DNA of 50,392 nucleotides from a virus (IMGVR_UViG_3300037847_004028:1-50392), one strand, 5' to 3'; shown: positions 1 through 50,392, numbered from the stretch's first letter. A program made the numbers and translations. The notes: a model not told the origin generated them from the letters alone.

Positions 1-1
1 T

Positions 2-99
2 GAACAAGAAGAAGTAAAGATTACAAAAATGCAAGAACAGTTAGAATGGTATGAAACAGAATTAAACTTAAATCCTTTATCTTGGGGTAAAAGAAAAAA
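2..99. repeat. Terminal direct repeat, left copy (circular assembly overlap)
   Basis: 98 nt identical to 50295-50392; base 1 (t) differs from 50294 (a). Confidence 0.95.
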
Positions 100-170
100 G
101 AAAAGAAAGTGATATTGATAAAAAATGTTTACAATTATAATTACTTTATTAATAGAAAATTGCGGAGGAT

Positions 171-254
171 ATGATGAATCCTAATTACTGTGCTGAATGT
201 GGACAACCAATTGAAAATGATGATGGTTGGTTATGTGATAAATGTAAACCATGA
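171..254 (+). CDS. 27-aa zinc-ribbon microprotein
   Basis: GGAGG SD at 164-168; MMNPNYCAECGQPIENDDGWLCDKCKP*; two CxxC pairs; ATGA overlap with the next gene. Confidence 0.6.
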   Translation: MMNPNYCAECGQPIENDDGWLCDKCKP

Positions 255-466
255 AAAATTCAGATGAAATATTAGAAATATGTATAAGAAGTGAAGAGCG
301 TCTTAAAACTATATTTAATAGAGTAAATAGAATCGAAGGTCATTTATCTACACTTAATGGCAAAGTTGCAGAACATGAAAAATTTAAAATACAAATTAAA
401 TCATATTGGATTGTAATTTCAGTACTAACCCCACTATTAATTACTTTATTTATAAACTTTATGTAA
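251..466 (+). CDS. Small coiled-coil protein with C-terminal TM (holin/XhlA-like candidate)
   Basis: Coiled-coil N-terminus, hydrophobic C-terminus WIVISVLTPLLITLFINFM, directly upstream of the endolysin. Confidence 0.55.
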   Translation: MKNSDEILEICIRSEERLKTIFNRVNRIEGHLSTLNGKVAEHEKFKIQIKSYWIVISVLTPLLITLFINFM

Positions 467-508
467 CCCACGATACGCAGTCTCTCTTGATAAATAAAAA
501 GGAGAGTT

Positions 509-982
509 ATGCAAAACATAATTGCAAAAGTAATCGAAAGAGAAGGTGGCGATAAGCTAACTAAAGACCCTTCTGATCCAGGTGGTACAACAAAGTATGG
601 GATAAGTCAGAGAGCAAATCCTGATGTGGATATAGAAAATCTTACATTAGAACAAGCTATAGATATTTATAAAGATAAATATTGGCATCCTTCACGAGCA
701 ATTGATTTTCCAAAACATCTTATGGACATGTATTTTGATATGTGTGTCAACTTTGGTCAATTCAAAGCAGTAAAGATTGTACAGGAAGCAGTTAATCACA
801 AATCTAAAAATACCTTAAAAGTAGATGGTCGTATTGGTCCGAAGACTTTAGCAGCAGTACAAAACCTAGAGTTGAACAGATTAAAATCGTTTAGGGTAAT
901 GCATTATGCAAAAATTTGTATGGCGAATAAAAAATTGATGAAGTATTACTATGGTTGGTTTCGCAGAACAATGCACATATAA
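509..982 (+). CDS. Endolysin, glycoside hydrolase family 108 with peptidoglycan-binding C-terminus
   Basis: EGG...DPSDPGGTTKYGI motif, FDMCVNFG, VDGRIGPKTL, C-terminal GWFRR; AGGAG SD. Confidence 0.92.
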   Translation: MQNIIAKVIEREGGDKLTKDPSDPGGTTKYGISQRANPDVDIENLTLEQAIDIYKDKYWHPSRAIDFPKHLMDMYFDMCVNFGQFKAVKIVQEAVNHKSKNTLKVDGRIGPKTLAAVQNLELNRLKSFRVMHYAKICMANKKLMKYYYGWFRRTMHI

Positions 983-992
983 GGATATATAT

Positions 993-2063
993 ATGGCAAA
1001 TCAAAATACAACGCCTCATATCGTAAAAGATAGTGATGGTCACATTATTGGATGTCCTTTTTGTGGTTCAAGAAACATAAGAAGAGATGGATTTGATTAT
1101 AGAGCAAAATCTAAAAGGCAACGATGGTTTTGCACAGCATGTTTGAAAAAAACACTTACTCCTAAAGTAATAGAAAAAAATCCATTTGTAGTAGAAAAAC
1201 TTGAAACAGAAGATATTCCTGTTGAAGATTTAATAAAACATAGATTAAAACTATATAAGCAAAAACAAGTAGCAAAAGACAGTAGACAACTTGTTAATAT
1301 AGATATAAACATCAATGGACCGATTGGAATTGCACATTTTGGTGACCCGCATGTAGATGATGATGGTACAGATTTATCACAGATCATTGCATATAGTGAC
1401 ATTATAAATGAAACAGAAGGTATGTTTGCTGGTAATCTTGGTGACATACAAAATAACTGGATAGGTAGACTGGCTACATTGTATGGTCAACAATCTACAT
1501 CTGCTAGAGAGTCATGGAAACTTAGTGAATACTTTGTAAATAAGCTTGATTGGCTTTATTTGGTAGCAGGAAACCACGATGTTTGGTCAGGTGATGGTGA
1601 CCCCTTAGAATTTATAATGCGTGACCATAAGGGCTTATATGAGCGTTGGGGTGCTAGAATGAATCTACGTTTTCCAAATGGGAAACAAATTCGTATAAAT
1701 GCTAGACACACTTTTAAAGGCAATAGTATGTGGAATACTGCACATGGTGTTGCTAAAGCAGCACAAATGGGTTGGAAAGACCATATCCTTACATGTGGAC
1801 ATACTCATGTATCAGGTTATCAAGTTTTAAAAGACCCAGCTAGTGGATTAATAAGTCATGCATTGCAAGTTGCATCATTTAAAATACATGATAATTATGC
1901 TGACAAGTTAGGTTTAGATGATAAAAACATATTTAATTGTCCTGTTACAATTATAGACCCACGATATGAAGATGATGATAATAGGTTAATTACTACGTTA
2001 TTTAATCCAATTGTTGCATCAGAGTATCTATCTTTTTTAAGGAAAGATTATAATGGAAAATAA
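993..2063 (+). CDS. Calcineurin-like metallophosphoesterase with N-terminal Zn ribbon
   Basis: Ordered GDPH, LGD, GNHD, RH, GHTH motifs; CPFCGS...QRWFCTAC ribbon; ATG 993 with AAGGA SD preferred over 951. Confidence 0.85.
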   Translation: MANQNTTPHIVKDSDGHIIGCPFCGSRNIRRDGFDYRAKSKRQRWFCTACLKKTLTPKVIEKNPFVVEKLETEDIPVEDLIKHRLKLYKQKQVAKDSRQLVNIDININGPIGIAHFGDPHVDDDGTDLSQIIAYSDIINETEGMFAGNLGDIQNNWIGRLATLYGQQSTSARESWKLSEYFVNKLDWLYLVAGNHDVWSGDGDPLEFIMRDHKGLYERWGARMNLRFPNGKQIRINARHTFKGNSMWNTAHGVAKAAQMGWKDHILTCGHTHVSGYQVLKDPASGLISHALQVASFKIHDNYADKLGLDDKNIFNCPVTIIDPRYEDDDNRLITTLFNPIVASEYLSFLRKDYNGK

Positions 2064-2205
2064 ACCAATTAGATACGAAGAAGCAGATACAGATATGGAA
2101 TTTGAAGTTGATTGGGATGCAGTCTATGGCATGGATCAATGGAGCAGAAAATTAATTAGTGAGGGAAAGTTAAGCCCTCCAATGAAGAAAAAAACAAATG
2201 GCTAA
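2053..2205 (+). CDS. Hypothetical 50-aa protein
   Basis: MENKPIRYEEADTDMEFEVDWDAVYG...TNG*; fills the gap, overlaps both neighbours, AAGGA SD. Confidence 0.55.
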   Translation: MENKPIRYEEADTDMEFEVDWDAVYGMDQWSRKLISEGKLSPPMKKKTNG

Positions 2206-5200
2206 AAATAAAGCATTAGATATAATTGAGTTTGAAGGTGGAATGAATGACCACGCTGATGCAAGAGATATTGAAGATAATCAAGTTGCAATGCTTAAAA
2301 ATCTAATAGCAACTAACAAAGGTGTATTAAAAGTAGGATATACACTTAATAGTTTGTTAGCTGCAAATTATCCTAATATTTCAGATAGTGATATACCTAA
2401 TGGAGATATTCAAGGTGACAATGATGGTAATGTTTCAGGTTTTTATAAAAATATTTATGTATATAAAACTGATTTTAATATTGATAATAATAATGCATTT
2501 ACAGAGTATTTATTATTTGTAAGCAAAAAAAAATTATTTAGGCTAGAAAAAGACCTTAGTAATAATTCTACAACTTGGGAAGAAATATTAAATTTTAATA
2601 CTACTGGTGGTTCATTGCATCCAGCATTAATTATTTTTGATGGAAATATTCGTTTTTCTGATGGTATGTTTGAACTTAATGCAAACAGTCCTAAACTGCC
2701 ATTAACTAAAACTTTATTTTATGGTCAAGTTCGTAGAAAATATTTTACTGCAGTTGAAAATACAGTATCTACAATAACTGGAAATGCTTCTGTAATTAAA
2801 CCAACAGATGGCACTGTTGTTTATAATGATAATATAGAATCGAGTGCTAACAATCCTACTAGAGGTTTTCTTGGATTAGAAATAAATAAAGTAGAATATG
2901 GTCTTATAGATAAAACAACTTTTGGTACTGGTTCTAAACCAACTATATCTGTTAATCCGTCAACTTCTATAATTGGTGAAAACACAGCAGATGTTTTTAC
3001 TGAATATTCAGAAATTGGAGAAATAGATATAGTAACTAATAATAGTAATGTTGCTAATTCTACTATTTTTGATTTACATGGAAATACAAGTTATTCTTTA
3101 AGTGATATAGCACCTTCTAATCCTACTTTAGTAGAATTTGAAAACGTTACTCAAAACACAGGCGAAGATATTACATATTTAGTAATAGGAGATTTGTCAG
3201 CAAGTACAAGTTCATCAGCAGTAGGTTTTATTGTAACTAGAGATGCACAAACATTTGATGGTGTTAATTTTAACACAAATGAAAGAAGTATTCTTATACA
3301 TGGATTTTTTGCGGAAGGTAGTGATCTAACTGTTGATTGGAGCGAAATTAACGCTACTCCTGTAATATATCCAATGGCAGAGGATGGAACTTTAGGTTCT
3401 GCAGTAACAATTACTAGTCAAGATAATAATCAAAATAATTTTGCAATATATCGCTTTACGGATACTACAAATGCAAATAAGTATAAAGTAGTATTAAGTG
3501 CTGGCTCTAATCAAAGAATTCGATTTAGAAACTTACAATTGTTTAATAGTATTGCAACAGTCAGTCCAAGTGCTACTTCTCCAGCAATTTTAGAAATTAC
3601 TGTTGGTGGAACTAACTCAGGTACTCAAGTAAATAGTGCTACATTTAGTATTCATAATGGTTCATCTACTTCTGACCCAGCTTTTAATACAGGATTACAA
3701 TCATTAGATAGGGTAGTTTTTATTAGAATAGCTTTTCCTAAAGGTGCTGATGAAGAAGGTTTTCAACAATATCATCCAGAAAAAATAGAATTATTATTTT
3801 CTGAAAATAATTCTTTTAATAATAATTATAGGGTTTACACTATAGGAAATGATTTTATTTCAAAACATGCTGGTAAAGGCTGGGTTGATATAGTAATTAG
3901 ATTAGATGAAATTGCAGATATACAAGGTACAGCACCTATTGGTTCGTTAGATCATTTACAAATAAAATTATATAAAAATGAAAATCAATCTAGTGTTACA
4001 ACTGCAAGAGCTTATTTTGATATAATAGCTCAAGCAGACGATAGTAGTGGTTCTTGGGATGGGTATTATAAATTTTATTATTCATGGTTGTATGATAATG
4101 CACAAGAATCTTCTTTTTATGAATTTCAAAATCAAGGACAAGGAATATTTTTATCAAATAATCAAATAGAAGTAAAAACATTAATTCGTGAATTAGCAGA
4201 AGCTGATGGATTTGGTTTTGGAGCAAGAGGAAGAAGAATAACTGGTGCTAATATTTATTATGCTGAATTTGATGAAATAAATAATATTCCAAAATATGAA
4301 GACCCATTTAAGTTATTAGAGTGCAATTTTGAAAGAGGTGTTAAAAAACCTATTAGTTCTTCTTTAGAAGTATGGTCATTAGGCACAACTGCAACAGACC
4401 ATTTTACTCATTCTAAAGTAAAATTTATTGATGCTGAAGTATCTTCAACTTTTTCTATAAGCAGTGGTTATTCATATGACCAATTAAATTCAATAAAAGA
4501 ATTAAGATTTAGAACTGCTACAGTATTAAATAGAAGAATTTATTATGGCAATGTAGATATAGTGTGGGAAAAGGCAAATGGTGAAGTTAATTCTAAATAC
4601 AATAGATATGGAGATAGAATATATAAATCCTTATCTAATAAACCAGATATAGTACCTGCAAATAACTTTTTAGAAGTAGATGTTAATGATGGTGATGAAA
4701 TAACTGCATTAGAATCGTATGCAGATAGACTTCTTGTTTATAAAAAAGAAGTTATGTATATCATAAATGCTACAAAAGAATTAGAATATTTAGAAGATAC
4801 TCATAATTATAAAGGTGTTCTTTCAAGTCAATCTGTTGCAAAAACAGATTATGGAATAGCGTGGGCAAATAGAAATGGATGTTATATATATAATGGTGAA
4901 AAAGTAATTGACTTATCTAAAGAAAAAATAAGTAATAGTGTATTGCTTAATTATGTAGGTAATAATCCAATTATTGTATATAACCCACAAGAACAACATA
5001 TTTTAATATCAAATAAAAATACTAATCTTGGTATAATATATGATATAAATAAAAATGCTTTTTCTTTATGTACTAATTTTAATGATGGAGAAATTGGTTC
5101 ATCAAATATTGTTTTTTATAAAAATCAATTAATACAAAGTGCAAAAGAAACTGATAGTACTTTAGTATTTAAAAAATTAGATATTGTTCAAGACAGTACT

Positions 5201-5557
5201 AATACATCAGAAATAGAATTTAAAACAAAAGATTTTTCCTTTAATGAAATAGGAGGAAAAGTAAATATTAAACGAATTTATTTAACTTATAAAGGAACAA
5301 CTTCTACTGATCCTGATAGGTCTATTGTAGTGCGATGTTTATTTAATAAATCTTCAACCCCAGTTAATTTAACGAATGGAACATTAACAACTTCTCCTTC
5401 TGGTTTTACTACAGTTGAATTAATTCCTAATCCAAAATCAGATGGTAAATCTGTTTTTTCTATGCAATTACATATTAGGCAAGGTGATTCTATTGCTTAT
5501 ACAGATTTTGAATTACATGACATATCAATTATATATCAAGAAAAGAGTTTACGATGA
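2198..5557 (+). CDS. Tail nozzle / tail stabilisation protein (P22 gp10 / T7 gp12-like beta-propeller) with insertions
   Basis: N-terminal FEGGMN...N; C-terminal propeller-like DGDEITALESYADRLLVYK, GIAWANRNGCYIYNG, FKTKDF; lies before the ejection proteins. Confidence 0.65.
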   Translation: MAKNKALDIIEFEGGMNDHADARDIEDNQVAMLKNLIATNKGVLKVGYTLNSLLAANYPNISDSDIPNGDIQGDNDGNVSGFYKNIYVYKTDFNIDNNNAFTEYLLFVSKKKLFRLEKDLSNNSTTWEEILNFNTTGGSLHPALIIFDGNIRFSDGMFELNANSPKLPLTKTLFYGQVRRKYFTAVENTVSTITGNASVIKPTDGTVVYNDNIESSANNPTRGFLGLEINKVEYGLIDKTTFGTGSKPTISVNPSTSIIGENTADVFTEYSEIGEIDIVTNNSNVANSTIFDLHGNTSYSLSDIAPSNPTLVEFENVTQNTGEDITYLVIGDLSASTSSSAVGFIVTRDAQTFDGVNFNTNERSILIHGFFAEGSDLTVDWSEINATPVIYPMAEDGTLGSAVTITSQDNNQNNFAIYRFTDTTNANKYKVVLSAGSNQRIRFRNLQLFNSIATVSPSATSPAILEITVGGTNSGTQVNSATFSIHNGSSTSDPAFNTGLQSLDRVVFIRIAFPKGADEEGFQQYHPEKIELLFSENNSFNNNYRVYTIGNDFISKHAGKGWVDIVIRLDEIADIQGTAPIGSLDHLQIKLYKNENQSSVTTARAYFDIIAQADDSSGSWDGYYKFYYSWLYDNAQESSFYEFQNQGQGIFLSNNQIEVKTLIRELAEADGFGFGARGRRITGANIYYAEFDEINNIPKYEDPFKLLECNFERGVKKPISSSLEVWSLGTTATDHFTHSKVKFIDAEVSSTFSISSGYSYDQLNSIKELRFRTATVLNRRIYYGNVDIVWEKANGEVNSKYNRYGDRIYKSLSNKPDIVPANNFLEVDVNDGDEITALESYADRLLVYKKEVMYIINATKELEYLEDTHNYKGVLSSQSVAKTDYGIAWANRNGCYIYNGEKVIDLSKEKISNSVLLNYVGNNPIIVYNPQEQHILISNKNTNLGIIYDINKNAFSLCTNFNDGEIGSSNIVFYKNQLIQSAKETDSTLVFKKLDIVQDSTNTSEIEFKTKDFSFNEIGGKVNIKRIYLTYKGTTSTDPDRSIVVRCLFNKSSTPVNLTNGTLTTSPSGFTTVELIPNPKSDGKSVFSMQLHIRQGDSIAYTDFELHDISIIYQEKSLR

Positions 5558-5721
5558 GTAGAAATAAAAAAATATTAAGAAGCCAAAGACATTTGTCTCA
5601 ACCAAAAATTAATAACATAAATAACAATCCTCAGGAAAACATTGAAATTAGTTCTACTGGACTGCAAAGGACAATTATATACAATGGCAAAAAATATAAA
5701 GTGGATTTAAAGGAAGGTTAA
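5554..5721 (+). CDS. Hypothetical 55-aa virion-module protein
   Basis: ATGA overlap; MSRNKKILRSQRHL...YNGKKYKVDLKEG*. Confidence 0.55.
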   Translation: MSRNKKILRSQRHLSQPKINNINNNPQENIEISSTGLQRTIIYNGKKYKVDLKEG

Positions 5722-5722
5722 T

Positions 5723-6103
5723 ATGGAATATAAAGACATAGCACAAAAAGGTATTTACAAAGCAAAAAGAAGTATTAATAATGCTGAAAGAATTATTAAA
5801 GAAAAAGAACGTAAAGAAAAAAACTTAGAGGATATCAATGCTTTTTTATCATTAAAAAGATTAGAAAATGAAAATTTAAAAGATTTTGAAACTAGACTAA
5901 ATGATATAAAAGCAGATGCAAGTTTTGATAAACTGTTTGAAGATAAAAGTACTAGGTCTGCATATAAAGATGGATTTTTATCTACTAAAGAAGGTTTACA
6001 AATAAAAATAGAAGACATTGAAAAAATACGTCAATTTAGAAAAATGAGTACAAATCCCGTTGTAAAAGAAATAACACAATTATTGTTAAAGGAAGGAAAT
6101 TGA
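5723..6103 (+). CDS. Hypothetical protein (probable ejection-module protein)
   Basis: 126 aa, helical, Cys-free, AAGGAAGG SD. Confidence 0.6.
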   Translation: MEYKDIAQKGIYKAKRSINNAERIIKEKERKEKNLEDINAFLSLKRLENENLKDFETRLNDIKADASFDKLFEDKSTRSAYKDGFLSTKEGLQIKIEDIEKIRQFRKMSTNPVVKEITQLLLKEGN

Positions 6104-6105
6104 TT

Positions 6106-6852
6106 ATGGTTGATTTATACGGAAATAACTTAGAAGAAGAGTTAAAAGATATGGGTTCTCCGTTTAAACAAGAAGGTAATGGAGTAACAGGTGATATGAG
6201 AAATCCAAGTAATCGAAAGTATAATTCTTTATTTGATAATTTTGTTAAAGAAGATGGTAGTTTAGATTATGTATCTACAGGATTAGGAGTTGCACAAGCT
6301 GGTTTAATTACATCTCAAATGTTTGATGGTAGTTATGATAAGACAATCAATAATCTTCAAGACGCATTAGGCAATTTGCAAACTGCTAAATCAAATATAA
6401 GCTCACAATTAAATAAAAATTTAACTGAAGCAAGAAGCGATTTAAGCGATTTAAATACATTAACTAGTCTAAATTTAATGCAACAAAATAAATCTCAGTT
6501 TAGACAACTTGATAATGTAAATAGTGATTTTAATATGGGTAGAATAGAATCAATGAAAGATGATTTGCTTTCTAATATTAATAATAGATTAAAAAATCAA
6601 TTTGAGCAAAATCAAATGAAAACAGAAAAAATATTAGAAAAAAATATAAATGATGCTAAATCTAGTATTACAAAAGTAGATGCTAGTATGGATATGATTA
6701 AGGATGAAATATCACAAGTGAAAGAAGCAAAAGATAATAGATTAAGAAATACTCTTACAGATTTAACTGCTCTTGCTTCTACATATTATGATCCAACAGG
6801 AATATCTGCAGGTATAATAAGAAGTACAAAATTTAAAAATAAATATTCATAG
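6106..6852 (+). CDS. Putative DNA ejection/pilot protein
   Basis: Gly/Ala segment STGLGVAQAGL then a long coiled coil; Cys-free; position after the nozzle. Confidence 0.55.
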   Translation: MVDLYGNNLEEELKDMGSPFKQEGNGVTGDMRNPSNRKYNSLFDNFVKEDGSLDYVSTGLGVAQAGLITSQMFDGSYDKTINNLQDALGNLQTAKSNISSQLNKNLTEARSDLSDLNTLTSLNLMQQNKSQFRQLDNVNSDFNMGRIESMKDDLLSNINNRLKNQFEQNQMKTEKILEKNINDAKSSITKVDASMDMIKDEISQVKEAKDNRLRNTLTDLTALASTYYDPTGISAGIIRSTKFKNKYS

Positions 6853-6860
6853 GAGTTGTT

Positions 6861-8150
6861 ATGAACCTACAAAATATGATACAAAGACAAGTAGGAATTG
6901 AACAAGCTAAAAAAGAAGCTAATAAAGTAGGAAGCGTAACTGCAAATGACGTTATTAATCTTGCTACAACTAGCGATAGGTTATTAAGAGAATCTATTAA
7001 TACTGCTTTTAAAAATGCTCAAGAATTTCCAACATCAGAAAATTTACAAAAACAAATTGAAGATTTATCTACTTTTAAAGAACAAGCTATGTTACCTGCG
7101 ACTAAGATTGCATTTGATATGGGTATTAAGAATTTGCAAGATTATAAATTGATGCAAGAAACAAGAACTAAGAAAGGAATGGAACTTTTTACTAGTGCTA
7201 GAAATCTTGATACAGATGATTTAGAAAGTATTACTTCTTTAAGAAGAGATACCGATAGTGCATTTGCTAATCAATTAATTGGAAATAAACAATATGAAGC
7301 TATACTTGATATAACAGAACCTAAATATAAAGAAGCAGATAGTAGATTAGATTTCGCTAAAGAGTTTGCAGCAGTACAAAGGTTTGATGAAGTATTTGAA
7401 GAAAGTGGTACTCAAGGGGTAAATGAATTAATCTATAAAACATTTACAGAAACTGAAGACCCAAATACACTTACTAGATTAGCACCTTTTGCTAAAAGTT
7501 ATGTTGAAAGTGTTAATGCTAAAATAGAAGCTTTTCAAGAAAATCAAGAAGATGCACAAGAAATGCAAATGTTTACACTTGCATCACAAGCAAAAGAATT
7601 TTACGAAAATATACAACAACAAACACAAGGTGATACAAAAGGTAATCCTATTGCTGGGCAAGGTCATGCAAACAAATATCGCAGTAATTATGTATTAAAA
7701 AATACAAATAAAGGTTCATTTAATGAAAAATACTTTATGAAAGGTGCTGGTGTAGAATCGTTTAATTTTGATGCTTATTATGATGATGCATTACAGACTA
7801 TGAAAGCTTTGTTTATAATTGATGAAAAATTAAACATAAGTAAAAGTGCTAAAAAGAATTTAGATACTATGATGGACAAATCTAATCCAATGCATTTTGA
7901 TGTTGTTAGAAACATGTTAAATAATGCAATTAAAGAAATTGATGCTATTAAAATAGAAGACCCAAAGGATTTTGCATATGATCCATTAAAAGCAACTTTT
8001 GTAGAACTGGGAAAAGTAATTGATTTATATCAAAATAATAGAAAAGCAATGGGTGGTACGGCTCCTGTACAAACAGATACAGGTTCATCATATATGACTC
8101 CATCTTTTCAAGTTCCTGATTATTTAAATAATACAAGTCCACAAGAATAG
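6861..8150 (+). CDS. Putative internal virion/ejection protein
   Basis: 429 aa, helical, Cys-free; AGGAG SD; between the pilot-like gene and the giant protein. Confidence 0.55.
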   Translation: MNLQNMIQRQVGIEQAKKEANKVGSVTANDVINLATTSDRLLRESINTAFKNAQEFPTSENLQKQIEDLSTFKEQAMLPATKIAFDMGIKNLQDYKLMQETRTKKGMELFTSARNLDTDDLESITSLRRDTDSAFANQLIGNKQYEAILDITEPKYKEADSRLDFAKEFAAVQRFDEVFEESGTQGVNELIYKTFTETEDPNTLTRLAPFAKSYVESVNAKIEAFQENQEDAQEMQMFTLASQAKEFYENIQQQTQGDTKGNPIAGQGHANKYRSNYVLKNTNKGSFNEKYFMKGAGVESFNFDAYYDDALQTMKALFIIDEKLNISKSAKKNLDTMMDKSNPMHFDVVRNMLNNAIKEIDAIKIEDPKDFAYDPLKATFVELGKVIDLYQNNRKAMGGTAPVQTDTGSSYMTPSFQVPDYLNNTSPQE

Positions 8151-8158
8151 GATATTAA

Positions 8159-11100
8159 ATGCCACAGTTAGATGCTATATATAGACGAAAAAATAGATTA
8201 GTAGAACAAGTACCTGGCTCTAGTCAAGAAACGTTAGGTGTAGAAACTGCTGAACCAGAAGTAGATGTTATTCGTTTTGACCCTGACTTAGAGTATGGCT
8301 CAGAAAAAAATAAAATATCAGCGTATAAATCATATTTTGATGCAATAAATATGGTATTAAAAAATGAAAAAATACCTCCTGTAAACTTTAATCACCCTAC
8401 AACATTCTTATTAAATAAGACTGAATCAAGTAAAAACCTTGATATGTATAATGTATATCGTGACCAAATGGAAAAAACACTTCGGTCTAATTTTTTGTGG
8501 AATGATAATGTACCATTAAATAAACAAGAACAAACTATAGATGCATGGACAGATGAAATCTATGGTCTTACTAAACATACACAAAAGTTTTTAAATGGAT
8601 ATGATATATCAGAAGATGGTAAAAAAGCTATTTACGAAATAACTAGAAATCAAATACGTAAAACATCTCCTACTATATTTGCATGGGCTGGAGAAGAATA
8701 TAATCAATTTCAAAATTCTAAAAGAGATGGTCTTATTAAAACTAGTAAACAAGCTGAATCATCATTTTATGAAGGGTTAGGTGCATTAGGGATAGAATCT
8801 GTATTGGGAAGAGATGTAAAACAATATGCTGACCAAATGAGATTAGAAGCTGAAAGTATATCAGAAGCACAAGGATATGGTGCTATGACTACAGGAGAGC
8901 TTTTTGGTATAGGTGGTGTTGAAGGTGTTGCTAAAGGTCTTACTAATATTTTATATAATGCATATCAATCTTTACCATATCAAGTTCCAAGTTTAGCTAC
9001 ATCATTAGTAGCAAGAGGTTTAAGTAGTAATCCTTTTACATTTGGTGCTGGTCTTGGTCTTTCTTTAGGTGCTGGTGGTATTATGGAAACTGGTTCATTT
9101 TTATATGAAACGCAAAAAATGTATCATCAGTTAAAATCACAAGCATTTCGTTCAAGAGAAATACTAATGAATCCTGAACATCCTGATTATAACCCAGAGT
9201 TATTTAGAAAATTATTTTCTATAGAAATGAGTGATGGCAGTCGCAAAGCATTAGACTTGGTAACAGATTTAGAAATACGACAAATGTCTGAGGGATTATC
9301 AAGAGTGTATGGTGGTTTAAGTACTGCAGTTGAAGGTTTAAGTTCTTTTGCAGAAAAAAACATATTTGGCAAAATAGGGTCAGGTATGATAAAAGGAATG
9401 AAAAATAATAATAAATCTGCAGTTAAAGCAGTATTTAAAAGTTATTTTAGAAAACCTTTTGTTTCTACATTTCTTGAAGGCGGTACAGAAGCTACTCAAC
9501 AAGGTATTTCCGAAGCATTAAAATATTATAATGTACCTGAATATTCTATTAGTAAAGGAGCAATAGCAGAATCTTTTGCAATAGGTGCAATTTATGGAGC
9601 AAGTTTTTCAGGAGCTGGTGCATTAGGAAGAAAAGCTGTTGATATGTACTCAAACAAAAGAGGTGATTTTAATCTTTCAGAAGAACAAGCATCTAGGTTA
9701 ACACAAACAGATAAAGAACGTAGCAAAATAAGACCATATGATAATGATATTATTCTTGGTACAAACAATGCAGGGTATATAGAACAAATAGCAAAACAAT
9801 ATGATATATCTGCTGATGAAGTAGTGCAAAGACAAAATGATCTTGGTCAAATGGATAAGCTTACTGCTAAAAATAAAAAGATTATTGCTAATGCTAATCC
9901 ACAAATATTTGAAAAATATGGTTGGACAAATATTTACAAAACTTTTGCAAAACAACAAAAGAAAACAGTTGTACAAAAACAAGGAAAAACAGTAAGTAAA
10001 GTTGCTAAGAAAACTCCTTCTAAAAGAATAAGTGGACAACCCGAAATGAGTCCCGAAGCAATTATTCAACAAGCAATGCAGTTTAACTTTGATGATTTAC
10101 CTAGTGGAATGCCATCGCAAATAGACCCTGATGCTCAAGCTGGATTAGATATTTTTGATAACGGTAATGAAATGAATATTGACCTAGTTATTGAACAAGA
10201 ATTAAGGTCACAAATTGAGTTTACAAAAAAGAATACTACGCTTACAAGCAATGAAAAAAGAGTAAAATTAAAAGAATTACAATCAAAGTTAGATAAAGCT
10301 ACACAGTCTCTTAAACAACCAGCTAAAGTAAAAAAGAAAATAAAAAAGAAAGTTGAAATAAAACAAAAAACTAAAGCAGTTGTCAAAAAAACATTACAAA
10401 AACCTGATACAATAGAAGGACTTAAAAGAAAATTAAATTATATAAAAACAAATTATGTAGATAATGTAAAAGATAAAAACAGCGATAATTATAAAACTGC
10501 ATTACAAACAGTTAATGAATACCAAAAAAGACTAGAACAATTAGAAAGTAAAACAAAAAAGAAACCTGTAAAAAAACAACAATTTAGTTCTTTTGACCAA
10601 CCTTTAGAACTTCCAAAGGATATACAATTTAGTGAAAAACCAACAGATTATAATGCTGTAAAAAAAATAAGACCAAAATCAAAAAGTTTGCTTAAAGATT
10701 TTAAAGATAGTAAGAAAAAATCTTTTGATGCATATATGTCTCTTGCACCTAGAGTTATCACTAAACCTGAACTTCGTAAATCTCCTATAACACAAGACAT
10801 TTTAATATTAGAAAATGGTAAAGCAATAGGTGAAATAAAAGCTAATGAAAATGAAAAAGGACTTAGAACAGAAAGTTTAATTCTAGGAAAGGGTAAAAAT
10901 GCAATTATAGTACCAAATGTTGTTAGTGTAAATAATATTAATACTCAATTAGATAAATATATATCACCAAAACAAACAAATGTACCTGAGTCAGACCCTG
11001 ATAAAATAGCAGATAGTGAAAAAAGAACAGGTAGTATGAAGGATATTCAAGCTCTTCTTGCAAAGAAAAAAGGCACTAGTCAATTAAACATTTTTGATAA

Positions 11101-14100
11101 ACTTAAAGAAGATGCACCTGATATTGTTAAAGGAGCTACTGGTAAACATATTAATGATTTGTTTAATAAAGGCAATACAGATGATTCAGATGTTTTATTA
11201 AGTGAAATAGAAGATATGCCTAGTATAATTCTTACAGGTAAGCGTAAAAGAGAATTTGACATGATGCAGAACAAACTATGGAATGCAACTAAAAGAGGGT
11301 ATGGTTTAACTGAACTTGATTTTCCTGATTATGTAGATGCATTTAAAAGTTATTGGGGTGCTACAGTATTTAAAGATGGATATGATACTTGGTCACAAGA
11401 AAGGTTAGCTAAGAGTCCAACAAAAACAAGTATTGCAAAAACTATTGGTAAAAAAATGCGAAGCATAGGAGATGTGTTTGCAAATGAACAAGACCTAGAT
11501 AGTGAATTTGATGATGCTTATGATAGTGCAATAGAATATATAAGAGAAAACATTGGTGATGTTAATAGTGATTTAGAATTTAATCAATTAAGTGCAAAAG
11601 ACTTTAGTAGAATAGCAAAAAGTCCTTTTGTTGTATATGATTTTAGTGTTGATGTTGAAAAGCTTAGTGAGATACAAGACATTGCATATACACTTATAGA
11701 AGAAAATGAACAAACTGCTTTTAACGATTTGTTAGAAATTATTAGTACTCCTGAGTTTGATCTTGTAACTCCTGATGGTTTAACATTAGCTGAACTTGTA
11801 GAAAGAAACGATAATGCTAGGCAGTTATTTAGAAGGTATTACAATTCTATACATCCTAGTAATACTGGTTCAGTAAATAAAGGTGTAGAAGGTGAGATAA
11901 TCGAATACGAAGCAAGACTTTCTACTGCTTCAAATAGTTTAGAACCTACACTTAGAGATGGTAAGCTAGTATATCCTATCCTTGATTTTAGAGCAACTGG
12001 TGAATCTAGTCTTAATGGTCAAACAAGACCAGAGGTAGGTGTAAAAAGACATTACTTGAGATATGCACAGGATAATGGCTCTGTCTTTGCTATGCTTAAA
12101 AACAAAGATATATATGTAAGTTATAAAGAAAATAAAATATATGGATTCTTAAAAACACCACAGTTAATGAACTTGTATAAATACAAGCTAGTTGATAATA
12201 ATCTCGTACCAATTGCATCTCGTGGTGAAGATGGTAATCTTATTATGGCTGCTATAACAGATAAAGTAAAAAATGCTAGTAAGGATATAGAAACATTTGC
12301 AATAGAAGAAATACAGCCTTATAAAAAATTTATGAATACAAATAAAAGCAAATGGGAAACTGTAAATAATATATTTGGACCCTTGCTAAGTCAAGACAAT
12401 ATGACTACAAAAGAAAGTGAGTATTTTGATTTTGTATTTGATGGTGATTACAATACATATAGACAACATGTAATAGCAAGGCATTATGCATTAAAAGATT
12501 TGTTTGGCTCTGATTATATCTTTATGAAGCCAGAGACTTTAATGAAAAGAATTAAAATACCATTTACTCCTGTGCAAACAAGTCCTTCACTTCCTCCTAG
12601 AAAAGTAATGTTCTTTGATTCTAAAAATGCGACAATAGAATATAAATCTACTCGTGTTGATGGAGATGATAAAATTAAGAAAGTAAAACTGCAACAAGCT
12701 ATAGATGGAGAAATGCAATATATAGGTGATGGTACTACACTTACATCGGGTAATGTGTTTACAGAAACATATCCTGAGCATTTTGGTACTCCTGAAAATG
12801 CAACAAGAGCTAAAACAGTTCATTACTATAAAAGAGGTGAAGATGTTCATATGGCTAAACACCAAGAAATGACATTGTTTTTACCTGAGGGAGAAAGTGC
12901 AGTATTAAAAGTAAATAACGAACCTTATGCTTATTTTGTAAGAGAAGGAAATAATGTAAATATTTATGATATGGAAAATAATCCTATCGATAATCTTATG
13001 TCTAATGATGAAGCTAAAGTAAGAAGTGGTGAATTACTTAAGGATGGAGTAATGCATGAAATAGCTGGTGAGTCTATAGGTATGGTTACATTTACAGATA
13101 GGTATCAAAAGAATACTAGCATATTTAGTGGGCAATTAAGTTATTACTTTGATGATCCAAGATTTCAAGAACTTATAATGGATAAGTTTGAAAATATAAA
13201 TCAAGGTACATTCTCTCCTAAAGCATTAGAAGCTACATTAAGAGCAATCTCTGAAAATGGCGAAAGAATGGATGCAATTATTAAAAACTTTTCTAATCGT
13301 TATGTAGATGTAATACCGCAAAATGTTGAAGAACTAGCAGAATTAGGTGCTGGTAAACATCCAGTAAATAGTGGATTTTTTAAAGAGACAATGAAGAATA
13401 AGTTTTTAAAACCTATGGTAGATTTTAAGATGAAAGGTTCTCACTTAGATTTTCGTGCTGACTACAGAGGATTAGTAAATCAAGACGAAACTATCATCGG
13501 ACCAAACAATGGTTTAATAAAAGAAATTACAAGAATAGCAGAGCTACCTAGTAAAATGAATACTAATGCTAAAATAGATGCAGTTAATGAGTGGCTTAGT
13601 AAAAATAAATTTTACACAATGATTGTAAGGCATCCTGTCGCAAGTAGTGTAGGATTTGGTTTATATAGAATTAAAAAGATTGAACCTTCAATAGGTGATT
13701 CATTTATATTGCATCCTAAAGAAGTTAAAGAGCGTTTTGAAGGTGACCATGACCATGACAGAGGACATTTAGTATGGCTTGACCAAGAGTTTTATAATCA
13801 ACTTAAACCACATGAAGTCCCTACTAGTGGATTAGGATTAAGTCAATTTAAAAAGTTTGATGAAGAAAGTACCTTAGAAAACCTTAGTGGTACAGCAGAG
13901 ATGATTGAAAGAATGACTTATGGTCAAACTGCTATTGGAGAAGTAGTGAACATTACTAGATATGCAGGTGCATTAAATGCAATGTTTGGTAAGGATGGTT
14001 TTATGCAATATACAGTTAACGGTAAAGTAATTAAACTCAAACCAAGACCATTTAATATGCAAGTAATGGATAATGATATTGTTTATAAAGATGGTAGAAG

Positions 14101-15196
14101 GTGGAAAGGTAAAGTAAAAGACCTTTTAAGATTATATCTGCAAGCAGCAGTTGACCACCCTAAAGTATTATTACTTGATAGATGGAATTATAGTAGAGAT
14201 AAATTAATTAACTATTTGTTCTATGACCCAGCATCTCCAAATGCTCCTTTAAACGCTACATTAGTCGAGTTTCTTAAAAAAGGTATATTGGATATACTTA
14301 ATATAAATGGACAAGTAGATAATCATCGTGTCTCTGGTGGTAAGTCTGTAAAGTTTGATGAATTGTTAAATAAAAGTGAAGAATACAATGAATTTGTTAA
14401 TGATAGAGCAGAGTATTTAAGAAATGACTTATTAAGAAAAGAAGAAGCATATTATGATAATGTAAATAGTAACATTGAATCTGCAACACGATCACAGGAT
14501 ATGGTTTTATTTGGTGAAGCAAAGTTTGCAAAAAACAGTAATCAACCTATGAGTTTACAAGAAAAGATTACAATCAAATATGCAGAAATGTTAGATAAAA
14601 TACCTGGTAAGCGTAATAGATTTTTTAACACACCTCGTGAATTAAGTCTGCCTGTACATAGAACTGCAGTTTACAATATATACCCTGAATTGTTTGAGCA
14701 AATTACAGAAATGGCTGGAGATGTAGATGCATTACCTCAAGAGGGAATAACGTATGCAAGTAATATTTCTAATAGCTTAACTAAACTATATGAGTCTAAA
14801 AAAAATAAAAACGAAACTGGTAGTACAATAAGTTTTATAGAAAGACTTACTCCTAAAACATGGGATTACAATAAACAATTTGTTGAGTTTTATAAGTTTT
14901 GGTCTAAAAAATATGAAGCATTATCTCCACTAGATAGAAAGTTAGCTACAATACAATATTTATTTGGAACTGTTGGTGGTAATAAAAGAGTACTAAAACA
15001 AGATTTAAATACATTACCTCCTATAAAACGTAAAGGCGGTACAACATTAGACCCAGAAATAATGGCAATATATTTTAAAGAATATAATAGTTTATTAAAC
15101 AAATTTGAAAAAGATACTAGCATATTGACTGAGCTTAGAAAATCACCAAAGATGTCAATGGCTGAATTAAGAAAGGACTTAGGTTGTGGCAAGTAA
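8159..15196 (+). CDS. Large ejection protein containing a single-chain two-barrel (DPBB) virion RNA polymerase
   Basis: In order: KRIKIPFTP, GDG (D1524), K1552, K1567, GQL, RHP (R1824), EGDHDHD (1863-1867), GQTAIGEVVN, LQAAVDHPK; Gly/Ala-rich N-terminal membrane segments. Confidence 0.8.
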   Translation: MPQLDAIYRRKNRLVEQVPGSSQETLGVETAEPEVDVIRFDPDLEYGSEKNKISAYKSYFDAINMVLKNEKIPPVNFNHPTTFLLNKTESSKNLDMYNVYRDQMEKTLRSNFLWNDNVPLNKQEQTIDAWTDEIYGLTKHTQKFLNGYDISEDGKKAIYEITRNQIRKTSPTIFAWAGEEYNQFQNSKRDGLIKTSKQAESSFYEGLGALGIESVLGRDVKQYADQMRLEAESISEAQGYGAMTTGELFGIGGVEGVAKGLTNILYNAYQSLPYQVPSLATSLVARGLSSNPFTFGAGLGLSLGAGGIMETGSFLYETQKMYHQLKSQAFRSREILMNPEHPDYNPELFRKLFSIEMSDGSRKALDLVTDLEIRQMSEGLSRVYGGLSTAVEGLSSFAEKNIFGKIGSGMIKGMKNNNKSAVKAVFKSYFRKPFVSTFLEGGTEATQQGISEALKYYNVPEYSISKGAIAESFAIGAIYGASFSGAGALGRKAVDMYSNKRGDFNLSEEQASRLTQTDKERSKIRPYDNDIILGTNNAGYIEQIAKQYDISADEVVQRQNDLGQMDKLTAKNKKIIANANPQIFEKYGWTNIYKTFAKQQKKTVVQKQGKTVSKVAKKTPSKRISGQPEMSPEAIIQQAMQFNFDDLPSGMPSQIDPDAQAGLDIFDNGNEMNIDLVIEQELRSQIEFTKKNTTLTSNEKRVKLKELQSKLDKATQSLKQPAKVKKKIKKKVEIKQKTKAVVKKTLQKPDTIEGLKRKLNYIKTNYVDNVKDKNSDNYKTALQTVNEYQKRLEQLESKTKKKPVKKQQFSSFDQPLELPKDIQFSEKPTDYNAVKKIRPKSKSLLKDFKDSKKKSFDAYMSLAPRVITKPELRKSPITQDILILENGKAIGEIKANENEKGLRTESLILGKGKNAIIVPNVVSVNNINTQLDKYISPKQTNVPESDPDKIADSEKRTGSMKDIQALLAKKKGTSQLNIFDKLKEDAPDIVKGATGKHINDLFNKGNTDDSDVLLSEIEDMPSIILTGKRKREFDMMQNKLWNATKRGYGLTELDFPDYVDAFKSYWGATVFKDGYDTWSQERLAKSPTKTSIAKTIGKKMRSIGDVFANEQDLDSEFDDAYDSAIEYIRENIGDVNSDLEFNQLSAKDFSRIAKSPFVVYDFSVDVEKLSEIQDIAYTLIEENEQTAFNDLLEIISTPEFDLVTPDGLTLAELVERNDNARQLFRRYYNSIHPSNTGSVNKGVEGEIIEYEARLSTASNSLEPTLRDGKLVYPILDFRATGESSLNGQTRPEVGVKRHYLRYAQDNGSVFAMLKNKDIYVSYKENKIYGFLKTPQLMNLYKYKLVDNNLVPIASRGEDGNLIMAAITDKVKNASKDIETFAIEEIQPYKKFMNTNKSKWETVNNIFGPLLSQDNMTTKESEYFDFVFDGDYNTYRQHVIARHYALKDLFGSDYIFMKPETLMKRIKIPFTPVQTSPSLPPRKVMFFDSKNATIEYKSTRVDGDDKIKKVKLQQAIDGEMQYIGDGTTLTSGNVFTETYPEHFGTPENATRAKTVHYYKRGEDVHMAKHQEMTLFLPEGESAVLKVNNEPYAYFVREGNNVNIYDMENNPIDNLMSNDEAKVRSGELLKDGVMHEIAGESIGMVTFTDRYQKNTSIFSGQLSYYFDDPRFQELIMDKFENINQGTFSPKALEATLRAISENGERMDAIIKNFSNRYVDVIPQNVEELAELGAGKHPVNSGFFKETMKNKFLKPMVDFKMKGSHLDFRADYRGLVNQDETIIGPNNGLIKEITRIAELPSKMNTNAKIDAVNEWLSKNKFYTMIVRHPVASSVGFGLYRIKKIEPSIGDSFILHPKEVKERFEGDHDHDRGHLVWLDQEFYNQLKPHEVPTSGLGLSQFKKFDEESTLENLSGTAEMIERMTYGQTAIGEVVNITRYAGALNAMFGKDGFMQYTVNGKVIKLKPRPFNMQVMDNDIVYKDGRRWKGKVKDLLRLYLQAAVDHPKVLLLDRWNYSRDKLINYLFYDPASPNAPLNATLVEFLKKGILDILNINGQVDNHRVSGGKSVKFDELLNKSEEYNEFVNDRAEYLRNDLLRKEEAYYDNVNSNIESATRSQDMVLFGEAKFAKNSNQPMSLQEKITIKYAEMLDKIPGKRNRFFNTPRELSLPVHRTAVYNIYPELFEQITEMAGDVDALPQEGITYASNISNSLTKLYESKKNKNETGSTISFIERLTPKTWDYNKQFVEFYKFWSKKYEALSPLDRKLATIQYLFGTVGGNKRVLKQDLNTLPPIKRKGGTTLDPEIMAIYFKEYNSLLNKFEKDTSILTELRKSPKMSMAELRKDLGCGK

Positions 15197-18100
15197 TAAA
15201 TGTAGCGATTTAGAACAAGATGATGTACTGGTAGCAGATTTACATAATGCCTCTAATTTAGAAAGTGAACTAAATAAGAAACAATTGTATGACCCTGATG
15301 TTTTACCTGTATTTAAAAAAATAGATCAATCTATTAAAAATACAATAGACAGAATGAAAAAATACTCAGGTGAGTATGACCCTTCTAAGTTTACGTTTAA
15401 TGAAAAGTATCTAAGAAAACTAATTAAAAGAAGAGAAGCAACAACAGACCAAGTAGAAAAACAAACTATTATAACTGCATTACAATCACAAGCAGATGCT
15501 GACCCAGGTTTTTTAGAAGCATTAAAAGAAAGTGCATATGAAATAACTAAGACAGAACAATACAAAGAGCAAAGAAAATACAAAGAAGCTAAAGTAGACC
15601 CTGTTACAAAGTTACCTAATTTTTATACACTTAGTTTACAAACGCTTAGAGTATTGTATCACGACTTAGCACCTTTAATGGATGTAAATGAAAATGGAGA
15701 TGTGCTTGGTAGGTTAGGTTCAAACATTGCATATGAGTTTGCATTACCTAAAACAATATTTAAAAGAGCAAAAGACACAGAAATATTTAAATACAAACAA
15801 GCATTGTATGATTATCGTAATGAAATGAATAGAAGGGTTTCTAGTTACTCTGGTCCGATAGACGTTCCTTCCAGTCAAGAAAGAGAAAGAGTACACCCTG
15901 ACACAGATATTCCTGTTATAGATAATATAAGAAGAAGTAAGGCAGGCTATGCTGATATACTTGACAATATAAATACAACAGTAAATGCATATCTAAAAGC
16001 TAGGGGCATGGTAGGAGATGGTAGTGATCAAGTACATGAATTAATTACAGATTTAATGCATGGCAGAGCGTTTATAAGGATGGATAAAAAAGGATTTGGT
16101 AAAGTATATCGATATGAAAACTGGGTTCCTACTGAAAGAAGATATAAAGAAAGTGGAGATAGAATATTTAGATGGAAAGGGAAAGAGTTTAACGAACAAC
16201 AACTTGAAAAATATAATAAACAATATGGTAATAAGTTTGATTTTACTGAATATGTAGTGCCTTATCAGTTTGGTAATAGACCACAAATAGATTTTGGTGC
16301 AGAAATGAAAAACGGAATGTCTATGGCTAATTCTGTAGACTCGTTATTAGAGCATTTAGACATTATATATAGGGAAGGTTTTGATGATGTAAAGACTGAC
16401 CTTACAAACGTAATAGAAGAAATGAATACTACTTTAAATGAATACAAGAAAAAAGGAATACAGATGCCACCTGAATTATTTCAGGAACTTGTTACAGATA
16501 AAGTAAATCAAGAAGAATTTTTAGATTTATTAAATAAAGATATATCTAATAGGAATGAAGAAAGAAATGAAAGACTAGTTGCTGGACAAAGAATGCAAGC
16601 TGTAGGAAAAGTACAAAAAAGAAAACAACATGCATTAGAAGATGGTACAATAATTATAGCAAGAGATTATAAAAGGTATTATCCTAAGATGTATTTTAGT
16701 GCAGATGTAGGTGAAGGAATTAATCAAGCTTTAATAAATATAGATAGTGAATTATTAGCATTACAAAATGCAATGGTAATTGACCCTGACCTTATTGATG
16801 AAAATACAGCAGCAAACTTAGATAAAGATTCTGATAGATTCAATGAACTAGTAAAAGGTAAAGCACATTTAGAACAAGCTTTAGTAAGATACTTAGATTT
16901 AAATGGGCAAACGTTAAAAGAAGATGAAGTAGCAGAGTTAATGACTCCATTTGAAAAGCATTTTAAACCTGTTACTAATTTTTTACCTTATGATTTAGTA
17001 AGAAAAGATAAAAGCGTAACTCCTGATTATTTTAATAGAATATCTAAAACAGTTGTTAAAGCACAATTGTTATCAAAGTTATTATCTGCTTATGGCAGGA
17101 TACAGAAACCAAGCTTTCAAAACTATTTAGTTAATAGATATAGGATTGCATGGAATAGTCCTAAATCAGAAGGTAGTTTTTTAGGAACAAGATTTGACAT
17201 GCCTTCATTAGCTAAAAAATTACATGTAAGTGAAGATGGCATTGTAAACCTATTAAATAAAATGAGGTCAATACAAACTTTTCAAGTATTAGGAGGGTGG
17301 TCTTCGGGATTTGGTCAGCTTACATCTATGGCTAACAAAATGATGGAACTTGGATATGATGCAACTATAACTGCATATCAAGATTCTCAGCTAACAGAAA
17401 ACAAAGCATTGATTGTAAAGAGTGGTATACTATCATTTGAAGATATGGTTGAAACGCATCTTCTTATGGAAGGTAATAGTGCTGAAGTAAAAAGAGTACA
17501 AGAACTTAAAAAGAAATATAAACAAGAATTAGAATCAGGAAAGATTCAAGGATTCGCTAAAGCGTTGTTAAGAACGTTAGAAAAAAATAATTCTGCTTGG
17601 GCTGAAGTACCAAGATCACTGGCAAACTATGCAATTACTGGAGAGTTTCCTATATATAGTACTGATAGTAAAACAGTAAAGAATGCTAAGTTTGTAGCAA
17701 ACTTTAGAAAATACGTTAGTATGTCATTAACAGAAAAAATACTTCGTAGTACATCTTTTATGATGGGTGTTAATTGGAGTATTGAATCTGGATATGCACA
17801 AAGTAAAGATGACCCAGTAGCTACAGAGTTTGGTAAACGTTTTGTACAAGAAATGGATTTTACACTTGGCAATGAAGGTGTAGGAGATTCTTTTGGTAAT
17901 TCATTAATGCAATGGTTTAATCAAGTAAGGGTTTGGAGTACACAAAGAATGGCTTATGGCAAAGATGCATACAAACGAGCATGGTTATCTGAGTATGCAG
18001 TAGACCCTGATCAAAGTAAAATTACTAGAAGTGCAAAAGCATCTATAAAATTTGCTAATGCATTAATGTTGGAAGCTAGTGGAAATGGTCTTACTGTTGC

Positions 18101-18824
18101 TAGTACGTTAGGAGGGGCGGCAGTTGCAGGTTCATTACTTGCTGGATATAGTGGCGTACTTGGTCCAATAGGAGCATTAGCTGGAGGTGTTGCAGGGTAT
18201 GGAACATCTTATTTAAGTAAAAAGATAACAAATCCTATAACGCATTTAGAAGAACGAAGAAAAGCTTTGCGTTTAACAAACCCTAGTACTTCTAAGGCTA
18301 GTCAAATGCTATTATTTCATGGTGCAACATCAGCATTATATGATTTTGTATTATACAATTTTGATTTTAGTTATGCTAAAGAAGGTGCATTAGCATCAGG
18401 TGTGTTAAAGTTTACTAGAAGATTTGCAGGTAATCAATCGTTTACAAGGCTTGGTAGTGGGTTTACTTCACCATTAATGAGAAGCACAATGATGAGTATG
18501 CACTTATTATATAAAGCTCTTAATGAAGAAGAAGATGTAGAAGCTTTAGATTTTGTTAAGTTGTTTGGAAGTTTCGCAGGGGTAGGATATATGCAATTTG
18601 CATATTTACTTATGGATGCATTTTATGATGAGCAGTCATTAGCAAAACATAAAAATAAAAATGCTCGTAATGGTATACGTCAATTTATTAGATTAAATAC
18701 ACCTAATATAGTTCCAAGCGAATTACTGGGTTCATTTGGTGCAGATTTTTTTGACATTACTGAAGCTGGTGCAAAAGTATTTGATGATATAAATAGATAT
18801 GGAATGGGATTAGGTAAAAAATAA
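15186..18824 (+). CDS. Large internal virion/ejection protein with Gly-rich transmembrane hairpin
   Basis: GTG start with AAGGA SD; 1212 aa; TLGGAAVAGSLLAGYSGVLGPIGALAGGVAGYG segment; last gene of the + block. Confidence 0.65.
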   Translation: MASNKCSDLEQDDVLVADLHNASNLESELNKKQLYDPDVLPVFKKIDQSIKNTIDRMKKYSGEYDPSKFTFNEKYLRKLIKRREATTDQVEKQTIITALQSQADADPGFLEALKESAYEITKTEQYKEQRKYKEAKVDPVTKLPNFYTLSLQTLRVLYHDLAPLMDVNENGDVLGRLGSNIAYEFALPKTIFKRAKDTEIFKYKQALYDYRNEMNRRVSSYSGPIDVPSSQERERVHPDTDIPVIDNIRRSKAGYADILDNINTTVNAYLKARGMVGDGSDQVHELITDLMHGRAFIRMDKKGFGKVYRYENWVPTERRYKESGDRIFRWKGKEFNEQQLEKYNKQYGNKFDFTEYVVPYQFGNRPQIDFGAEMKNGMSMANSVDSLLEHLDIIYREGFDDVKTDLTNVIEEMNTTLNEYKKKGIQMPPELFQELVTDKVNQEEFLDLLNKDISNRNEERNERLVAGQRMQAVGKVQKRKQHALEDGTIIIARDYKRYYPKMYFSADVGEGINQALINIDSELLALQNAMVIDPDLIDENTAANLDKDSDRFNELVKGKAHLEQALVRYLDLNGQTLKEDEVAELMTPFEKHFKPVTNFLPYDLVRKDKSVTPDYFNRISKTVVKAQLLSKLLSAYGRIQKPSFQNYLVNRYRIAWNSPKSEGSFLGTRFDMPSLAKKLHVSEDGIVNLLNKMRSIQTFQVLGGWSSGFGQLTSMANKMMELGYDATITAYQDSQLTENKALIVKSGILSFEDMVETHLLMEGNSAEVKRVQELKKKYKQELESGKIQGFAKALLRTLEKNNSAWAEVPRSLANYAITGEFPIYSTDSKTVKNAKFVANFRKYVSMSLTEKILRSTSFMMGVNWSIESGYAQSKDDPVATEFGKRFVQEMDFTLGNEGVGDSFGNSLMQWFNQVRVWSTQRMAYGKDAYKRAWLSEYAVDPDQSKITRSAKASIKFANALMLEASGNGLTVASTLGGAAVAGSLLAGYSGVLGPIGALAGGVAGYGTSYLSKKITNPITHLEERRKALRLTNPSTSKASQMLLFHGATSALYDFVLYNFDFSYAKEGALASGVLKFTRRFAGNQSFTRLGSGFTSPLMRSTMMSMHLLYKALNEEEDVEALDFVKLFGSFAGVGYMQFAYLLMDAFYDEQSLAKHKNKNARNGIRQFIRLNTPNIVPSELLGSFGADFFDITEAGAKVFDDINRYGMGLGKK

Positions 18825-18901
18825 TCTGTTACAATTAGGAATGTATGCTTAAAATATGTTGCACTCACTTATGTGTGTGTTGCTTAAACAGGTCTATTTA
18901 A

Positions 18902-18949
18902 GAGGGAGCCACTCAGTCCAAATTACTTTGGTAATTGAGTGACTCTCTC
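18902..18949. terminator. Long hairpin between convergent gene blocks (possible bidirectional terminator)
   Basis: gagggagccactca 18902-15 pairs with tgagtgactctctc 18936-49 (12/14 Watson-Crick); no clear adjacent U-tract. Confidence 0.45.
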
Positions 18950-19037
18950 AAACCCCACGAAAACGCCCTAACGCTCTCGATATCATTTTACTTATTTTTT
19001 ATTTGTTTTACAAGCTTTTTACACTTGATTTACAAAG

Positions 19038-19217
19038 TTATATAGTATTTTCATCTACTTTTTTTAAAATATGATAAGGAAGTACTTCTCTTATCTCAGG
19101 TATTAATTCATTATCAGGATAATTAACTGTTAACCAATGTAATATTGTTGCCATTATTTCTTCGTATTTAGCGTTTTTTGCGATTTCTTTTGCGACTTGC
19201 TCCATTGACATTGTCAT
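19038..19217 (-). CDS. Hypothetical 59-aa protein
   Basis: AAGGAG SD; MTMSMEQVAKEIAKNAKYEEIMATILHWL...ENTI*. Confidence 0.6.
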   Translation of the reverse strand: MTMSMEQVAKEIAKNAKYEEIMATILHWLTVNYPDNELIPEIREVLPYHILKKVDENTI

Positions 19218-19530
19218 TGTTTAACTCCTTTACTTTTATATAACGTTCTAGCCACGAATCAAAAGGTTCTACTACATAAGGTATTCCTCTATCTTCTTTT
19301 ATAACTTGTATGTCTACTTCTTCAGATGGTATCATCCATTGTGCAATCTTTTTACGACATTTAGCTTGTACTTTAATTACTTTATCTATTAATAAATCAA
19401 CTTCTTCATGCCAGCCCAATGATTGACCATTACTACCCCATGCTCTTTGACATTCTAAACCCATATCTTTTGTCATATCTCTTAATAAATATTCAAAGCG
19501 ATTACCTTTTGCTTTTGATTTGTTTGCCAT
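19168..19530 (-). CDS. Holliday junction resolvase, Hjc-like PD-(D/E)xK
   Basis: SKAKGNRFE...RAWGS...VDL...VQAK; start MANK with GGAGA SD. Confidence 0.8.
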   Translation of the reverse strand: MANKSKAKGNRFEYLLRDMTKDMGLECQRAWGSNGQSLGWHEEVDLLIDKVIKVQAKCRKKIAQWMIPSEEVDIQVIKEDRGIPYVVEPFDSWLERYIKVKELNNDNVNGASRKRNRKKR

Positions 19531-19648
19531 GATCTCTCCAATCCTCAAATATATTTATACTTAAAACAAATAACACACTACCTATACCAATACATAATAT
19601 GCTAAAAGACATAATTACTATGTTGATTATCCATTCTGCTAATATCAT
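19502..19648 (-). CDS. 48-aa single-TM membrane protein
   Basis: AAGGAG SD; MILAEWIINIVIMSFSILCIGIGSVLFVLSINIF...KR*. Confidence 0.6.
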   Translation of the reverse strand: MILAEWIINIVIMSFSILCIGIGSVLFVLSINIFEDWRDHGKQIKSKR

Positions 19649-19670
19649 TTTATACTCCTTATTTAAACAT

Positions 19671-19731
19671 GCGAAGGGTCAAACTGGCGAGACTAAAACC
19701 AGACCAAGGAGGAGGAATCCTGACCCCTCGC
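19671..19731 (-). ncRNA. Structured intergenic element with CCUCC loop
   Basis: 11-bp closing stem with a G-U on the - strand; inner CUGG/CCAG stem and GGA-UUCCUCC-UCC hairpin. Confidence 0.5.
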
Positions 19732-19738
19732 TGTTATG

Positions 19739-19954
19739 TTATTTACATTTAGGACATGGTTGTTTCTTTTTTCCATAAGTAGGAAAATCATGTAAGTATA
19801 TTATTTTATGAGTGCCTCTTAGATATTCTTTTGTCTCTATACTTTCCCAGCATTGATTGCAAGATTTACAGTAGTTTATATTTCTATCTGCTCTTCTTGC
19901 ATCAGCTTTCCAACCATGTCTTTTTAATGCAAGTGCTTGTTTATACTTAATCAT
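19739..19954 (-). CDS. Small Zn-finger protein
   Basis: CKSC...CPKC; overlaps the dnaB stop. Confidence 0.65.
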   Translation of the reverse strand: MIKYKQALALKRHGWKADARRADRNINYCKSCNQCWESIETKEYLRGTHKIIYLHDFPTYGKKKQPCPKCK

Positions 19955-21335
19955 TTAATATATCAAACAATCTTTCTCCTGTTTTTTCTACAGGAAAAGC
20001 TTCAGGAATTATGACTTCAGTTTTGTTATGACGCACTATCATGTTTTCATGAAACTGACATTTATTACCATTAAATCCCATTGTTATCATACCACCTGTG
20101 CCATAACGCACCTTTGCAGCAACAATCTGATTTTGTTCGGGACCAAGTTCTGAATCAGCATATTTATCTTTGTATTCATAGTATACAAAAAGAATATTCT
20201 CAGCAACTTGCTCAATGCTACCACCTTCAGATAAATCAGACATTTTTGGTACTTTGTCAATACGAGCTTCAATGTTACGATTGAGCTGACTTACAAGAAT
20301 AGGTATGCAGTTATATCTTTTTGCAGTTTCTTTATAAGAACGCATGATTTCCTCAATTTCAAAACGTCTGCCTTCATTCTGTGATTTAACACGAATTAGT
20401 TGTATGTAATCATCAAGAATAATATCTGGTTTATATTTACTTATTACTGCATTACTATCATTAAGAGTGAATAGTTTGTCAAACATAAACAATTGGTCTT
20501 TGTATTGTTTAAAGTTTTTCATAGCAACATTCAAATGATTTATTGTTTTCTCATCCATATTCCTACCACCCATACGAATATTAGAGTAGTATAATTCTTT
20601 ATGAGAAAGAACAAGTAATTTCTTCATCATTTCTTTGTTATTCATCTCACGATTAATCATCATTACTTTCAAACCTTGTTGAAGTAGATTGTAGCATAGA
20701 TTAACAACAAGTGTTGTTTTGCCATGACCAGGTCTGCCACCAATCACAGTGATCTCACCACGAGTCATACCACCAGCCATTTTATTAAGACTATCAAAAC
20801 CATATTTAACAAGATTAACAGATTCATAAATACTATCTTCTGTTTCTGAAATAAGGTCTTCAAGGTCAAACTCTTGTCCTGTAGTTATACTTTGAAACTC
20901 TGAACTAACTTTATTTACATCATCTACAAGAGCATTAAATTCTTTATTATCTTTGAATGCATTGTCTTGTATCTTCATTGTAGACTTAATTAGTTTACGT
21001 TTGAGACTTTTTTCTGCAACGATTCTAGCATAATCTTTCATCTGATGATTCATACCTGTTTCAAGTAAACCAGTAAGAAAGTATGCATTAATATCATATT
21101 TCTTTTTGTCATTCTCAGTAAGAGATGCCATAATAGTAATAGGGTTTATTTCGCTTTCTTTCTTTTCTAGTTCTGCAATCTTTTGATAGATTCTTCTATT
21201 AGTCTCATTATAAAACATCCTTGAGTTTGTAATGTATTTTTTACATTCTTCTAAGGTTGTGTTGTCATTCATAATAATACCTAGTACTGCTTCTTCAGCT
21301 TCTAGGCTTTGTGGCATAAGTTGTAAATCACTCAT
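19947..21335 (-). CDS. dnaB: Replicative DNA helicase DnaB
   Basis: PQSLEAEEAVLG, Walker A GGRPGHGKT, DYIQL, SQLNR, DLSEGGSIEQVA. Confidence 0.95.
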   Translation of the reverse strand: MSDLQLMPQSLEAEEAVLGIIMNDNTTLEECKKYITNSRMFYNETNRRIYQKIAELEKKESEINPITIMASLTENDKKKYDINAYFLTGLLETGMNHQMKDYARIVAEKSLKRKLIKSTMKIQDNAFKDNKEFNALVDDVNKVSSEFQSITTGQEFDLEDLISETEDSIYESVNLVKYGFDSLNKMAGGMTRGEITVIGGRPGHGKTTLVVNLCYNLLQQGLKVMMINREMNNKEMMKKLLVLSHKELYYSNIRMGGRNMDEKTINHLNVAMKNFKQYKDQLFMFDKLFTLNDSNAVISKYKPDIILDDYIQLIRVKSQNEGRRFEIEEIMRSYKETAKRYNCIPILVSQLNRNIEARIDKVPKMSDLSEGGSIEQVAENILFVYYEYKDKYADSELGPEQNQIVAAKVRYGTGGMITMGFNGNKCQFHENMIVRHNKTEVIIPEAFPVEKTGERLFDILND

Positions 21336-21546
21336 TTATTTTCCTCACATTTGTTTCTGCACCGATTCTAGTTTTTTCTTTTTTAACTGTAGGTTCTCCA
21401 TTTGCATCGAACCCTTTAGCATTATCAAGCATTACAAGACAACCAAACTCACTTTTAGTCAGAAGTGTGCCTGTAGTATCTTGTCCTTCAATGACAAACT
21501 TGTCACCTTCAACAAGGTCAGCTAGATACAGTGTTTTTTTCTTCAA
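21328..21546 (-). CDS. Hypothetical protein
   Basis: 72-aa ORF overlapping neighbours in the operon. Confidence 0.65.
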   Translation of the reverse strand: MKKKTLYLADLVEGDKFVIEGQDTTGTLLTKSEFGCLVMLDNAKGFDANGEPTVKKEKTRIGAETNVRKINE

Positions 21547-21715
21547 TTAAATCACCTCTTATTTTTGTTAGGTCTTTTAATAATTTTTCAAAAGCATTTC
21601 TATAGTTTATATTATTAAATAGCCTTGAACTTGATATCCCTAACTGTAAAGCGATGATAAGCCAATTAATTTCAGATATATTAAATCTGATATTTGCGTT
21701 TGCTTCTTTACTCAT
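21518..21715 (-). CDS. Hypothetical protein
   Basis: 65-aa ORF in the operon. Confidence 0.6.
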   Translation of the reverse strand: MSKEANANIRFNISEINWLIIALQLGISSSRLFNNINYRNAFEKLLKDLTKIRGDLIEEKNTVSS

Positions 21716-21728
21716 AGTCTACTTTCTA

Positions 21729-21890
21729 TAAACAAACGACCATTATAGATTGTTATAATGACGCCAACCATTTATTAACACAATAGCAGTCCTGTATACC
21801 ACATACTAAAGGACACATTTATCAGCCTCCGATGACTTTTTTAAAAATCGTTTGTCAAAAGAGACAGACAATCAAATGGTCGTTTATTTA
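21729..21890 (-). ncRNA. Multibranch structured intergenic element (~160 nt)
   Basis: 16-bp closing stem 21729-44/21875-90 with one G-U on the - strand, plus gattgt/acaatc, enclosing several small hairpins. Confidence 0.55.
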
Positions 21891-21955
21891 TTTTTTATTA
21901 TTTGTGTGTTGCTTTCGAGTGGAGTCCAAATCCACGTTTCGAAAGGGTTACTAAT

Positions 21956-22852
21956 TTAGCCAAATAACATATTATATGCACGAAGTTTCAGCATGTTACC
22001 ACTACCAAACATTGCATAACCATTAGCTTTTCTTGTTTCAGAACTGCCATGATCTACAAGGTCTGTTACTGCATTAAACATACGCCAGTTACCATGTTCT
22101 ATTTCAGTATATTTCTCATAAGAATCCTCTAGTTTTTCTACAAGATTTATACCTCTAGTGCTATACATAGGAGGAGTCCATGTTGTTTGCTTTATACCAT
22201 TACTATCTGTTTTAGTAATAGGTCTTGGCTTTTCTTCTAATCTCCATAGTTTAGTACCAAACTCATGCGGTGATTTGTAGCTTCGTACAAGTGCTTTTTC
22301 TTTGATTGCATAAGTGTTTAGCCTTTGTATGTTAGCTATTTCACGAATGTTATCAGCAAATGCTTTAACTCTATCTTCACCAGACATTGTATGTTTTACG
22401 CTTAATGCAGTTCTAGCATTTTTATCTCTATTAGCAGCAGTCCATGTATTTGAACACCATATGCGAATCATACCAGCAAAAAGCTTAAATGCAAGTCCAC
22501 CATTATGTGAGTTTGCAAGAGTTACATAACCTTTTACATCACCTTGTTTATCGCCAGGGATAATATCTTCTACAAACTCATTGTTCTCCATTTGAACAAA
22601 TACTTCAGCTCCGTTCTTAAATGAACCAGCTTTCGTTACGACACAACCATATTCTTGTTCAAGTCTATCAACTGTATTCATAAAACTTGTATTAGTAATT
22701 GGAAAGTATCTTTTTGATGCGACATGTAAAGTTTCTTTCGTATCATCTCTAAATATCTCATGATAGTTTGATATTATTTTACCTCCAGCATCATATATTG
22801 GAGCTGTTTTTACATCCCAATCAAATGGGTAGTCTTCTGTTGGTTTAAACAT
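21956..22852 (-). CDS. DUF932 family phage/plasmid protein
   Basis: FRDDT...LHVASKRYFPITN, AGSFKNGAEVFV, LANSHNG, RIWCSNT, KHT, WRMFNAVT. Confidence 0.85.
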   Translation of the reverse strand: MFKPTEDYPFDWDVKTAPIYDAGGKIISNYHEIFRDDTKETLHVASKRYFPITNTSFMNTVDRLEQEYGCVVTKAGSFKNGAEVFVQMENNEFVEDIIPGDKQGDVKGYVTLANSHNGGLAFKLFAGMIRIWCSNTWTAANRDKNARTALSVKHTMSGEDRVKAFADNIREIANIQRLNTYAIKEKALVRSYKSPHEFGTKLWRLEEKPRPITKTDSNGIKQTTWTPPMYSTRGINLVEKLEDSYEKYTEIEHGNWRMFNAVTDLVDHGSSETRKANGYAMFGSGNMLKLRAYNMLFG

Positions 22853-22854
22853 AG

Positions 22855-23034
22855 TTATTTTCCTCTCGCTTTATCTATTTGGTTTTGTATTGCTATATCC
22901 TCTAGTCTTTCGGCTATTTTTTGTTCTTTAATATCTAAATCTAGCCAGGGATTATTCATTGCATGTTCGAAATAGTCATCTTCGTTTATGTTTTCTTCTT
23001 CCAAGTCCAATGCAAGGTTTTTTACTGCACCCAT
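22855..23034 (-). CDS. Acidic 59-aa hypothetical protein
   Basis: GGAGG SD; MGAVKNLALDLEEENINEDDYFEH...ARGK*. Confidence 0.65.
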   Translation of the reverse strand: MGAVKNLALDLEEENINEDDYFEHAMNNPWLDLDIKEQKIAERLEDIAIQNQIDKARGK

Positions 23035-23050
23035 GTGTTGCCTCCTTTTA

Positions 23051-23425
23051 TTATTTGTTATTTGTTATGTTTGGTGGATTATTACCATATTTCGCAGACT
23101 CAATCTCTTTCTTCTTAGTCCATGCTTTTGCATTGCTTTGTATCATTGTTTTAAGATAAGGAAAACCTTTACCTTCTAAATGATACTGAGCTAATAGATA
23201 TTGTGTTACTGTTGTACTTACAATATCATAATCTATTATATCAATAAGATACATAAGTTGATTCCATTGTCTATTAAGAGTTGGTTTGTCAAAATGGCTT
23301 TTTAGTTTTTTGCCAATATACATAAGGTTTTCTCTTAGATGTTCAGGAATGTCCTTAAATATTATTTTTGCTTCAATCGATTGTTGTTTACGAGAATTGG
23401 TATATCCACATGATGGACACCTCAT
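23051..23425 (-). CDS. Hypothetical protein, N-terminal CPSC (possible replication initiator/helicase loader)
   Basis: MRCPSCG; helical body; function guessed from position in the replication block. Confidence 0.6.
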   Translation of the reverse strand: MRCPSCGYTNSRKQQSIEAKIIFKDIPEHLRENLMYIGKKLKSHFDKPTLNRQWNQLMYLIDIIDYDIVSTTVTQYLLAQYHLEGKGFPYLKTMIQSNAKAWTKKKEIESAKYGNNPPNITNNK

Positions 23426-23634
23426 TCTTCTAGTATTCCTCTATTTCTTGACCATTTGTTAAAGTCAGTTAATAATACATCGTGGTCATATTTTGTTGGA
23501 AATTGACTTGAACAATGTTTACTAAATATCCAACTCATCATGTCTTCAAAATCACCACCATGATCCATTAACATTTTATCTAACATTTGGTATTGTTTTT
23601 TTAATCTTAGACCTTCGTATTCTCTTTTTCTCAT
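23422..23634 (-). CDS. Hypothetical protein
   Basis: 70 aa, AAAGG SD, ATGA overlap with the next gene. Confidence 0.65.
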   Translation of the reverse strand: MRKREYEGLRLKKQYQMLDKMLMDHGGDFEDMMSWIFSKHCSSQFPTKYDHDVLLTDFNKWSRNRGILEE

Positions 23635-23647
23635 ATTTACCTTTCTA

Positions 23648-23751
23648 ATATGAGGCTACGCTTAAACTAGGATATGCATGATTCATACGCAGGGTAATAA
23701 TTTCAACCCAGTATTTATTGTTTATTCCTATTTCAGTTAGTAGCCTCACAT
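23648..23751 (-). ncRNA. Multibranch structured intergenic element (~104 nt)
   Basis: AUGUGAGGCUAC/GUAGCCUCAUAU 12-bp stem with G-U; inner UAGGA/UCCUA, GGGU/ACCC and GUAUG/CAUGC. Confidence 0.55.
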
Positions 23752-23762
23752 TTGTTATCTAT

Positions 23763-24392
23763 TTAGAATGGCAAATCGTCATCTTCTTCTTTAACTGTGC
23801 CATTAGTATTTGTAGCTACTGGTTGGTCGTCAATAGGAAAAAGCAACATTTCTTTTGCAGTTACTCTTTCATTGCCTTCTTTATCAGTATATTTTTGATG
23901 TTTTACTTCGATAAAACAATGTCTACCTACAGCTAAATCAAGGTCTATTTCAACAGGTAATGTATATGCTTTACGTTTTTGTACATTACCTTTAGAGTCT
24001 TTTTGTTCAACAATACTTTCTTCAATCTCATAACCACCAACTTCAAGAAATTTCATATATCTTATATTATTGGATTGATTTGGTACATGTAACAATGTAT
24101 CTAAACCAATTGATTTAATATGTTCAGTATCTTTCCAAATCCATATTGCTGATGACCATACATGTCTTCTTGCCTCTGACGCATTATCATCTGTTATTTT
24201 ATATTCTACCTCAAGCATGTCAGCAACATGATAGACTCCATCTTCATTACGACTTTTTATCACTTTGTCTGATTGCTTCTTTGTTACTTTCACAATTTCA
24301 GCTTTGTATTTACCCTCTGCTACAGGTTCGTTTGAACGTTGTGGTTTATCATCAGGTATAAACGTTGTTGTTTCCATTTGTAACATACTCAT
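23763..24392 (-). CDS. Single-stranded DNA-binding protein (DUF669-like OB fold)
   Basis: PVAEGKYKAEIVKV; acidic SSB-type tail EEDDDLPF; follows the annealase. Confidence 0.75.
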   Translation of the reverse strand: MSMLQMETTTFIPDDKPQRSNEPVAEGKYKAEIVKVTKKQSDKVIKSRNEDGVYHVADMLEVEYKITDDNASEARRHVWSSAIWIWKDTEHIKSIGLDTLLHVPNQSNNIRYMKFLEVGGYEIEESIVEQKDSKGNVQKRKAYTLPVEIDLDLAVGRHCFIEVKHQKYTDKEGNERVTAKEMLLFPIDDQPVATNTNGTVKEEDDDLPF

Positions 24393-25081
24393 TAGTTGTT
24401 CTCCTTATAGTTGAACTCGTTTTTTACTTCGTTTAAGAACATTTCATAGTTAGTAACATTAACAGAACCAGCTTTGATCTTTGTGCCAAGATTCCGTTCT
24501 ATTGCTTCTATTTCTTTATTCTTCTTTGGTTGTTGTTGTTTTAGGTTGTCAAATAGCTCTCGAATGATTGCCAATTGTTCTTCACCTAAATCAAGTATTT
24601 GTTTGCGATATACATCATCAGCAATATTGCACAGTCTATTGACAGCTCTTTTAAAAGCATTTGCATTTGCAGCAGCAATATTGTAATCAATGTTTATAAC
24701 ATTCTCTGGTGTATGTGGTGATTCTTTTTTGAATTGAACTCTTGCAGAACCAGGAGAAAAGAAATGACGTTGCACACCATTATCATTAATTATAAGTGTA
24801 CCAGCTACATATACCCATTCACCACCAAGAAACTGCACAGGATTATCACCTGAGTGTACCCATGACCAATTAGGAAAATGTTTATTTAGCATATGACGCA
24901 TCCATGCTTCTTCAACATAATCTTTACCATCTTTTTGTTTTATTTGTTTCTTTGGTGTAGGTATTTCAGAGCGTAGGATTGCATCGTTTCTCATTAAATT
25001 TTCTCTAGCTTTCATCTCCACTAAATCATTTGGTAATTGTGGTTCTATTGCTACACTTTTATTTTGTGTTTTTCGTTTCAT
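24392..25081 (-). CDS. Rad52/22 (Sak)-like single-strand annealing protein
   Basis: PTPKKQIKQKDGKDYV...LNKHFPNWSW...AAANANAFKRAVNRL. Confidence 0.75.
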   Translation of the reverse strand: MKRKTQNKSVAIEPQLPNDLVEMKARENLMRNDAILRSEIPTPKKQIKQKDGKDYVEEAWMRHMLNKHFPNWSWVHSGDNPVQFLGGEWVYVAGTLIINDNGVQRHFFSPGSARVQFKKESPHTPENVINIDYNIAAANANAFKRAVNRLCNIADDVYRKQILDLGEEQLAIIRELFDNLKQQQPKKNKEIEAIERNLGTKIKAGSVNVTNYEMFLNEVKNEFNYKENN

Positions 25082-25832
25082 GAATTACTCCTTCATAGTT
25101 TGCGTTTGCGGGATTATCACATACTTTATTAAAATTGCATAACTTGCAATCCCAATCAGTATATGGTACTGTTTTAGACTGTTGAGGTTCTATTGGATTA
25201 TCTACAATTTTTTGTGCTTCTTGCCAATAACGTTCAGCAAAAAGTATGTATTGTGTAGACACTTCAACTTTATTGATTTGGCTAGTGTTTTTATTATAAC
25301 CTATTAATGCCATTTCTTCAATATTTCTTAGTCCATATTGTTTACCATAGTTTTTCTCTAAGATATATCCGTATGTACCAAGTTGAAATCTGTAATGGTC
25401 ACCTGATGTTGTATCAATAGGTCTACGTTTACCAAATGTTTTAGTCCATGCCCATTGATTAGCAGTTTTGTAATCATACAGATAACCTTTACCTTCTTCA
25501 TCTATTATTAATAAATCAAAACTACCACCTATATTTAACTCTCTATCGAATATGTAATCTTCTGCATATTTACGAGGATAATCAGCAAGTGTAAGTGCAG
25601 CATCAAGGTCGATACCAATAAGATTACCAAGTTGAAATACTCTTAGTAGTTGCTTTGAAAATGGTTCTTCAAGTTCAGGTTTATATTTTTTATACCACAT
25701 TTTTTTAGAACATTGTCCACTCGAAGATGCAGACATTCTACCAGCTGATTGTGTGTCTCTTAACTGATTGTGTACTTTGTTTTTTTGTTCTAAATAGTAG
25801 TCATATGCTCCGATGATATCAGGCTTACTCAC
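25059..25832 (-). CDS. Cas4-like / PD-(D/E)xK exonuclease with probable Fe-S cluster
   Basis: SASSSGQC, GSFD...YDYKT, QLGTY, C-terminal CKLCNFNKVC. Confidence 0.85.
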   Translation of the reverse strand: MSKPDIIGAYDYYLEQKNKVHNQLRDTQSAGRMSASSSGQCSKKMWYKKYKPELEEPFSKQLLRVFQLGNLIGIDLDAALTLADYPRKYAEDYIFDRELNIGGSFDLLIIDEEGKGYLYDYKTANQWAWTKTFGKRRPIDTTSGDHYRFQLGTYGYILEKNYGKQYGLRNIEEMALIGYNKNTSQINKVEVSTQYILFAERYWQEAQKIVDNPIEPQQSKTVPYTDWDCKLCNFNKVCDNPANANYEGVIHETKNTK

Positions 25833-26203
25833 TTGTAACCAAGTTTGTTAATGTGATGTTGTGAATTGATTTCATGTCTTCTGCGATCCTCCCATTTGTT
25901 TGTTTCATTTACGATTGTTTTTTGATGTTTTTGCCTAGATTTCCACTTACTACCTCTAAGTTCTGCAAACGTTTCTTGTACTTTACGTCTTGCTCTAGTT
26001 ATTGAAGACATAGAAGTATATCGTTTAGTGTTTAATCTTTTAAAAAACTCAACGACATCTATAGCGTGATAAGGTTCACCTGGTATATAAAATACTGGGT
26101 CAATCTTAGCGTAATACATAAAACATAGTTTACTGTCGCTATCTCTAGTCTCTGGATGGTTGCGTAGTATTGTTTCAACTATTGTTATCGTGTCTTTATT
26201 CAT
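25829..26203 (-). CDS. Hypothetical phage protein
   Basis: ILRNHPETRDSD...SITRARRKVQE; AAGG SD. Confidence 0.75.
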   Translation of the reverse strand: MNKDTITIVETILRNHPETRDSDSKLCFMYYAKIDPVFYIPGEPYHAIDVVEFFKRLNTKRYTSMSSITRARRKVQETFAELRGSKWKSRQKHQKTIVNETNKWEDRRRHEINSQHHINKLGYK

Positions 26204-26279
26204 AGCGTTCCTTTTCGTGATTTTTTGTTTGTTAAATATTACTAATAATTTACTCTAAATCCTAGTATTATTACACATA

Positions 26280-26321
26280 GAGCGAGAGAGGCATAGGGGT
26301 CGAGGCTATACCTCTCTGCTC
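26280..26321 (-). other. Long GC-rich intergenic hairpin
   Basis: GAGC-AGAGAGG-UAUAG / CUAUG-CCUCUCU-C-GCUC with U-G wobble on the - strand. Confidence 0.55.
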
Positions 26322-26331
26322 GTGGGGATGC

Positions 26332-28035
26332 TTACTTGCGTAAGTAATTTGATAAAGTGTTTAAACCACTGCCTTTATCAGTACATACTAATGTAAAATA
26401 CGGAATCTCAGGGTCATCTTGATTATCGTATGCTACATCACTTGCTTGTTCTATCAATGTATCTTTGCTTGTTTTAGAGTCTAACCCAGTTAGTTCTACA
26501 AGTTCAGATTTAGATAGTACTGCAAAGTATTTTTGACGTTCTTCTTTATCATTTAAGAATCTTGTCATCAATACATCATGTATACTATCTATTTCTAACT
26601 CTGTAAATAATGCATCAAGGTCTTCGTATGTACTATTTTCATAATGTTTTGTAAACCAATACGATGTCATTTCTTCAAGTAAATGTGCATCATCTTTAAT
26701 TTCAACATCATGAAGAGGGTGGAAAGATGGATGTTCATCATCAGCCCATCTGTATGGTTTATATAATTGTAAATCAGCTTCTCTTACATTTATAAGCCAA
26801 TCAAGTACAATTAAATTACCATTTCTATCTTTCTGTCTTGCAAATACATTTTTTTCAATATATTCTTGCACAATAGGTGCTGCCCATTTATTGAATTTAT
26901 TGTATTTTAGCTTATGTGGATCATTTGGTTCAGCAGTTGTGCTTTCTGTTTCTTCCACATCATTTATCACAGGTGCATCTTCTTTTGGTATATTGACATA
27001 CAGTACTGGATTAAACACACCACTAAAGCCTACAATTTCTGCTTTAGATAATGATATTCCACATTTTTTCTTTACTTTTGTTTTTAATGATGATAGTTTA
27101 TTTTTGAAATCAAAACCAATTGTATTATCAGAAATACTATAGTTAATATTACTGTTTACTGGTATTTCATTCTTTTGTAAAAATCTACCAATTTCTGTTT
27201 CAGCTAAGAATAATGTGAGTAGAAAATCATCATCTTGACACCATTGTTCTTCTGCATACTCTTCAAACAATGTAGATTGATATTCATGTACAATGCCATA
27301 ATCTCTTTCATATGCTCTAAATACATCTTCTCCTACACAGTCTTTTACATACTCCCATTTAGCTTCATCTCTTTCAAGATAAGATTCTACATCGTTTACA
27401 AATGATGAGAACCATTGGTCATCCCAATCATAATCTCTAATTTCTGTAATTACATTATCCTTCACCCAATCGCCTTCATCCTCAATTCGTAAATGATGTT
27501 TCATTGCTTTTTCTTGAGCAGCAATTGTATTTGTTGAAATGTTACGCAACGTACTCATTACATCTGCATTAAGATGTATCTCATCATTAATTGATTCTTT
27601 GATGAATGTATGTAGGTTCACAAATGCGAGTGCATTATTAATTACTGTACTACTTTTACCAAAGATTGTAGCTAGGTCTTTCTTTGTTCTAACTACACCA
27701 TCATTATTCAATGTTTGAATTGCATCAGCCATGTCAATGTAACTCATGCCAACAGTAAATACATTTGTAGATAACTGTTTGGTTGTATCATCAACACTGC
27801 CATTAGATTCAAATGCTGGTATTTCATCAAACCCTAAATCTTTAGCTATTTGTAATCTCATATGTCCATTGATTACGACATATTTATCATCTTTTTTACG
27901 GTATGTGATAGGGGTTAGAATACCAACTGATTTAATATTTTCTTTTAATGCTTTGTATTCAGCATTTTTTCCATTGATCTTTTGACTTCTTACATTGCCT
28001 AAAGATATAATTTTACTTACTGGTATTGTATTCAT
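26332..28035 (-). CDS. ParB N-terminal (ParBc) domain protein with long acidic C-terminal region
   Basis: LKENIKSVGILTPI...YVVINGHMRL; HTH-like KKDLATIFGKS. Confidence 0.85.
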   Translation of the reverse strand: MNTIPVSKIISLGNVRSQKINGKNAEYKALKENIKSVGILTPITYRKKDDKYVVINGHMRLQIAKDLGFDEIPAFESNGSVDDTTKQLSTNVFTVGMSYIDMADAIQTLNNDGVVRTKKDLATIFGKSSTVINNALAFVNLHTFIKESINDEIHLNADVMSTLRNISTNTIAAQEKAMKHHLRIEDEGDWVKDNVITEIRDYDWDDQWFSSFVNDVESYLERDEAKWEYVKDCVGEDVFRAYERDYGIVHEYQSTLFEEYAEEQWCQDDDFLLTLFLAETEIGRFLQKNEIPVNSNINYSISDNTIGFDFKNKLSSLKTKVKKKCGISLSKAEIVGFSGVFNPVLYVNIPKEDAPVINDVEETESTTAEPNDPHKLKYNKFNKWAAPIVQEYIEKNVFARQKDRNGNLIVLDWLINVREADLQLYKPYRWADDEHPSFHPLHDVEIKDDAHLLEEMTSYWFTKHYENSTYEDLDALFTELEIDSIHDVLMTRFLNDKEERQKYFAVLSKSELVELTGLDSKTSKDTLIEQASDVAYDNQDDPEIPYFTLVCTDKGSGLNTLSNYLRK

Positions 28036-28289
28036 TTGTTGCTCCTTTTATATTTTATAATTGCTGGTAAATATTCTATTGGTTGACGAGTTTTTAATTC
28101 ATCATCTAATGCTTTATACATTTCAGTCTCTTCACCATATTTTTCTATTTTAACCTTACCATTGACTAATTCTGTATATACTGTGCTTCGTAGTTTATTT
28201 CGAGCATTATACAGGTATTTTGAGTCCATAGCACTTATTAGGTGGCGTTTACCTGTTGATTGACTTACATAATATTTTATTTTAGCCAT
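28032..28289 (-). CDS. Hypothetical protein
   Basis: 85 aa, GGAGG SD, ATGA overlap with the ParB-like gene. Confidence 0.7.
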   Translation of the reverse strand: MAKIKYYVSQSTGKRHLISAMDSKYLYNARNKLRSTVYTELVNGKVKIEKYGEETEMYKALDDELKTRQPIEYLPAIIKYKRSNK

Positions 28290-28431
28290 TCATTTCCTCC
28301 ATTTTATGTAATTTGCGTGAATGCAGATATGTTATATCAGATAAGGCAACAATCAACTCGTGACTTGTATGCTCATCTTTGAATACTAAACTATCCTTTA
28401 ACTCAGCAAACTCTTTTTCTGTTATTTTCAT
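28282..28431 (-). CDS. Hypothetical 49-aa protein
   Basis: AAGGAG SD; MKITEKEFAELKDSL...EEMNG*. Confidence 0.6.
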   Translation of the reverse strand: MKITEKEFAELKDSLVFKDEHTSHELIVALSDITYLHSRKLHKMEEMNG

Positions 28432-28468
28432 TTGTTTTCTCCTTACGTTTGTTTATTGCTTAATTCTT

Positions 28469-28899
28469 AGGGATGAGTCTTGCAGTTACACCCATGTGTG
28501 TGCCTTAACTAATTTGTGTTATCTGATAAGCTCTGCTAAATCAGACCACGAGTTTTAATCTCGTAGACCCATCCCTGTCGCGACTAATAAAATGTGCCAG
28601 CTAGGCTTTGCGGTTAGGCAATACTTGCACCTCATTTGAAGTATCTCATGGCACAAAGCCCTTCCAATCTCACCTAGCTGGTCTTCACCGAGACAACATA
28701 TTAGACTGCGGAGTCCTTCATACATGACGTTATATGTGTGTGTTGTCCCTTTTTATATTGTCTCAACCCTATAAGTACGGCTGACATCAAGGCGAATATT
28801 CGGCTATAATATTCTTTAACGTACACCATTGTGACCTATCTGCTTGTTAATGAGACAAATTGAACGAGGGTGATATCCTATTATAGCAGTTACCTCGTT
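28469..28899 (-). ncRNA. Tandem array of five closed structured modules
   Basis: Closing stems 28469-80/28565-76, 28597-605/28673-81, 28690-700/28754-64, 28775-79/28820-24, 28863-69/28893-99; essentially ORF-free and more GC-rich than flanks. Confidence 0.6.
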
Positions 28900-29054
28900 T
28901 CTGTTTCTAGAATGTTTATACAATTTCGTATGCCTGTTACATATCCTTTATTCCATGAAGCATCCATTGATAATTCATTTCTAGCCTCTTGTTCTACAGT
29001 TGTATTTAATAAACCTTTGAGTCTTTTGATTGCTTTATTGCTGTATTTTGGCAT
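28890..29054 (-). CDS. Hypothetical 54-aa protein
   Basis: TAATG coupling; MPKYSNKAIKRLKGLL...WNKGYVTGIRNCINILETETR*. Confidence 0.6.
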   Translation of the reverse strand: MPKYSNKAIKRLKGLLNTTVEQEARNELSMDASWNKGYVTGIRNCINILETETR

Positions 29055-29236
29055 TATAGACCTCTTGTAGTGTTTAACGTTGAGTGTATCTTATAATACT
29101 CTAATTCCTGTCTAAGTAGGTTTACTTCCTTGTTGTACGAATGTATTAGCACGAAAGCAAATAGCAGTGATGTTAGGCTTATAAAAGCTAAGAACTGATA
29201 CAAATAGTACAGGTTTGATTGCATTTTTGTTAGCAT
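29054..29236 (-). CDS. Small membrane protein
   Basis: AAGGAG SD; TM segment FLAFISLTSLLFAFVLI. Confidence 0.65.
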   Translation of the reverse strand: MLTKMQSNLYYLYQFLAFISLTSLLFAFVLIHSYNKEVNLLRQELEYYKIHSTLNTTRGL

Positions 29237-29291
29237 GTGGGTTCTCCTTTTGGTTTGTCTTTTAGTTTGTTTGCAGTCTTTTATGTATGAT

Positions 29292-29314
29292 AAAAAGGGG
29301 AGCCGAAGCTCCCC
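29292..29314 (-). terminator. Rho-independent terminator with UUCG tetraloop
   Basis: GGGGAGC-UUCG-GCUCCCC-UUUUU just after the stop at 29331. Confidence 0.9.
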
Positions 29315-29330
29315 AATGAATCACAAGCAA

Positions 29331-29606
29331 CTAGATCAATATCAACTCACCAGTCTCAGTGTTGAGTTTAGCCACCTCGCCAAATTCTTCAGCCATATCT
29401 TCCCTAGACAACTCATTGAGTTCCTCTGGCATGATAAATGATTTAATCGCATCAGGCGGTAATTGTCTCAAGTCTTGGTTACCAACAGGGGCTAAGCATT
29501 CATACGATTCACCTGATTTACCAACGATGGTATGTTCGATGAATTTTGATGAGCTATACCAATATCTACCTTTATCGCTTTTGTTTAAAAATACATTTAT
29601 TACCAT
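29331..29606 (-). CDS. First gene of the early block, hypothetical acidic protein
   Basis: AGGAGG SD; 91 aa; followed by a strong terminator. Confidence 0.75.
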   Translation of the reverse strand: MVINVFLNKSDKGRYWYSSSKFIEHTIVGKSGESYECLAPVGNQDLRQLPPDAIKSFIMPEELNELSREDMAEEFGEVAKLNTETGELILI

Positions 29607-29718
29607 AATATCCTCCTATGGATTGTTATTTAATGAGTTTCTATCAAATTCAACCGCTCAGAGAAACTCGAAACTGAGCGTAAGGGGGATACCACACAAT
29701 ATAGAGTGAATACTAAAA

Positions 29719-29727
29719 TGCTATAAT
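29719..29727 (+). promoter_or_regulatory. Candidate extended -10 sigma70 promoter for the rightward block
   Basis: TGcTATAAT consensus in the divergent intergenic region. Confidence 0.4.
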
Positions 29728-29902
29728 TTTTAAAAGTGATGCTTAAACGTAGTAATTATTATCCCTCATTTGCGAGAAAGAAAGGTATTTTGAGGTAATT
29801 ATTGGGTCTGCTTAATGTGTAATGTGTGTGCCTGACCCTATTCCCAATTTAATGGTAAAAACAACGTTTGTCAAGACAATTCAAACTTGTTTAAATTTTG
29901 CT

Positions 29903-30118
29903 ATGAAAAAATATGTGTTAACTATTATGTATGATGACGATAAAGACGAAATAGAATCAATACGAGAAACGATAGACGAAAACGTAGATGCATTGCTACC
30001 CGATGATATGTATCTAGTTAACAAATGTATTACCCCATTCTTCGATAACAACCCTAACCAATATGATGAATTAATATCTATTAGCGTAAAAAATGGGTTT
30101 GTTATTGGAGATGCGTAG
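29903..30118 (+). CDS. Hypothetical acidic protein
   Basis: MKKYVLTIMYDDDKDEIESI...IGDA; ATG 29903 preferred over 29822. Confidence 0.65.
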   Translation: MKKYVLTIMYDDDKDEIESIRETIDENVDALLPDDMYLVNKCITPFFDNNPNQYDELISISVKNGFVIGDA

Positions 30119-30827
30119 CTATACAATAAAAAAAATAAACCACAAAGTATATGATGATGTAACCGAGGTTCCAGATGATCTTGTAGTACAACCTAATTGG
30201 AAAGTTGGAGAAATTGGAGATTGGGTCTTGTGCGATGATGGTTCTGTTATCGAAATTCTACGTACTGGTTGGGTAAAGTTTCGTAAAACTCGTTACCGAT
30301 ACGTTGGTACTTGCACAGGAACTTTTATTTGTAAACCCAGTATAAAAATGGATTCTTCTAAACGAAGGAACATTTATTCATTTGGTGGCGATAAGAATAC
30401 ATTGGATTCAATTCGTGACCGAAAAAACCTCACAACACAAGAATTGCTATTTGCTAAACATGTAGCACATGGCATGAACCCCGAAGAAGCCTATCTCAAA
30501 GTATATAAGACCAATAATGTCGCATATGCTAAAGAGCGTTCTGCAATTTTAGTTAAACAAGAAAGAGTTGTAATGGCTGTAAAAGAAGAACTTGATAGTG
30601 TATTTAAAGACCTCGGCATCGATTTAAAATATTTAATTTCCAAAGCTAAAGATGAATTAGAAATAAGCGACAGAGCCTCGGATAGATTAAAAGCACTACA
30701 AATGTTATGGGATGCTGCTGATGTAGTACCAAAAGGAACAAAAGTAACTGCAATGACAGGTGCAGTATTTCAAGGATTTAATCAGGACTTGTTAAACGAT
30801 GCCAAAAGACCACAACTCAAAGAATAG
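30093..30827 (+). CDS. Terminase small subunit-like protein
   Basis: HTH LTTQELLFAKHVAHGMNPEEAYLKVY; ASDRLKALQML; upstream of TerL; true start may be 30111. Confidence 0.65.
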   Translation: MGLLLEMRSYTIKKINHKVYDDVTEVPDDLVVQPNWKVGEIGDWVLCDDGSVIEILRTGWVKFRKTRYRYVGTCTGTFICKPSIKMDSSKRRNIYSFGGDKNTLDSIRDRKNLTTQELLFAKHVAHGMNPEEAYLKVYKTNNVAYAKERSAILVKQERVVMAVKEELDSVFKDLGIDLKYLISKAKDELEISDRASDRLKALQMLWDAADVVPKGTKVTAMTGAVFQGFNQDLLNDAKRPQLKE

Positions 30828-30844
30828 TAAAATGAGGTATAAAG

Positions 30845-31162
30845 GTGGATTTTCTAGCGATTTACAGCGAAGCGGGTATGATAGGTGTCGTAGGGGCTTT
30901 ATTAGTGTATATGGTCTACTCTATGAACAAAAGAGGGTCGGAGCAGGCAGAAGCTTTGCAAGACCTAAAGATAGAAAACAAGGGTCAGAGTGAGACGCTT
31001 GAAAATATGGAAGGTATGATTATAAAACTTATAAATAGGTGGAATCAATCAGATGATAAACTTGATAGAAAATTTGATGATTTAAATAGAAATATAAACG
31101 ACCTTGATAATCAAGTGTCAGAAATAAAAGGTTCACTAAGTCGAGTGAATGGTAAACACTAA
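30845..31162 (+). CDS. Single-TM coiled-coil protein (holin-like)
   Basis: GTG start; AGMIGVVGALLVYMVY then a coiled coil. Confidence 0.6.
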   Translation: MDFLAIYSEAGMIGVVGALLVYMVYSMNKRGSEQAEALQDLKIENKGQSETLENMEGMIIKLINRWNQSDDKLDRKFDDLNRNINDLDNQVSEIKGSLSRVNGKH

Positions 31163-31171
31163 GGAATAAAA

Positions 31172-31327
31172 ATGAAAAAGAAAATACCAAAAGGAAAAGG
31201 AAGGATTGTAAGTTGGATGTTTGGTGGTAAGAAATATTATGGAAGATTCTTACGAGAAACAGCAACTCATATCTTTGCAAGAACTCATAATAATAAAATT
31301 AAAAAAATAAAAAAGAAAGGTAAATGA
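31172..31327 (+). CDS. Basic 51-aa microprotein
   Basis: AAGGA SD; MKKKIPKGKGRIVSWMFGGKKYYG...KKKGK*. Confidence 0.6.
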   Translation: MKKKIPKGKGRIVSWMFGGKKYYGRFLRETATHIFARTHNNKIKKIKKKGK

Positions 31328-31509
31328 TGGCTAAAGGTGTAAAACATTATTTTAAAACTGGTAAAGTCCATAATGGTGGGCATCATAAAATGCCAAATGG
31401 TCAACTTCATAGTGGTAAAACACATGGTAAAACTTCTCAAAGATTATATCATTATGGTGAACTTTCTAAAGCTGCCAAAGCAGTTGCAAAAAAAAGTTGG
31501 GGTAAATAA
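31324..31509 (+). CDS. Basic His/Lys-rich 61-aa protein
   Basis: HYFKTGKVHNGGHHKMPNGQLHSGKTH. Confidence 0.7.
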   Translation: MMAKGVKHYFKTGKVHNGGHHKMPNGQLHSGKTHGKTSQRLYHYGELSKAAKAVAKKSWGK

Positions 31510-31784
31510 TGGCTAAATCACCAGCATGGCAAAGAAAAGAAGGTAAATCTAAAAGTGGCGGACTTAACGCTAAAGGTCGTGCAAGTTATAATAGAGCCAC
31601 AGGTGGAAATTTAAAAGCTCCTGTTACTAAAAAAAATCCAACAGGTAAAGCTAAATCAAGACGTAAAAGTTTTTGTGCAAGAATGTGCGGAATGAAAAAA
31701 AGATTGACAGGAAAGAAAACTGCCAATGATCCAAATAGTAGAATAAACAAAGCACTTCGCAAATGGCGTTGTAAGTGTAAATAG
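31509..31784 (+). CDS. Basic phage protein (DUF6321-like)
   Basis: AWQRKEGKSKSGGLNAKGRASYN...RRKSFCARM...LRKWRC. Confidence 0.75.
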   Translation: MAKSPAWQRKEGKSKSGGLNAKGRASYNRATGGNLKAPVTKKNPTGKAKSRRKSFCARMCGMKKRLTGKKTANDPNSRINKALRKWRCKCK

Positions 31785-31796
31785 GAGATAAATCAA

Positions 31797-31895
31797 ATGT
31801 ATGGTGGAAAAAAATCATATGGTAAAACTAGTAAAAAAAAGAGTATGAGTAAAAAAGCGAAGCCAATGCCTAAACGTAAAAGGAAAAGCAAATAA
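31797..31895 (+). CDS. Extremely basic 32-aa peptide
   Basis: AGGAG SD; MYGGKKSYGKTSKKKSMSKKAKPMPKRKRKSK*. Confidence 0.6.
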   Translation: MYGGKKSYGKTSKKKSMSKKAKPMPKRKRKSK

Positions 31896-32017
31896 TGAAC
31901 GAACCGAAACGCTCTGTCGAAGACGACATAATAGATGGTTTTAATTACGAAGATGCATATTGGCAGAGCGTATTCGATGTTAACGATACGGATGATGTAG
32001 ATGGAACCGAAGCGTAA
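31895..32017 (+). CDS. Acidic 40-aa peptide
   Basis: TAATG coupling; MNEPKRSVEDDIIDGFNYEDAYWQSVFDVNDTDDVDGTEA*. Confidence 0.55.
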   Translation: MNEPKRSVEDDIIDGFNYEDAYWQSVFDVNDTDDVDGTEA

Positions 32018-33116
32018 GACATTAGGACAGAAGGTAGTTGATTTTTTACCAAGTCAACATAAAGACCCAAAGCGTAAAGCGGAACAAGAAAGAGGGTTGC
32101 AAGAACTTGTTGATTTTTTTGTACCGCAAACAAAAACAGATATTGCTTTGTCTGTATTGCCAATTGGCTTTATTGGTAAACATGGTAAAAAAGGATTAAA
32201 AGATGCAGTTGAGGCATTTGACAAATATAAAAGAAGTGGGGGAATGGATCATGCCAAATTCAAAGCAGACAAACTAAGTGGTCAGCTTACTGCAGATATG
32301 CGTAGCGAATTTTACGAAATGAAAGAATATCTTACAGATTGGATAAGAACATACAGGGGTACAAGAATGAATCCGTATGAACGTATGCCAAATGTGTTAA
32401 AGCCTACAGGAAATAAAAAAAGATTAGATGTGGATAATTTTCAAGCAGTTAATGAAGACCTTTTAAAACCAGTTCAATTGTATTTTGATGATTTAAAAAT
32501 TAATGATAAAAGCATTACTCTAGGTCAATATAGACATGAATTTGAAAATAATATTTCTAGTAAAGTTTTTGCTAATAGAAAAGTTTTTTATGATTCTCAT
32601 TTAACTGAATCTATTTCAGAAGCTATAAAGAGAAGTCCAACAGATTTAAGAAGAGCTAATTATTTGCATGAGTTAGTACATGCTTTAACATTTGGTGAAA
32701 GACTACTTCATAAAGATATGAGAACTATAATAGAAAAAGCAAAGTTTGAAAGTATTGAAGAATTAGGTGCAATGGTTATGCCAGGGGCTCCTTTTAAAAG
32801 AATGTTGTCAGGTAGGATTGCACCAATAAGTAAAAAAACTCATGAATATTTAGCAAGTCCCTCAGAAATATTTGCACGAATATTTGAACTCAGATATGAT
32901 TTAGGTGAAACTGCAACAAACCTAACAAGACAAAAAGTGCGTTTAAAAACAGATTTATTTCAAGAAAATAAACCATACACAGAATTACGAGCAGTTTTAT
33001 CTCATAAACAAATAGAAAATTTATATAACAATTTACCTGCAATGCTTCCGTTAGGAATGTTTGGTAAAGGTCAGTTTGAGAATGCTAATAAAAAAATAAA
33101 TGACAAAGATAAATAA
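32001..33116 (+). CDS. Zincin-type metallopeptidase domain protein
   Basis: YLHELVHAL (HExxH) and downstream YLASPSEIFAR (third-ligand Glu). Confidence 0.7.
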   Translation: MEPKRKTLGQKVVDFLPSQHKDPKRKAEQERGLQELVDFFVPQTKTDIALSVLPIGFIGKHGKKGLKDAVEAFDKYKRSGGMDHAKFKADKLSGQLTADMRSEFYEMKEYLTDWIRTYRGTRMNPYERMPNVLKPTGNKKRLDVDNFQAVNEDLLKPVQLYFDDLKINDKSITLGQYRHEFENNISSKVFANRKVFYDSHLTESISEAIKRSPTDLRRANYLHELVHALTFGERLLHKDMRTIIEKAKFESIEELGAMVMPGAPFKRMLSGRIAPISKKTHEYLASPSEIFARIFELRYDLGETATNLTRQKVRLKTDLFQENKPYTELRAVLSHKQIENLYNNLPAMLPLGMFGKGQFENANKKINDKDK

Positions 33117-34647
33117 TATATCCGTACAAGAAGAAGCATTAGAACTTGCTAAAAAAGATTTAATATCATTTGGTAAATTATTTTTACCCGATGATTTTTT
33201 GCGAAGCGAAACTCCTCCGTTTCACTACGAAGTAGCAGATACTATTAATAATCCTAATGATAAACAGGTGGCAATTATATTACCTCGTGGTCATGGAAAA
33301 ACCGTACTTACAAAAGCCTCTATACTCCATGACTTTCTTTTTTGCTCAGAGCCACAGTTTTATGGATGGGTATCTGCTACTCAAAAACTTGCAACAGGCA
33401 ATATGGATTATGTTAAATATCATTTAGAGTTTAACGAAAAGATTCATTATTACTTCGGTCAACAAAAAGGCAAGAAGTGGACTGAAGAAGATATTGAATT
33501 ACAGAATGGATGTAAACTTGTCTGTAAATCGAACATCTCAGGCATTCGTGGTGGTGCAAAGTTGCACAAACGATATGACCTAATAATATTGGATGATTTT
33601 GAAGATGAGAATAATACACTTACTCCAGAAAGTAGAGCAAAGAACGGAAACCTTATCACTGCGGTTGTTTATCCTGCTTTGGAGCCTCACACTGGTCGTT
33701 TGCGTATCAATGGTACTCCTGTGCATTTTGATAGCTTTATTAATAATCTTTTAGTGAATAATGAAAAAGCTAAAAAAGAAAAAAGAAAATTTGCATGGAA
33801 TGTTATTACATATACTGCATTAGATAAAAAAGGTAATAGTTTGTGGAATAGTTGGTTTCCTGTTAGCAAACTAGAAGAAAAAAAGAAGTTTTATCAAGAT
33901 TCGGGTATGCCTCATAAGTTCTATCAAGAATACATGATGCAAGTACAGAGTGCTGAAGATTCTATATTTAATCGTAAACATTTACGATATCATGATGTAA
34001 AATTTTCTATAGACGATGAAACAGGCATACCTTATGCATATTATAATGGTAAAGAGTTGCCTTTAAATATATATGCTGGTGTTGACCCTGCAACAGATAG
34101 TATGCGTTCAAATAGCGACTATAGCGTTTTAATTGTTATAGGCGTAGATGAGCATAACAATATATATGTTTTAGATTATATACGAAAACGTGGACTTCCT
34201 GTGATCGGTATACAAGGAGAAGATAAACTTGGTATTGTAGATTATATGTTTCAACTCCAAGCTCAATATAGTCCTAATTTATTTGTTGTTGAAGATACAA
34301 CAATGTCAAAACCAATATTTCAAGCATTGCGTAGTGAAATGAGAAGGCGAAACGATTTTAGTGTAAAGTTTCGTGAAGAAAAGCCAGGAACAAGAATGAG
34401 TAAGCTAGATAGAATACAAACTATACTTGCACAACGATTTGCAATTGGTTCTGTACATATTAGAAAAACCCATTTTGATTTAGAGCATGAAGTGTTAACT
34501 TTTGGACCAAGAATGGCTCATGATGACACGATTGACGCATTAGCCTACGCATGTAAATATGCATCCCCACCTAAAAACCTAACTGTCTCTAAGCAAGGAA
34601 TATATTCAAAATATAAACCCAAACCTAAATCTTGGGTTGTTGCATAG
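33100..34647 (+). CDS. terL: Terminase large subunit
   Basis: PRGHGKT Walker A, IILDDFE Walker B, GTP coupling motif, GVDPA...DYS, HDDTIDALAY. Confidence 0.95.
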   Translation: MTKINNISVQEEALELAKKDLISFGKLFLPDDFLRSETPPFHYEVADTINNPNDKQVAIILPRGHGKTVLTKASILHDFLFCSEPQFYGWVSATQKLATGNMDYVKYHLEFNEKIHYYFGQQKGKKWTEEDIELQNGCKLVCKSNISGIRGGAKLHKRYDLIILDDFEDENNTLTPESRAKNGNLITAVVYPALEPHTGRLRINGTPVHFDSFINNLLVNNEKAKKEKRKFAWNVITYTALDKKGNSLWNSWFPVSKLEEKKKFYQDSGMPHKFYQEYMMQVQSAEDSIFNRKHLRYHDVKFSIDDETGIPYAYYNGKELPLNIYAGVDPATDSMRSNSDYSVLIVIGVDEHNNIYVLDYIRKRGLPVIGIQGEDKLGIVDYMFQLQAQYSPNLFVVEDTTMSKPIFQALRSEMRRRNDFSVKFREEKPGTRMSKLDRIQTILAQRFAIGSVHIRKTHFDLEHEVLTFGPRMAHDDTIDALAYACKYASPPKNLTVSKQGIYSKYKPKPKSWVVA

Positions 34648-34655
34648 GAGAACAC

Positions 34656-34883
34656 ATGAGTTTAAAACTAATCGCCTTAAAGTTAGCTGAACAACAAGCT
34701 GACGAGTTAGGGAAAAAAGCAGTTGAGTGGGTTCAGTCTGATGAATTTCAGGAAGACCTCGCTAGTAAAATAAATAAAAAAATTGACATACCTTTTGTAT
34801 CTGAAGAAAAAGAACAAATATTTTTTGAGAAGTGTGTTGATTTAGTAGCTGATATAATCGAAGGTTTATTTAAGGATAAATAA
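34656..34883 (+). CDS. Hypothetical protein
   Basis: AGGAG SD; INKKIDIPFVSEEKEQ. Confidence 0.7.
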   Translation: MSLKLIALKLAEQQADELGKKAVEWVQSDEFQEDLASKINKKIDIPFVSEEKEQIFFEKCVDLVADIIEGLFKDK

Positions 34884-34885
34884 CT

Positions 34886-37135
34886 TTGACTCAAAAAGAC
34901 AAAGCAAATCGAATTAAATCGTTATTTGATTCCTTAAATGATGACCATAGAGTTGATTGGGAAACAGTCAATCAAGAAGGCTACGATTTTTATTTAGATA
35001 ATCAATTATCTAAAAAAGAAGTTGAAGCTCTTGAAGAGCAAGGAATGCCTACGTTTACAGTAAACAGGATAATACCCGTAGTTGAAATGTTAAATTTTTA
35101 TGCGACTGCGAATAATCCTCGATGGCAGGCAGTTGCTCAAGAGGGTAGCGATAGTGATGTGGCTGCTGTGTTTAGCGATGTTGCAGATTATATTTGGTCG
35201 CAAAGCGATGGTGCTACCCTCTATAGCAATGTTATTAACGATGCAGTTACCAAAAGCGTTGGTTATTTAATGGTAGATGTAGATGCAAATGCAGATAGAG
35301 GTATGGGTGAAGTAGTACTTAAAAATCCAAACTCATTTGATTTATGGATAGACCCTAAGTCTCGTGATCCATTGTATCGTGATGCTAGTTTTATGATATG
35401 TAGAAAAGTTCTTCCTAAAGAACAATTAATTAATATGTATCCTGAGTATACTGCTAAGATAAAAAAAGCTACAGGAACATTTAGCGAATATAATTATTCA
35501 CCTAATGAAATAGTAAGTGCAGACTTTCAAACAAATGATATAAATACTGCATACAACAATAGCGGTGGAGATTCTCCACTTATTGATTATATAGAGTGTT
35601 TTGAAAAAGAATCAAGAGCGTTCTATAATGTATTTATATCTATACCTCCGTCACCAGAAGAATTACAAAATGCTCAAAAACAAATAGAAGTGCAATTAGA
35701 AGAAGCATCTAAAGAAATGCAAATACAGTTGCAAGAAGTTCAAAATCAATTACAACAAGCAGTTGATGGTGGACAAATGTTGCCTGATAGGATGGCAATA
35801 GAGCTTGAAAAGAAAATGAAACAAAACGAATCACAATTAGCACAAATGTCAACAAAGCTTATGAGTGAAGCACAATTAGCATTGACAAAAACAGATAATA
35901 AAGTGCTTAGTGAAAAAGCATATAACGTTTTGTTACAAGATGAACAAACTGCACAATTTATTACAAACGCAGTAAAATTTTATAAGAAGGTTATTAAATT
36001 AACCTGCACTGTTGGCGACCAGTTCATCAAGGAACGCGACCTTCCTAGTGAACACTACCCGATTATCCCATTCACATATAAATGGACTGGTACGCCATTC
36101 CCTATGAGTGCAGTATCGCCACTTGTAGGTAAACAAAAAGAAATCAACAAAGCACATCAATTAATGGTTCACAATGCATCATTAGGTTCAAGCTTACGAT
36201 GGATGTATGAAGAAGGTGCCATTGATACAAGTTATTGGGAACAATATAGTGCTTCTCCTGGGGCATTACTTCCAGTAAATAGTGGTTATCAAGCACCGCA
36301 ACCTGTTATGCCAATGCAACTTTCTAATGCCTTTGCAAATATTGTAGAAAGTGGTAAAAGAGAAATGGAATATTTAGCTGGAATTTTTAGCCAAGCTATG
36401 GGTAATCCAACAGGACAATCAGAAACGTATAGAGGAATGTTAGCTTTAGATGAATATGGTACTAGAAGAGTAAAGCAATGGATGAAATCAGCTATAGAAC
36501 CAGCATTAGTGCAAGTAGGTAAAGTTGTAAAAGATTATAGTCAGGCAGTTTATAAGGCACATAAAGTATTCCGATTGGTGCAACCAAATAATATGTCTGA
36601 AGAAAAACAAGTGCAGTTAAATATTCCAATGTATAACGATATGGGTGAAGCTATTGGCAAATTTATGGATTATAGTGCTGGAAAATTTGATGTACGAATT
36701 ATTGGTGGTTCTACATTGCCACTTAACAGGTGGGCATATCTATCTGAATTAAAAGAATTATTAAAGCTAGGTGTAGTAGATGATATTGCAGTTTTAGCTG
36801 AGACAGATGTAAAGCAAAAAGATAAAATTGCTGAACGAAAGTCATTATATGCACAAATGCAAAAGAAGATTTCTTCGCTTGAGAAACAAGTAAAAGACCA
36901 AGCGGGAATAAGGCAGACCCTTGAAAGGCAACTGATACAATCAGGAGTCAAAGCAAAGGTGATGCAAGTTGAGAATGAAGTGCGTAAGAATGCTGGTGAT
37001 ACAATGGTTAAGATGAAAGATACGCAAAGACGTATGCAGTCTGACCGAGATATGACTAGAGAAAAATTACGCTTAATCGAACAACAAACAAGGAAAGCAA
37101 ATGGAAATGGAAACAATGGTAAACCCAGAGACTGA
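34886..37135 (+). CDS. Portal protein, P22-like
   Basis: TTG start; DFYLDNQ, PTFTVNRIIPVV, IDPKSRD, YPIIPF, QKEINK; long C-terminal coiled coil; follows TerL. Confidence 0.9.
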   Translation: MTQKDKANRIKSLFDSLNDDHRVDWETVNQEGYDFYLDNQLSKKEVEALEEQGMPTFTVNRIIPVVEMLNFYATANNPRWQAVAQEGSDSDVAAVFSDVADYIWSQSDGATLYSNVINDAVTKSVGYLMVDVDANADRGMGEVVLKNPNSFDLWIDPKSRDPLYRDASFMICRKVLPKEQLINMYPEYTAKIKKATGTFSEYNYSPNEIVSADFQTNDINTAYNNSGGDSPLIDYIECFEKESRAFYNVFISIPPSPEELQNAQKQIEVQLEEASKEMQIQLQEVQNQLQQAVDGGQMLPDRMAIELEKKMKQNESQLAQMSTKLMSEAQLALTKTDNKVLSEKAYNVLLQDEQTAQFITNAVKFYKKVIKLTCTVGDQFIKERDLPSEHYPIIPFTYKWTGTPFPMSAVSPLVGKQKEINKAHQLMVHNASLGSSLRWMYEEGAIDTSYWEQYSASPGALLPVNSGYQAPQPVMPMQLSNAFANIVESGKREMEYLAGIFSQAMGNPTGQSETYRGMLALDEYGTRRVKQWMKSAIEPALVQVGKVVKDYSQAVYKAHKVFRLVQPNNMSEEKQVQLNIPMYNDMGEAIGKFMDYSAGKFDVRIIGGSTLPLNRWAYLSELKELLKLGVVDDIAVLAETDVKQKDKIAERKSLYAQMQKKISSLEKQVKDQAGIRQTLERQLIQSGVKAKVMQVENEVRKNAGDTMVKMKDTQRRMQSDRDMTREKLRLIEQQTRKANGNGNNGKPRD

Positions 37136-37991
37136 TGACAATACTGTTCCTCAAGAAGCAGTAGAAGATTCAATTTTTGGCTCCGAAGAAAACCAGTTCT
37201 TTGCCGATCTAGACCAAGAGGTCAATGGACTTATCCAAGATGATGATATTGTTGAGGATGTGTCCGAACTACCACAAGTGGAAGAATCGGTAACTCAGGC
37301 TCCTGTAGAAGGTAACCCTGACTCTGAACAACAATATGTGGATTATGAGAAAAGGTACAAAGACTCTTCAAGAGAAGCTCAAAAAATGAAAGCAAAGCTT
37401 GATGAGATTGAACCTTTTATGCCTATCCTTAATCGTATGAATGAGGATGAAGGCTTGGTAGAAACAGTTAAAGACTACTTAGTAAACGGAAAGACAACAG
37501 CGAACTCTCTAAATCTTCCTGAAGACTTTGATTTCGACATGGAAGATGCGATGAAAAATCCAACGAGTGATTCAGCTAAGTATTTTAACTCAGTTATGGA
37601 CAATGCAGTAAGTCAAAAAGTAAATAGCATATTAGGTGCAGAAAGAGAAGCCACACAAAGGCGACAAGCACAAGAAGAACAAAGCAAAAATGCTACAGAG
37701 TTCAAATCAAGAATGAATATATCAGATGAACAATTTGATGAAATGATGGATTGGGCAAATAAACACAATATGACTTATGATGATATTTATTACATGAAAA
37801 ATCGTGATAAAATATCTGCAAACGTTAGTAACGCAACGAGAAAAGATATGTTGAATCAAATGCAGTCTGTAAGGGAAATACCTACATCACAAAGTAATGT
37901 AAACTCTGTAGATGTAAAAACTGACCCAAACAAATCTGTGTTGGATGCTATCAAAAATTTAGATGGTGGAACTGATAACCTTTTCGGCTAA
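37101..37991 (+). CDS. Capsid scaffolding protein
   Basis: Acidic N-terminus, DYEKRYKDSSREAQKM coiled coil; between portal and capsid. Confidence 0.75.
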   Translation: MEMETMVNPETDDNTVPQEAVEDSIFGSEENQFFADLDQEVNGLIQDDDIVEDVSELPQVEESVTQAPVEGNPDSEQQYVDYEKRYKDSSREAQKMKAKLDEIEPFMPILNRMNEDEGLVETVKDYLVNGKTTANSLNLPEDFDFDMEDAMKNPTSDSAKYFNSVMDNAVSQKVNSILGAEREATQRRQAQEEQSKNATEFKSRMNISDEQFDEMMDWANKHNMTYDDIYYMKNRDKISANVSNATRKDMLNQMQSVREIPTSQSNVNSVDVKTDPNKSVLDAIKNLDGGTDNLFG

Positions 37992-38014
37992 GATAAATAG
38001 AAAAGGAGTTTAAC

Positions 38015-39556
38015 ATGGCAGACAATCCATTTAAACTATCATCTTTAGGTCAACAACCTGCTGTAACTGCTGATCAAAGTAAGATTGGTGATTTACGCAG
38101 ACGGTATAACTTTGGTGCATCAGTATCTGAGTTAGCTATTGACCAAACCCCATTTTTCAGGTTTATTTCACAGGTTGGAAATGCTCCAACAGATGACCCT
38201 GAGTTCAAATCAACCGAAGAAAGACATAGCTTTCATAAAAGATATGCCTATGTAATTGGACACGATGCTGATTATGCTTCTGGTGACCCTAGCATAACAG
38301 ATAGTGATTATGCTGGTACAGCATTAGGTGAAGGCGAATTTGTAAAAGGTCAAGTATTCTCATTAAAGTTAGAAGCTGATTTTAAATCTGCTGGTAACGT
38401 ACAAAGCATACTTGGTCAAACTGCAATTGCAATTGGTGCAGATGGTACAAAACCAATTTGGATTTTAAAAGACCAATTGTTACGCATCCCTGTTGATATC
38501 GTAACAAGTGCTTCTGATGATACAAAGTTATCTGAAGATTACATTATTGTAAAGGTCTTAGCTACTAAAGATGGTACTACAGATAGTGGGTCTGATGCTA
38601 ATGCAGTATATGTAGGATGCGAAGTTGTTCGTGGAACTGTAGGTGCTAGTACTGCTATACCAGTATTTAAAGGTTCATCTTATGCTGATAGTGCATATAG
38701 CATAACTGCTGCTGCAGGTGAAGCTAATAAAGTATATGCAGTTGGTTCTGCACATGCTGAAGGTAGTTCTTTTCCAGCAACTTACAAAGATAGTCCATAT
38801 CTAGTTCGTACTGGGTACACGCAGATATTTAAGACTACTTGTCAAATGACAAATACTGCAAGAGCTACTCAACTAAAGATGGTTCCAGATGAGTGGGCAA
38901 GAATATGGAAGAACAAGCTAATTGAACATAAATACGACATGGAACAAGCGTTATTGTTTGGTCGTGGTTCTTATGATGCTTCTAACAGAATCGGTTATAC
39001 TCAAGGTATCGTAGACTTCGTACTACAAGAAGGTAATGTATTTTCTTGGGATGTAAATAAGTCACAAGACGATTTTCTAGAAGATATGAGTGATTTCTTA
39101 GACCCTCGCTACAACAATGCAAATGCTACTCTTTTTATGTGTAGTACTGCAGTGTATAACTGGCTACATAAGTTAGGTGGTTACATGACTGCTAATGCAA
39201 AAGAAGCTGGTGATGGTACGTTAGGAAACTCATTTGCAAGATTAGATATGAACATAATGAACAAGTCAAAGAAATTTGGTTTGGACATTACAACAATATC
39301 TACACCATATGGAGATATGAATGTTACTCGTAACATCCATCTCGATGGTGGTGCGGCTGGTGCTTCAATCGTTGCGGTAAACATGCAACATGTTAAGTAC
39401 AGACCACTTGCAGGTAATGGTATCAATCGTGACACTTCAATCTATGTTGGAGTTCAGTCACTTGAGAACACAGGTGTTGATAGAAGGATCGACCTCATTC
39501 AAACTGAGGCTGGTCTACAGTGCAACATGCCTGAAGCTCATGCGGTTTGGAAGTAA
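38015..39556 (+). CDS. Major capsid protein (HK97 fold, SU10/DUF5309-like) with insertion domain
   Basis: TPFFRF, YTQIFK...TNTARAT, HKYDMEQALLFG, STPYGD, TEAGL; strong AAGGAG SD; 3' hairpin. Confidence 0.85.
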   Translation: MADNPFKLSSLGQQPAVTADQSKIGDLRRRYNFGASVSELAIDQTPFFRFISQVGNAPTDDPEFKSTEERHSFHKRYAYVIGHDADYASGDPSITDSDYAGTALGEGEFVKGQVFSLKLEADFKSAGNVQSILGQTAIAIGADGTKPIWILKDQLLRIPVDIVTSASDDTKLSEDYIIVKVLATKDGTTDSGSDANAVYVGCEVVRGTVGASTAIPVFKGSSYADSAYSITAAAGEANKVYAVGSAHAEGSSFPATYKDSPYLVRTGYTQIFKTTCQMTNTARATQLKMVPDEWARIWKNKLIEHKYDMEQALLFGRGSYDASNRIGYTQGIVDFVLQEGNVFSWDVNKSQDDFLEDMSDFLDPRYNNANATLFMCSTAVYNWLHKLGGYMTANAKEAGDGTLGNSFARLDMNIMNKSKKFGLDITTISTPYGDMNVTRNIHLDGGAAGASIVAVNMQHVKYRPLAGNGINRDTSIYVGVQSLENTGVDRRIDLIQTEAGLQCNMPEAHAVWK

Positions 39557-39576
39557 CCTAACCTTATAATGTTGTT

Positions 39577-39596
39577 TGAGGGGAGCAATCCCCTCA
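39577..39596 (+). terminator. GCAA-tetraloop hairpin after the capsid gene (terminator or mRNA stabiliser)
   Basis: TGAGGGGA-GCAA-TCCCCTCA perfect 8 bp; weak U-tract. Confidence 0.6.
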
Positions 39597-39615
39597 TTCA
39601 ACTAAGGAGTTAATT

Positions 39616-40485
39616 ATGGCGAATTGGACAGAACAAATAACAGATATGGCTGGTACACTAGCAAATAGTGAAAGCGTTTCTACTCATATGGATAATGCAG
39701 TTATTGATGTTATAAATAAACTCTCACGAATTAATCCTAGTATGCTTTATTTGTTTGCTGATGAAGTAAAAAATTCAGGTGGTAGTAGCAACGTAGATTT
39801 AACTGATAATAATTTAATATTAAGAGTAAGTAGAAGATTTGATGCTACTGATAGTAGGTATAGAGACTGTAAAGAAATTATGCCTACTCAAGTAGGAGAT
39901 TATAGTGATTCTACTAGTTTATATAGTGCTTCAAAAGAATATCCAGTTTTTTACAGAGAGGAAAGTGCAATAAAAGTTTTACCTGCACAACTTACTGCTG
40001 AATATATTATAGTGGATAAAGTTGTTTATGGAACTGTGACCAATATAACGGGTGATCAAAATGGTGCAATAAATAATTTTCCAAGTGGGATGTATCCTAT
40101 GGTCGTTTGTCATGCATCAATGAATACAATTCTTGAAAAAATGGCTGAAACACTACCTGCAGGCGGTCTGCAAGAATTAGATTTATTAGAAATAAATGGT
40201 AATTCTTTTTCAGATAATGCATCGCCTACTAATGCAGAATTAGATGACCCTAAAAAATATTTTGCACGATTAAGGCTATTTATTAATGCAGATGAAGACA
40301 CAGAACTATCTGCAGTTCAATTAGAAAAAATTAAAGCATATTTAACTTGGTATAGTACAAGTATAGAAAAAAATAAAACTGATTATAATTGGTTGATGGA
40401 ACGTTTAGTGGTTTTAAAAGATAGGTATGAAAAAATGTTCTTGCCATACATACAACAAAAAGAAGATAACGATGGCAGAAATTAA
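39616..40485 (+). CDS. Putative head-tail adaptor protein
   Basis: Follows the capsid; SLYSASKEYPVFY...IKVLP; AAGGAG SD. Confidence 0.55.
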   Translation: MANWTEQITDMAGTLANSESVSTHMDNAVIDVINKLSRINPSMLYLFADEVKNSGGSSNVDLTDNNLILRVSRRFDATDSRYRDCKEIMPTQVGDYSDSTSLYSASKEYPVFYREESAIKVLPAQLTAEYIIVDKVVYGTVTNITGDQNGAINNFPSGMYPMVVCHASMNTILEKMAETLPAGGLQELDLLEINGNSFSDNASPTNAELDDPKKYFARLRLFINADEDTELSAVQLEKIKAYLTWYSTSIEKNKTDYNWLMERLVVLKDRYEKMFLPYIQQKEDNDGRN

Positions 40486-40654
40486 ACCTACAACAAATTG
40501 GTCAGTAAATACAGTAGGAAATACTTCTTGGTCAGTAAATATTATTGGTGGCACAACTACAACATATAAAATTGGTAGTGTGCTTATATGGGGAAGTGTA
40601 AGTACTAAAAATCTTGTATGGGAAACTATTACATCTAAATGGAGTGCTGAATGA
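40472..40654 (+). CDS. Small Trp/Thr-rich virion protein
   Basis: MAEIKPTTNWSVNT...SWSVNI...; internal 14-nt repeat ttggtcagtaaata. Confidence 0.55.
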   Translation: MAEIKPTTNWSVNTVGNTSWSVNIIGGTTTTYKIGSVLIWGSVSTKNLVWETITSKWSAE

Positions 40655-40935
40655 AAGTAAAAGAATTAATGGAAAGAGTTGGTACTACAAATTTTGGTTT
40701 TACCAAAGCATTTATTGCCGATGGTCTTAGAGAAATAAATAGTATGACAGAAGAATCTGTAAGTGTTGCTAAAACTGATTTAGTAAAAGACCAACGTTAT
40801 TATGCTATGCAAGATTCTGATGTAAGTGGAATGGTAAAAATTTTAAATGTTTCTATTCTTGATTCAGATACTGGAACATATACAAATATCAATAGAGTAG
40901 TCGGAAGTGTAAGTGTAGATAAGGATCAATTATGA
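40651..40935 (+). CDS. Putative adaptor/ring protein (N-terminal type)
   Basis: MKVKELMERVG...GLREIN...DLVKDQRYY. Confidence 0.55.
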   Translation: MKVKELMERVGTTNFGFTKAFIADGLREINSMTEESVSVAKTDLVKDQRYYAMQDSDVSGMVKILNVSILDSDTGTYTNINRVVGSVSVDKDQL

Positions 40936-41306
40936 ACAATCCAATTAGAATTAATGATACAAAGTATGGATATTATGTTGAAGGTGGAAACATTGGCATA
41001 ATAGAACAAAATATAGAAACAGGTAAGTATGATAGTCCTACAAAAAATATAACTAATGGATTAATGATACGTTTTACATCAATGCCTGTTTTACCTACAA
41101 GTGAATCTTCCACTTTAGATGTTGATGAATTATTAGCAATGGCTTTAGTTGATTATGTAAAGGCTAAAATATTTGAACAACAAGGTGATTATGATAAAAG
41201 ACAATTTCATATGAGAGAATTTAAAAAACATGTTATGCAACATCAGAAAAACAAAAATGGTGGTGCAAAAATAATAATTCCAACTGGTGTTGGAGCAATT
41301 AGATAA
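40932..41306 (+). CDS. Putative adaptor/ring protein (C-terminal type)
   Basis: GLMIRFT...LAMALVDYVKAKIFEQQGD...FHMREF. Confidence 0.55.
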   Translation: MNNPIRINDTKYGYYVEGGNIGIIEQNIETGKYDSPTKNITNGLMIRFTSMPVLPTSESSTLDVDELLAMALVDYVKAKIFEQQGDYDKRQFHMREFKKHVMQHQKNKNGGAKIIIPTGVGAIR

Positions 41307-41315
41307 GGAGATAAA

Positions 41316-41570
41316 ATGGGCGTAATAGATTACGGAAATAAGACCATGAATAGCTGGTCAGCACAAGAGTCAGTAGCACCTTATATTAAAGCAGTTGTTA
41401 GTACTGGTGCTGAAGTAAGTGCTTCAAGAGCAGTTATAAATGTAGGTACTGCAGCTAACATTACTTTAACTATTGGCGGTAAAGATGTGGTTATTTTTTT
41501 AAATAAAGGAGAGATATATCCTATCTCAGCTACAAAATCAAGCAGTAACAATATCATATTTCTATATTAA
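41316..41570 (+). CDS. Small virion protein
   Basis: AAGGAG SD; SRAVINVGTAANI...GEIYPI...IIFLY. Confidence 0.6.
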   Translation: MGVIDYGNKTMNSWSAQESVAPYIKAVVSTGAEVSASRAVINVGTAANITLTIGGKDVVIFLNKGEIYPISATKSSSNNIIFLY

Positions 41571-42754
41571 TGGCAGGTATACAAGGAAAATCAATAGGTA
41601 GTACCTATAAAGACTTATTAAATGTAAGTGGTTCTACACCTAATGAAGGCGTTACAAGTGCAACTAAAGTTGTATATGACGGAGATGGAACTGAAACTGC
41701 TATTCAGCTTGGTACAACTTCTTTAAAAATAGCTAGTGGCAAAATATTAGAAGTTCAAGGAACGCTTACTGTTCCAGGTATATTAAATATTTCAGGAACA
41801 TTAGAAAGTACTAATGCAACTTTAACTGGCGACCTATCAGTAGGAGATGATCTTACAGTTACTGACCTTATTTCAGGTCAAAGAATGGATATTACTGCTG
41901 GAATTACAAGTGGTGGTAATATAGAATCAGGAGCAAAGGTAGTTGCTACAGAAAATATAGAAACTCAAGAAGATGTTGTAGCTACTGGTAATGTTGAAGC
42001 AAATCAAGCATTAATAGGCGGTGGATATGGTTCAACTGGTGTCACAATAGAAGCAGATGGTGACATAAAAGCTGATGGTGCTTTACAACTTGGTGGGAAT
42101 ATACTAGGTAGCGGTGTATGTGAAATGGGAAGTGCTATTTTTGGTGGTGGATATGGTACATCAGCACCTAATAATACTGGTTTAACTATTCTTGGTACTG
42201 GAGAACTAAGAGCAAATGGTAAAATATTAACTGACCACAGTTTTGAAGTTGGGGGTGGTTTTGGTAGTACTGGATGCACAATTGGTAGCGATGGCTCTAT
42301 TAACTCAAATGGTTCTTTAACTGTGGATAATAGAGTAACGATTGGAGGTGGATATACTGGTTCAACAAGTGGTGGAACTGGAATAACTATTGAAGCTAGT
42401 GGCAGAATAAATACAGATGAAATAATTGTATGCCAAGCAGTTCAAACATCTGGAGGAACTATATCTTCAAGTGCAAGTGATTCTCCAAAAGTAAAATTAG
42501 ATGATGCTACAGAAATAAAACTTACTGTAAAAGATGGAACTAATGATAAAGAGATTTTAAAAGTAAAAGATGATGGAGAAGCTACATTTAAAAGCAAAGC
42601 TGGAGATACAAAATTTATAGTAAAAGACACTGGAGTGTTAAAATATACAGCAAAAACTACAGCAGAACTAAATGCGATTAAAGATGCTGGTAATGCAGTA
42701 GCTGGTGATATTGCTTACGATTCAGTAAAAGGATTTGTGGTATATGTACCATAA
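41570..42754 (+). CDS. Short tail fibre/spike-like protein with GGGYGSTG repeats
   Basis: Four IGGGY/FGxTG repeats, beta-helix-like segments; TYKDLL...DGDG N-terminus. Confidence 0.6.
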   Translation: MAGIQGKSIGSTYKDLLNVSGSTPNEGVTSATKVVYDGDGTETAIQLGTTSLKIASGKILEVQGTLTVPGILNISGTLESTNATLTGDLSVGDDLTVTDLISGQRMDITAGITSGGNIESGAKVVATENIETQEDVVATGNVEANQALIGGGYGSTGVTIEADGDIKADGALQLGGNILGSGVCEMGSAIFGGGYGTSAPNNTGLTILGTGELRANGKILTDHSFEVGGGFGSTGCTIGSDGSINSNGSLTVDNRVTIGGGYTGSTSGGTGITIEASGRINTDEIIVCQAVQTSGGTISSSASDSPKVKLDDATEIKLTVKDGTNDKEILKVKDDGEATFKSKAGDTKFIVKDTGVLKYTAKTTAELNAIKDAGNAVAGDIAYDSVKGFVVYVP

Positions 42755-42780
42755 TGTAAATAAACAAAGGAGAATGCATA

Positions 42781-42975
42781 ATGAATAAGTTAACTCAACA
42801 AGAAATGGAGTTCGTAATTCAGGCTATAGCAAATACAAGTATCCAAGCAAAGGATTCTGCTTTTGCTCAAGGTGTTCTTGAGAAACTTGGTTCGTCTTAT
42901 CAAGATATGATCAAGTCTTCACAAAAGAGCAATAAGAAGTCTGGCAAAGCGAACTCAGAGCAAGTGAGTGCTTAA
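42781..42975 (+). CDS. Hypothetical protein (possible fibre chaperone)
   Basis: AAGGAG SD; between fibre genes. Confidence 0.6.
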   Translation: MNKLTQQEMEFVIQAIANTSIQAKDSAFAQGVLEKLGSSYQDMIKSSQKSNKKSGKANSEQVSA

Positions 42976-42977
42976 AT

Positions 42978-45900
42978 ATGGCTGATTGGAAAAAACTCTT
43001 AGTAGAGAATCCTCCAGCTAGCGACATAGCATCTTCCCCAAGTTCGGGGAAGGTGCTTAAAGTCTCCTCTAATGGTACTGGATTAGAATGGGCAGATGAT
43101 GCTGGAGGTGCATTTAGTGATAATGGTTCAACTGCAACTGTTACAGATAGAATTGTTACTATTGCTGGTAGCTCATCAGCTATTCCTACATTAGATATTA
43201 ATCCTCCTTTTAGTGTATCGGGAACATCATACAGTAGGATTCGTGTACAAACATCAGGCAGAGATTTACGATTTAATTTAAGAAATGGTGCTAGTACATC
43301 TGATGTGATGACCATTGCACATAATAATAAAGTCGGAATAGGAACTTCTTCTCCTGGTCAAACTCTTCATGTTGATGGTAACATAAGAGTAGGTGATTCC
43401 GCTGATTATATTTTTTCTAATAAATTTGCTGGTTTAAGTTCCGCTCTTGTAACTATTCAATCAAGTCCTAATAATGATATAGCATTTAACGCTGGTGGTG
43501 CTGAAACTGTAAGATTTACTAGTGATAGCAAAGTTGGTATTGGAACATCTTCACCTAGTACATCTTTAGAAATTAGTGGTGGTACAAGTAAGTCATTATT
43601 GGTCAATTCAACTTCGGGTACAAGCACTATATCTGCACAAAAAGATGGTAATTATGTCAAATTAGGTGCAAATGGTACGAGTGGATTTATAAAGTATGGA
43701 AATACAACTACTTCAACTGCAAGAGATTTAATATTTTTTGAAGGTGGTGGTAGTGAAACTATGAGATTAACTGATGCTGGGAAATTAGGCATTGGTACAA
43801 CTTCAGTAGATAGAACACTTCATGTAAAAGGCGCAAATCATCAATTATTAAAATTAGAAAGTTCAGATAGTACTTATATAGATATACAAGCTGGCTCTGG
43901 AATGGGTAGTGGTAATGCTTATATACAAAAGTATGCTGCTGATGGAACTGAAATAAATAGAATTTTCTTAGGCAACTCAACAGATTTTTATAGTAAAGGT
44001 AGTGGTGGAACAAATTTTTATGTAAGCTCAAATAATACTCAAGCATTAACAATTAAAAATAATGCAAATATAGGTATTGGTACAAATGCACCTAGCCATA
44101 AATTTCACATAAATCATAGTTCATCTACATCGCTTGGGTTGTATGTTGCACACTCTGCTGATGAATATGGTGGACTTGCTAAATTTTATACAAACTCATC
44201 AAACAATACTGCTAGAAGTTTAGTAGAGATTCATAGTGATAATGCTAGTTCTAGTAATATTATTCCTTTAAAAATTATTCAAGATGCTGGTAGTACTGCA
44301 CTTCATGTTGTTGGTGAAATATTAACTACTGGCAATTTTCAAGTTGAAAAATCATATCCCGATATAATGACTAAATCAAATGATGAAGGTCGTATTGGTT
44401 TTATGGATGCTGGTGGTTCAATACGAAGTGGGATGAAAAATGGAGGAACTGGGATATTAAAATTTATTGCTGGTGGTAATGTTGAAAGAATGAGAATTAC
44501 TACTGATGGTATAGTTGGTATTAATACAACCTCTCCTGACAGTAACTCAATTTTACATATAGTTGATGGTGCTGGAACAATGCCAACTACTCATGCTGGG
44601 GATTCTTTAATTGTACAAAATAATGCAAATACAACAGATGTTTCTGCTATATATGCGATTGCTGGAACTGATGGAAGTTCGCACATAGTTTTTGGAGATG
44701 CAGATAGTAAAAATCCAGGAAGAGTTTCATATTATCACAATAGTGATTATATGTCATTCCATACTAATACTACAGAGCAAATGCGAATTACCTCTGCTGG
44801 CAATGTTGGCATTGGGACAACTTCGCCTTTACAACCTCTGCATATTGAATCAAATAATAATAATTCTGATGCAAGTGTTATTATAAAAAATCATAATGCT
44901 GATGGTACTTGTGGTATATCGTTTCGTAGTGGTTCTGCTAATAATATTTCTATAGGCATAGAAAAAATTGGAAGCAATTTTGCAATACAAACTGGAGTTG
45001 GGTTAGGAAGTGGAACAAGATTATTTACAGTTACTCCAAATGGCTCTGTTGGCATCGGAACATCTTCACCTAGTGGTGCAAAACTTCATGTTTATGATGC
45101 TAGTTCTTCTGTTGGTTTAAAAGTAGAAAGGGGTAATGGCTCTCTTGGTTTAGTTTCTGCAGGTGGTTCTACAACATTTTTTGGAACTGGAGACGCTACA
45201 GATGTTGAAATAGGTACTAATTCTAGCACCTTAATGTTTTTTGACCATTCAAATAGTAATATTGGCATAGGCACATCTTCGCCTAGTGATAAGTTGCATG
45301 TCGCAGATACTGGTACTGATTCAGATGGTAGGATAAGATCTTCAAGTCAAAACGTAACTAGTTCTATTGGTTCAGCAGAAGGCGATAATAGATACTTTTT
45401 TGCTGGTGCTGGTTTAGAAATAATGACCAATACAAATCATGATATTAGATTTGGAACAAATGTTACTGCTGGTAATGCTACTCCTAAAATGGTACTTGAT
45501 ACAAGTGGTCGTTTGGGTATAGGCACATCTTCACCTACGGAAAAACTTCATGTTGCTGGTAACATTTTATTACCAACTAATGCTAGCAGTTTAAGTCATA
45601 AAATAAGACTTACTGGAGATTCTACTCACGAAATATATTCAGATTCTTATACACTTAGATATGATGCTAATGTTGGTCATCGATGGAATAGTGCTGGTGG
45701 TAATACAATGACTGGTGGTGCTGGTACTATTGAATTTAAACATAGTACTAGTCAAAAATATATTAGACCAGGATTTGCTGGATTTCATTTACAAGCCTCT
45801 CATGATGGTGGATTTGGATTTGTAACTGTTGGTTCAACTAGCACTTACACAGCAATCGAACCAGTTTATACGGACAATAATACTAGTGGTTTAAAATTCA

Positions 45901-48900
45901 ATTCAAGAGCTAGTGGTTCAACAACAGAAAGAATGAGAATTACTTCTGCTGGAAATGTCGGTATCGGAACAAGTTCACCAGCACGACCATTCCATGTTCA
46001 TGTCTCAAATACTGGTGCAAACTTTATTCATGTAACAAATACTTCAACTGGTAGCGGTGCTAATGATGGAATGGAATTTGGTGTAAATGGAACAGATGGA
46101 TATGTATGGAATAGAGAGAATGGTAATATCTATTTTGGTACTAATGATTCTACAACAATGTTTCTATCAAATACTGGTCGTGTTGGTATAGGTACAACAT
46201 CGCCTAGTACTTCTTTAGATGTAAATGGAAATATTAAAGCTGGTGGAACATCAAGGGTATATTTTAATACAAACGCAACTGGAATTGGTAGTTCAACAGT
46301 AAATGAATTAGATGTTTTTAGTTTTGGAAATATGGATATATCAACTGAAAACTCATCTACAAGTATAAGTTTTAAACCAGTTGGGACAACAAGATTTAAA
46401 CTTGATTCTACTTCTTTCATTAGCTTATCTAACAATGATAATGGTACTGCTAATACATTGTTTGGAAAATATGCTGGTTTATTAACGACTAGTGGCGCAC
46501 AACGAAATGTTTATGTAGGAGAATTAGTAGCATCGTCAAATGCTAAAAGCGGTGATTACAATGTTGGTGTTGGATATACTGCTCTTCAAACAATTTCATC
46601 TGCTAGTAACTGTATAGGAATAGGTAATGAAGCTGGTTTTAGAATTACTACTGGCTCTTCAAATACTGCGGTTGGTTCTAAGGCTCTAAAATATAATCAG
46701 ACTGGACAAAATAATACTGCTATTGGTACTGATGCAATGTTAGGAGTACTACAAAATTCATGTAGTTCTAATACGGCAGTAGGTGCATCAAGTATGTATT
46801 CAATAACTGATGGTGCTAATAATGTCGCTATTGGATATAATAGTGCTTATTCATTAACAGATGGCGATGCCAATATTGCTATAGGTAAAGATGCTTTATA
46901 TAGTCAAACAAGTAGAAATAATAATATTGCAATTGGTTATCTTGCTCTTTACGATTTAAACGATAAAGCTAAAAATGTTGCAATAGGTACTGAAGCATCA
47001 GAGCATTTAAATGGCGAAAATAATATTTCAATTGGGTATAGAACGTTAAAAGGTTCTAATGGTAATTCAGATGGAATTGGAAATGTTGCAGTAGGAGGTC
47101 AAGCATTAGAAGATATTACTACTGGTGATAATAATGTTGCTATCGGTATTAATGCTGGTAATAGCATTACTACTAGCAGTAGTTCAGTTTTTGTTGGATC
47201 TAGTGCTGGAAGTTCTACTATTGGTAATACTGGTTTAGTTTTAATAGGTAGAAATGCTGGACCAAATGTTACTGGGTCAAGAGTTATTGCTATTGGTAAT
47301 GCTAGTTTAAATACTGGTACTGCTGGTTCGTATTGTATAGCAATGGGTTATAATGCTTTAAATGTTGTTACTGGTGCAGATAATATTGGAATAGGTTACA
47401 GAACTGGTTATGAAACTACTGATGGAGAAGACAACATTTTTATTGGTTCTTCTGCTGGGAATAATGGAAATCTTTCTCAAAATGTATATATTGGTTATAC
47501 TGCTGGTAAAGGAGTAACTGGTAACGATAATAGTAAAAATGTAGCAATAGGTTTTGAAACTTTTAAAAGAGTTACTACTGGTACTCGTAATGTAGCATTA
47601 GGATATAATGCATTATCTTATAGCACAACTGGTGGATATAATGTCGCTATTGGGTATGAATCAATGAAAGGTGTTGTAACTGGAGATGGTGTAAATGTAG
47701 CAGTAGGTTATAATTCATTATTAAACTTAACTAGCGGAAATAATAATGTAGCTCTTGGTGGTAATTCACTAGAAGATATGACTACTGGATTTGCAAATGT
47801 TGCTATAGGAAGGTATAGTGCAAGAGATTTAGTCGGTGGCAGTTTAACTGTTGCTATTGGTCATGGTGCTTTAATTTCAGAAGCTGGTGCAGATACTACA
47901 GTAGCAGTAGGCGCTCAAGCTTTAAATAGTCAAAATATGACTACTGGGACAGATTCTAATAATGTTGGTATAGGTTATTTAACATCATATTACAATGTTA
48001 CTGGTGTAAGCAATACTGCTATAGGTGCATCAGCTATGAAAGGAGCAAATGGTCAGTCTCATTCTCAAAATACTGCAATAGGTGCTAACAGTATGTTATC
48101 AGTAACTACTGGTTCAAATAATAGTTCACTTGGTCAAAATTCATTATATAGTTTAACTACTGGGGCAAATAATGTTGCTCTTGGTAAAAGCAATTCATTT
48201 GGTATTACTACTGGTACTTACAATGTAGGCATTGGTAATAATGGTGGAAAATCAAATCAAACTGGTAGTTATAATGTTAGTATTGGAAATCAAGCAATGC
48301 AAGGAGTCAGTGGCAATTCGCATTCTAATAATGTCGCCATTGGAAATCAAAGTATGCTTGGTGTTACAACTAGTAGTGAAAATGTTGCTATAGGTTCTAG
48401 CTCATTACAATCTGCAACAACTGGTAATAAAAATATTGCAATAGGATATCAAACATTGCGTTACAATGTTACTGGAGCGCATAATATTGCTTTAGGACAT
48501 GAAGCGTTAGAAGGTTCAAGTGGCAATTCATACAGTCATAATACTGCTATTGGGGTTGCAACATTAAAAGGAATTACAACTGGTGGTCAAAATGTCGCAG
48601 TAGGAAATTATGCTGGAGATGCATTAACTACTGGAACTTCAAATGTAGTTGTTGGTTACAATGCTTTTAGTTCTGCCGATGGTAGTGAAAATAACAATGT
48701 TGTTATTGGATTTAATGCTGGTAGTTCTATAAATAGTAATTCTACTCAAGCAAATGTACTTATTGGTTCATTTTGTGGTGAAGGCGGTACTGGTTATATT
48801 ACTAGAACAGTAGCTATTGGAGATGATACTTTAAATAACACTAATAGTAGAAATGTTGGTTATGGAACTTTTGTAGGTTCTGAAGCTGGTGGTGGTACAT

Positions 48901-49643
48901 GGGCTGGTGGTGGTGATTACAATACTGCGATTGGTTATCAAGCATTTAAAGGTGCAGTAAATGGTGCGGATAATAATACAGCTATTGGTGCTACTGCTTT
49001 AAATGTTGTTACTACTGGAAGTGATAATGTGGCGGTAGGTACTGGAGCTGGTTTAAGCGTAACGACTGGATATGATAATTCATTACTAGGAAAATTTGCT
49101 GGTAAAGGTTTAACAACTGGCGATGGGAATACGCTTGTTGGCGATGGTGCTGGAAATAATATTACACAAGGTAGAAGAAATACAGTTATTGGAAAAGGTG
49201 CAACTACATCAGCAGATGGTGCATTAGACCAAATTGTTATTGGTTGGGGAGCAACTGGAGTTGGAGATACTTCTGCAATGATAGGTGGCTCACAAGTTAC
49301 TGATGTATATATGGGTGACAATGGATCGTCTTGGAGTACTACATCAGATGGTAGATTAAAAGAAAATATTAAAGAATGGACTACTGGCTTAGATGCAATA
49401 AATAAACTAAGGATCGTAGAATATAATTTTAAAGAAGATAATCCATATAATTATAACCATGAGAAAAAACGTCAAGGTATCATAGCACAAGAAGCTATAG
49501 AAGCAATACCTGAAATGATTAAAGATGATGGTGAATGGTTATCCGCTAACCAAGAGCCAATGATTTGGGCATTAGTAAATGCCGTACAAGAATTGACAAA
49601 GAAAGTCAATGAACTCGAAACTAAACTAAATAAGGAAAACTAA
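42978..49643 (+). CDS. Long tail fibre with C-terminal peptidase S74 intramolecular chaperone
   Basis: 11 VGIGTxSP-type repeats, many NxAIGxxA beta-roll repeats, TSDGRLKENI...GIIAQE...LVNAVQEL. Confidence 0.9.
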   Translation: MADWKKLLVENPPASDIASSPSSGKVLKVSSNGTGLEWADDAGGAFSDNGSTATVTDRIVTIAGSSSAIPTLDINPPFSVSGTSYSRIRVQTSGRDLRFNLRNGASTSDVMTIAHNNKVGIGTSSPGQTLHVDGNIRVGDSADYIFSNKFAGLSSALVTIQSSPNNDIAFNAGGAETVRFTSDSKVGIGTSSPSTSLEISGGTSKSLLVNSTSGTSTISAQKDGNYVKLGANGTSGFIKYGNTTTSTARDLIFFEGGGSETMRLTDAGKLGIGTTSVDRTLHVKGANHQLLKLESSDSTYIDIQAGSGMGSGNAYIQKYAADGTEINRIFLGNSTDFYSKGSGGTNFYVSSNNTQALTIKNNANIGIGTNAPSHKFHINHSSSTSLGLYVAHSADEYGGLAKFYTNSSNNTARSLVEIHSDNASSSNIIPLKIIQDAGSTALHVVGEILTTGNFQVEKSYPDIMTKSNDEGRIGFMDAGGSIRSGMKNGGTGILKFIAGGNVERMRITTDGIVGINTTSPDSNSILHIVDGAGTMPTTHAGDSLIVQNNANTTDVSAIYAIAGTDGSSHIVFGDADSKNPGRVSYYHNSDYMSFHTNTTEQMRITSAGNVGIGTTSPLQPLHIESNNNNSDASVIIKNHNADGTCGISFRSGSANNISIGIEKIGSNFAIQTGVGLGSGTRLFTVTPNGSVGIGTSSPSGAKLHVYDASSSVGLKVERGNGSLGLVSAGGSTTFFGTGDATDVEIGTNSSTLMFFDHSNSNIGIGTSSPSDKLHVADTGTDSDGRIRSSSQNVTSSIGSAEGDNRYFFAGAGLEIMTNTNHDIRFGTNVTAGNATPKMVLDTSGRLGIGTSSPTEKLHVAGNILLPTNASSLSHKIRLTGDSTHEIYSDSYTLRYDANVGHRWNSAGGNTMTGGAGTIEFKHSTSQKYIRPGFAGFHLQASHDGGFGFVTVGSTSTYTAIEPVYTDNNTSGLKFNSRASGSTTERMRITSAGNVGIGTSSPARPFHVHVSNTGANFIHVTNTSTGSGANDGMEFGVNGTDGYVWNRENGNIYFGTNDSTTMFLSNTGRVGIGTTSPSTSLDVNGNIKAGGTSRVYFNTNATGIGSSTVNELDVFSFGNMDISTENSSTSISFKPVGTTRFKLDSTSFISLSNNDNGTANTLFGKYAGLLTTSGAQRNVYVGELVASSNAKSGDYNVGVGYTALQTISSASNCIGIGNEAGFRITTGSSNTAVGSKALKYNQTGQNNTAIGTDAMLGVLQNSCSSNTAVGASSMYSITDGANNVAIGYNSAYSLTDGDANIAIGKDALYSQTSRNNNIAIGYLALYDLNDKAKNVAIGTEASEHLNGENNISIGYRTLKGSNGNSDGIGNVAVGGQALEDITTGDNNVAIGINAGNSITTSSSSVFVGSSAGSSTIGNTGLVLIGRNAGPNVTGSRVIAIGNASLNTGTAGSYCIAMGYNALNVVTGADNIGIGYRTGYETTDGEDNIFIGSSAGNNGNLSQNVYIGYTAGKGVTGNDNSKNVAIGFETFKRVTTGTRNVALGYNALSYSTTGGYNVAIGYESMKGVVTGDGVNVAVGYNSLLNLTSGNNNVALGGNSLEDMTTGFANVAIGRYSARDLVGGSLTVAIGHGALISEAGADTTVAVGAQALNSQNMTTGTDSNNVGIGYLTSYYNVTGVSNTAIGASAMKGANGQSHSQNTAIGANSMLSVTTGSNNSSLGQNSLYSLTTGANNVALGKSNSFGITTGTYNVGIGNNGGKSNQTGSYNVSIGNQAMQGVSGNSHSNNVAIGNQSMLGVTTSSENVAIGSSSLQSATTGNKNIAIGYQTLRYNVTGAHNIALGHEALEGSSGNSYSHNTAIGVATLKGITTGGQNVAVGNYAGDALTTGTSNVVVGYNAFSSADGSENNNVVIGFNAGSSINSNSTQANVLIGSFCGEGGTGYITRTVAIGDDTLNNTNSRNVGYGTFVGSEAGGGTWAGGGDYNTAIGYQAFKGAVNGADNNTAIGATALNVVTTGSDNVAVGTGAGLSVTTGYDNSLLGKFAGKGLTTGDGNTLVGDGAGNNITQGRRNTVIGKGATTSADGALDQIVIGWGATGVGDTSAMIGGSQVTDVYMGDNGSSWSTTSDGRLKENIKEWTTGLDAINKLRIVEYNFKEDNPYNYNHEKKRQGIIAQEAIEAIPEMIKDDGEWLSANQEPMIWALVNAVQELTKKVNELETKLNKEN

Positions 49644-49645
49644 AA

Positions 49646-49885
49646 ATGGCAGATAAGTATACTAAAAAAGCCGTTGAATCTTCAGAAAGTTCTGCACCAG
49701 CAGATGCTTGGAAAGATGCTTTAGTTGAAAAAGAACATCAACCAGCTAAAGTAAAATCTGAAGTTTCATATAGGCAACTTGAAAACGAAGTAGCAAATCT
49801 TAATGCTGAAGCTAAAAGAATAGCTGATAGAAAATCTGAACTTGAAGCTGAAATGGCTAAAGTAAAAGCAGCAGTTGAAGCATAA
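49646..49885 (+). CDS. Coiled-coil hypothetical protein
   Basis: AAGGA SD; heptad-rich C-terminus. Confidence 0.65.
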   Translation: MADKYTKKAVESSESSAPADAWKDALVEKEHQPAKVKSEVSYRQLENEVANLNAEAKRIADRKSELEAEMAKVKAAVEA

Positions 49886-49953
49886 TGAAAAATAACTTAT
49901 AACTGCTCATTCATTTTGTTTGGGCAGTTATATAATAATGGAAGATGGTACTT

Positions 49954-50070
49954 ATGAAAAAAGATTATACAGATGAAGCAAAGGTATTGTTAATAGTTGC
50001 AATAATCTTTTATGTTTTAATCTTTGTCGCTTGTGATGGTAGTTGGAGCATTGCAGGGTACGAAATATGA
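49954..50070 (+). CDS. 38-aa putative lipoprotein/membrane peptide
   Basis: MKKDYTDEAKVLLIVAIIFYVLIFVACDGSWSIAGYEI*; lipobox-like FVA-C; ATGA coupling to the next gene. Confidence 0.5.
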   Translation: MKKDYTDEAKVLLIVAIIFYVLIFVACDGSWSIAGYEI

Positions 50071-50392
50071 GTGATGAGAAGAGTTATTCTTCACAAACAG
50101 CGAGAAGTTACAAGACAAGATTGGTTGATGATAATTTTTCTATTCATCTTAATATCAAGTGGCTTTTACAAATTTGTGTTGCCATTTCTGGTATTGTTTA
50201 TGGATACGTACAAATTACAAATAGAATTACAGATCTTGAGCGAAGAATGGAACTCGCTGATACCAACATTGAAGAACTTGTAGAAAAGCATATAGAACAA
50301 GAAGAAGTAAAGATTACAAAAATGCAAGAACAGTTAGAATGGTATGAAACAGAATTAAACTTAAATCCTTTATCTTGGGGTAAAAGAAAAAA
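50067..50392 (+). CDS. ~112-aa single-TM plus coiled-coil protein spanning the circular junction (ends at TGA 110-112); holin/i-spanin-like candidate
   Basis: ATG 50067 overlaps the upstream TGA; MSDEKSYS...WLLQICVAISGIVYGYV (TM)...RITDLERRMELAD...LSWGKRKKKRK*; reads through the terminal overlap. Confidence 0.7.
   Translation, partial: MSDEKSYSSQTARSYKTRLVDDNFSIHLNIKWLLQICVAISGIVYGYVQITNRITDLERRMELADTNIEELVEKHIEQEEVKITKMQEQLEWYETELNLNPLSWGKRK
50295..50392. repeat. Terminal direct repeat, right copy
   Basis: Identical to 2-99. Confidence 0.95.

Follow-up and report, generated by a model that had tools for sequence, protein, structure and literature searches.

A co-conserved terminal cysteine pair in the giant cargo proteins of a new podovirus suggests a disulfide-joined ejection thread

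The window, meaning the whole 50,392-nucleotide stretch analysed here, comes close to a complete genome of a new ~50-kb podovirus whose portal is P22-like and whose capsid and adaptor are SU10-like; cysteine is strongly depleted in its virion cargo/ejection module. Translation of the five open reading frames (ORFs) at 5723-18824 gives exactly two cysteines in 4362 aa, C2343 of the 2345-aa protein A and C6 of the 1212-aa protein B, as an earlier sequence-only reading had counted (two in ~4,360 aa at these same sites). The two residues lie at the facing ends of consecutive gene products and are conserved together in relatives and, as a pattern, in crAss-like phages. We consider it fairly probable, judging from these sequence patterns, that terminal disulfides join the cargo proteins as one ejection thread, which would be reduced in the host cytoplasm.

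The cysteine-depleted block and its RNA polymerase

The features of the block are as follows, all on the plus strand.
5723..6103, +: putative small ejection/cargo protein of 126 aa, first gene of the block, Cys-free by translation
6100..6852, +: putative ejection/cargo protein of 250 aa, Cys-free by translation
6861..8150, +: putative ejection/cargo protein of 429 aa, Cys-free by translation
8159..15196, +: protein A, 2345 aa, single Cys at 2343 (translation, alignments)
12026..15193, +: predicted two-barrel RNA polymerase region, protein A residues 1290-2345 (AlphaFold2 and Foldseek)
13745..13759, +: DxDxD motif, putative catalytic metal site, D1863, D1865 and D1867 in EGDHDHDRGH (alignments)
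15185..15187, +: TGT codon of Cys2343, third residue from the C-terminus of protein A, read in the sequence as ...LGCGK
15186..15196, +: overlap of genes A and B by 11 nt, from the GTG of B to the last base of A (sequence)
15186..18824, +: protein B, 1212 aa, single Cys at position 6 (translation)
15201..15203, +: TGT codon of Cys6 of protein B, in MASNKCSD (sequence)

As in a Cys-suppressed ejection operon, cysteine is far rarer in these adjacent large genes than in the rest of the proteome, at 0.046% of residues against 0.588% (58/9863 aa) in the window's 23 other ORFs (binomial P(≤2) = 2.4e-9), and about 105 cysteines would be expected in the block from base composition alone. The depletion recurs in relatives, with 33 cysteines in 60,303 aa of proteins A and B from 16 loci and 63 in 166,451 aa of profile-search representatives, described below. 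The three smaller proteins have Cys-free counterparts as well: the 126-aa protein, which had no match in PHROG and Pfam searches, at the equivalent position in loci L002, L007 and L009; the 250-aa protein in L002 and L004-L009, where the counterparts end in ...KNKYS or similar; and the 429-aa protein as 416-459-aa products immediately 5' of gene A in L002 and L004-L010.

Protein A consists of an N-terminal part of ~1290 aa that has no known fold, followed by the C-terminal polymerase. The AlphaFold2 model of residues 1290-2345 (pLDDT 81.4, pTM 0.73) finds as its best Foldseek match the virion RNA polymerase (RNAP) of phage phi14:2 (6vr4_A, E 6e-10, prob 1.0), followed by QDE-1 (7y7t, 2j7n), RDR2, P74 gp62/P32 gp64 and bacterial beta', and the three aspartates of the DxDxD motif are invariant in alignments A1 and A3 (10 and 16 sequences). 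By its modelled fold and this motif the polymerase is assigned to the two-barrel, crAss-like phi14:2 gp66 type. By sequence it had no match among Pfam and PHROG models, among PDB chain sequences at E≤1 or in tblastn of 50,697 phage records. An N4-like (T7-like single-subunit) enzyme was rejected, as all 28 Foldseek matches at E≤0.001 are two-barrel or multisubunit-type polymerases. N4, to which the sequence-only reading referred, therefore serves as an analogy, not as a relative. We infer that A and B are packaged in the virion from the position of their genes beside structural genes, the cysteine depletion and the crAss-like homologue.

Protein B is predicted to be all-alpha, matched no known fold or family and lacks the HExxH (zincin) motif. 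No start codon stands upstream of its GTG in the frame, and 8 nt before the GTG lies a Shine-Dalgarno-like AAAGGA, which the next in-frame candidate (TTG at codon 34) lacks; that mature B contains Cys6 is a prediction, because the start codons of B are themselves predicted. Cys2343 is followed by 2 residues of A and Cys6 is preceded by 5 residues of B, and both lie in flexible terminal tips modelled with low confidence (pLDDT <50 at model residues 1053-1056 of A and at residues 1-6 of B). The Cys2343 column is invariant in alignments A1 and A3, and Cys6 is among only 13 invariant columns in the 16-sequence protein B alignment A4.

The terminal pair in relatives and in a natural fusion

Conservation of the pair in homologous adjacent genes, a check proposed with the sequence-only reading, was found in 16/16 distinct related viral contigs. 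Each contig encodes a protein A with exactly one cysteine, followed by 1-3 residues, and an adjacent protein B with a cysteine at position 4-8, which is its sole cysteine in 15/16 (16 cysteines in 41,205 aa of A, 17 in 19,098 aa of B). These contigs fall into seven groups below 40% identity, the most distant being 21% identical to the window. Among control ORFs of at least 300 aa from the same loci, cysteine occurs in the last 4 residues in 0/53 and at residues 2-8 in 4/53. A profile search across 1.84 billion representatives returned 446 matches, and among the best 150 of these, which were listed, a C-terminal cysteine (at most 3 residues from the end) is present in 59/61 entries of at least 2000 aa; exactly one cysteine occurs in 56 of the 61, and an N-terminal cysteine in none. 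The listed representatives that carry the C-terminal cysteine include lineages mutually below 50% identical. The two exceptions among the 61 are P0142, a C-terminally truncated entry, and P0129, an A-B fusion.

The codons themselves might account for the pair, through a nucleotide-level constraint at the junction (start overlap, translational coupling), or the placement might be chance in proteins so poor in cysteine. The TGT of C2343 (15185-15187) does overlap the GTG with which gene B begins (15186) by two bases, and this TGT-GTG overlap arrangement is found in 7/16 loci, with identical junction geometry in six of these. Across the 16 loci, however, some junctions are overlaps of 1 to 14 nt and others are gaps of 9 and 10 nt, B starts with GTG, TTG or ATG, and both cysteines are retained throughout, so they are not a side effect of overlapping codons. 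The cysteines are also retained in crAss-like phages whose partner genes lie on opposite strands (PhiCrAssBcn1, DAC15, IAS, cr126_1). The probability that two random cysteines hit the last 3 residues of A and the first 6 of B is ~2e-6 for the window alone, and the pattern recurs in diverged lineages. In the window the pair is neither chance nor a by-product of the gene overlap, and we regard a general explanation of this kind as extremely improbable.

The other check proposed earlier, a fused ORF in a relative, was answered by P0129, so that both checks gave the outcome predicted by the disulfide hypothesis. In this 3651-aa protein the RNAP domain spans 1251-2314, a B-family domain lies at 2941-3504 (hhalign prob 98.5%; hmmsearch E 3.7e-28), and there is no cysteine at all: both junction cysteines are gone where A and B form one polypeptide. 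The pair is dispensable in fused members more generally, as fused proteins of crAss-like and Flavobacterium phages likewise lack such a pair internally.

The terminal-cysteine pattern in crAss-like phages

In the cultured crAss-like phage phi14:2, three virion proteins follow one another: the sole cysteine of the 1797-aa gp67 is its last residue, the 2180-aa gp66 RNAP has only C3 and C2179, and the 1421-aa gp65 has only C3, a placement that reads as the signature of a linear three-member chain. According to parts of the Drobysheva preprint, all three proteins are present in virions and are fused to one polyprotein in some phages. Our sample covered 13 of the 141 phage records matching gp66 (Steigviridae, Suoliviridae, Intestiviridae and Fipvunavirus), and in 13/13 one member carries a C-terminal cysteine, at a distance of 0-10 residues from its end, and the next member a cysteine at position 3-6; the largest distances, 8 and 10 residues, occur in two records. 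The first chain member has no N-terminal cysteine in all 13 records, and the last has no C-terminal cysteine wherever its end is visible (12/13 records). The C-terminal cysteine of the first member is still kept where that member lies on the opposite strand (crAss001-like, DAC15, IAS, cr126_1). Fused proteins of 4400-4950 aa (Fpv1, cr55_1, cr118_1, cr50_1, cr10_1, cr56_1) and of 4070-4388 aa (a Carjivirus record, cr11_1) appear to have no internal pair. Internal cysteines are common in gut crAss-like phages (e.g. 10 in the IAS RNAP), so cysteine avoidance there is not absolute. Read from sequence, the three-protein pattern fits what a linear chain requires.

The window module resembles the crAss-like cargo modules (phi14:2 gp67-gp66-gp65; PhiCrAss001 gp47/gp49/gp50) in the gp66 (6VR4) fold predicted for its polymerase, in the DxDxD motif, in gene order, with a 1100-1400-aa protein after the polymerase and Cys-free proteins of a few hundred residues before it, and in the terminal-cysteine rule. 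It differs in lacking a sequence-level match to any crAss-like phage and to PHROG and Pfam families, in genome size (~50 kb versus ~100 kb), in its SU10-like capsid and in having a chain of two members versus three. Protein B has no zincin HExxH, and sequence comparison detected no relation between it and gp65, nor between the N-terminal half of protein A and gp67. The pattern common to the window clade and the crAss-like phages could be ancestral or convergent.

Proposed terminal disulfides and competing readings

Ejected cargo proteins are generally thought to be at least partly unfolded when they exit the capsid via the narrow tail channel. Non-covalent contacts would be lost on unfolding, and we propose that only a covalent link would then couple the exit of successive proteins. 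Once the virion is outside the reducing cytoplasm, its C2343 and C6 thiols would form one inter-chain disulfide, linking A and B head-to-tail as a pseudo-continuous polypeptide of ~3550 residues; a link at the extreme termini would leave stubs of only a few residues, so that the joined chain would stay thread-like. Thiol reductases of the host cytoplasm would then break the disulfide, releasing the polymerase. Elsewhere the module avoids cysteine, as in N4-like phages, presumably against wrong disulfides during passage through the oxidising periplasm. The disulfide in the virion, its role in ordered threading and its reduction in the cytoplasm are all three inferred from the conserved cysteine pattern. 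For PhiCrAss001, PMC10172136 argues that cargo proteins need partial unfolding for tail passage.

Virions are assembled in the reducing cytoplasm, and gut crAss-like phages live in anoxic habitats, which speaks against a disulfide; oxidation would have to take place after phage release. Inter-subunit disulfides are described in the capsid and tail of crAss001 virions in PMC10172136, and aerobic purification could be the origin of those in the structure. These disulfides (gp57 dimer, tail hub, ring proteins) indicate that virion proteins of this lineage can be linked between subunits; they stabilise a fixed capsid and tail architecture, unlike the proposed cargo link. No disulfide has been reported for the ejected cargo proteins, and the word cysteine does not occur in the main text of that paper. 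Our literature search found no paper describing terminal cysteine pairing of these cargo proteins.

The cysteines could instead form other disulfides, either in homodimers, A joined to A by the C-termini and B to B by the N-termini, or with another virion protein such as the portal, for packaging or retention. A lone exposed cysteine on a flexible tip can pair with any thiol nearby, the window's portal and other structural proteins do contain cysteine, and homotypic disulfides are known from crAss001 gp57 (PMC10172136). Such bonds would leave unexplained the matched numbers of C- and N-terminal cysteines on consecutive members, the missing N-terminal cysteine on the first and C-terminal cysteine on the last member, and the joint loss in P0129, where the residues are not retained as internal cysteines; we consider them unlikely. 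A metal or cofactor bridging the two thiols in a non-covalent or coordinate tether would predict the identical pattern of pairing and co-loss and would be workable in a reducing or anoxic setting. One cysteine per chain provides only two ligands, however, no conserved His, Cys, Asp or Glu stands beside either cysteine, the adjacent columns being variable, and a coordinate bond is less likely to outlast unfolding and tail passage, which makes this bridge slightly less likely still.

The cysteines might also be processing handles, for an N-to-S acyl shift at the C-terminal X-Cys bond with a subsequent ligation-like attack by the N-terminal cysteine of the partner, or as recognition sites of the zincin-like protease of crAss-like phages. 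A terminal Gly-Cys (GCGK, GCG, GCE) is typical of the window clade and is reminiscent of Gly-Cys autoprocessing sites. Cleavage of the fused polyproteins is proposed in a part of the Drobysheva preprint. Against processing, the residue preceding the cysteine is not conserved in the family (G, N, A, I, V, K, M, E, R, T, S), only 0-3 residues and no Hint/intein-like domain follow it, the partner cysteine stands at position 3-8 and is not a free N-terminus, and protein B has no protease motif of the HExxH type; we hold this explanation to be quite improbable.

Parallels exist in further known systems. In AB-type toxins one disulfide holds two chains while one of them crosses a membrane unfolded, and cytosolic reductases release the active chain. 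The likeness to the window pair lies in the proposed mode of action only, the proteins being unrelated; the toxin chains usually arise by nicking of one precursor, whereas those of the window are encoded by separate genes and would be joined tail to head, with a phage tail channel as the vehicle. In Schitoviridae (N4, DEV), the giant packaged RNAP gp50/gp71, accompanied by gp51/gp72 and gp52/gp73, is ejected before the DNA. In passages of PMC11445570, cysteine is strongly suppressed in their ejection operon, which is attributed to passage through the periplasm, and N4 gp50 and DEV gp71 have none; the sequence-only reading's statement of a Cys-free N4 virion RNAP, related to periplasm passage, is supported by this source. 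Together, A and B (3557 aa) come near the size of the single 3500-aa N4 enzyme. That enzyme is T7-like and single-subunit, unlike the two-barrel polymerase predicted for the window, and the N4-like proteins are essentially Cys-free with all domains on one polypeptide, whereas the window splits the functions over two proteins, each keeping one terminal cysteine.

We see about an even chance that all phages packaging a two-barrel RNAP string their giant cargo proteins together by terminal disulfides. If so, the principle would cover Crassvirales, which include the viruses most abundant in the human gut, the Flavobacterium Fipvunaviruses and the new 50-kb podovirus clade. Each would eject, N-to-C as one chain, a redox-joined 'split polyprotein' of between 3,500 and ~6,700 residues, which reductases of the host cytoplasm would take apart. 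In function, such a thread would correspond to the single 3,500-residue N4 polymerase, and gene fusion and terminal cysteine pairs would be interchangeable evolutionary solutions for chain continuity.

Features of the phage and its cysteine-poor block

The IMG/VR virus record that makes up the whole window (50,392 bp, estimated at 93% complete, G+C content 32%) encodes the following:

small and large terminase
P22-like portal
SU10-like major capsid protein and adaptor
2221-aa tail fibre with an S74 chaperone domain
replication genes: DnaB-like helicase, Cas4-type PD-(D/E)XK nuclease and ParB-like protein
GH108 endolysin

Because its terminase and capsid proteins share only about 25% identity with any phage among 50,697 records, this phage is best placed in an undescribed podovirus lineage. 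The GH108 endolysin and the hosts of other phages with two-barrel RNAPs point to a Gram-negative host, probably of the Bacteroidota. No tRNA genes were found in the window. Opposite the portal gene, an antisense ORF of 167 aa (36670-37173, minus strand) with 13 cysteines (7.8%) is most likely a shadow ORF rather than a gene.

Translation of the five co-directional ORFs at 5723-18824 (126, 250, 429, 2345 and 1212 aa) yields two cysteines in 4362 aa, the very count from which the sequence-only reading had set out. At the rate of the window's 23 other ORFs (58 cysteines in 9863 aa, 0.588%), about 26 would be expected (P(≤2) = 2.4e-9). The two residues lie in adjoining genes:

8159-15196 (+): protein A, 2345 aa; C2343 within the C-terminal LGCGK, its TGT codon (15185-15187) overlapping the GTG start at 15186
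15186-18824 (+): protein B, 1212 aa; C6 within MASNKCSD, codon 15201-15203

N4 gp50 and DEV gp71 are reported to be without cysteine, and cysteine suppression is described as conserved in the ejection operon of Schitoviridae, where the suggested cause is transit through the periplasm (PMC11445570). Just upstream of the block, a 1119-aa protein (2198-5557) has four cysteines and a sub-threshold Pfam hit as its only family match; its counterparts in relatives end in ...SIVYREKTIK, and its crAss-like equivalents are annotated as 'stabilization' or 'virion structural' proteins.

None of the five block proteins had a sequence match in Pfam, PHROG or the solved chains of the PDB, and tblastn of A and B against the 50,697 phage records returned no match. 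Residues 1290-2345 of A, modelled with AlphaFold2 from a 16-sequence alignment (pLDDT 81.4, pTM 0.73), most closely resemble the virion RNAP gp66 of the cultured crAss-like phage phi14:2 (6vr4_A, E 6e-10, probability 1.0), with QDE-1, plant RDR2 and bacterial beta' ranking next. A DxDxD motif (EGDHDHDRGH, 13745-13759), invariant in the alignments, is in keeping with the catalytic site of the two-barrel superfamily. Given this fold match and motif, the polymerase label that A had received from sequence alone stands, but the predicted enzyme belongs to the two-barrel, crAss-like type rather than to the N4 or T7 type. Because the terminal residues of A, including its cysteine, fall below pLDDT 50, and residues 1-6 of the all-alpha model of B (pLDDT 66.3) are likewise of low confidence, both cysteines are predicted to sit on flexible tips outside any structural core or active site. 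Complex prediction with the C-terminal 350 residues of A and the N-terminal 450 of B scored 0.02 (mark 0.32) and was counted neither way.

A fold search with the model of B (pLDDT 66) gave no match at E ≤ 0.001, and hhalign comparisons of the B profile with phi14:2 gp65 and of the A profile with gp67 stayed under a probability of 2%. Neither a transmembrane segment (hydropathy windows ≥1.5) nor an HExxH motif occurs in the five block proteins or the upstream 1119-aa protein. The C-terminal fifth of B (residues ~967-1200, window 18086-18785) is rich in Gly and Ala, and its helices are modelled with low confidence (pLDDT 31-44); this part might be membrane-inserting, but no window within it attains a Kyte-Doolittle mean of 1.5. 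The first ~1290 residues of A (window 8159-12025), with no assigned fold or family, diverge more quickly than the half with the polymerase. In a 3323-aa homologue of A (P0010), the longer N-terminal part carries UvrD/PIF1-type helicase Pfam domains, and the fused proteins in crAss-like cr50_1 and cr118_1 carry helicase/exonuclease V annotations.

Conservation of the cysteine pair and its joint loss on fusion

Protein and locus searches retrieved 15 further viral contigs, giving 16 loci including the window, in seven groups that share <40% identity with one another across the polymerase region; the most distant locus is 21% identical to the window. In every one of them A (2253-3405 aa, two being cut at the contig 5' end) has exactly one cysteine, followed by only one to three residues, and the gene directly downstream encodes a 1078-1400-aa protein with a cysteine at position 4-8. 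This N-terminal cysteine is the only one of B in 15 of the 16 loci, L013 adding another at position 33; the totals are 16 cysteines in 41,205 aa for A and 17 in 19,098 aa for B. Among 53 control ORFs of at least 300 aa from the same loci, a cysteine occurs in the last four residues of none and at residues 2-8 of four. In the alignments the columns of C2343 and C6 are invariant, C6 being one of only 13 such columns in B and set in an otherwise unconserved N-terminal stretch. The terminal pair is thus conserved in homologous gene pairs (16/16), a test that the sequence-only reading had proposed, and chance was considered as the origin of the pattern and rejected.

Since the cysteine codon of A shares two bases with the GTG of B, the pair could have been an artefact of gene overlap or, more broadly, the product of a nucleotide-level constraint at the gene junction. 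Across the family, A and B overlap by 1, 4, 8, 10, 11 or 14 nt or are separated by gaps of 9 and 10 nt, B starts with ATG, GTG or TTG, and both cysteines are kept at every junction type. The overlap artefact is thereby eliminated; a nucleotide-level constraint is contradicted outright, and it also accounts more poorly for the matched, order-dependent cysteine pattern.

Two distant relatives encode cysteine-rich proteins just upstream of the cysteine-free block (12 cysteines in 392 aa at L016 1140-2318; 26 in 533 aa at L017 64-1665), a sharp contrast inside one module.

For a wider sample, 1.84 billion cluster representatives were searched with a profile built from the last 1056 residues of A, giving 446 matches, of which the best 150 were listed. 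Among these best 150 of 446, 61 proteins are at least 2000 aa long: 59 have a cysteine no more than three residues from the C-terminus, 56 have exactly one cysteine, none has a cysteine in its first ten residues, and all together hold 63 cysteines in 166,451 aa. When we hand-picked, again from the best 150 of 446, the 84 rows with a match extending to profile position 1090 of 1123, 83 ended with the cysteine, as did P0031 from outside this set. The one miss (P0098) and a long protein without cysteine (P0142) are truncated, stopping before the profile end. Overall, 116 of the best 150 of 446 have a cysteine in the last ten residues; the remaining 34 appear to be mostly fragments.

One further match, P0129, has no cysteine in 3651 aa. 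Its polymerase domain occupies residues 1251-2314, and a match to the B family covers residues 2941-3504 (hhalign probability 98.5%, E 2e-15; local hmmsearch E 3.7e-28), which makes it a natural A-B fusion. A fused ORF in relatives, which the sequence-only reading had proposed looking for, thus exists, and both cysteines are absent from it. This is the outcome predicted if the cysteines tether A to B, as in a continuous chain the two would be dispensable and lost together. It was the profile search that brought up P0129; looking by word index for longer (fused) relatives of B yielded none.

Terminal cysteines in crAss-like and Flavobacterium phages

In phi14:2 (NC_021806), three consecutive genes encode cargo proteins that are all annotated from virion proteomics. 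The sole cysteine of gp67 (1797 aa) is its last residue, the only two of the gp66 RNAP (2180 aa) are C3 and C2179, and that of gp65 (1421 aa) is C3. This layout (C-end, both ends, N-end) is what a linear three-member chain would require. The tryptic peptides carrying these cysteines measure just 3-8 residues, so that standard mass-spectrometry workflows would overlook them. The presence of gp65, gp66 and gp67 in virions and polyprotein fusion in some phages are described in the Drobysheva preprint (10.1101/2020.03.07.982082), in the text of which neither 'cysteine' nor 'disulfide' occurs.

From 141 phage records matching gp66, 13 were picked for taxonomic spread, and all 13 obey the terminal-cysteine rule. 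PhiCrAssBcn1, DAC15, cr126_1 and IAS virus have three-member chains whose first member lies on the opposite strand and therefore shares no DNA junction with the next; in IAS a run of N interrupts the middle gene. Two-member chains (Fpv1, cr55_1, cr118_1, cr50_1, cr10_1, cr56_1) have a C-terminal cysteine on a fused protein of 4400-4950 aa, then C3-C6 on the following protein. The order is reversed in Intestiviridae (the Carjivirus record and cr11_1), where a zincin-annotated protein with a C-terminal cysteine comes first and the polymerase fusion (4070-4388 aa) begins MSC. The Carjivirus record (L025, MW067003), in which the RNAP gene (10631-22906) is annotated from the opening of the frame, fits the rule only with a start at the first ATG. 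C-terminal cysteines lie 0-3 residues from the end, except in PhiCrAssBcn1 (8) and cr10_1 (10). Among the 13 records, the first chain member never has an N-terminal cysteine, and the last never has a C-terminal one where its end is visible, the cr10_1 record stopping earlier. Internal cysteines, up to 10 in the IAS polymerase, make the depletion weaker in gut crAss-like phages. That cysteine placement tracks chain order rather than protein family is weakly supported, because gp65 and the Carjivirus zincin protein match by BLASTP only weakly, around HExxH (E 0.009).

The matched, order-dependent pattern also bears on other uses of the same thiols. Homotypic or other disulfides, in which the cysteines would pair otherwise than tail to head, account for it more poorly, and we consider them unlikely; a metal bridge between the thiols fares no better against the pattern and is quite improbable; and a processing or ligation role for the cysteines, again a poorer account, is very improbable.

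Several records have irregularities of their own. The cr10_1 gene after the 4460-aa protein is unannotated (MKIICPNL..., L030, MT774382, from ~19770), and IAS gp055/gp056 look like a single gene split at a run of N (L026, NC_049978, 9414-18396). Read under table 11, the cr56_1 cargo genes (L032, NC_055890, 916-22894) have 7-38 in-frame stops, which fits stop-codon recoding in this crAss-like lineage, and they still keep the terminal-cysteine rule.

Proposed tail-to-head disulfide links

How the cysteines pair, where they lie, their conservation and their joint loss on fusion are shown by the sequences; the bond itself, its timing and its function are what we infer. Single disulfides, formed in the released virion, would link consecutive cargo proteins tail to head; the linked chain would exit the capsid as one thread, the joints leaving only very short stubs; and the host cytoplasm would reduce the links after entry. 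We regard this as the best-supported reading and as rather probable, and every available comparative test, all of them at the sequence level, supports a disulfide tether.

For crAss001, inter-subunit disulfides are reported within its capsid and its tail, the cargo proteins are argued to need partial unfolding for exit, and both reduced and non-reduced mass-spectrometry samples are described (PMC10172136); the main text of that paper contains no mention of 'cysteine' and nothing on cargo disulfides. In full-text searches no account of the terminal cysteines of these proteins came up, and a mention in supplements or in the journal version of Drobysheva is possible. As a conserved cargo-module feature of two-barrel-RNAP phages, including crAss-like ones, the terminal cysteines appear to be unreported.

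How a megadalton protein cargo, one component of which is a polymerase much broader than the tail channel, is delivered in order is an open question (PMC10172136; PMC13434306), and so, it is said, is how the three RNAP-associated proteins of crassviruses relate to the three vRNAP domains of N4 (PMC13434306). If true, a conserved, covalent and reducible head-to-tail link would offer a simple physical answer to the first (one thread, one order, release inside the cell), would relate the three crAss-like proteins to the three N4 enzyme domains, and would explain why some lineages fuse their cargo genes and others do not. The disulfide idea is directly testable in cultured phages (phi14:2, PhiCrAss001, DAC15, Fpv1), and the terminal-cysteine rule offers an inexpensive means of spotting cargo chains from sequence, order included, in the genomes of uncultured phages. 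Among the window's 23 other ORFs there is no thioredoxin- or Dsb-like gene. The Carjivirus record has annotated thioredoxin genes on the minus strand (25090-25368 and 26088-26357), a few kilobases downstream of its cargo module; these may matter for redox handling of the links proposed here.
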